A stretch of DNA of 63,791 bases, counting the filler, from Collodictyon triciliatum (taxonomy: Eukaryota), in assembly GCA_043381765.1 (NCBI GenBank). It is 17 parts of 17 records of this genome, joined end to end, with 100 filler letters (N's around TTAATTAATTAA, not from the genome) between each part and the next. Parts side by side here need not be neighbours in the genome. Positions count along the whole stretch, not along the records: positions 18,799 to 22,454 come from JBHJMP010007035.1; 16 more parts are not named here. One strand, 5' to 3'. Positions 1 through 63,791 of this stretch are shown here, piece by piece (the stretch's first letter is position 1; each line of letters begins with the position of its first letter). A program made the position numbers and the translations under genes. The notes below the pieces were generated by a model. That model saw nothing but the letters and a program-made list of their open reading frames with translations, was not told where the DNA came from and searched no databases.

Positions 1-802
1 CTTTCTCTTTTTTCTTTCTTTTTCTTTCTCTTTTTCTTTTTCTTTTTCTTTTTCTTTTTCTTTTTCTTTTTCTTTTTCTTTTTCTTTTTNNNNNNNNNNN
101 NNNNNNNNNNNNNNNNNNNNNNNNNNNNNNNNNNNNNNNNNNNNNNNNNNNNNNNNNNNNNNNNNNNNNNNNNNNNNNNNNNNNNNNNNNNNNNNNNNNN
201 NNNNNNNNNNNNNNNNNNNNNNNNNNNNNNNNNNNNNNNNNNNNNNNNNNNNNNNNNNNNNNNNNNNNNNNNNNNNNNNNNNNNNNNNNNNNNNNNNNNN
301 NNNNNNNNNNNNNNNNNNNNNNNNNNNNNNNNNNNNNNNNNNNNNNNNNNNNNNNNNNNNNNNNNNNNNNNNNNNNNNNNNNNNNNNNNNNNNNNNNNNN
401 NNNNNNNNNNNNNNNNNNNNNNNNNNNNNNNNNNNNNNNNNNNNNNNNNNNNNNNNNNNNNNNNNNNNNNNNNNNNNNNNNNNNNNNNNNNNNNNNNNNN
501 NNNNNNNNNNNNNNNNNNNNNNNNNNNNNNNNNNNNNNNNNNNNNNNNNNNNNNNNNNNNNNNNNNNNNNNNNNNNNNNNNNNNNNNNNNNNNNNNNNNN
601 NNNNNNNNNNNNNNNNNNNNNNNNNNNNNNNNNNNNNNNNNNNNNNNNNNNNNNNNNNNNNNNNNNNNNNNNNNNNNNNNNNNNNNNNNNNNNNNNNNNN
701 NNNNNNNNNNNNNNNNNNNNNNNNNNNNNNNNNNNNNNNNNNNNNNNNNNNNNNNNNNNNNNNNNNNNNNNNNNNNNNNNNNNNNNNNNNNNNNNNNNNN
801 NN

Positions 803-3471
803 AGGCTCTATTATTCAATTTTTATCCCATGAAGGTTGTATTAAAATAACATGCTGATAATTTCCCATCGTGCACTTTTCTTAATGTCATTTATTTCATT
901 CCAATCGCCATTGGAAAATAGGCATTCTCATCATTCACAGCCGCTTGTTGCAAAAAATATGGGGCCGTAGATCCCACGAAGCTCTCTGTCTTTAAGGATA
1001 GAGCATCTGACTTGTCCATGTCCGTCAGAAAGCAAGCTATCTCAAGCCTCACAGAACTTTTTATGTAAATTTCAACTAAAAGCTGCGCATTATGTGTATA
1101 TAGTCCCCCATAAACCATTTATTATATCCCTTTCTAAGATTCTAGAAAACTTGCACCTATTTTAAAGCATAACAAATATAATCATTCAACATGCTTTAGG
1201 CAATATTTTGTCGTAGATGATGTAGTTTCTGCTTATTGGATTGATGCGGTTCTGCCTTTGATCCTTGATTCAGAGTATTCTATGCAAGAGAAATGTGTCG
1301 AACAATTCGACGAAGTTATACTGAAACGGATGGAACAAAAGTAAATAAGCTTCTTTTCAGCTTTCTCATTTCATCTTTTCGAATTCCTAGTTGTGAACAT
1401 ATCAATATTGTTTATCCTTAATGAGTGTATCTAATAAGTCTGCTTGACTCACCAGGGCGATCGACGAGTCTGTTTGGGTGCTTGTCGGCAAAATTAACGA
1501 AGAATCTACCAAATACATTCAGGTTTAATCCTCTCAGTCATATTTCTGGTCATATACTGTATTTATTATATTTTCATTTAAAATTTCTTAAAATGGTATG
1601 TAGAGAATATTACAAGTGTTAAAAAAAGCTGGTAGAAATCTTGATAAATGTATTCGTGCCGCAGTCGACAAGGCTAGTAATTCAGAAAATCGGGTATGTA
1701 TGCAAAATCCTACCCGAGCTGCGATACGTTGAGAGAATTTTTGATTCAATATAAGTCTTATAAACAAAGTCATTCATCATAGGGGTTGTGGAAGTTTTTA
1801 CAGGAACTGTCAGGTTTTTCCCCATAATTTTGAAGGCATATTCTATTTTGGTAAAGAAAACTTTCTGTAATGCTACTAATTATCGTATATACGGGTGTCT
1901 CTCCCCAATCGATCGATACAAACAAATTACTAGGAATATGGGCCAAATTTGATGACATACGTGGAGGTTTGTTGAATATATATATATATAACTCTCGTAT
2001 CAGAATATGCCATTGATAAATCATTCTTTTAAATAAAATTACATATTTATCATTTAGATTCCCTAGCCGGGTTTACTCAGGTTTCTTTTGTGTTTCTTTT
2101 GTGTTTCTTTTGTGTTTCTTTTGTGTTTCTTTTGTGTTTCTTTTGTGTTTCTTTTGTGTTTCTTTTGTGTTTCTTTTGTGTTTGTTTTGTGTTTGTTTTG
2201 TGTTCTTTTGTGTTCTTTTGTGTTCTTTTGTATTTTCGACTTGAATCTCTTTATCGCAATACGCGACTGCTAATAATCATCATAAAAAGATGTTGCTTTC
2301 TGTTATATCAAACTGTTGTGATTCTATAAATGTGCAAAGTGCATCGTCGTTGTCAGGTTCCTGGTTCTTATAAGAGCATGCTATCTAAATATATGAATTA
2401 TGCAAATTGGAGTTTTTTTAAAAAAAGAATATGCTCTGTTTATTTCTGCATTGGATATAACATCTTTAATTAAATTTTGATTGTTCGAAGTGAAATGAAC
2501 GTATTTAATGTAGAGAAATTGGTCAATCGCCTTCTCTGCTGTGATTTTTCTCTGGAACAGCTTGGGGTTATTCAAAGCATGCTTCAAGCACTTAAAAATG
2601 TACCACAAATAGAAAAAAAAATGTTGTTGTTTTTGGATCGACGTCATTCTTCCACTGCTTCTTCATTTGGTGAAATATTTAGTTGAATGGCACTAAGGCA
2701 TCATTATCCGGGACTGAAGGACTGAGAGAATACTGCTCGAAAATGATAAACAGTTTGGTTTAATTTACTCATTACGTTTTGCATCCATAACTCGCTATTC
2801 TGAATTCACACTCCAAGTATATTATCAGATAATGTTGTGGGTTTCTCTTTAATTATTTTGGTTTGGATTCCTTGCTAATAATCTTTTTTTAGCTTGTGAT
2901 GAAGCTCTTTATCTTTACCTTACAAAAACCGACCAGCATCAAGGTTCTTAACCATCAGTCTCATATTTCATAACTATGAATATGCTTTCTGTCATGTAAC
3001 TCTTGGTTTATATCTATAGCATCTGCGGAAAAACTTGCCATAAATCTGTTTGTCTCAGGCGAGATATCGTTGGTAAGAATACATATCTGACACTGTGTGA
3101 ATGCATTATCTATTGGTGTTGGCGTTACATTTTCGTAATTCTACGAATTTGCGCTCACCGGATTCATAATTTTATAGATTTTTCCAACCGCAATTACGAA
3201 GCGGCTTTTGACATTCATCCAATCTTTGAACACTCCATCATTAGAACTGGACTTGACCAGACACGGTAATGTGTTCCTCTGCGTTATGTTTGTCTCTTCA
3301 TTATCGCAACCATGTTTCTGATCTTCGCGATTTGAAAATACGTTTTGCTTTATGTTCCCTCTTTTCCCTTTTTAGGTGAGGATACTACTATGAACGAAAC
3401 TCAACCCATGGCTCACCTCATTCGATTCAATATACCTCCCATCATAAGAGCGCATGCATTGGTTGCCTTAG
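803..3471 (+). CDS. NCAPD3: Condensin II HEAT subunit CAP-D3, multi-exon, partial at both ends
   Basis: Manually translated exons: KLSVFKDRASDLSMSVRKQAISSLTELF (about 980-1063), YWIDAVLPLILDSEYSMQEKCVEQFDEVIL (about 1234-1323) and IPPIIRAHALVALG (about 3432-3471). These match remembered CAP-D3 motifs (DPAVSVRKQALQSLTELL, VMDCESTVQEKALE, PSVIRAHAIITLG). Exons are separated by GT-AG introns. Confidence 0.85.
2081..2230. repeat. 11-bp tandem repeat (GTTTCTTTTGT)n inside the NCAPD3 locus
   Basis: Directly visible; it generates the spurious F/C/V-rich ORFs at 2088-2329. Confidence 0.9.
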
Positions 3472-3703
3472 GTACTTTTTTTTTCTGATAATGAATATAT
3501 GTATATATATATATCCGTTGTCAGTATGATGTTTTCCGTTTTTTTTTTCCCGTTTTTTTCTATTTTCTTTTCTTTTCTTTTCTTTTCTTTTCTTTTCTTT
3601 TCTTTTCTTTTCTTTTCTTTTCTTTTCTTTTCTTTTCTTTTCTTTTCTTTTCTTTTCTTNNNNNNNNNNNNNNNNNNNNNNNNNNNNNNNNNNNNNNNNN
3701 NNN

Positions 3704-3715
3704 TTAATTAATTAA
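3704..3715. other. Artificial contig linker TTAATTAATTAA flanked by N runs (also at about 7463, 11230, 14987, 18743, 22499, 26250, 30008, 33761, 37514, 41265, 45103, 48852, 52600, 56348 and 60092)
   Basis: The identical 12-mer has stops in all six frames, is always embedded in Ns and recurs every 3.75 kb or so. Confidence 0.97.
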
Positions 3716-3759
3716 NNNNNNNNNNNNNNNNNNNNNNNNNNNNNNNNNNNNNNNNNNNN

Positions 3760-6700
3760 CGCTGGATATTTTCATGTCTGCCCTGGGTGAAAATCATCCG
3801 AATGTTGTGGCCTGCTATGAAATGATTGGAGACATCAGCCATGATTTGAAGGAGTATCTCTTTTTATAAATTATTTTTAATATTTAATCGAAAAGAATAA
3901 TGTATTTACTCATATTATCCTAGCTTTAAGGGTGCTCTGGAGGCATATACGAAAAAGCTGGATATTCGCATGAGAACATTGGGCGAAAGACATGCTGATC
4001 ATGCGACTTCACTTGAAAATGTTGGCAGAACAAACTTTGACCTTAAAAGGTAATTTCTCTATTTGTTAAAAAAAATCGAATACATTTATTAATAGTTATG
4101 AAAAAATACATTGAATAATAACTAATATACATGTATTTAGATTGGACCAAGTCGTGGAATACTTCCGGAAGGCAGCTGCTATCAGAAAGGAGACTAAGAC
4201 AATCATATCACTGAAAGACACCCATCAGATTGACAACATTATCCGACTCATGAAGAACGAGAAAGAGCACGAAGCAGTCATTCAGCTTTACAAAACGGCT
4301 GCTGTTAGACATGGTGAAAAGTCATCCTATGAAAACTGGGACTGCTGGGTGGCTTGTGAGAATATAAACAAGACTTACAAGGAACTGAAGCAGCATAACG
4401 AAGCAGTGGCATTCTGGACTGATATGAGAGACAGATTCGCAGATAAACTCGGATGGATTCACTCCAGAACATTAAATTCATGCGAATACTTGTCCGTCCA
4501 TTCAAAGGAGATTGGAATCAACAAAGAGCCTGTCGAGTTTACGAGAGTCAAGGAATTCATCTGTGAAACTCTTGATGATGCAAAGCTGGATGAGGAATGG
4601 AATCGTGAACAAATAATCGCATCATTATTCAGAATTGTCTACATGTCAAAGACTGATGAGAGCAAATCAAAGGCTGCATCTGATGCAATCACACTTTTGA
4701 ATTTCATGAATATTTCGTTTGCTGGAATGGATTTATCAAACATCAAAATTCCACATGCAAATCTCAGTAATTCAACCCTTGATGGTGCAAATTTTGCTGG
4801 TGCCAACTTGGATGGTGCTGACTTCACGAATTCGATGCTTGGTGATTGCATTTTTGATAAAGCAAATATGAATAATTTGAAATTAGGAATTCCTCATAAT
4901 AAATTGGAAGGACATACAAATGATGTCAATAGTGTTTGCAGTATTCAAGGACCGAATGGTGAACATTGGTTGGCTTCTGGAAGTGCTGATAAAACAATAT
5001 GTATTTGGGATGTAGCGACAGGAAACCAAATCAAAACATTAGAAGGTCATACAGATTTTGTCACTAGTGTTTGCAGTATTCAAGGACCGAATGGTGAAAA
5101 GTGGCTGGCTTCTGGAAGTTGGGATAGAACAGTACGTATCTGGGATGTAGCCAAAGGAAACCAATTCAAAACATTAGAAGGTCATACAAATTGGGTCAGG
5201 AGTGTTTGCAGCATTCAAGGACCGAATGGTGAAAATTGGCTGGCTTCTGGAAGTGGTGATAAAACAATAATTATTTGGAATGTAATCACAGGAAATCAAA
5301 TCAATACATTAAAAGGTCATACAGGATGGGTCACTAGTGTTTGCAGTATTCAAGGGCCGAATGGCGAAAACTGGTTGGCTTCTGGAAGTCGTGATAAAGA
5401 TAATACAATACGCATTTGGGATGTAACCACAAGAAATCAAATCAATACATTAAAAGGTCATGAAAGTTTTGTCAGTAGTGTTTGCAGTATTCAAGGACCG
5501 AATGGTGAAAAGTGGTTGGCTTCTGGAAGTGCTGATAATACAATACGTGTTTGGGATGTAGCCACAGGAAACCAAATCAAAATATTAGAAGGTCATATAT
5601 GGGCTGTCAGCAGTGTTTGCAGTATTCAAGGACCGAATGGTGAAAAGTGGTTGGCTTCGGGAAGTCGGGATAATACAATTTGTATTTGGGATGTAGCCAC
5701 AGGAAACCAAATCAAAATATTTGAAGGTCATACAAGTACTGTCATTAGTGTTTGCAGTATTCAAGGACAGAATGGTGAAAATTGGATGGCTTCTGGAAGT
5801 TGTGATAAAACAATACGTATCTGGGATGTAGCCACAGGAAACCAAATCAAAATATTAGAAGGACATACACAATATGTCAATAGTGTTTGCAGTATTCAAG
5901 GACCGAATGGTGAAAATTGGTTGGCTTCTTCTGGAAGTGAAGATAGAACAGTACGTATCTGGGATGTAGCCACAGGAAATCAAATCAAAACATTAGAAGG
6001 TCATACAGAATCTGTCAATAGTATTTGCAATATCCAAGGACCGAATGGTGAAAGTTGGTTGGCCTCAGGAAGTGCTGATAAAACAATACGTATCTGGGAT
6101 GTAGCCACAGGAAACCAAATCAAAATATTAGAAGGTCATACAGATTCTGTCATGAGTGTTTGCAGTATTCAAGGACCGAATGGTGAAAAGTGGCTGGTTT
6201 CTGGAAGTCGTGATAAAACAATACGTATCTGGGATGTAGCCACAGGAAACCAAATCAAAACATTAGAAGGACATGGAGATGCTGTCAGCAGTGTTTGCAG
6301 TATTCAAGGACCGAATGGCGAAAAATGGCTGGCTTCTGGAAGTCTTGATAACACAATACGTATTTGGGATGTATCCACAGGAAACCAAATAAAAATATTA
6401 GAAGGTCATACAAGTTATGTCAATAGTGTTTGCAGTATTCAAGGACCGAATGGTGAAAAGTGGTTGGCTTCTGGAAGTTGTGATAACACAATACGTATTT
6501 GGGATGTAGCCACAAGATACCACATCAAAACATTAGAAGGACATACACGTTATGTCATGATTGTTTGCAGTATTCAAGGGCCTAATGGTGAAAAGTGGCT
6601 GGCTTCGGGAAGTACTGATAAAACAATACGTATTTGGGATATTGCCTCTGGAAACCACATCAAAACATTAAATGGACATACAAGCGATGTCTGGAGTATT

Positions 6701-7418
6701 TGCAGTATTCAAGGGCCGAATGGAGAAAAATGGTTGGCTTCGGGAAGTGCTGATAAAACAATACGTATTTGGGATGTAGCCACAGGAAACCCAATTAAAA
6801 CATTAGAAGGTCATACATATGCTGTCAAAAGTGTTTGCAGTATTCAAGGACCTAATGGTGAAAAGTGGCTGGCTTCTGGAAGTCTTGATAAAACAATACG
6901 TATCTGGGATGCAGCCACAGGAAACCAAATCAAAACATTAAAAGGTCATACAAATTGGGTCTTTAGTGTTTGCAGTATTCAAGGGCCGAATGGTGAAAAG
7001 TGGCTGGCTTCTGGAAGTCGTGATAAAACAATACGTATTTGGGATGTGGCCACAGGAAACCCAATTAAAACATTAGAAGGTCATACATATGCTGTCAAAA
7101 GTGTTTGCAGTATTCAAGGACCGAATGGTGAAAACTGGGTGGTTTCTGGAAGTCGTGATAAAACAATACGTATCTGGGATGTAGCCACAGGAAACCAAAT
7201 CAAAACATTAGAAGGACATGGAGATGCTGTCAAAAGTGTTTGCAGTATTCAAGGACCGAATGGTGAAAATTGGCTGGCTTCTGGAAGTCTTGATAACACA
7301 ATACGTATTTGGGATGTAACCACAGGAAACCAAATAAAAATATTAGAAGGTCATACAAGTTATGTCAATAGTGTTTGCAGTATTCAAGGACCGAATGGTG
7401 AAAAGTGGTTGGCTTCTG
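3760..7418 (+). CDS. TPR + pentapeptide-repeat + WD40 protein with highly conserved internal repeats (NLR/HNWD-like sensor), partial at both ends
   Basis: Upstream exons encode KLC-type TPRs (LGENHPNVVACYEMIG; RTLGERHADHATSLENVG). The main ORF from 4142 has a pentapeptide block (ANLSNSTLDGANFAGANLDGADF) followed by 18 complete and 1 partial 45-aa WD40 repeats. Confidence 0.9.
4904..7418 (+). repeat. Coding tandem array of 135-bp WD40 units
   Basis: GAAGGTCAT occurs at 5042 and 5177 (period 135). The core TGCAGTATTCAAGGACCGAATGGTGAAAA is nearly invariant across units. Confidence 0.95.
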
Positions 7419-7518
7419 NNNNNNNNNNNNNNNNNNNNNNNNNNNNNNNNNNNNNNNNNNNNTTAATTAATTAANNNNNNNNNNNNNNNNNNNNNNNNNN
7501 NNNNNNNNNNNNNNNNNN

Positions 7519-7630
7519 ACATACATACATACATACATACATACATACATACATACATACATACATACATACATACATACATACATACATACATACATAC
7601 ATACATACATACATACATACATACATACAT
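7519..7630. repeat. (ACAT)n microsatellite
   Basis: Directly visible at the contig start. Confidence 0.95.
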
Positions 7631-8797
7631 CTCACACTCACTCTTTTGTGATGCAAAGTAGTGTAGATGTGCTTATAAATGAAGAGGTCAACATATTTGG
7701 CATAAAATATTTGCTCTTGACTAAATCAACTAGAAAAGGAAAAAAAGAAAAAAGAAAAAAAGCAGACTTTTGCATGCATTAATTAGCTAACAAAAAACAA
7801 TTTTAGTAAAGTTTTACTTTATCTCTTTCGCGAAAGATGCCCCGAGTTTCACCACTAGCAAGATAAATTATGTTACACAAAGTTGAGTATCCAAAATACC
7901 TGCCTGAGATTCAAGTTAGGTTTTTCTGAATTTTGCCTTCATACTAAAAATCAAAGATGATCGTAATGAATGAGAGTGGCCATAATCTTGAAGAATTCAT
8001 GTTGGTCTCTCTTAAAAAATCGCTATAAATTTCGATTACTGACAGCAATAATTTGTTACATACTCAAACATAGACAGCAAGATGCAAACGTCAGCAGGAT
8101 TATAATTGAAGGCTTAAATAACAAATACCGCGATTTCCTCACAACCAGATTACCGTTGTTCTGAAACTTGTTTATGTGCCAAAACAATCCTACTATTCTA
8201 TTATTACAAATGATTTAAAATCCAATATACAAATATGCGACTCCAAAACATCACACAACATGAAAAAGCGTTCCAATCAAACCAATGCGCTTATTTGAAA
8301 CGACGCCTATTTAGTAGAGAATGAAATAGATATGAAAAATCATTGTTTAGGGTGATACCCCTTAAATATAGATTTTTGAATACAATTAAATACTCCGAAA
8401 AAGTAGATGCACACATCAAAACTCATGTAATATTTCATATGTTATTTGAAGCATCCATTTTATAAAAAGAAGCTCGAATAAAAAAGTGCACTATCAATAT
8501 ATCCAACAAAAGTATGATAAATAATTGTCGAGCAACAAATTTGATATGGAGAATATGATGGCCAATCACTTACTGAATTTTTCACAATATTAAGATATTT
8601 AAGTGCACGCTTTATCGAAGGTGTACCTGCAAATATTTTCTAAAAACAAGATACAACATTATGAGATGTTTCATTTTTACAGTCCATCAATAGCACAACC
8701 CTTTTTCGTTTTGTGTGTCTATAAACATCAAATTATGATAAAGTGAATATATGCTTATTTTTGGGATTAATTTATAATGAAATAGGAATTTTCCAAG

Positions 8798-11185
8798 ATG
8801 AAAATGAGAATGATATCTATGGCTGCAATAGGTAAGTCATAAATTCATACATTTTTTCAAAGCTGCAGTCGTAAAATTGAAATTTTGACGTAGGAATCGC
8901 AGTTGTGTGGCAAGTTGTATCAGTTCATTGTCAAGTATCCTCAATTTACACAGCTGGAACTGGGCATACAAATGCTGTTTGGGAGGTATCAGCGACAACA
9001 GACGGTTCGAAGATTATTTCTGGAAGTTGGGATAATACAATTAAAGTTTGGAATCTTATGGATGGCACTTTAGTTCGGAATTTTGTTGGGCACACAAGTG
9101 GTATATTTAGTATAGCTTTTGCTCCTGGTGGTTCAAAAATTGCATCTGGAAGTGGTGATAAAACGATTAAAATTTGGAACTTTGCTGATGCTTCTTTGAT
9201 CCGCACCTTAGTTGGTCACTCTGCTGAAGTTTGGAGTGTGGCAGTCTCTCAGAATGGTACAAACATTATATCGGGAAGCAGAGATTGGACATTGAAGATT
9301 TGGAATTTTTCTGATGGGACTTTGATCCGTACACTAACTGGTCACACTAATATTGTTGAAAGTGTCGCTGTGACACCTGATAATTCCAAAATTATTTCAG
9401 GGAGCAGGGATTGGACGATGAAAATTTGGAATCATTTTGATGGAGCTTTGATTCGCACAATAGTTGGTCATTCGAATTGGGTTCGCAGTGTTGCTGTAAC
9501 GCCTGATGGACTCAAAATTGTCTCCGGTAGCTTGGACACAACAATCAAAATATGGCATCTATCCAACGGCACAACAATTCACACGTTAAAGGGACATTTG
9601 GATTCTATATACAGCGTAGCTATTACAACAGATGGTTCCAAAATTGTTTCTGGATCTTGGGATAGAGAAATAAAAGTTTGGAATATTATTGATGGGACTT
9701 TGATTCGCACCATAGTTGGCCATTTAGGTCCTGTGTACAGTGTTGCTGTCACATCTGATGGTACCAAGATTATATCTGGTAGTGGAGATCGATCTGTGAG
9801 ACTATGGAATTTTTCCGATGGAAGTCATATATACTCGAGAGGCTCCTTGATTACAAGCACTGTATCATCAATCACAAAATCGATCATCGTTTCAGCACAT
9901 TCAGACCACACAATTAGACTATGGAATATTACAAATGGATTTATGATTCAATCATGGTCTGGCCATTCCGATACCGTAAATACAGTTACTTTTACTCCTG
10001 ATGGTTTAAAAATCGTATCTGGTAGTGTTGATAAAACAGTTAAAATTTGGAGTGTTGATTATGGACATTTGCTTGAATCTTTCTCACTGCATTCTGAGTC
10101 TATCAATTCAGCTATTATCTCCCTTGATGGTACAAAAATTGTATCAGGAAGTAGTGATAAGACAATTAAAATATCCTCAATTTTGGATGGAAGCTTAATG
10201 CGCTTATTGAACGGACATACAGCCTCAGTTACAAGTGTTGTGATTACTCCTGATAGCTCAAAGATCATTTCTGGAAGTACAGACAAGACAATCATGATAT
10301 GGAACTTAGCAGATGGTTCATTAATTCAACGTCTTAATTTTCATACGGACCCTGTAAATTGTTTGGCTATAACTGTCGATGGAACTCATATTATTTCTGG
10401 AAGTAGTGACAAAACAATCAAGATAGCGAAAATATCAGATGGAAATTTAATTCGCTCGTTGAATGGACACACTGGAATAGTGAAAACTGTAGTAGTCACG
10501 ACTGATGGTTTGAGGGTTATATCTGGTAGTAGTGACAACACAATAAGACTATGGAATTTGTTGGAAGGTGTTACCATTGATATAATAGCGGAACACACAG
10601 CAACGATTAACGGAATATCTGTTCTATCAGATGCTACCAGATTTCTCTCTGTAAGTGATGATACAACTATCAAATTGTGGAATTTTCCTGATTTCAGTTT
10701 GATTTTGACAGCTTCAGGCCACACAAATTCAATAAATAGCATTTTTTTAAGCTCAGATAAAACAAAAATTGTTTCAGGAGGTAGTGACAACTCGATAAGA
10801 ATCTGGAATTATGCTGATGGTTCTCAAGTATTGTCGATAAATTTTCATACGAGTGCTGTGAATAGTGTCATTGTTTCGAGTGATGGAAAGAAAATCGTTT
10901 CAGGAAGCAGTGACAAAACTGTAAAAATGTGGAATTTCTCAGATGGCGTATTATTAAGAACACTAAGTGGCCATACCGCAGCTGTTCGGAGCGTTGCAAT
11001 ATCATTAGATAATTCTGTTATTGTATCAGGAAGTGATGACATGAATATTAACATTTGGAGTGCCTCAAATGGAACTTTAATTCGATCAAATTTTGGGCAT
11101 ACAAAAAGTGTGAATTCTGTTTTTATCATTCCAGATAATACCAAAATTATATCTGGTAGCGCTGATTTTTCTATAAAAATATGGA
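8798..11185 (+). CDS. WD40-repeat protein with predicted N-terminal signal peptide; exon 1 8798-8831, exon 2 from 8894; 3' partial
   Basis: The GTAAGT...TAG intron at 8832-8893 joins MKMRMISMAAI in frame to GIAVVWQVVSVHCQVSS. About 17-18 GH...WN-type 42-aa repeats follow. Confidence 0.85.
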
Positions 11186-11341
11186 NNNNNNNNNNNNNNN
11201 NNNNNNNNNNNNNNNNNNNNNNNNNNNNNTTAATTAATTAANNNNNNNNNNNNNNNNNNNNNNNNNNNNNNNNNNNNNNNNNNNNCCTTCTTTTTTTTTT
11301 TTGATTTTCACATTTCCTTCAATTTTAATGAGTTATTTTAG

Positions 11342-13899
11342 GTACAATCCCAAACTTCTCAAATTTGAGAAAACTGGAGATTTTTTCTATCTATGAGAAT
11401 CAGTTGGAAGGAGAGATTCCAGATTTCAAAGGTTGCGACAAAGTCAAGGAAATATTGTTGTTTCGAAATAAGTTGTCAGGTACATTGCCGATGTTCAATC
11501 TTAATAACCTGACAAGACTGGATGTGAGTGAAAACCAAATCACTGGCTCTATACCAGAAAATTGGATATTGCCTTCAATTAAATACATCGACTTGTCTTG
11601 GAACAAAATGAACGGCACAGTTCCAACCTATTTTCAGGGACTGTCAGAACTGAAATCACTCGTTTTGTCTCACAATAAATTCTCTGGAAGCATGCCTGAT
11701 TCATTCTGGAATCTGCCGAATCTAGTCACTATTGATTTAAGAAACAACTCGTTTTCAGGAGATGTCGGGTTTTTTATTGTTCCAACTTCAGGCAAATACG
11801 ATTACTTTTATGAAAACTTGTTGCTTGATGACAACCAACTCTATGGAGCATTGAATCATCGGATTTTTGACTTCGTCCTCAGCATAAAAACATTAAGCCT
11901 TAAAAACAACAAAATCACTAAGCTTGATGAACTTACAAATTTATTGAGGTGGACTTCCCTTGACCTCACTGGAAATCCGATCGTTGGAAGCATTCTCGAA
12001 TCATATAGAGGATTTTCAAAGCTTGAGCATCTGGGATTGAATAAAACATCCATGAATCACGGAACTGCTAATTTTCTTCCTGATTTCATGAATTTCACAA
12101 CATCTTTCAATATTCAAGACGAAACAAAACGCTATTTGTGTCCTTCCATTATTTCGAAATCTGGTCTGATTGAATTAGATGTTGACTTGAATCCAGAATA
12201 CTATGATTTTGAATTTTGTAAATGCTTGCCTGGATATTTCGGTTTTGGAAATAACTGCGTTCAATGTCCAAGAGGATGTGACTGCCTTGATGGAACATCC
12301 TTGAAATTCTGTCATGCTTCACCAAGCATTACCTCTGTGAAATCAATACTGCCGTGTCCACGTCGCGAGTCATGTGATGTGTCGATTCCAGAGAAAAATT
12401 CGAATTCAAGTGCGACGGTCGAAATCATAGACCTGTGTCAAGAAGGCTATGAAGGTAATGCCTGTTCAAAATGTCAGAACGGATACGGTAATCAAGGAAG
12501 GTCGTGTGTGAAATGCGATAAAGGAACGATTTATTCTACCCTGATTCTTGGTTCGATTGGATTCTTTATGTTCATTTGCTATCTGTATTTCACAGAGACA
12601 TCAAAATCAGGTAAATTTTATTTATTCTTTTAATTTTATAATTCCTATGCTAATCAGAATATTTATGTAGCGAAACTCAGAATAATCATGTTTCACATGC
12701 AAACACTGTCGATTGTGTCTAGTGGACTCATTCTTTCAGAAGATGCAAACAACTTTATTGATGTCTCATCGTCCATCGGCTCAATCCAATTTCCCAACCT
12801 TTCCTGTGTCCTTGGAGTAGACGATGTGTTTGTTTCTCTGATGTTCAGTTTTGCAAGAATACCAATCTTCATAATTGTTGGCTCAGCTACGTACTATTTC
12901 GGATATGGGCACAAGCAGAACAAAGTAAGGAGGAAAAATACTAATAATTGTAAATTCATCATATTTGTTTCCGTTTCATCTTTAGTAATTCTAAAAAAAA
13001 TATTTTGGCAGGCCGTTTTCATCACATTGAATCTTTTGTTTTTTATATACTACTCGGTCGCAAGAGAGGTGTTTGGTGTTTTTGGATGCACCATTTATGA
13101 CGAAGGTGTGAATAAATGGTATTTGAATTTCAAGCCCTGGATTCAATGCAGCCCAGCCTCAGATGAATATCAAAAACTGCTTGCAATATCTTTCCCGGTT
13201 TTCGTTGTTTTCTTGGTAGGTCTGCCTGCTTTTGTATTGTGGAAAGTGAAAATCATGGCAGAAAGACCAGGATACGAACCAGGAGCGCGATATGGATTCA
13301 TTTACCTGCCATACAAAGAGGTATGTGATTCCATATTCTTTCTTTTTTAATCATCAATTGTGAATTTTTTATGAGATTAATGTTATTTAGACCTTCAAGT
13401 ACTGGGAGTTTGTCATAATCGCACGCCGCATCGCTTTTTCGTTTGTGCTCAGTGTCGTTCCATACACAAGCCCAGCGGTTTTTTTCGTCCTCCTCATCAT
13501 CGCTATTCAGGTCGATTAAATATTTATTTATATGGTGCAAAATATGAGATAATTTTTTGAAAATGAAATACTAAATCAAACACAAACTATTAGGGCTCAA
13601 TTTGGATGCAAAAAGAATACAAGCCTTACAACTCGAAAATCGAAAATCAAATGGAAGTGTCCAGCCTCTACATCATTTTTTTGTCCTTTTTTATTTCGCT
13701 AATGTCGACTCTTTTTAACTCGCAATCGTGGATTACAGCTCTGCTTATTGGAATGAACTCAGTATGGCTGCTTTATTTTGCGTCAATCGCTTTTGTGATT
13801 CCTCTTTTCAAAAGCGGCGAAATCAAACAAAAATTGGTCAAGATGAAAAATTTGAAGAAAAGGCAATCTTTTGACCCCTTTTCAATAATAAATAAATGA
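11342..13899 (+). CDS. LRR + Cys-rich ectodomain + multipass (about 7 TM) membrane protein; 5' partial; exons about 11342-12610, 12671-12924, 13012-13320, 13391-13510 and 13594-13899
   Basis: Plant-type LRRs (LxxLDLSxNxLxGxIP), then a Cys-rich CxCLPGYFG...CQEGYEGNACSKC segment, then hydrophobic helices with KLRIIMFHMQ, RYGFIYLPYK, YWEFVIIARR and KPYNSKIENQME motifs typical of protist multipass receptor-like proteins. Confidence 0.8.
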
Positions 13900-14599
13900 T
13901 GAGGTGATTAATTATAAATGATAATACTCTTCCCTTTAGAAACTTACGATAATCAGATATTTTGATCAACTTTCTTTTTAACTGTTTTCAATGCATAATT
14001 TATTTTTCAGTTATTCTTTGCTTATAATAGATATTCCAAATCATGTCATATATTCCAATTAGTTTTAGTATATTGTTGTGTATTGGTAAATATCATTACA
14101 CACAAAGCTGATAAGTGACCACTGTTTTGAGACTATCATTCATGCTTCAAACATATATATTTTCATTTCATCGTTTGTAATCATATTCGTTTTCTTCGAT
14201 ATCGGCTTGTTTAATTCAACCACCGATGAACTTCAGTGAGACAATAAGTGTATTTGCGACGGTCAGCCTCGTGCAACGTCGAACTTGCATCAGAACACCG
14301 AATTCATCAATAGACCTTATGTGACTGACAGACCATGATTAAAAGTGTGGTTGAGAACGAAATCTTCAAAGACGAAGACTGCTTCGTACGCATTCGGGGC
14401 AAACAATGGCCCGTTCTTTCTTTCACAAAACGCAAAGAATTAGTACAAGCAACTGCGAGTTGTGATGGAAGCCTAAAAGTGCCACGAAAAAAACGTGACA
14501 CTTATGTGTGGACAACCTCCCCTTGGACTCAGAACTGCCTTCCCAAGAATAGAAAACACACCTTCCTTCATTATGGAGTGCCTTTTCAGCCCCTAATCA

Positions 14600-14942
14600 T
14601 GAATACACCTCCGTTCCAGCCAAAACTGTCACATAGGTTACACACCTACCTGACATGCCATTGGGATTCGACTGGACTGATATTTTTAAAGCCTGAGGTA
14701 AACGCTTTACCCTAACTGATGTCAACTGGACAAAGCCTGGAGGAATATGAATGAATGATGCACTCGTTACTTTAGAAGATGAACCTATCGGACCACAGTG
14801 CTACAGTGTCGTTCATAGACACAGCTGGAGGAAAGCCAGCATCTCCGAAGCGTATCAATTGGAGAGCATACAACGACCCGGAAGCTGTAGAAGAAATCAG
14901 TCACAGTCTGAGGGCTCACTTCAACACGCCTGAGGATGAACC
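14600..14942 (+). mobile_element. Degenerate non-LTR (LINE-like) retrotransposon ORF2 fragment (end of APE endonuclease)
   Basis: IRLD*YF (about 14666-14686) followed by NLSDHSA...KRINWRAYND resembles the RIDY...SDH...W(K/R)xN end of LINE endonucleases. It is broken by stops and frameshifts. Confidence 0.4.
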
Positions 14943-15065
14943 NNNNNNNNNNNNNNNNNNNNNNNNNNNNNNNNNNNNNNNNNNNNTTAATTAATTAANN
15001 NNNNNNNNNNNNNNNNNNNNNNNNNNNNNNNNNNNNNNNNNNCGATGCATTTACTTAAATTATAG

Positions 15066-18000
15066 GAATAATCATGTTCTCTACTGGAGTGAACGTTGAG
15101 ATTCCAAAAAATGCAATCAAAGTTGATGAGGTAGGAACTAAGTGTGAACAATCATTTTTATATTCTCTTTTACCGTAAATTATAGATGGATTCTCATATT
15201 ATGATTACTCAGGTCTCTTCTGGCTGGACCTCCCATCAACCTGACCGCCCAACAGCTGGAAAATATAACGTAACGAATGACGTCGATGAGACATCAGATT
15301 TCCTCAGGTTGATTAAAAGGCTCTTCGATGTGTGCTCTGTTTGCCACAAACCATTCAAATTTTCGTTTTTCGTTTATTAATGAACGATATGATATTTCTC
15401 ATTATATTTTATCATCCTTATTATCCAATAAATAATTATATGAATGAAATAGTCCTTGTCTTCTGGATGGTGACCGTGAAAGTGCGTATGACGGAAAAAT
15501 TCGAGATGATGTTCACGGAGGGGTTAACGAACATACAAGTAATCGATGTAATCTTTTGATTTATTACCATTTTGATATTGAAGTGAACTGTTCTAATTCA
15601 TATCAAATACAAGGCCACTGTCAATATTTAGATAAAGCTGTTTCGATGATAGATGAACATGAAAGGAGCAGTCAAACTGCTATTCGGTCACTGCCACCAG
15701 ATTACCTTGGAAAGGGATTGTACTCTGAGCTTGTTATCCTTCCAAACATCCACCCAAATGTCCTGGATGATGAAATGTGCTTTAGAGAGTCCATCAATTA
15801 TGCATTTCGTGCTGATAAAGTGTACGAGGTGCGTTCAAATTCTAGAGGAGGGGGATGCACTGTATCACGCTCATCAAGGAAAAGAGTTGCTCCTGCTAGA
15901 ATTCCAACTACTGAACCAAACATTACTACCACTGAAAGTTTACAAATTCAGCCGCTTGTTGACGGGATGTCGAGGATTACCGCAGCAAACTCAACACCTG
16001 GTTCAAGTTCACCAAATATATCCTTGCAACTGACCCAGGTGCTGACGTCTCAGTTATTGATGAGCCCTACCAAGGAAGAGGATATAAAACTCGTTGAACG
16101 CCTTGTTGCGCTTCATATTTCTTTAGTTGAGAGACAGACTCAGAGCCTACGTGAACAATCTGACATTGCTGAGAAACAAGCAGCTATCCAGACTCAGACT
16201 CAACGAGAACAGGCAGCTATCCATACTCAGAGCCTACGAGAACAAGCTGCTATTGCTGAGAGACAAAGTGAATCAAACCAAAAACTGATTCAAAGCCTTA
16301 TTGACCAAGTCTCACGGCTGCCAGCATCTCAGCAAACTCCGCAAGTGATTGATTCATTGGTGCGCGCTATTTCGCCACAAGGAGCATATTCGAGCTCTGT
16401 CCAAACAAATGCAGCTATGTTTTCAAGCACGCTGCAATCGCAACTCCATGATAATCTTGTCACCAATACAAAGCAACAATCCGGCGTTAATATAACTCCC
16501 ACAACTCAATTTTTTCCAACAAATCCTGTTGCTGTTCAACCAAAACCTCACGATGCTTCGCAAAACCCACCTGAGCAAGTAGCAACACCGGCAACACTGG
16601 CATCAAATGCGTCTAGAGCAAACCAACCGACAACACAGCCCGCTGGCAGTGCAACAGAGTCTTCACAGATTGTAGGGAATACAAATACCCAAGAAAATGC
16701 TGGACTAATTGACTTAACAAATGTTTCAGGAGAAACTTATACTAATGCTTCCGAGCTCGCCAAAGCCATATCTGAACAACGAGACCGACATTCTGGAAAG
16801 AATACCTATACAAAAAGAGCTCTTCGCATAATCAAGCTATTCATGAAGGAACAAACCGCTTGGGATGAGAGCTTGGATGAACTCACTGCACTGGCCCCGG
16901 CAAGAGACAAACTCATTTCAGAGAAGCTGATAACCGCTATTGGCGCAATTATGGATAAAAAAGTGGAGAAGCTGGATCGTTTGCTAGATGCTTTGAATAT
17001 CGTTGTGGGGAACACACTTAAGGAGGATTTCGACCACACGCTGCTTGCTCAAGTTCTAGATATTCTGATAGACCGTGTCGGAACTATCTTTGCTTCGGAC
17101 GAGGCTTTATGTCAAAGGATATTGGACAGTCTGATTTCAATTCTGAATTCGCTATGTATTTCTGGCGCATCAGGAATTTCTGAAGAAAAATACAAAGCAT
17201 ACAAAGAGATGTTTGACCAAAGCTGGATTGACAAGAAAACTGAGACTCACGGGGAAGAAATCGATAATAAGATGAAAATTCAATATGCTCAGGCCAAGAA
17301 ATCTTTGTTCTGTGAGCTACTGAAGCATATCGGCGATGGCCAGAGTCCAGTCGTGAAGAATCTGAAAATAGCTGGCAAAGTTGGACTTGGTTTGTTTAAC
17401 GCTGCATCTGCTGCTTTCTCTTTCGACATCAGCGGCACTCTGGCATCATTGCAGGAGGTTGCCACCGCTGTTGGAGAAATCGACATCAAAAAGGATTGGA
17501 TTACATTCTATCAAAAATTTCGCGTCAGTTTATTCGTCAGTGTTGATAAAGCTAAAGAGGAATGGGATTCTCAATTTTCAGGAAAGAAGGACAAAGTTGG
17601 AGAAACTCTGGCATTTATTATCATCGACACGATTTTTGAATGCTATCTCCACAAATACAATAACTCTGAGGGACAAAAAGTTCGCGAATTGATGGAGCAT
17701 ATCACACGTCATGAAAAATGGTCTAAAAGCGAGGTTATTAACCAATTTGTGGAATCAAAAAAGCAAGATTTGGCAGAATATAAGCCAAAAGAGTCAAAAT
17801 TACCTACTGCACTTTTCGAAAAGGCTGGTAAAGACGAAAGAACGATTCAAGACATCATCGAGAATATCAAGGAAGAAACCGTTCGAAATGAAGAATTCAA
17901 AAGTCGTTTTAATACATACATTCCCGGTCAAGCCGAAAGAATTGCTGAGAAAGGAAAGAAATTTGATGTCCAAGAACACATCCTGGATTTTTTTAAATAT

Positions 18001-18698
18001 GGAAATGAAAAAGTGCTGCTCATACTTGGCGACTCTGGCTCTGGAAAATCACTGTTACAGCAGTTTATTGTGCGATTGCTTTGGAAGGAGTATGAATACG
18101 GAAAGACGCATATTCCTTTGTATGTTGCGCTTACTTCATTGGAAAAGCCCAGAGAAAATGCCATCGAAGAACTGCTTCTTTCTGAGAGTAAAAACAGCTT
18201 CTACATTACAGACTCTGATTTCCGAAAAGATCAAATCAAAGAACTGAAAAAGATGGAATTCATCATTTTCCTGGATGGTTATGATGAGATTGAAGATAGT
18301 GGAACATCCTTTTATATTTCAAATAAGCTTGAAGAATGGCCCAACTGCAAGTTTGTCATTGGATGCCGCAAGCAGTTTTTGGACAAAAAATCTCAGTACC
18401 AATCACTTTTTGCACCCAAAGCTAGTCATGGATACTCTCTGGATGAAATATATCTGAGACCTTTTGAAACGAAACAAAGACTTGATTACTTCAACAAGTA
18501 TGCTGAGAGAAATCCCATCGAAGGATGGGAAAAAGGAGAAAAGTATGAGGAAGAGTTGAAGAAAATTAAAGAACTGGACGAATTGGCCGTCACTCCGTTT
18601 ATGATTTTCATGGCAGCCACCACCCTGCCGTCTATACTGAAGGAAAGAGTTGAGTCGAAGTCGAATTTTAATGCAAAAATCCTGCGAACAGACTTTCT
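15066..18698 (+). CDS. NACHT-domain (STAND) NTPase, NLR-like; small 5' exons then one long exon; partial at both ends
   Basis: Walker A GDSGSGKS (18028-18051), Walker B FIIFLDGYDE (to 18288), then KFVIGCR and TPFM motifs. Upstream GT-AG exons (15066-15130, 15186-15308, about 15453-15538) splice in frame into the long ORF. Confidence 0.88.
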
Positions 18699-19026
18699 NN
18701 NNNNNNNNNNNNNNNNNNNNNNNNNNNNNNNNNNNNNNNNNNTTAATTAATTAANNNNNNNNNNNNNNNNNNNNNNNNNNNNNNNNNNNNNNNNNNNNTT
18801 TTTCTTTTATTTTCTTTTATTTTCTTTTATTTTCTTTTATTTTCTTTTATTTTCTTTTATTTTCTTTTATTTTCTTTTATTTTCTTTTATTTTCTTTTAC
18901 TTTCTCTTTGGTTTCATTCAGCCTGTAAATGGATAAAGTTCATTGCAAAGGTTATGACGAATTTGGTTTTGTCCCTTTCAAGCACAACACTTTTTATACA
19001 ACGAAAGTGCGCACATATACATCGAT

Positions 19027-19465
19027 TTATGGCACAGACAACCACCGAATTAAATCTGGATTGAAAAAAGCAGGAGCTTTGGTGAATCCAAGAAGCAACC
19101 TGAATAATATTATAGTATATTTAATAAATGTAATAGGGTTAAAAATAATTAACAATCTCATTTTATTCCTGGAATCAATTTAATTTTATTTTCCATTATG
19201 TGATATTAAAGCTCAAAAATGAAAAACAATCCCTTGCCTTGGCCCAGACAGAACCCACCCCATAAACCTGCCACCAAACATGCATTTCAAAAAAGCATAC
19301 TATCCGCACTTGCGGCGGTAATCATGTCGTTTGGGGCCAATATCTTGAATTTCAGTCGCAATGGCCATACGGCTGTCCTTTCGAACTCACCGAATCAGCT
19401 CTCAGCGTTTTGTCTCAAATCAGATATAAAAAACTTTGTGTGTTTGTTTGCCAGAATGCGCACAT
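19027..19465 (-). pseudogene. Small divergently oriented, apparently spliced cargo gene in the Fanzor element left arm (copy 1)
   Basis: The minus strand reads RMAIATEIQDIGPKRHDYRRKCG*YAFLKCMFGGRFMGWVLSGPRQ and, after a TTCAG acceptor, LLLGFTKAPAFFNPDLIRWLSVP*. Many differences from copy 2 are synonymous. Confidence 0.55.
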
Positions 19466-19569
19466 TTTGAAAGTCTCGGTAAATGCTTAGTTTTACCTGA
19501 ATTGATTTTGTGCTGTTTTTTTTATTTTTATTTTTAAATTGACTGATTGACTAAAGTTTTATTGAAATT

Positions 19570-21490
19570 GAAAAATCGGTAGTTTTCTAAAGGAATAATT
19601 AAAACAAAGACTTTCAGATAGAGAAAAGGAAACGTCTTGAGTTTGAGAATCTGAAGTCTGTAAAACCAGGCTATCGAAATGTGAAAACATATCTAAAACC
19701 GATTGTAAAAAAACGCAGACATCTATGGCAAAATCAACAATACGGCTTTATTGTGTCATAATTTGGTTACCGACACTTATCTGTTTGCAAGATGCTACAT
19801 ATTTAAATCAAAACAACTCCCAACAATCGATAAAAAGTTTTTTTTTTCGTACGCTTCAAAGACAGTCGGAGTAGTTTCACAAGATAGACCCACAAGATTA
19901 AAAAAAAAAAACCAGATATTAGAGATGACATGATGACTATTTATCCCAATGATTTTCAATTCCTTTTGTCCCGAGAAGAACACTTTCCGTTGGTTGGACT
20001 GTCTCATGTATTACCGTAGTTGGCGAAGCTAATGCTAACAGCTTATCATTATAACATTAAGGAACATTTTGTAAAGAGGATACTGCGCTTTATAAATCAA
20101 GCAGTTCCTAAAAATGAGAATGATGGAAGCTAGTAAAAAGGTAGAGTTACGAAAGTTAAAAAAAAAAAGCCATCTTCGAGAAACTCGAAATACCGAAACA
20201 ATATAAAGGATGGACTATGACGCATTTGCATCGTATCATTCCCAGCGATATTGTAAATGGTATCAAATATATCGCCAAAGTCAATCCAAATAAGTACATT
20301 CCATGTCTGATTTACATGAATCGCATTTTTGAGGACATTGGAACTAAACTGCTTCAACCAATCTCTATAAGAACTAACAATATACAATGTCATATTACTC
20401 TAGATACTGCATGTTTGATAGGTATTAGTATTGTCTGGAAAACATCATTAATGAAGAATATATCAGGATGCAAAGAGACCCTATGGGATGAGTACTTTGA
20501 AATGAAGAAGAGGGTCTTTCATTAAAGAGATTATAATTTTAAATACATGATACAAACAGACGGCTCGGCGGTGTCATTATTGTTTGAAAAGAAAGGTATT
20601 TCAAATTCAAAATACCAATATAACCAAAAAATAAAACCAAGAATATGTTTATACAGATGAACTTTCCGAAGAGCAGTTATCTTTATAAGCGAAAAAAAAA
20701 ATATAGTTGGAGTGGATGCAGGCAAGTTTAGTTTGGTTTACATGGTGGATGAAATAGGCAGGTAAGAAATTACGTTACACGGCACACCAAAGAAGACATG
20801 ATAGCAAATCTCTTAAAAAACACAAAATACTATTCCGCGAGAAAGAAATAAGTACGATGCTTCATGGATATACATGGCAACAGATTTACAAAGTGCTATT
20901 TCTTTTGGTCTCATGACTTTTGAAGAGAATCAGCAGTTTGAGACATCAAGGGTTTCTTTAATCGATTCAGAGACAAAACTGAGTAAACTTGATTCATGCA
21001 CGTCGATTATGATAAATTTCGAGAATATGTATCTATGAAATTAAGATACCAGATAGAATTATCCAGAGTTTATGAACGAATAACTTTTCGAAAGATGATA
21101 TGGAGACAGATTGTTAATACAAAAAGAAGTGAGCAATTGTTTATGGAACAAATCGAAAAGACATTTGGCAAGGATGTTGGACTGGTGTATGGAGACTGTA
21201 GCAGAAAATCTCAGATGAAGCATTTTATGACAACAATCGGAAGAGGATTACGAAAAATGCTATCCAAACGTTTTGAAACAGTTAGTGTAGATGAATTTAG
21301 AACCTCCAAGATGTGCTGCAACTGCGAAAAAGAACTGGAATATGTAACACTGAAAGAAAATTCAAAAAAGTTGTGCATAGATTTCTCATATTTAAAGAAT
21401 GAAATCGGTCAGAAAGCAAACAAAGTGTATTCTTGATAAGGGACTTTAACAGCGCTAAAAAAATATACTCAAGAAAGTTCTTTTAATCCT
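19570..21490 (+). pseudogene. Fanzor1 (TnpB-derived RuvC nuclease), frameshifted
   Basis: N-terminal VKTYLKPIV...INNTALLCHNLVTDTYLFARCY...LPTIDK and a YMIQTDGSAVSLLF motif. RuvC-I IVGVDAG (D at 20715-20717), then FRKMIWRQIVNTKRSE and YGDCS. RuvC-II plus zinc finger VDEFRTSKMCCNC (E at 21293-21295). RuvC-III LIRDFNSA (D at 21442-21444, shifted frame). Confidence 0.9.
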
Positions 21491-21796
21491 TCAAAAAAAA
21501 AAAAGCATACATGCACATCTAAAAAAAACAGGCTGTCGGGTCTTTCCTGGCAGCTTCCACCACTACACGATCCTTGTGAAAAAAGAGGTGAGAACTTGGA
21601 TACTATCGGACCAGGTTTATCAATCGAAAGATGGTATACCCCTCCTAGTATAAACGAGAGAAAATTATTCGCAACCTCAAATGACACCCTGGAAAGAAGG
21701 CGACTATTTGAATCCGGATTCAAACGACCCCGACAAATTCAAATGTACGAATCGGCGATGGCGGTGTGCTTGAAAGTCCGTCCTGTGAGCCAAGTG
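21490..21796 (+). ncRNA. Candidate Fanzor omegaRNA scaffold (to about 21776) plus putative guide flank
   Basis: Lies directly 3' of the Fanzor ORF. Contains a GAAA-tetraloop hairpin at 21614-21640 and an 18-bp palindrome at 21707-21724, and ends at the inverted repeat (..GCTTGAAAG). Function is inferred from Fanzor/TnpB biology. Confidence 0.5.
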
Positions 21797-21918
21797 CAGT
21801 CCGGTGGCATTGCGCTTTCGACACAAACCAGCGAAGGCTGCACGGGGGTCTTTTGTTTGTGAAGTGTGTGTTCTTTTTTGCGTGTTTTTCTTTGTGCTTT
21901 TTATTTTATATGTCTTTG

Positions 21919-22008
<90 letters not shown>

Positions 22009-22016
22009 GTTATTGT
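21919..22016. repeat. (TAT)n microsatellite
   Basis: Directly visible; source of the poly-I, poly-Y and poly-N ORFs. Confidence 0.95.
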
Positions 22017-22554
22017 TATTGTTATTATTTTTCTTTTGTTCTTTTAGGAACGGTTTTGGGTTGTATTTTTTTTTAAAAAAAAAACTTTGGGAGTGAACAT
22101 TTTTTGGGTAAATATTGTTGATCTCTGGAGGTAACGCCTCGTGTCCTCGCACTTGGCGGTCGTCCCTTTTTACAGTCACTCGGGGTTAACTTGATGGAAC
22201 TCTTCCTCTTTCCCTTTTTATTTTCTTAGACAGTGAAATATATTTGTGAAATAAATATTTCCTAGAAATACTTATTCCTCCTTCTTTCTCTTCGTTCCTT
22301 TCCATTTCATTCCTTTTCTTTTGTTTTCTTTTGTTTTCTTTTGTTTTCTTTTGTTTTGTTTTCTTTTCTTTTCTTTTCTTTTCTTTTCTTTTCTTTTCTT
22401 TTCTTTTCTTTTCTTTTCTTTTCTTTTCTTTTCTTTTCTTTTCTTTTTTTTTCTNNNNNNNNNNNNNNNNNNNNNNNNNNNNNNNNNNNNNNNNNNNNTT
22501 AATTAATTAANNNNNNNNNNNNNNNNNNNNNNNNNNNNNNNNNNNNNNNNNNNN

Positions 22555-33816: not shown

Positions 33817-36800
33817 ATTCATCTCGAAGAATTAAATGCAGCTTTGTTTTATAAATAATAGAAGCCTACCATCGAATACAAACAGTTCGTTATTTATGGT
33901 ATCATCACCATCTATTCCACCAAAAATATGCAAACTCGAGTAGAATCCAGAGACAATAACATCATCAGCCGTTATATTACCCAGACCACCGATATAATTC
34001 CATGTTTTCGAACCTATGAAAATTGAGCGTGGATAATTTCTATATCATCTGCTATCATTTATAAAAAAAAAACATAGAAAAATCTACAAGTTTCAAATGA
34101 GTACCAATATTTTTTCCATTATTCGATTCAAAATGAGCACCAAGATTGTTGTATATACCTTCATCAAAACACCGTATTTCTCTTTCAACATATTTTTCTC
34201 CGTATTCTATAGTGGTGTCCATGTAACAAAACATCTCATTCATGGAAAATCCAAATGCATGTGTCCTTGTTTTGTTTGAGCTTTCTCTTACATTAATTAC
34301 ATAGTGGCTTTTATCTTCCATGTCCAATACAAATATATCTTTTGAAATGCTTGTTCCGTTTGTGCTCATCCCTCCCCAAATTATCATCTTAAATTCAATT
34401 ATTGTATAGAGGAAAGAATATCTTGCACCCAACGATTCATAAGTGTTATGGTTACATTTCATATTTTCCCACGTTTTATTGCCTATATAGAGTATTTAAA
34501 TATCTGAACAAAATTATAATAGGCATATTCATTGAGGTTCTGCCGGTGAAAGGAAAATAACTTACCTATATGGTATTGTTTCATAATTGGCAAATTGTTT
34601 TCAGGAAAGTATCCACCAATCAAGTAAAATACTCTATCATAATATCCAAAGCCCTGTCAAAATAAAAGATAAAAAAATAATCGTTTTCAATTAAGATTTC
34701 AAAAATTCGTGTTTGGTTTTGGATTATGTTTTCATTTCGGATTGTTCATTATTAAGACGTAACCCCTACCGCATCAATGACACTCGGACCACAATCTGAC
34801 TGACGAGGAAAACAGACCGACTCTTGAAGTACTCTCTCCCATTTTTTGGAATCTAAAAATAAGAGGAATTAAATGCGATTCCTTAAATTTTTTGAGTGAG
34901 ATTATTAAACTTTTAAAAAAATACCAGTGTAATATATCCACAAGTCGTTTATCGGCTGCTTTGTATCTAGATGCACAAGTCCTCCAAACATAGCAATTCT
35001 GGACTCATCCATCTGGGCTATGTGAGGCTCCTCTCTTCCGATTGGATACAGTGAGAGGCTGCTGTTTGTCCATCTTTGAATTCCTATTTTAATTTGAATT
35101 TACTGAGTGAGCAAATTTACGTAAATCTTGACTTCAATAGAACAAAGCGAGAGTTTTTTCTTTTGAATAGACATTTTAATTTCATTTGCTAAGTCAAAAT
35201 AAGGTAAAATGAAAGCCAAATCAAGAAAGTACTTGTATCAAAAACCCAGAAGTCATTCATCCTTTTTGTATTATGTCCACCCAAAATGAAAAATGAATCC
35301 CTTGAGAATGAGCCAGATACTTGATACCGAGGTACAGGCGAGCTTATGGGATAATTTGACATGAAATTTGGAACATCGGATGTCACGACTCGAGCCGTCA
35401 TATTAACTATTAAATTTGAGAAAAAGTACTTACTGCTTGTCATCTTTAAATATTGCAAAAAATATTGGGTCAGCTATAATGGGATAAAAACCAACCGAGA
35501 TTGATTATGACAAGTTCATTTGATTTTTTTGAAAGACCAAAGTCATATGAACCCCCAAAGACATAAAGGTCGTGCTTGTAAATTAATATTGCCGCATAGT
35601 AAGTTGATGCCACGTTTACAAATTCCACAGGCTCTTGCCATTCATACGTTGCTAGTTACATTTTCGTTAGTTTTGAATGATTTAAGTAGGTAATTCGTTG
35701 ATATTGAATATTGGCAAATAGTACTTAGGTTAAAAACCCATAGTGTTGGTGAGAAATAATAATATATATTGCATCCTCCAAAAGTTACGATGGAATCCTC
35801 ATAAGTTGTCATTTGTGTGTAAGAAAGAAAGGGAGAAAATGCTTCATTTTTCAGATTTGGTTTAATTTTTTTCCAAGAGCTTGTTTCTACAGATAATTTT
35901 GTTAATTCCTTTAATTATCAAACAGCTTGACTAAACGTGCAAAAAATTATTATTATTAAAAGAAAATTGTCATACTGATATTGAATTCCCATATATCTGA
36001 AGCAGGATTTCCATTGTAACCACCAAGAATATAAAGCCTATGTTGATACGAAGCACAAGCCATTTGCATTATGGGTTTTGGTTTGTTTTTTGATGCATAA
36101 ATCACTTTCTTCCATTCAAAGCTGTGTAAGTTGAGGGAGAACATTTCGTTTGAAGCAACCAAGCCCTCCCATGTGATTCCCCCAAACATGTAAATCTAAA
36201 AAAAAAAAAAAAATGACATATTTCGAATTTTTATAATTGAAGGGATAAGTTAACCTCATTGTCACAAAACCCCTCCCTTGAATATAGAGGAAAAAAGCTA
36301 ACCTCATCGCCCACTAGGTAAGTGCAATAATATGCCCTCCGTTCAGGAATATTTCCAAAGGTTTTTACCCAGGACCATTCCAATGATGCTAATTTCGATT
36401 TTATAGATTGATTTTTATCAAAAATGCGTATAATTTATTGATTTTGAATTTACAATAGAATGTCGCAATTACCCGTGTGTAGCATCCACACTCTGTCAAA
36501 ACGAGGTGCTGGGTCGTCATACTCATTATTTTGACTACAGAAGACGGTGGCATAGAATCAGAATGGCTCCATGAAATGAATATATACAATTTAAAAAGAT
36601 AAGCGAATAAAATATCAAACTCGTCGCCCAAAAGGTATATTGTTTCATTCCTGGAAACTGTGTAGGCGCCTCGAAAAGGATTGGGAGCCATAGAAGAGTA
36701 CTCCCATTCCACTTTTAATAAAGATTAAAATTATTTCTCATAATTGACTTTCCACAACGCTTATTTTTTTATTCAAAAGCATGTTTTATATCGAATAAGA

Positions 36801-36928
36801 GAGGGATAAAATAAATGAATATTTATAAAAAAACCTGATAGTATGAAAACCACCGAAATTGGTATTGAAAAGAAGATTATCTTAATCGATCTTCGGCACA
36901 AATCGACAAACTTTTGAGACTTTATCAT
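33817..36928 (-). CDS. Kelch-repeat protein with N-terminal hydrophobic signal/anchor, many exons, 3' partial
   Basis: Exon 1 reads MIKSQKFVDLCRRSIKIIFFSIPISVVFILS (36928-36835). Kelch motifs recur: LYILGGYNG...DIWEFNI, FFILGGHNTKRMNDFWVFD and MIIWGG. Confidence 0.75.
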
Positions 36929-37020
36929 GACGAGCTGCTAAATCTCTCGAATAAAAAAGCATATTTTCATAATTGTTACTGCGCACTTACTCTTGCTGTA
37001 CGAATTGATTTTCCCTGTTA

Positions 37021-37053
<33 letters not shown>

Positions 37054-38518
37054 CTTTTTTTCTTTTTTCATTTTTTCTCTTTTTCTCTTTTTCTACTTTC
37101 TATTTTTCTCTTTTTCTCTTTTTCTCTTTTTGTCTTTTTCTCTTTTTCTCTTTTCTTTTTTATTCTGTCCTCTCTTTATTCCTCTTTTTCCTTCTTTTTT
37201 CTTTTATTCTTTGTTTCTTTGTTTCTTTCTTTATTTCTTTATTTCTTTATTTCTTTATTTCTTTATTTATTTATTTATTTATTTGGTTGGTTGGTTGGTT
37301 CTATTAGTTTGTTAGCTTGTTTGTTTTGTTTTGTTTTGTTTGTTTTGTTTTTTGCTTTTTGCTTTTTGCTTTTTGCTTTTTGCTTTTTGTTTTTTGTTTT
37401 TTGTTTTTTTGTTTTTTTGTTTTTTGTATTTTTGTTTTTTTTTGTTTTTTTTGTTTTTTTTTGTTTTTTNNNNNNNNNNNNNNNNNNNNNNNNNNNNNNN
37501 NNNNNNNNNNNNNTTAATTAATTAANNNNNNNNNNNNNNNNNNNNNNNNNNNNNNNNNNNNNNNNNNNNAGAAAGAAAAAGAAAGAAAAAGAAAGAAAAA
37601 GAAAGAAAAAGAAAGAAAAAGAAAGAAAAAGAAAGAAAAAGAAAGAAAAAGAAAGAAAAGAAAGAAAAAGAAAAAAGAAAACAAAAAAAGAAAAGAAAAG
37701 AAAACGAAAAAGTCAGTGGGAACACGACAACTGTTTTAAGAACTCGCAAGGAAATGATCTAAAGATCGAGCTTTTCTGTCATGCCGAGCAAAAAAGAAGA
37801 AAAAGAAAAAGAGAAAAAAAGAGACTCAGACTCTGCGCTTATCGACAAGGCAAAACTCAGATACAGTCTTCCGTGTTGCGAGCGTGAGCGGCATTTGAAT
37901 CGACCGTAACAAGCAGTGAACAAGAAGCAACGAGCCAAACACGCGGACTTTTGTAGTCCTTTTCTTTTCTCCTCTCGTTTGGAGGTGTTATTCGAACGAA
38001 AGAAAGTGTAGGCGGGATATGACAGATGGCATCATAAACAATGATTACAAAGGAAAGAAAGAAAGAAAGAAAGAAAGAAAGTCACTATCATCGATATGAT
38101 TGGTTGTGCAAGATTTAATGTGTGATTGATAATGTTGCAAACGATAGTTGTTCTTTTCTTTGCGTCGCTGGGTTAGGTTGGGGTGGATTTACAGGCTAGT
38201 TGGAGAGTTGGATGGAAAGAGTGGGCGGTGTGGAACTGGGAGATGTAATAAAAAAAAAATATAGTAATCATTTGCTTGGTGATAAGACGCGGGTCTGTGT
38301 CCTCTTCATTTTCTAAATGCCCATATCTAAAGCGAATAAAAAAAAAAACTAAAAAAATAATTAAAAACCATCACAAAAACCATCACAAAAACTATCACAA
38401 AAACTATCACAAAAACAATCACAAAAAAACAATCACAAAAAGCATATTTAGATCAATATTTAGATGTTTACAAGGTAAGGCATCGAAAAACAAATGTGAA
38501 TTTGCGCACACCAGAGCC

Positions 38519-39238
38519 TCAGTAGGAATCTTTCAGCGACGGAGGCCCTTTCATCATCCTTTGGATGCGGTCAAAAGTCAAATCATATGCTGTGATGTCG
38601 TCGGACACGCGCTGGAACTTCACCAAGTGGGATGTCCCGTCCAAGATATTAACGATGTTGACTTTGAACTCCAGAGTGGCTTTCATTCATGCGGTTATTT
38701 TAATATTTATTTCCTGGCTTCTGGTTTTTAACTTTTTTTTTCAGTTTGTCTCAAATATGATAGAGCGGTAATGTAAAACAACTCACAATGGTATTCTCTA
38801 AGTCGGCAGTGATAATTACTGTCGTCGATTGTCGTGCAATCGATTTCGAGCTCAGATAATGATTTGAACAAGAGTTCTACCGTGTCTTCATAGTTTTTCG
38901 TTACGACAAAGCCAAACGACCTGTGTTGAGAGTGCAAAGAACATGATTATTGTGATTAGAGCCATCTTTGAATCGAATAAAGGAAGGAATTATGACTAGT
39001 GGTATATAGATTGCATATGGGTATATGCTTTGTATGACTGATGATTACCTTGATGTACTGACTTTGCGGGTAGGAATTGGAGATGAAGACAAAGGTGGAG
39101 AAGATGCGAGAGCGTCGACGGAAGGCTTCAAATAAAAGGGGATAATGAACCATTATTTTTAAATGAGAAATAACCCCTTATTTAAAGTCACGTCATGTTT
39201 TTTCTTTTTTCTTTTATTTATGTTTCTTTGTGTGTGTT

Positions 39239-39311
<73 letters not shown>

Positions 39312-41040
39312 GAATTGGGGTATTGGGTCTTCAAAAACGTAATATTTGATAAATTTTGGTACTAACCTGTTTGGAATCAGAGCCAAAGCCAAAGAAGGAC
39401 CACTTTGGACTAGTAGAAAAGGTAGCATATTTGAAGTTGCAGAAGAGTGCGTACCGAAATCAACAATTACATTTAGTATCGGCGATGAGTTTTTTTTTTT
39501 GTTAAAAGGAATTGTAATCTTTATGTGACACATTAAAATTTCTTCTTTTCTTATTTTTTGATATAAAAAAGTTAAACAAAGGCTACGTTGAACTTGATGG
39601 AGGCGAGTTAGGCAATTCTGGCACTGTGTATTAAAAAAAAAGAATCGTAAATACATATATGTTCTTTTACTCTAAAATTATGTTTAATAGGGATTACAGA
39701 ATTTCTTTCGAAAAAATCGTGGTGTTCCATCGAACATAGACTCTTCAGGCGATTCTTTTGGTTTGATTGCCGATATTGCCCCAGGGGAGTCTTCGCCCTC
39801 ATCTGGTTGATGCAAAAGTATAAAAAAAAAAAATCGTCAAATTAACATACACCAAAAGACCTGCGACTGTAACGTTCAGTTCGATTAAACAAGGTGAATA
39901 TTACGGTCAGGGTAAGAGCCTCGGTGCTGTGGAGAACCTCTAATAATTAATGTGCGAAATGGGTAATAAGACTTAATCTCAAAAAGTCATGTGATAAAAT
40001 AAATGCAATATTTTGAGACGTTATTTGGGGTGCTTTCGGGGAAATTTAGAAGTGGGATAACGATGAAAATACTAGTATTTTTTTTTTATTGCTACAAGCA
40101 TTGAAACCATAATGATAATGATTATGATATCTATTTAGTATTGGTGTTGACATTGTTTCTTTGGCGAAATAACAGAAAGTGGAACGAGAGAGAGGAAAAA
40201 GAAAACAAGAGAAGGAAAAAGGCGTAAACAAACCCTTCTCCTTTGGATGTTAACCGGAGAAAAGCGTTTCGGAACCATGATTTTGGTTTGCTTGCGCTCC
40301 CCTCGTCCAAAGAAGAACTCCTTTTGGTTATGAGGGGAAATCAACAACACCGATTTTTCTTTTTTGACTGATGCAAACAAAAGGTCATAAATCATAGGTA
40401 CACATCCAAGGAACATATGATTGAAAACGAACACTGCTTTGGGTGATTCTCCAAATGACCTGCTAGCAGGGCGGCCCTGATTAGGGATTGAGATTGATCT
40501 GCGGGGAGGGGGAGAACTTGGCTTGGCCTTCATCACTTTCTTTTTCTTCTCGTACAGTAGGTAATATACCTTCTCTATTGTCCTCCTACAGGTCGCACAC
40601 ATTTATTTCAGAAAATTAACTGGATGAAAGATTTGATCTTTTATACAATATCACTTAATTTACCATGTTTTCTAGGATGAGCAGTAATAGTTACAGTGAA
40701 AAATGAAATAAAATAAAGTAAAATTTGAAGAATGAATCGCATATAAGCAAGATTAATTACTCAGGCGATATCAGTTTTGTCAGAATTTCTTCTTCAGAAC
40801 CCCAACCAAGTGTGTGTAGATCGGTTATTACCTCCCAGTCAAGGTTATCATACTTTAGATTCTCATGAAACTATAGCGTAAAATTGATTTCAGAATTACG
40901 TAAGGTGAAGATTCCGAATAAACATACTACGATTTTGCTGTATCAACAGAAAACAAACAATAGACTGATGAACTGATGATGAGGCCAGTATTTTAGGGGT
41001 GCTGCTCAGAAACCAGGGATGGTTTTTAATTCCTTGGATC
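38519..41040 (-). CDS. CAMKL (BRSK/Nim1-like) Ser/Thr kinase C-terminal part: end of kinase domain, UBA, KA1; 5' partial
   Basis: IKNHPWF marks the kinase end. UBA-like NLDWEVITDLHTLGW...EKVYYLLYEKK. KA1-like LEFKVNIVNILDGTSHLVKFQRVSDDITAYDLTFDRI ends at TGA 38521-38519. Confidence 0.7.
39246..39308. repeat. (GT)n microsatellite (intronic)
   Basis: Directly visible. Confidence 0.95.
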
Positions 41041-41090
41041 TGTGTCGCATCAGGACAGAAATGCCAGTTAAAAGTTATGGGTTTTGTATA

Positions 41091-41195
<105 letters not shown>

Positions 41196-42164
41196 GAGCC
41201 ATTTCCTATTTTTTTGCTTTNNNNNNNNNNNNNNNNNNNNNNNNNNNNNNNNNNNNNNNNNNNNTTAATTAATTAANNNNNNNNNNNNNNNNNNNNNNNN
41301 NNNNNNNNNNNNNNNNNNNNAAAACAAAAAACAAAAAACAAAAAACAAAAAACAAAAAACAAAAAACAAAAAACAAAAAACAAAAAACAAAAACCAAAAA
41401 CCAAAAACCAAAAAACAAGAACCAAAAAACAGAAAACAAAAACAAAAAAAAAAAAAAAACAAAAAACAAAAAACAAAAAACAAAAAACAAAAAACAAAAA
41501 ACAAAAAACAAAAAACAAAAAACCAAAAACCAAAAACAAAAACAAAAAACAAAAAACCAAAAACCAAAAAACAAGAACCAAAAAACAGAAAACAAAAACA
41601 AAAACAAAAAAAAAAACATCGCTCGAGTGCAGGAAAAATCGTTCGGAAAAATGGGAAGCATTGCCCTTTTTTAACAAGCACAGAAAATAATAGTGATTGA
41701 GAGGAAAAGAGCCTGGCCTTCGTCGACACGCTTTCAGTAACATACCTTTGCCCATTATTGCTTGGGAAAAAGCAGAACCAAAGAGGAGACAGAGACAATA
41801 TTTCTTTTCTTCGATCCGCTCCCTTAAATCAGGTCTCACCATGTGTAAAATATTAATACTGAAGTTAAAAGAATTCCCCTTCTCCCATCCTGGATATTCG
41901 TATTTGCGTGTAAAATGATAAATACAAATATATGAACAAGAAAAGTAATACCAAATAATTGTACCAAATGTAAAGGAGCTATTGAATCAAATGACTTGTC
42001 CTCATTATTTGGTATTGATAGGAATTATTATTTTTTTGAAAAAAAGGAAGTACTACCCCCGGTTGCCTGTTAAAAAAAAACTGCCGAAATATCTCGCCCA
42101 AGATCTCTGTATGTATTTCAATCTATGATTGAGATATCCTAACATTTTTCCTCCTCTTATTTAG

Positions 42165-43424
42165 ATGACGCCACAAATCAATTTTATTGCCTACCTTTTT
42201 TGCGTTGCCGTTGTTCTCGAAAGTGCTTTTTGGTACGGAAATGTCCGATCTCATGAGCACAGCACGAGGCTTTATGCCCCGCCACAACCGATCGATTACA
42301 TCAAAGTGATCGACGCACCACAGATGGACGATGATAATAACTGGATTGCCATCGGTCACCCCTACAATTGCCAAGGAAGAGGACTCGTGACTATTCATCA
42401 AAAAACATTCTCTGAAATATCAAGCATCCAAGCAATCCATCCACCTTCTTGCCCAGAAAAGTCAACAACATCCTCGGAATGTTCCTTGTGTGGAATGGAT
42501 CTCGAGCTTCCATGGCTGTTTGGTCACTCTGTTGCAATGGAAAACGGTATTTTGGTTGTTGGGGCTCCCCGCTTTGGTGGAAAAGGTACTATCTTCGTTT
42601 TTTCTCGTCATGAATCAGAATACCGGTTAAGACAGTTCTTAGATGCTCCAGAACCTCAAGTAGCCCTTTTCGGGCTGAATTTAGCCATCATCAATAACAA
42701 AATATATGCATCCTTAATATCGGAACCCGCATATCTTGTTGAGTTATTCGTTTGCCTGCACGAAAGTGGACATTGTGAAGCATATACTAATTACCAACTC
42801 CCAAGCGTAAATACACCGTTTCACGACAATCCATCCACTGCAGTTACGCCATTATCCACCTTATCAGGCTCAGTACGAAAAGGTGTCTTCTCTGTTCTTG
42901 TAGGGCACAAATGTTCCGACGAAACATCGACATGCCGCTTGACTACTGTTCTCCCTTTGGACCAATCAAAGGAAGTGAAACAGTATTCAATGAACATTGA
43001 CCTAGCTGGCCATGAATCAGTGTTTGTTGTGAATAGCTGCATGATATCAGCAGAAATGGTTGCCATAGTCACAGGATCCACCATAGAGGCCGGCTGGTTC
43101 CGTACCATATTTTTCCGATTCAATCATGATGGTTGGCAGGCCACAAACGATTCATTAGAGTGGGAACAAACAAGCTGTCAACTACTTTTCTCCTTTGTGG
43201 ATATAAAAGCATATGTACTGATTTGGATTGGCTTAGGTCCTTCTAACATTCATCGTGTAACGATTTTTAATATGAACACATTGTCAGTTATATCCAGAGT
43301 GGATTTTTCATCAAATGTAAATACCAAAGCCAGGAATGATTGCGAAGATGTATTTGAAAGCTCTAAATTTAGTTCATTGGAATTCTACCAGCTTTACCCC
43401 TTAATCTTTCCCCGTAAGTTTTAA
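42165..43424 (+). CDS. Secreted FG-GAP/integrin-alpha-like beta-propeller protein (long exon; may continue via the donor at 43414)
   Basis: Signal-like MTPQINFIAYLFCVAVVLESA; FG-GAP motif FGHSVAMENGILVVGAPRFGGKGTIFVF; WIAIGHP; FGLNLAI. Confidence 0.65.
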   Translation: MTPQINFIAYLFCVAVVLESAFWYGNVRSHEHSTRLYAPPQPIDYIKVIDAPQMDDDNNWIAIGHPYNCQGRGLVTIHQKTFSEISSIQAIHPPSCPEKSTTSSECSLCGMDLELPWLFGHSVAMENGILVVGAPRFGGKGTIFVFSRHESEYRLRQFLDAPEPQVALFGLNLAIINNKIYASLISEPAYLVELFVCLHESGHCEAYTNYQLPSVNTPFHDNPSTAVTPLSTLSGSVRKGVFSVLVGHKCSDETSTCRLTTVLPLDQSKEVKQYSMNIDLAGHESVFVVNSCMISAEMVAIVTGSTIEAGWFRTIFFRFNHDGWQATNDSLEWEQTSCQLLFSFVDIKAYVLIWIGLGPSNIHRVTIFNMNTLSVISRVDFSSNVNTKARNDCEDVFESSKFSSLEFYQLYPLIFPRKF

Positions 43425-44374
43425 CCCATTAGATGTACTTTGCGAAAACCCTTCCCTTTAATCGAATAAAGGAGAGAAAAACATCTCTTTTGACAAATTT
43501 TCTAAATTGTTTGAGAATTCAATATTTTAATTCGAGGCATTATCAAATGATGATGCGAAAATAATTTAGAGAAAGCAACAACCATTTTTGGTTTATCAAG
43601 GAAACGTCTCCACCAAAACCAAATGCCTAATTCTGATTATAAAATACTCGAGCTAAACAAACAATCAACTTACCAAAGCTTCTCAAGTTTCCACTCGAAA
43701 AGGTATATATAACTTGAGACTATGGTTCACTTTTACGAATCCATAAAAATATGTATAATTTGCACAGTATGCCATAGATATCTTGATATTCACTCAGAAA
43801 TTATGTAGGAAGTTGCACCATCGGATAAGGAACCAAATGCAGTCCACAAATGAACTTATTAGTGGTCTATATTCTCACTTTTTTTTTATCATCAAATCAC
43901 TCAATGTTGCAAATTAATCTTACATTACAAGAGATATTTTTAATCTTGATTATATGACAAACAAAAAAATAAACAAATGATAAACAAAAAATAAACAAAA
44001 AATAAACAAAACAAAAAACAAAAAACAAAAAACAAAAAATTAAGCAAAAATAAACAAAAACAAACAAAAAAACAGAAGTGAACAAACGAACACACATGAC
44101 TATTGATAGAACCCCTCACTCCATGATGATACATATGTTTATTTAATTTTATTTTATGTGAACAAACAGATGGAAGGCCATTCCCCGATAATACCACAAG
44201 ATTTCGGAAAACTGATAAAAAATATATTTGCTTAGTATTAACCCGAGAATTATCCATGTTAAGCAGAAAAACCTGGTTACTTTCACTTGGTCTGTTGTTT
44301 GTCTGTTTCTAATATTTACAAGTTATTCAACAAAATTTTGAATTTCCTTGCTCATTCCTCTAACAAATCACACA

Positions 44375-45058
44375 GGAGAGGAAACAAGCACTCCAAATCA
44401 TGATGAGGGATATCCGTTGAATGATGGATTAATTTCGCATCAGAAGACAACAACCCTTGACTGCATTGTGAATAAATATGTGCATCTAATCAAATCAGGG
44501 GATCTCAGCCAAAATAATTGTACGGAACACCATTTGTACAAAATTATATTTGGCCTAGCTTCCCTTGATGGAGCAAAAAATGAAAATAACTTTTACAGAA
44601 AGGAGACACCGATATCAGCTACTCAACAAAGAAGCATTGAATTGATGAGCCTGAAAAGATTGAATCAGAAGCAAAATTTAACGAAAACAAAAAAATCATG
44701 TAGCAAAGCACAATCCCAATCCCAATCCCAATCCCAATCCCAATCCCAATCCCAATCCCAATCCCAATCCCAATCTCAATCTCAATCTCAATCCCAATCT
44801 CAATCCCAATCCCAATCAAATATACAATCAGTATCACCATCGCAATCAGAATCTGATTATTCATCTGAATCCCAGTCCCAATCCCAGTCTCAATCCCAAT
44901 CCCAATCCCAATCTATGTCGCTATCAGTCTCACAATCACAATCAGAATCTGATTATTCATCTGAATCCCAATCCCAATCCCAATCCCAATCCCAATCCCA
45001 ATCCCAATCCCAATCCCAATCCCAATCCCAATCCCAATCCCAATCCCAATCCCAATCC
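44375..45058 (+). CDS. Exon ending in (SQ)n mucin-like repeats encoded by (CAATCC)n; possibly part of the upstream secreted gene
   Basis: Open frame after a CACAG acceptor. The hexamer repeat at 44711-45058 shows synonymous TCC/TCT variation and in-frame SESDYSSE interruptions. Confidence 0.45.
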
Positions 45059-45158
45059 NNNNNNNNNNNNNNNNNNNNNNNNNNNNNNNNNNNNNNNNNN
45101 NNTTAATTAATTAANNNNNNNNNNNNNNNNNNNNNNNNNNNNNNNNNNNNNNNNNNNN

Positions 45159-45256
45159 GAAGAAGAAGAAGAAGAAGAAGAAGAAGAAGAAGAAGAAGAA
45201 GAAGAAGAAGAAGAAGAAGAAGAAGAAGAAGAAGAAGAAGAAGAAGAAGAAGAAGA
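45159..45256. repeat. (GAA)n microsatellite
   Basis: Directly visible. Confidence 0.95.
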
Positions 45257-45731
45257 CTTTCATCGCGTGGGAATGCAAAAGAGTGGAATACTGCGAAATG
45301 AATTTAACACTTGAAAGAAAAGCAAAATCCGCATGGTGTAGACGGGGATACATGTAAAGAAGAGAAGAAATAATCAAAGTTGGATTGAAAAAATCCACAA
45401 AAAAAACACATGGAAGTTTTTATGGGCAACTTAGGCGAATCCTAGTCGAAAAGTGCATCCACAAATGGATATAGATTGTCGAAATTGGATGTAGTAGCAA
45501 TGTATTGATAACAAATGTGGATATTATATTTTCAAACAATTCGCCACCCAAACAAAAAATTGAAACGAAAAAAAGGAACAAAAGAGGCAACAAACAAATG
45601 ATCTGAATGCAGCCACCCAAGCTTGGCGCAGCGGGCCACACCAGAGGGCCACAACAGAACATGAAGGCTGTGCGACATAATTCATGAACATATGAAACCT
45701 CATTAAAGTACCTTTTTGTTTTATAGGGCTC

Positions 45732-48546
45732 ATGTTTACAAAAAAGTCTCGTAAGAAGCGTTTCTCTTTGCTTCTCTTGCAAGAGGACGAATACTATTTC
45801 GACGACGTCAGCGCGTACTATTATCCTCCGGCTGAAAACGATCATGAATCTAACATAAAGTATTTACTTGCCTATTATTTCATCCATTTATTTATTCATT
45901 TATTTAATTATATGTTTTACTTGATTTATTTACTAATTGACCCAAATTACCGCGCTTTCGGTCACGTAGGAAATCGAAAGGCCGCTTGAAAATATGCTCT
46001 GTTTCTCTTATTTTCGTACCTGAGGAAGCGCCGCTGCCAATTATGCGCTTTCCTTTGAATAATATTACTCTGCTATCCGAGTGGGTTCCTCCTTTGAAAA
46101 GCCCACTGGCAGGTGTGAAAGACGTGTTTATGATTGCGACAAAATTACTCGTTACGATGAAGGAAAACTATGTGAACGCCCCTTACACATTCCATAAATT
46201 CGAGGTAATAAAATACCTTATCAGAAAAAATATTAGTAAAAGTAATTATCTTGAACAGTGTTATTTTTTTTTTATTATTATCGACAGTTTATCAACATAG
46301 GATGATTTATTTATGAATGTATCTAATTCACTTTTGCGCGGCAGAATCCAACTGTACATCGCTTCTCCTTGAATTTTACCTCTATTCTTTCATTCTATAC
46401 TCGAGTGGAGCATTTGTACCGCATCAATTCTCTCGATGTGAGGGTTAGGGATAGAGAGTTAAAAGCCATCATCGATGAATACGAAAAGTATAAATATGAT
46501 TAATTACATTATTTTTTGACATCGTTTGAAGCTAATTTTTCAAAGAATAGTTGAAGTCCCTACCATCCATTCATGACGAAACCACCAATTATTTTCGATA
46601 TTCTTCACAAGCTATCAAAATTCTGCAGGAGTGTATCTTTTGATCTGAGTTGGATGGAAACTTTTGACGAATCTACTATAATCGAGACCAGAGGTATCTT
46701 AAGATTATTTGAGTGAAGACAACGCTTCACAAAGCCATGAAATACAAAAAAAAATATCCATAGATGATATTTACTAATCAGTTTTTTTTTAAAAAAAATT
46801 ACACATTTTAAGCTGTCAGAGTGAAGCCTCTTGTGCACCATCCAGGTCGATATATCCTTACAAACATGATGATGTACTTTCAGCCATTTTCGAAGGTCTC
46901 ATCAAAACCTGTGAAGAAATACAGACTGAAGTACCTCATTTTCGTATCGCTATTAGATTAATTTTGATAAAAATTTAAATCTGTGTCATCAGATAAATTA
47001 TCCTTCAAAATTAAAATCCGTTATTACATTGGAAGAAAGTGCTAAGTTTCTTTCATTGCAGAAAAATACAACGTCTTATCAAGAGAAGGCACATGCAACG
47101 TCATGTAGGGCTTGAGTTTTTCATGGAGGGAAATGTCTCATTTCTCTTGTCATTTGAAAATACGAAGATTAGAGACCGCATTTACGACGCCATTGTGTCG
47201 CTCCCAGGTTCTTGGCATATACGACTATATTCTATATTCCAAAATGAGAGTGAGAAAATTCTTTTTACTCACTATAGTTTTAGAACCTAAAAATGATTAA
47301 TTTTGATTCTAGAGCTTGAACATCTTCAAGCGAACGACCAATCTAACATGCTTCTCAAATGGGTGAACGGACTCGTGTCCAACTACGAATATTTGATTTA
47401 TTTGAACAGTTGCGCCGACCGTACATACAACGACCTTACGCAGTAATACTCTTCTTTTTATTTATCATGGATTTGAGACGCTATATTTTCGTTTTTATCC
47501 AACACTGATAATTTTAATGCATAAATCATTCAATTATGTTCGAAAAATCAAGTAAAAACACTCATCTTATACATTTTGATATGGATAATTATTCACATTT
47601 TATCGCGTTGAATACTTTTCACTTTATTTTACAATACTTTGTATTTTATTTCATTACGTTTTATTTGGATGAAAACAAATGAAATTACGCCAGATATCCT
47701 GTGTTTCCTTGGGTCGTGGCAGATTATGAGAGTTCTAATCTAGGTAATTGATTTGTAATGTCCTTAATTTTTTATACGTCCCCATAATGGAATTAAAATT
47801 AGGATACTCCTCTTGAATTACAATCAACTTACTTGAACATATGCTGATGTGACACCAAAAATATATCATTACATATTTACTTGTTTTCCTTTCCTTTTTT
47901 TTCTTCGCATTATACTGCAACGCTATTCTGGCTATTTGCTTGAATCGCAGATTTAACCAAGGAGTCCACATTTCGTGATTTATCCAAACCGATTGGTGCG
48001 TTAGAGCCAACTCGGCTGCAAATGTTCCAGGTTTAATATTATTGCCTCTAATATTCATTAAACATTCCTTTATTTTGTTTATTTACATAATTAAGACAAA
48101 ACTATCTTGTTATTTCGAATATGTCATGAAATTAACTAGAATTATTCACTTAGACCCGGTACAAGGAGATGCCCGAATCAGAGCCTCGCTTCCTTTATGG
48201 CTCTCACTACTCCACACCAGGCTACGTTCTTTATTACTTAGTCCGTAGAGGTAAGTTAATTATATGTTTGCAGCTTCAAATGCTATCCACCACAATACTG
48301 CTTTCAATTTTCGGGTTCATATATATATGGACATTTCATCTGAATAATTCAATTATTTGCACAAATGAAGTACACTTTCTGTATACCATAATGAATAGTC
48401 ACAGCTATAGTAATAGTAATACATATACAGCACCAGAGTACATGCTTCGTCTACAAAATGGGCGTTTCGACGCACCAGATCGTCTATTCGATAGCGTCGC
48501 TGAAGCTTGGAGAAGTGTGCTCACGAATACGTCTGATGTTAAAGAA
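45732..48546 (+). CDS. NSMAF: Protein FAN (GRAM/PH-BEACH), multi-exon, 3' partial
   Basis: RFSLLLLQEDEYYF and GRLKICSVSLIFVP match the FAN N-terminus. BEACH motifs: SNYEYLIYLN..ADRTYNDLTQYPVFPWV, RDLSKPIGAL, YGSHYSTPGYV and LQNGRFDAPDRLF. Confidence 0.9.
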
Positions 48547-48920
48547 GTAAACTTTGCATCGCATGAGAAAAAAATCTCAGTTTTTTTTACTATTTAATGT
48601 ATATGAAATAAACAAAATCTGACAAAATCAGTTTATATTTCTTTACTTTTCTATTATTTTCCTTTTCTTTTCTTTTCTTTTCTTTTCTTTTCTTTTCTTT
48701 TCTTTTCTTTTCTTTTCTTTTCCTTTCTTTTCCTTTCTTTTCCTTTCTTTTCCTTTCTTTTCCTTTCTTTTCCTTTCTTTTCCTTTCTTTTCCTTTCTTT
48801 TCCTTTCNNNNNNNNNNNNNNNNNNNNNNNNNNNNNNNNNNNNNNNNNNNNTTAATTAATTAANNNNNNNNNNNNNNNNNNNNNNNNNNNNNNNNNNNNN
48901 NNNNNNNAAAAAAAATAAAA

Positions 48921-48981
<61 letters not shown>

Positions 48982-49071
48982 CAAAAAAAGGAAAAATAAA
49001 AAAAGGAAAAATAAATTAAGAAAGCAAGAGAAAAAGATATAAAAAGGTATTAAAAAAAAAGTAAAATTTAC

Positions 49072-52000
49072 CCAGTCATGCAACGCTACACAAAATGCCC
49101 GAATAAACATTGGTTGTTTGAAATGCTGTCCAAGCCGATGCTGCAAAGGGCCTGTGTTTCCAGAAAAGGCGTCTTGAATCCAGCTATATATCAAATCATA
49201 CAACTCTTTGTGGCTGCTGGCTCCAGTGTAAAATCTAGAGATACTGCTTGGAGATGTAAGTCGTGGGGTAGGGACTATTCTAGCGACATAAAGAGACAAT
49301 AATTCTTGTACAGCTGGCATTTGTAACAAAATATTGCAATATATTCTCGTAAAATGTGACCCCAAAACAGAATATATGCGCTTCACGTAGTACTTAAAAA
49401 GGGGTCTGATACAATTAGACGGACAGCTTCTAAATATAGAGAGGAATGTTTCTACGTGAACAGAGGACATAGTTCGTTTCGCCTGGTACTCGTCAGCCAT
49501 GCAGCGGCTTACATAATCTATCGCTGCTTTCAAGACTCCTATATGTTCGTAACTGCCTTCAAGCATGGAACTCGAAATGAGTTTTAAGGTGGAGAATATA
49601 CCGCTTATGCTTTTCATATGCTCGTTGGCAGATAAAGATGCGTAATCCTGACATGTTTCAGTGTAAAGAGTTAGTCCAGAATTTGAGCCTCTCATATTTT
49701 CGATTTTCTTAGAGAACAAGTGGCGTGGTGACTGCGATGTCACCCACAGTCCATTCGCTTGAGAAATAATTCTTCTCAGAATAAAATATCTGGTGGCTGG
49801 TGAGAAATGGAATGGGATGCCTGCATCCTCAGATTTACCAAAAAGAATGATAGGGACAATATCTGTGACCATAATATTTGAAATGCTTTCATTTCTTTCT
49901 ATGTACTCGACGATGATGTCGCGAAGAAAGTACTCATTCTTTAAACTTATCGCTTGTGCATGAGCTTTATCTTTGTTTGGAGATTGATATAAATAGTGAA
50001 TATGACAAACGAATGAAATCAGAAGTCTCCATATTTCCTCGACATTGAGACTTGAGGAGTGCGAATACGTCAATTTGATACTATCCAGCAAATCTCTGAC
50101 CAAACTTGCATCGTTTTCTATGCCTTTGAAGTATATCATGGCCTTGTTTTTTATAAAAAGTAGGTTCATAAAAATTCGATTTTTCTGAAACTGTGGAGAT
50201 TGCAGGAGATGCATAGTCAAATGCTGTTTGGATTCTTCCTGTAGACATCCCATAGTTCCTGATCTCAACTTGAGTAGGAAAGACCACACTGATTCGAGTT
50301 GTTCGCATACTTGCTCGCTCATTTCTGGGTAAAGTAAAAAGCGCTCAACAATTAATTGAATTAAATTTGACAAAAACACGTCTACATGATCTGAAGATGA
50401 AGTTTGCATAGCAATTGACAGAGACAAACAGTCAGGGGTAGACAATTGCGATATGAGCAAGCTAATGTTATGCAATTCCTTTCTGAGAATCCACCAAGCG
50501 ACGTGCACACTTGGGAGGTAAATTTTAAACTTGGATTCAGTGATAAATTTCTTCATTAGTTCCACGAGAACAGTCAGTGTAGTTTGTTTACTTTCGCTAG
50601 AACCATGACTGGAGTAAATGTCCATCATAGAAACCATATCCGGGATATATTTTGATAGCAAAATTCCTGATTCATCCATTAATTTAGAGAATAGAAAGGG
50701 GAAAGCCATTCTCGCAAGTCCCTCTAAACTGTTCATTATCTTTAGAGTGCTTTCTATTGAATCAAAAGTTGGAGCGAGCTCTAGGTAGTACGATTCAATC
50801 ACTTCTACGATGATAGAGCTGAATGGGAAACTTACAGAAGAACCCACAAAAATTTGGCGTCGAGGCAGTGACGCCACATAGTTTATACTCTTGTATCCAG
50901 TTGGATCGGGTCTCCAAATAGGGTCATGTTTTAAAAATTGCATCCAAACATTGTATAAGGCTTCGTCTTCGATGCCATCAAACCATGGGTTTAGAACTAA
51001 CAGATTTTCGTGACAATAAATAATGTCAATTAGTGCAGAGAGCTCAGTTGCGATTTGTTCAATAATTTTCGAAAAAATAGCATTCCTTAAAGTCTGATGC
51101 TTCTCAAGAAGCCTCATGTTACTAGAATCAGAAGATGTCCACAAAACTCTCTCTTTGGAGCTTTCTTGCTTTCTTTCCACCATTTGGATAAGCCGTTGAG
51201 TAAGCGCCAATCGAAATTCCTTGTGTTTTTGGAACAGTTCCTTAAATCTAGATATCTGTTTAGCAGGTGTTGCTGATACACGGAATGAAAAAGGAAGAGC
51301 GTAGAGATAATTAAGCTCAATTTGTCTGTCAATTTGGATAACTGATTGGTCGTTAAGTGCCTGTGACAAGGTGCGGAACAGCAATTGATGTATATTCGGC
51401 ATCTTTTCTACGCTGGCAGGTAGTATAGAATCAAGATAGACATGATGCCATACCTTTCCATACGTACGAACAAACTTTGCGTCTAAACTAGAATGTTTTG
51501 ATTGGCTAGTAGTCCTCTGCCTTCCAATTTGAATCTTTCGATTGGAAGAATTGATAATTACAATATGCTTCCCAGGGGCCATCATTAAATCATCATCCTG
51601 GACCAGGAGGTATTGGAAATGATCAAATCGCTCTGCTGGACAGTAGGAGACTTGACATAAAATTACTAACAAGGATTCGACCGCAATAGATTTGAATCTA
51701 TCGATTGTTGATCTAATATTTGATTCTTCTGTCTGAAGTCCTAAATCACAGTATAGCGTTTCCATGGAGAAAGCTTTTTGCAAAAGGTCGCATATGATTG
51801 GCAGCCTTATATCTATTGTATGTGTCCAAACTACTAATCTCATAGCTTGCTGTGAGAGTTCTTCCTTGCTATTCATCATTTTGCTTGTGTAGTCGTTGAT
51901 GAATTCGAAAAGATCCTCATGTGACTGTTTTTCAAAGTAAGTCTTCTGAAGTGGTATCCCTCCGAAAGTCTTTGACAGTAAGAGAGGCAGATAAAAAGGG

Positions 52001-52397
52001 TATGTTAACTAGTGTTCTTTCCTCTTTTTTTTTCTTATTTATTTTTTATGGAATAAAATTATACTGTGTATCTTTATAAAGAAAAAATTGCATTATGAGA
52101 TCGATGAAAGCATATTTGATTTTCTGTATTAAGAAAAGATAAATCAAGTGATTAATACATCAATATATCAATATATTCGATAAGTAAAAAGAACCGAAGA
52201 TGAAGGGAAGCTTAGAATCCATTCAGGCTTGGATATCCATAGTATTTGATGAATGATGTCATGCTTCAACTGTGTTTCGTTCGATTCTAGATCATCGCAC
52301 ATTATAGCTATTAATGAGAAAATGTCTTCATGGTACCCAGCCATAGCTTCATCAGGAGTCCAATCTAGCCTTTTAAGACAGTCAATAAACCACTCCT
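49072..52397 (-). CDS. RNF213 (mysterin)-like giant AAA+/E3 ligase, internal fragment (post-AAA into E3 region)
   Basis: Exon 52397-52197 reads AMAGYHEDIFS...ILWISKPE; next comes YFEKQSHEDL; the 1007-aa ORF contains WHHVYLDSI, TLRNAIFSKIIEQIATELSALIDIIYCHENLLVL and FPFSSII. These occur in the same order as remembered RNF213 motifs (FIGYHSD, YFHRQRH, WQSVHIDDL, TFRHTLW...IDRDGNLELL, VPFSW). Confidence 0.7.
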
Positions 52398-52449
52398 AAT
52401 TTATCAGTAAGAAATGAATGATTAAAATTGTATCGTGAAAGAAGAGAAG

Positions 52450-52555
52450 ACAAGATAAGACAAGACAAGACAAGACAAGACAAGACAAGACAAGACAAGA
52501 CAAGACAAGACAAGACAAGACAAGACAAGACAAGACAAGACAAGACAAGACAAGA
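52450..52555. repeat. (GACAA)n microsatellite
   Basis: Directly visible. Confidence 0.95.
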
Positions 52556-52668
52556 NNNNNNNNNNNNNNNNNNNNNNNNNNNNNNNNNNNNNNNNNNNNT
52601 TAATTAATTAANNNNNNNNNNNNNNNNNNNNNNNNNNNNNNNNNNNNNNNNNNNNACAAAAAAAAAAA

Positions 52669-52747
<79 letters not shown>

Positions 52748-52789
52748 CCCCTACCCGGTCATTTTTGCGCTAGACTCCCAGACGCCACC

Positions 52790-55127
52790 ATGGAAGTTTC
52801 TATGGTAGAGGCAACGGCTGCCCCTTCAGAGACCCCGGTTCGCCGAGCAGCTTGGAAGAACATCAACAAGGAAGAGTGAGTAGTTTACACCGCTCTGTCA
52901 CAAATTAATCAGTCATAGATGCCATCCAGCTTTTCTCTGTGCACAATTCTACCACAGTTTTTTTTTTTTTTCGTCGAGCACCCACATATTATAAACAATG
53001 CACTAATTGTGCCCGATCGATGTAATTTACTTATCTTGTTCGCCATCGAAAGGGTTGTCTATCGCTTAGCAAACTTTCTGCATCCCTCCTCCAAGGCAAA
53101 GCTCGCTTGGGACATGTCCATCTTTTTTTTGATTGTGGGTGTCTTAGATGGAAGACTATACTTGAATTTTTGTTTATCAATATCATGCAATTCCATCACA
53201 CGGCATTTTATCTGTTGTAGATTTATACGACGATTTCGATTCCTTTTCATTTCGCCTTCCGTCATACACAATACGGTTCTTTTAATAATATTTTTCTTTG
53301 GCATTTTGATCCAGATGTTGAATGGGTCAATTTGATATAACAATATGTAGTCCTTGATTTCTTGTTTTTTGCATGACACATACCCCCCTTCACAACAGCA
53401 AAGGATTCAATCTTTTTGGACTATTTTATCGATGTAATATTCGTCGTGGATATTATTCTACGGTTTTATGCACCGCAGCAGATCGATGAGGTATTATTCT
53501 TTCACATCCACCATATATTTGACCCACTTTGTCGGAATAGAGTTCTCTCTAGAAGTTATTTGTGACTAATTCATACACAGGTTGTGAAATATGACCAAAA
53601 GGCCGTGGCCAAGCGCTACATCGGTGGATGGTTTAAGCTAGATTTCGCTGCTCAATTTCCCTATGACTTGCTTGCAATATACTTTGGACGGGAATCTCTT
53701 GTTTATCTCCGTATTCCGCGAGTTCTTCGCGTAAGATATCCATTTTATTAATAATATGCAACTCATATACCATTTCTTTCATGTGCACAATTTGTAATAT
53801 TGTACATTCAGGCGGCTCATCTGCCCTATTATGTCGAAAAATGGGAGATGGGGTTAAAAAAAATGGGGACATATTTTCGCATTTGGATGATATTTGCTAC
53901 GCTGGTAATTATTTCACATTGGACAGCTTGTCTTTGGTGGCTGGTTGGGCACTATGGAAATGTAATGGTTATTTCTTTTGGCTAGTTTCATATAAACAAA
54001 ACAAGAAATCACTCCTTCCTTTTGATTTTTTTGCTTTCATTTCATGTTCACTTTAATTCCCTTTTTGTTTGGGTGACTGTATTATTCATTCATTTATCTT
54101 TGTTATCGCTACAGAATAAATCTTGGATTCACTCCAAAAATTTGGAAGATGAGCCACCCATCAACCAGTATACCGCCTCCCTTTACTGGAGTGTTACTGT
54201 ACTTACAACTATTGGATATGGAGATATAGTAGCAAAAAACAACTTTGAAAAAATATTTTCAGTTGCGACTATGCTAACTGGCGCAATATTTTATGGCAAG
54301 TTTATCCCAACTTCAAAATATAATCGAGATGGGTTTCTTATTTTTTTTTTTATTTTTTTATTCTTCCTTTCAATTTTGTGCAGGATGGTGGAGATGTTGG
54401 CTCTTATATTTATTATCTTTTGCTGGTCAATATTCAGCTAATATGGTCTTGCTATAATTGTATATAGGGCTTCTATCTGGTAATATTGCATCAGTACTCT
54501 CTGTTCTGGACGCTGAGAGTGCTCGTCTTATTCAGAATGTGGCAAAACTTCAGCGGTACATGAATTATCACAAACTTCCAAAGGACATGCGATCTAGAAT
54601 CCAGAAATATTTTGACATAACCTGGAGCAAAGAGAAAGTACATTTGAAACAAATCATCTTTTCATTTATCTATATTTCATCCAATGTAGCCCTCATTTTG
54701 TAATTATTGTCTTTTTATATATTATTTACCCTTCTCGGCCCCATTTCGTATTGTAGGGACTGAATGAGCAAGAGATCTTATCTGACCTCCCAACCGCACT
54801 TCGCTCAGAAGTAGCTGTGTATATCAACAGAGACATTGTGAACAAGGTATCATATTCATGTTTTGACTTATATCTCTTTGTCTTGAAAGTAACTTTAAAC
54901 TTACGAAATCATATCAGGAGAAAATAAATGGTTGGGCATTCACAATCTTTTACTAGGTTTCTTTCTTCCACATGCTGGAAAACACCGGATTTATTAATTC
55001 GCTCGTTCTTAATTTGAAACCACAAATTGCTCTTCCAGGAGAAATCATCGTTCGGGAGGTAAACCTGCACCATGGACTGAAAATGTTGAAATACCAATCA
55101 CTTGATTTTATAGAACGTAGTCTTCAT

Positions 55128-55182
<55 letters not shown>

Positions 55183-56107
55183 TTTTGTCAAATTAAGTAT
55201 ATTGTTGATTTCTATGTAGGGCGATCAACCAAGCGAAATGTTTTTTCTCAACCGGGGCTCAGTTGAAGTCCTAATCAACGGACAATCGATTTGTATTCTG
55301 CGTGACGGTTCATACTTTGGAGAAGTGTCGCTTATTTTTCAGGTGAATTCATTGTCATTTTATAGAATATTCTCTTTTGAAAAGAAGAACACATAACTGG
55401 GACAGTCCTGACTATGACTCCCTTGATATTCAATTAAAATAGATAAAAATTAAAAAAAAATGAAGTAAATTTTAAAGGGAATTAAAAATAGGAACGAAGA
55501 ACAGCTACAGTCAAAGCACTTGAGCATTGTGAACTCATGATTTTGACCAAAGATGACTTTGAAAACTCCATGAATTATTTTCCCGAATTTCGACACATGA
55601 TAAAAGCTATTGCAAAGGTTCTTGGACATGCTTTCAGTTGCTAAAATTATGAATATTTTTTCACATTAACATCGTTTTAATATTCGCATAAGTGGTGGAA
55701 TGGAAAAGAAGTCTTATTCATCAGCATTATGACGTATGTAATTTAGGAAAGAAAGCAAATCAAAACATTTCATTCCGATGCAGACATTATAGGAAATCAT
55801 ATGAAAAAGTCTGAAAGTGGTATGTCTGGCTTCCGCTATCTTTATTATTTCATGCAATCATTTAATTGTCTGGGCCTGGTGTATCTAAATTTAAAACTTA
55901 CAATCAACAGCCGATATGAAGTCAGAAGATCAAGATAAGTATGTCATGTAATTTAGATTTCACAATGGAAAAGTCTGCATCCATGTGTATATTATTTAAT
56001 TTTTGCACGTCATATCAGAAAATTTTCAGCTCTTGAACTGTATCGTCAACAGAGGCGGAGAAGTATTACATTAGCACAGAACTTACGAGGTGTGCGGTCT
56101 AACAAAG
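52790..56107 (+). CDS. Cyclic-nucleotide-binding-domain K+ channel (KCNH/HCN/CNG superfamily), multi-exon, 3' partial
   Basis: GCCACCATGG start context; FLHPSSKAKLAWD; RYIGGWFKLDFAAQFPYD; pore YWSVTVLTTIGYGD; C-linker ILSDLPTALRSEV; CNBD GSYFGEVSL...RRTATVKA. Confidence 0.9.
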
Positions 56108-56551
56108 GTATTTTCTGGTTTATCTGTGGCATAAATGATCAATTCATCTGGTGTGTCATTTGTTTATTTCGGTTCATATAATCGTTGTTGTTTTTTTTTT
56201 GTTTTTTTTTTTTGTTGTTTTTGTTGTTTTTGTTGTTTTATTGTTTTATTGTTTTATTGTTTTATTGTTTTATTGTTTTATTGTTTTATTGTTTTATTGT
56301 TTTNNNNNNNNNNNNNNNNNNNNNNNNNNNNNNNNNNNNNNNNNNNNTTAATTAATTAANNNNNNNNNNNNNNNNNNNNNNNNNNNNNNNNNNNNNNNNN
56401 NNNAGAAATAGAAATAGAAATAGAAATAGAAATAGAAATAGAAATAGAAATAGAAATAGAAATAGAAATAGAAATAGAAATAGAAATAGAAAAAGAAAAA
56501 GAAAATAAAGAAAACGCTTCAAATCTCAGCCGGAGATTTTAGTGACGCACC

Positions 56552-59500
56552 ACTTATAGCATAACCGTATGTCGGTCCACACGCAATGAATGATATTGAC
56601 CCATCAAACCCTTCGATTAATGTAGGTATTAACACACTATCATCTGCCGTATATCCCAAGAAATATTCATCTCTGCCGCAGGAATACACCATCCCGTCGT
56701 CTATATCACGAGATGACATTAGTAAGATAAAACAATAGTCAATAAAACTATAATCTAAATAATTTGGTCTACAATCAACGATGTGTTACATCGTGCAGCT
56801 TCTTACCAGTCAAAAACAAAGTGAATTCGACTCCACACGCCACTTGCTTCACCTTCATTCCCTCAAAAAATGCAACTCTACACGGAGTTTCTTGATCTTC
56901 AAAATCACCATGGCCTAGTTTACCAAACCCTCCCTTTCCCCAAGAATACACGTGACCTTCATCTATTATTAAAGAAAAAAGTATCGGGCGAGCTTATCAA
57001 AATGCGCTAGGTGATGTTACAGTCAGGAAGAATGCATATGCACATACCGCATCGAAACATGTTAATTTATCTCTTAAATAACCTTTAAAGGATTTGATGT
57101 CTATTTAGATAATATTAAGTATATGCCAACATCAAGATTCGTATTAATTTATTTACAATCTGAGAGGTTTTTGCATTGGTTCTCCAGTCTTACATGGTTT
57201 AAAAACAGTTTTTTTTTGTTTTAAAAAATAGTGTAACCTGTCAAGGCGACGACGTGGTCCTTTCCGCACGACACGTTAACTATTTTGATTCCGGCCAATG
57301 CAATTACAGGCAGGGGTCTAGGGGTCCTGAAATTGAATCCGTGGCCACACGCTATTCCCTCTCCCCATGTAAGCAGGATTCCGTCCTCTGATAATAAAAA
57401 AGAAAAAAATAACAACATAAACATACAGTGGATGTGAGACATAAGGAAAAGATGACTATCTCTCCTTCCCTCGGTGCTTAAAATTCTTTTATCGTACAAA
57501 GATGAAACAGCTTGATATATCAAACTCATGCCGGTGATTGCGGCATTTGTCTTCTCCCCAAACGATGCCATTCTGTAGTACGATGTCAATGCCTCGACTC
57601 GAGGAATGTTTTGGCCTCTACCCCAGAGTTGTAAAACTCCGTGCTCTGGTGTCTTGAAGGAGTCCTCCGAATTAACACAAATAGTTTCGTTTGTTTGTGA
57701 ACTAGCTGCAGGGAATAGAAGTATGGAATTTTTTTTAAAAAAATAATTGTTTGGCGCAGAAGATGCATGTTCTATTAGATATAATACGATTTATACAGTG
57801 AAACAACAATTAATATGTGGTACATAAATCTGTTTGTGAAATATTGGCGAGAAAAAAATACCAGTTGAATCACAATTCTTGTGGCTTTTATTCGTAACCA
57901 TTTCAAAAAGTATTCAGAAGGAAATCGTGTTGGTATTCAGGATATGCCCAAATTACATTTCAGATAAAAAAAATATACATTTCATAATTAAGAAATGAAA
58001 TACTAACAAACTGGCAGATAATTCTGGGATATCGACGCTAGGGATATCGCTCATGTATGAAGACAGCATGGAATGACAGCATATATCGTTAATGTGCGGT
58101 CGATCATCAGGCTTTTTAATGAGCATTTTTTCCAGAATACCCCATAACTCTGACGAGATCGACGTTATAGGGCGTGGTGGTTCTCTCATGATTCTACGAA
58201 CAAGTAATGGCATGTTCTACATAGGAATTTATTTTCATGTAAATTTGACGATACCTCAACCTAATTTTAATTTTAAGTGCTAATATAATTCTCGTGACAT
58301 GCCTCGGCTTTGAATGCGTATTGCAAAGAGCAAATCTCATAAGCGATGCATCCGACAGCCCAAACATCACATTTTTCGTTATAAGTGGTTTTATTAGGGA
58401 TAAAAAAAAATAGGCCTCCTTGGTAATATATTTTCATTATAAATGATTTTAAGCGAATAAAAGAAAATCCTGGGTGGTAAAGGATATGGTTTCCATGAGC
58501 AAACTTCTGGAGCAAGGTAATATGGAGTGCCGACAACCTATCAATGAACACTGTTATATCATAAATGCGTACAATCGCTTAATATTGGTATTTTCAATCA
58601 GATAATTAATAAAATTTTGTACAGTTTTAGTAAAGTGTTCCTCTGATGTTAGTTTTTTTGCCAGACCGAAGTCACCAATTTTAATAATATGATTCGAGGT
58701 GCTCAAAAAAATATTCTGTGGCTATTAGTTAAGGTAAGAGCGATGAACATTAGATACGTGAACAAAGAAAATATATTGTGTATGATTATTATTATTATTT
58801 AAAAAAATAAGAAAAGCATGTTAGCTACTAGAGGGGAAAAGATTTTTTTAAATAAAAGAAATAGTTAATTAATATAGATATGAAAGAGAACTTTCAAATC
58901 ACGATGAAGGACATAATTTGAGTGCATATATTGAACCCCGGAAGCTATTTGCGAGAGCCAAGAGAGGATTCTCTGGTTCATTTCGGATTAATTTTTCTTA
59001 GAAGTTGAATATTTGTATATTTTTCTTGGGAAATATTACTGCGTTCAAAATATTGAATGATTGAGCGCATCGCGAAATTCTGATAAATGAGAAAATAATA
59101 ATGAAAAAATAATAAATAGGTCTAAAGGAGTAAAATAGGACCTGTTCAGAAAAAGGTTCTGCAGTTTTCTTTCTCTCTTCTATTCGGTCAAAGAGAGTTC
59201 CCGCTACATGATTACATATTTAAGAAAAATTTCTGTCAGGCATCTCAAATTTAACAGGATGCGAAAACTATGGAGAGCCAGCATATTATAATTATTGTTA
59301 TCATTTTGGTAAATTGTAGTAAACGCGATAAAATAGTTAATGTATTTGTATTTTTAATTATATTCAAAAATTAGTGAGTCACTATGAGAAAACAGTACCG
59401 TCACAATACTCCATTGATATGCAAAGGTTTTTTTCTCCGGATTGAGAATCTAGTCCTTCAAACGATTCAATAAAACCTGTGATGTAAGGATGTTTTAATT

Positions 59501-59857
59501 CTTGCAGAAGGGAGACCTATGCAGATACAAATGATCCATATTAAAAAGGTTAGAATAAGTCAAATTCGAAATCTTTGATAGAAGACCACTCGGTATTGAA
59601 AAAAAGACAAAGCTATCACCAAGGGTTCTTGGATTGTAAACATCAACAGAATGCATAACAAATATATCAGAAATTAATGACTATTTATTCATAACCAGAA
59701 AATCAATTCAAGGACCTATTTTAAAGATATTGATAAATGACAGCTTGACCAAACAAATACATACCTCCTTCTTTATAGATTCAATCTCCTTCTCGGACGC
59801 CCCAGAGAAAGGAATCTTCTTGATAACTACGTGGTATCCAGAACGCTTGTATTTTGC
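56552..59857 (-). CDS. NIMA-related kinase with RCC1 repeats (NEK8/NEK9-like), multi-exon, partial
   Basis: VVIKKIP, HPYITGFIESF, LHRDLK, IKIGDFGLAK, IGTPYYLAPE and CDVWAVGCIAYEIC, followed by RCC1 repeats (VSCGKDHVVALT, GKGGFGKLGHGD, VACGVEFTLFLT). Confidence 0.88.
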
Positions 59858-59862
59858 CTGTG

Positions 59863-59956
59863 ATTATTATTATTATTATTATTATTATTATGATTATTAT
59901 GATTATTATGATTATTATGATTATTATGATTATGATTATTATGATTATGATTATTA

Positions 59957-60047
<91 letters not shown>
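59863..60047. repeat. (TAT/GAT)n microsatellite
   Basis: Directly visible. Confidence 0.95.
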
Positions 60048-60162
60048 NNNNNNNNNNNNNNNNNNNNNNNNNNNNNNNNNNNNNNNNNNNNTTAATTAAT
60101 TAANNNNNNNNNNNNNNNNNNNNNNNNNNNNNNNNNNNNNNNNNNNNCGTTTGTCCTTCGGG

Positions 60163-63100
60163 ATGGGCAACTCGACGCCACAATCTAGTCAGATGCCGAC
60201 CCGTGATACCTCTAAGGGCAATGATTCACAGAGCAAGTTGGGAATAGTTGACGGCAGGATGGTTAGGGTGAACGAAAAATGCGAAAGCTGTCTTTCAGCT
60301 CCAGTTGATGGAATTCCTTAGTAAGCATTTTACCTCCAATATTATTTTATCACTTCATCGTCTTCCATTTATTATCAATAAACTAGGTTCTTTTCATATT
60401 TTCATGAGTTTTTCTGTTTATTCTGTCTATTATTTTATACTTATTTCAATATTATATATTTCCCAACCAGTACAACAGAGGAATACGCGCAAGCGAGACT
60501 GTTTTTTTCAGATTTTGATGGAGCCAGCGATATCAGTCAAGTAAGAATATATCCACATGATTCGGATGTCCACTATATTATTTAATGGTGATAGTTTTTA
60601 TAATTGCAATAATATCTCCTACAATTCTCTCTGCACGATATAATTTTATTTGGAATGTATGAACTAACGTCGTCCTTATGCGTGTATCTAACATCTTGTT
60701 ATTTTGTCTCTTAAAATAATGTTCTCGGGGAAAACCTATGGACGTTAATCAGAAATTATATCACCTGAGAGAATTTTCCTCGTGCTTCGTAAGAAGTTTC
60801 CCTTTTAAGAAGAGTGATTCCCTTGAAAAGATCACTTCAGAATCACCAGCTGAAAACGCTTGCATGTTTCACCCTCTGGACATATGCCTATCATTAGTTC
60901 AGTTTTTGCCTGTTCTGAAGCACATATGTAAGGCATTAACGATATTTTACTTCTTGAAAAAGATATGAACAGTCCCTCGTTTTTTTGAATCACCAAATTT
61001 CTCATTCATTTACCCAAGGACCATTAACATATTAATGCTCCCTTAAATTATAAAGGTGCTGATGAAATTCTCGCTGTCGAATTGAGTCAGCTTCATGAAG
61101 CGGATCTAATTACTTTACAGACTTTGGAGTTAGTTGTACAGGTATTTTCCATCATGAGCCAATGCGAGGCCAATAAGAAAGTTCTGCACCACCACAGAAT
61201 CATCGATGACATAATTGATGCGTATATTACCGTAAGTCATGAATGATTATTTATTTTTTTTTTGCATTACTGTTGGTTTATAAACACGATCTCAGTATAA
61301 GAAATGACAATATTTGAATGGCTCGGAAATCGTAGAAGTTACAATTTTCCACAAAAAAATTATGAGTAGGAGGTAAAATTAATAAAATCCAAAATCAGGT
61401 TATACCGCGCTTGTTGCAATGTGAAAATTCCACAAGTCCAATTCTATCACTGGTTCATAATAGCCTAGCTGGTATATCTAAGGACATTGTCACGTTAATT
61501 GCCTCGCTAGTCGACACACATAACTGGAGAAAAGTTCCATCACTCGCCTCCATATATGTGAATACTGTTTCCACTATTCCTCCATTCATTATAATGTTAA
61601 TCATAGTCACAACTATTTTGAAGATTTTTAGGCAAATATCATAATACTTTGATATTTTATTAGATATTAACATATCTTCTTTCACGTATGTTCTTCAAAT
61701 AGGATATATTTACTGATGCCATGGATGCCCCGGTCACTGAGCATACCTCAGAAGACGCTCAGTCAAATTTTCATCTTGAATATTCAAAATCTTTATCTTT
61801 TATTGGAGCTTTGTTTGGTAAGTAACTAAGATGTCTAGAATCACGTTCACTATTCATTCTATTTACATTCGCTTATATGTCGTTTTGGAAAAGAAAAGAG
61901 GAATTCCTCTTATAGATGTGATACTCGGTGACATATTTCCATTCATTAGTCTCTATATATTCTTCCTTTACTCTTACCCTTTCATGCATTTGAAACGTAG
62001 GCCACATTCAATACCTGCAAATTAGAGAACCACCGGGAACACAGAAAGATGACGATGATACAAATATTTGTACAAAATATGAAATTGTACTGCTGATTGG
62101 TTCCTTTCTGTATGGAACTGGGTAGGGAGGAAGCACATGAGAATATCGAATTAAATTTAAAATATAACTAATAAATGGTTTTTCAAAGGCTCAAATGCTG
62201 CTCATCATATATGCTTTCGGATGGACTTGTTTAACAAAAAAAATAATTAAAAAATTGACAATCAGATCTTCAAAACAAATGTCGCAAGAGCTCTATCGAT
62301 TCTTAGACATTTTAAAGGAGATTATAGGATGGCCAAAATATCCATTAACAAGGTAATTTAAATATTCACAAATAACACTCTTACTACGTATCACTCTCAT
62401 CCATTTGCTTTTGAAAATTAGAAAAAACGCAATCAGGCAGCACTATGAACTCCAAGTTGTTTGCCTGCAACTTTTATGTTTGCTTTTGTATCCGCAGAAC
62501 TTAGCGATTTGATTGTGTCTATATCTTTACTATCTTTGTACATTCTACGCGCAGAAGAAATACTGTATTTATCACCTTGACTATGATGAAGATCTATATA
62601 TGATAATATTGCCAAATTTACATCTATTGGAGGCCCGGATAAATATATCGATATGCTTCTTTTCGTATCGTATCATTTTCCAAGTACACAAGAGACCGCT
62701 GAAGTCGCAGTCCAACCAGGTAAAAAGCTATAAAAAAATTTTCGTGGTGCGGACAAAACATAGCTAGATAGTATTTTAATCATTCTTTTCTCTATGGACT
62801 GTATGTAGTGATAGAATCCACTATACCCGATTTTACTACGGAAGATCTTAGATTGAGGTATTTGAAGTATTCTCGGTCGACTTCTGTCAATCCTCTTCCT
62901 CCACCGTTGGTACCTAAGCAACTACTGCCATCCGCAGAGCTGTCTGTCATTTTTGATGTCTTCTTATATCTCGTCGTATCATTTTGGATAAATTTTAGCA
63001 ATGTCGCTTCCGAGCCAGATGACAGTAAAGGTATGTTGTTATTTCCTAACACTCGTCTTCATCATACACGAACCAAACATGATGATGGTTTTTTATCTTC

Positions 63101-63791
63101 AATAATTCCTCCGCTTTTATTTTTACCCACACTCATTCCCTATACCGATGCAAGTTAAAGTCTATCGGAAGAATCCCTTTCTCAGTGTCTTGTTGGATGT
63201 GTTTAATCCTGAAGTAAGAAATACCAAACATAATCGGGAATCTCGATACAGACTGCGAACCGTCACTCCAGATATTCAAGTATGTCAGATTGCTATACAT
63301 TTCATTATCCTTAGAAAGTTTTAAGATTGCGATCAATCCGTAAATGAGTATGATTATTTAAGTGTTGATTTGTTCATCAAGATTATCACTATACTTGGAT
63401 TTACTCGCCTGTTGAATGAGGAAATTCCAGAACAACTCCAAAACGGAGCACCGATGTATTCACTTATATTTGGCGAATCAGAAACCACCGTCTATGACAT
63501 TTTTCTTGGAGAATATTTCTTTTTTGCAAAAAATTATCTACAGCAGGTACCAGGGAATATGCTTATAATACTTTTTTTTAAAAAAAAATATCTTATTACT
63601 TGTTTTCTTAAAAAAAGAAAAGAGAAAGGAATAGTGTATCATCCAGAAATATGTTATTGGATGTGAACTTTGGTCATCATCGAAAAAATATTATGATATA
63701 TAGGATACATCGCCATCAACAAGGTGGCTTTATTCGAAACTACAGGCCACAGTCCTGGGATTCATAAAATTTGCCGGAACTTTAAGACGAA
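60163..63791 (+). CDS. Unidentified multi-exon, probably alpha-helical protein starting MGNSTPQ; 3' partial
   Basis: A series of GT-AG bounded, less AT-rich open segments, e.g. GADEILAVELSQLHEADLITLQTLELVVQVFSIMSQCEANKKVL at about 61056-61231. No family recognised. Confidence 0.45.

Follow-up and report, generated by a model that had tools for sequence, protein, structure and literature searches.

What kind of gene lies broken across several reading frames on one contig (JBHJMP010007035.1) of the protist Collodictyon triciliatum, and what kind of mobile DNA carried it there? We analysed this contig as part of a window, i.e. the whole stretch of 63,791 nucleotides of joined contig pieces, to which all positions given here refer. 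Fanzor1 proteins are eukaryotic and viral relatives of TnpB that cut DNA at sites specified by a guide RNA, itself derived from the 3' end of the same element. The region from 18914 to about 21648 (henceforth copy A) is very probably a dead copy of a multi-copy, transposase-less eukaryotic DNA element, whose sole gene belonged to the PGv-1-like Fanzor1 branch known from giant viruses. Its features, together with a second copy (copy B), are listed in Table 1.

Table 1. Coordinates of the element and its parts within the window (copy A, except for the last line).
Feature	Positions	Strand	Basis or remark
Copy A, about 2.74 kb	18914..21648	+	left, likeness to copy B starts; right, X1/X3 pieces stop
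5' non-coding part	18914..19617	+	common to copy B at 77–90% identity per 100 nt
Fanzor1 pseudogene	19618..21608	+	frameshift-aware alignment to P0004; profile scan
RuvC-I, GVDAG	20709..20723	+	aspartate codon 20715–20717; aligns to relatives' invariant D-P-G
Lineage-specific insert after RuvC-I, about 45–50 residues	20845..21000	+	missing from P0004
YGDCS, canonical RuvC-II place, glycine for glutamate	21188..21202	+	G nearly invariant in relatives
VDEFRTS, relocated RuvC-II glutamate	21287..21307	+	glutamate codon 21293–21295; column E101 invariant in relatives' alignment
CCNC, first cysteine pair of zinc finger	21314..21325	+	sequence reading, alignment to P0004
FLIFKE followed by a stop, decayed second cysteine pair	21382..21402	+	relatives read CLVCNGC
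RuvC-III, RDFNSA	21439..21456	+	R and D invariant or nearly so in relatives
Gene 3' end and 40-nt tail; guide-RNA scaffold site expected by analogy	21450..21648	+	fold z-score; hairpin 21531–21555
Copy B	26306..28766	-	85% identical to copy A over 2553 nt

Identity and decay of the gene

An open piece of 147 amino acids inside copy A (20993–21433) had 1322 matches at E<=1e-3, the strongest at 2.3e-36, in an exhaustive search of 1.84 billion proteins, a likeness far beyond chance. A word-indexed protein search for longer proteins with the same query found none. The piece also matched the solved Fanzor1 chains of Parasitella, Spizellomyces and Guillardia (E 5.4e-10, 6.8e-5 and 0.06), and the piece upstream of this frame matched the Spizellomyces structure at E 0.0015. 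A family profile built from 23 full-length relatives (630 positions) recovered the Parasitella, Spizellomyces and Guillardia structures at E 6.6e-79, 4.2e-77 and 1.7e-58, over positions 3–605 of the 630. In a six-frame scan of the window (19 sequence blocks) with this profile, only the contig of copy A and that at 26306–29963, which holds copy B, scored; every remaining block gave E above 0.1. Copy A was covered by profile positions 3–600 of 630, in pieces of alternating frame (the best with 159 and 154 bits), and a frameshift-aware alignment to an intact relative of 634 residues, P0004, gave 42% identity over 615 positions.

The preliminary description had called this a Fanzor1 nuclease gene, and the frameshift-aware and profile searches bore it out: the likeness extends over the full length, and the family profile matches the Fanzor1 structures. 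Judged by sequence likeness, 19618–21608 is the remnant of a Fanzor1-type gene and not of a Fanzor2 or TnpB gene, and the ancestral gene once encoded a Fanzor1 nuclease of about 650–680 residues. Fanzor2 and TnpB (ISDra2 type) do share with it the split RuvC domain with zinc finger and, by homology, the RNA-guided mechanism, and the only Pfam match of copy A is to a model common to these proteins, the Cas12f1-like TNB domain, albeit weakly (E 0.006). Even so, we give practically no credence to contamination with an IS605/IS607 remnant or a bacterial TnpB, or to a Fanzor2, given that the family profile matches three Fanzor1 structures nearly full length. The next-best structures were TranC (E 0.025) and a chain named 'Transposase' (E 0.84), both over the zinc-finger stretch only, and apart from these no Fanzor2 or TnpB chain matched the profile at E<=10. 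There is also no IS607 or IS605 context here.

The motifs to which the preliminary description had pointed (GVDAG, VDEFRTS, RDFNSA, CCNC and a decayed second CxxC) are all present, spread over three different frames. Bao and Jurka (2013, PMC3627910) give the Fanzor1 core motif as D-X(125,275)-[TS]-[TS]-X-X-[C4 zinc finger]-X(5,50)-RD. In copy A the corresponding elements are D at 20715–20717, TS at 21302–21307, CCNC at 21314–21325 and RD at 21439–21444; the spacing from D to TS is about 195 residues, so that order and spacing fit the core motif, with the second cysteine pair mutated. Another trait of Fanzors, as described in PMC10530073, is a glycine or proline at the canonical RuvC-II place and a conserved glutamate further on. 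Copy A has both, in YGDCS and VDEFRTS, at columns that in the relatives are nearly invariant (G) and invariant (E), and its glutamate aligns to the DEF/DEY of the Parasitella and Spizellomyces Fanzor1 proteins; the relocated glutamate is not specific to Fanzor1, because it is common to Fanzor2 and some TnpBs as well. Copy A keeps an active-site layout of the Fanzor type (D, G at the old glutamate place, relocated E, D), and copy B likewise reads DAG at RuvC-I. An insert similar to that of copy A is found in the closest fragment, P0002, while some copies in the public run X3 skip 20752–21002. Both copies carry a basic run, KRKR, after the start; PMC10530073 reports an N-terminal nuclear localisation signal in about 60% of Fanzors.

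Copy A is a dead pseudogene of a Fanzor1 family, without a working open frame. It has lost its start (ATA at 19618–19620, where copy B has ATG) and the second zinc-finger cysteine pair, and has four in-frame stops (20017, 20523, TGA at 20658–20660, and 21400) and, relative to P0004, about 11 frameshifts, as the preliminary description of a frameshifted gene had anticipated. The stop at 20523 is private to copy A: the other copies read C there, with a depth of 56.1 of 56.1 in X1 and 196.7 of 223.9 in X3. Copy B kept its start ATG (28052); its contig runs out within the gene, near residue 554 of 634, and the reading frame is disrupted by about 8 frameshifts and by 2 or more stops, at sites that differ from those in copy A. 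As they stand, both window copies are unable to yield a protein.

Could the gene be intact in the organism and the frameshifts be errors of sequencing or assembly? Of the roughly 11 frameshifts inferred, 6 are by our own reading within or next to stretches of at least five A, and the true number may be lower because sequencing error is possible at such runs. Nevertheless, all four in-frame stops come from base substitution, the start codon reads ATA and two zinc-finger cysteines now read F; the set of lesions in copy B differs from that of copy A, and several indels, among them a difference of 4 nt at 20755, fall outside homopolymers. An intact gene is, on this evidence, extremely improbable.

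Extent, copies and mobility of the element

The preliminary description had set the ends at 18914 and 21776. The left one stands, being the point where likeness to copy B begins, and the right one was about 130 nt too far out: contig pieces from the two public data sets X1 and X3 stop within 21628–21652, depth falls to 0 in the bin 21729–21829, and we took the CTAG at 21645–21648 as the nominal right end. Near 21776 the sole inverted match spans 12 nt, has its partner 60 nt inside the left end and reaches a score that 3 of 300 shuffles also attain; an inverted-match search with this shuffle control found no terminal inverted repeats in copy A. Around the left boundary the bases are GGTT|TC for copy A and TGAA|TC for copy B; two left ends and a single right end were available.

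The 5' part has stops in all six frames in both copies. No Pfam match was found in 18914–19617, and its DNA likeness to 160 relative loci consisted of just 20–33-nt matches at chance level. Skipping joints in this part, one of them with GT..AG ends, were considered as introns and rejected, because comparable skips occur in a DNA metagenome and the A+T-rich spots concerned also carry indels in copy B.

The element is a multi-copy, diverged repeat family. Besides copy B, contig pieces aligning at 80% likeness or more numbered 471 in X3 and 184 in X1, although the depth of assembled contigs is not copy number and metagenome pieces possibly come from related organisms; X3 is possibly an RNA run. 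Raw reads of a further run, X5, sampled to about 3%, gave no alignments. The family status suggested in the preliminary description is borne out by the 85% identity of copy B and by these hundreds of diverged pieces.

The same description saw no transposase, and neither did we. In the flanking parts, none of 10 small open frames had a Pfam match at E<=0.01 (DUF6979, E 0.047, was the one match listed), and tblastn with the DDE_3 transposase of a relative gave only E 0.5 and 7.3, both in other contigs, and nothing in either copy. The two copies seen can fairly be called 'non-autonomous' and would have moved by means of an enzyme supplied in trans. As for the rest of the window, a neighbouring contig carries a NACHT gene whose closest named homologues, at about 30% identity, are those of Mortierella-group fungi, and elsewhere there are a 1032-aa frame for which no homologue was found and a 419-aa frame resembling FG-GAP clusters of mixed taxa.

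One form of such mobility, compatible with the main reading, is that of a non-autonomous, Helitron-type rolling-circle transposon with a captured Fanzor1. Helitron ends (5'-TC and CTRR-3') and Fanzor1-carrying Helitrons (CRe-1/2/3 of Chlamydomonas) are described in PMC3627910. A Helitron of this sort would also be expected to have a subterminal hairpin near its 3' end, to be inserted between A and T, and to have a RepHel partner that shares its ends. Our element lacks inverted ends, begins with TC at 18914, preceded by A in copy B, and the family likeness ends in CTAG (21645–21648) followed by T (21649), with a hairpin at about 21614–21640, just before the right end. This hairpin is, however, weak and A+T-rich, TC and CTRR are short and easily met by chance when the boundary is known within a few bases only, and T rather than A precedes TC in copy A. 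With one right end and two left ends to go by, and no RepHel gene in the window, we regard a Helitron as possible but unlikely.

Giant-virus relatives and a putative guide RNA

The closest intact relatives are PGv-1-like Fanzor1 genes of Tc1/mariner transposons on giant-virus contigs, with 42–57% identity. Of 599 IMG/VR stretches 513 encode relatives, as do 566 of the 599 stretches from metagenomes, and among the 80 listed IMG/VR loci we counted 26 with 'GVMAG' in the contig name. In a protein tree, copies A and B join with support 100 and fall within a 20-row clade (support 98), which holds all 5 IMG/VR cluster representatives; the tree comes from a quick search under a simple model (LG+G4), and the window branch is long (0.71). 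The phylogeny against giant-virus homologs proposed in the preliminary description places the window copies among them.

The element shares this branch with the giant-virus PGv-1 type (PMC3627910) and its many relatives on IMG/VR giant-virus contigs; among these relatives, identity is 42% over the whole gene to the 634-aa form, and 43–57% over the 147-aa piece. The two are alike in length class, basic N-terminus and active-site layout, and the PGv-1 protein given in Additional file 3 of that paper, compared by eye, has the same motifs as copy A. A motif search of parts of the supplement found no near-identical protein, one of six motifs occurring in an unrelated sequence. In contrast, the giant-virus elements have inverted ends of 33–39 nt and TA flanks, a DDE_3 transposase homologue in 51 of the 96 loci with enough upstream DNA (DDE_3 being assigned by Pfam on one locus), and a covarying 3' hairpin in which 10 of 16 pairs show compensatory changes, all of which the window element lacks. 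It has instead the extra insert of about 45–50 residues, and is a decayed multi-copy family in DNA of cellular type.

These differences also bear on whether the contig might be giant-virus DNA, integrated or contaminant, rather than carry a transposon of the cell's own, as the nearest intact relatives on giant-virus contigs could suggest. We consider this very unlikely. Apart from the missing inverted ends, TA flanks and 3' hairpin, the contig has no other viral gene, and its flanks are microsatellite-rich with 35% G+C, like the other contigs of the window. Copies A and B differ by 15% and each has its own lesions, an old genomic repeat would account for the diverged pieces found by the hundred in public runs, and two conserved blocks of the element had no exact match in IMG/VR.

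The preliminary description also noted that Fanzors are guided by an omegaRNA encoded at the 3' end of the element; in copy A such an RNA is at most putative. The fold of the 3' region of copy A is only mildly better than that of shuffles (z -2.1). A covariance model built on the 3' RNA of the relatives, which recovers that RNA in 28 of 30 other loci, had no match at 21400–21700, its best hit in the window (E 0.35) lying at an unrelated place. Rfam (gathering score and E<=1) and a tRNA scan gave no match in the window, and DNA likeness of the 3' part to 160 relative loci showed none of note.

Among other known systems, the solved Fanzor1 proteins (Parasitella parasitica 9cf0, Spizellomyces punctatus 8gkh and Guillardia theta 9cer) match by sequence in fold family and in the layout of catalytic residues. 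Their sequences are nevertheless distant, and they are active, with known guide RNAs, whereas copy A is dead. Nearer in lifestyle are CMe-1A of Cyanidioschyzon and the Helitron2 elements CRe-1/2/3 of Chlamydomonas, which PMC3627910 presents as transposase-less or non-autonomous Fanzor1 families. By description they resemble the window element in being old and multi-copy, with Fanzor1 as sole gene and many decayed copies; CRe genes have 5–10 exons, whereas introns were not seen in the window element.

Origin and meaning

Under the preferred reading of a dead, transposase-less Fanzor1 element, the intact ancestors would have been RNA-guided nucleases, with a guide RNA probably made from about 21450–21648 plus flank, and would have belonged to the Fanzor1 branch that is now mostly found in Tc1/mariner transposons of giant viruses. 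A bolder scenario, which we offer as a tentative and rather improbable one, is that a PGv-1-like Fanzor1 of the giant-virus branch entered the genome of a cellular eukaryote, parted there from its mariner transposon, spread on a new vehicle lacking inverted ends (possibly a Helitron-like 5'-TC...CTAG-3' element) and gained a different 3' RNA scaffold. If true, this would be a natural case of an RNA-guided nuclease switching both transposon and guide-RNA architecture after transfer from virus to host.

The find itself is ordinary, because Fanzor1 genes and decayed transposase-less copies have already been catalogued in many eukaryotes and giant viruses. It does connect a family of cellular repeats with the Fanzor1 branch of giant viruses, in keeping with published proposals that viruses have spread these genes. 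The different ends and the missing conserved 3' RNA, compared with the viral relatives, could show how such nucleases change vehicles, and, if the genome holds intact copies, these would be a further candidate for a compact RNA-guided nuclease.

Fanzor1 identity and decay of the gene

A profile built from 23 aligned full-length relatives matched three solved Fanzor1 proteins over nearly the whole length, those of Parasitella (6.6e-79), Spizellomyces (4.2e-77, positions 3–605) and Guillardia (1.7e-58), in agreement with the assignment to Fanzor1 in the preliminary description. The next-ranked matches were TranC (0.025) and then weaker rows at chance level, and no Fanzor2 or TnpB chains were listed in this search of solved structures. 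Run on all blocks of the window in six-frame translation, the profile covered the element under study (copy A) at positions 3–600 of 630, in frame-changing pieces spanning 19624–21504 (the best at 159 and 154 bits), and the contig at 26306–29963, which carries copy B, at positions 1 to 552; none of the remaining blocks gave a match better than E 0.1. A search of 1.84 billion representatives with the longest open piece of copy A (20993–21433, 147 aa) brought up 1322 proteins at E≤1e-3, 330 of them at E≤1e-10 and the best at 2.3e-36. Against solved structures this piece matched the Fanzor1 proteins of Parasitella (5.4e-10), Spizellomyces (6.8e-5) and Guillardia (0.06), and another (20160–20762, two stops read as X) matched that of Spizellomyces (0.0015). 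With Pfam alone, the Cas12f1-like TNB domain was the sole match, at E 0.006 and short of the model's cut-off.

The motifs named earlier are all present in copy A, spread over three reading frames. Jiang et al. (PMC10530073) describe Fanzors as having the canonical RuvC-II glutamate replaced, with a conserved glutamate further on, and copy A has this layout: a glycine in YGDCS and the later glutamate in VDEFRTS, both in columns that are invariant or nearly so in the relatives. Three single residues kept in a copy 85–90% like its siblings carry no information on function.

Frameshift-aware alignment to an intact 634-aa relative (P0004) placed the gene at 19621–21608 (42% identity, 615 aligned positions) with about 11 frameshifts, so the gene is indeed frameshifted as first described; it could be aligned without any intron. 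An insert of ~45–50 residues (20845–21000) is absent from P0004, and the nearest fragment, P0002, has a similar one. The alignment showed stops at 20017, 20523 and 21400; an additional TGA lies at 20658–20660 in the best-scoring frame, and the start codon of copy A (19618–19620) reads ATA, that of copy B ATG. By our reading, A-runs lie at or next to six of the frameshifts, which in principle may be sequencing errors; such errors cannot explain the stops, the lost start or the cysteine-to-phenylalanine changes.

Features of the window and, counted along their own loci, of two relatives' elements
Feature	Position	Strand	Remark
Copy A	18914–~21648	+	element under study
Copy B	26306–28766	-	
GVDAG	20709–20723	+	
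VDEFRTS	21287–21307	+	
CCNC	21314–21325	+	
FLIFKE*	21382–21402	+	CLVCNGC in relatives
RDFNSA	21439–21456	+	
NACHT NTPase frame	15448–18696	+	
WD40 protein frames (two)	4115–7417, 8881–11184	+	17–18 repeats
LRR frame	11332–12630	+	
Microsatellite contig ends (examples)	18800–18905, 22285–22454, 22560–23135, 37024–37469, 41321–41616		
Element in L001	174–3503		inverted ends beginning TACACCCTTGAAC, TA flanks
Element in L002	1341–4656		inverted ends beginning TACACCCTTGAAC, TA flanks

A repeat family and its giant-virus relatives

That the element belongs to a repeat family, as had been proposed, is borne out by copy B, which is 85% identical to copy A over 2553 nt, is interrupted by its contig end and has its own set of lesions (~8 frameshifts, at least 2 stops). 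Identity between the two copies is even along the element (77–95% per 100 nt), and this measure revealed no better-kept non-coding block between them. We also compared contigs from public sequencing runs with 18901–21915 at a cut-off of at least 80% likeness; parts of the element occurred in freshwater metagenomes and in one coded organism (X3). X3 gave 471 pieces (22, 101, 197 and 151 at ≥99%, 95–99%, 90–95% and <90% identity) and the freshwater metagenome X1 gave 184 (15, 33, 61 and 75), figures that are contig depths and not copy numbers, the metagenome pieces possibly coming from related organisms. Run X2 had one matching piece, and about 3% of the raw reads of run X5 had none. Even so, the pieces in X1 and X3 reveal a diverged family of many members. 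At 20523 nearly all other copies have C, and the stop there is private to copy A.

Fanzor1 is described as widespread in fungi, protists, arthropods, plants and giant viruses (PMC10432273). In pattern-guided scans, relatives were encoded in at least 566 of 599 metagenome and at least 513 of 599 IMG/VR candidate stretches; the best among the matches listed were 43–57% identical over the 147-aa piece. By our count, 'GVMAG' appears in the contig names of 26 loci among the 80 listed from IMG/VR, and all 20 relatives looked up derive from metagenome records. PGv-1 of Phaeocystis globosa virus (protein in PMC3627910 Additional file 3), which has the same motifs as judged by eye only, is the named member of the giant-virus relatives' group.

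For phylogeny we used 79 of 150 listed matches (≥480 aa) and locus proteins of at least 550 aa, reduced to 86 representatives by clustering at 70% identity; with the two window read-throughs (X at breaks), the tree had 88 rows (quick search, LG+G4). Copies A and B join with support 100 on a long branch (0.71), within a 20-row clade (support 98) that includes all five IMG/VR representatives. The three-way split inside this clade has no resolved order in the quick tree.

Element ends, possible vehicle and putative guide RNA

The element had been placed at 18914..21776, and of these two ends the left one stands. Likeness between copies A and B starts at 18914 (TCATTCAGCC), preceded in both by unrelated T-rich microsatellite. 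The right end lies near 21648 and not at 21776, since summed depth falls from 32 (X1) and 80 (X3) in bin 21527–21627 to 5 and 1 in bin 21628–21728 and 0 in bin 21729–21829, and the last listed public-run piece stops at 21652. Position 21776 probably originated from a 12-nt inverted match (18975–18986 against 21766–21777), whose score was reached by 3 of 300 shuffles and which is internal on the left and outside the family on the right. No terminal inverted repeat was found in the element. As inferred, the element opens with 5'-TC and closes with CTAG-3', next to which stands a T; a weak hairpin immediately precedes the 3' end. Such ends recall those of Helitrons, which are known carriers of Fanzor1 according to PMC3627910; with left ends from two copies and a right end from one, the resemblance is only a lead.

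Equally upheld is the absence of a transposase: stops occur in all frames across the 704 nt upstream of the gene in both copies, 0 of 10 flanking small frames matched Pfam at E≤0.01, and the DDE_3 transposase of a relative, used as query, found no match in the window. Among the viral relatives, loci L001 and L002 have 3.3 kb in common at 80% identity, with 33–39-nt inverted ends and TA flanks, and this unit is a Tc1/mariner-type element. On the 254-kb contig of L002 and L081, a 634-aa Fanzor adjoins a DDE_3 plus HTH transposase, DUF5755 and the ribonucleotide reductase small chain. Of 160 loci, 52 had a homologue of this transposase; counting only the 96 with 1400 nt or more of sequence before the Fanzor gene, the figure was 51.

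Several features lie beside the copies. The unique right flank (21649–21870) has G+C markedly above its surroundings, with a 140-aa open frame at 21440–21862; it gave no Pfam or Rfam match and no excess folding (z -0.4). Just upstream of copy B (~28870–28963, minus strand) there are two instances of a motif of ~22–30 nt (CATCG.CCCACGGGTAGCAAG), and in three X3 contigs nearly the same letters are fused directly to element position 19038, which points to a putative other repeat recombining with, or inserting beside, the family. At ~55 nt beyond the left edge of copy B, TTCATTCACCGTGT (~28820–28835, minus strand) resembles the first 15 nt of the element and could be the vestige of a further left end.

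A putative guide RNA is expected by homology with described Fanzors (PMC10432273, PMC10530073). Conserved at the 3' end of the viral relatives are a two-tier hairpin, which overlaps the end of the Fanzor gene, and a stem closing on the terminal bases; 10 of 16 pairs show compensatory changes. Of 30 further loci, some on the same contigs as training rows, a covariance model of this structure located it where expected in 28, among them loci without DNA likeness downstream of the gene. It found no match at 21400–21700, its best hit in the window (E 0.35) lying elsewhere. The 3' 261 nt of copy A fold only slightly above shuffles (z -2.1), and Rfam gave no match on the element. If it exists, the guide RNA would have a scaffold unlike that of the viral relatives. 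There is a testable, as yet unproven hint that this branch, once out of giant viruses, exchanged both its vehicle and its RNA scaffold.

Genomic setting and probable ancestral function

The window (35% G+C) is composed of 19 sequence blocks, mostly contigs of ~3.65 kb descending in size, and is not one chromosome stretch. Contigs are joined by spacers of the form N44-TTAATTAATTAA-N44 (e.g. 18699–18798, 22455–22554), so a frame that crosses one of them (15448..18750, for instance) is an artefact; two longer stretches of N occupy 90–802 and 31025–31527. Copy A is located on the contig 18799–22454. Most contig ends carry microsatellites, mainly of T- or A-rich units of 3–12 nt, and abundant simple repeats are evidently what interrupts the assembly. 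Other contigs each bear their own long intron-free frame (NACHT, two WD40, LRR), the nearest named homologues of the NACHT part being NACHT-WD40 proteins of Mortierella-group fungi (26–37% identity). A 1032-aa open frame (48911–52008, minus strand) had no Pfam family and no homologue of near length in a word-indexed search.

By homology, the intact ancestor would have encoded a nuclease of ~650–680 residues with a basic, probably nuclear-targeting N-terminus. It would have bound RNA transcribed from the element's 3' end into the flank, and the complex would have cleaved DNA of matching sequence beside a short motif; movement would have needed an enzyme supplied in trans. In TnpB systems such cutting aids persistence of the element after excision. 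Copies A and B are relics incapable of nuclease, RNA-guided or movement functions. The family call is correct, and the element is a dead and unremarkable representative of a kind already known.
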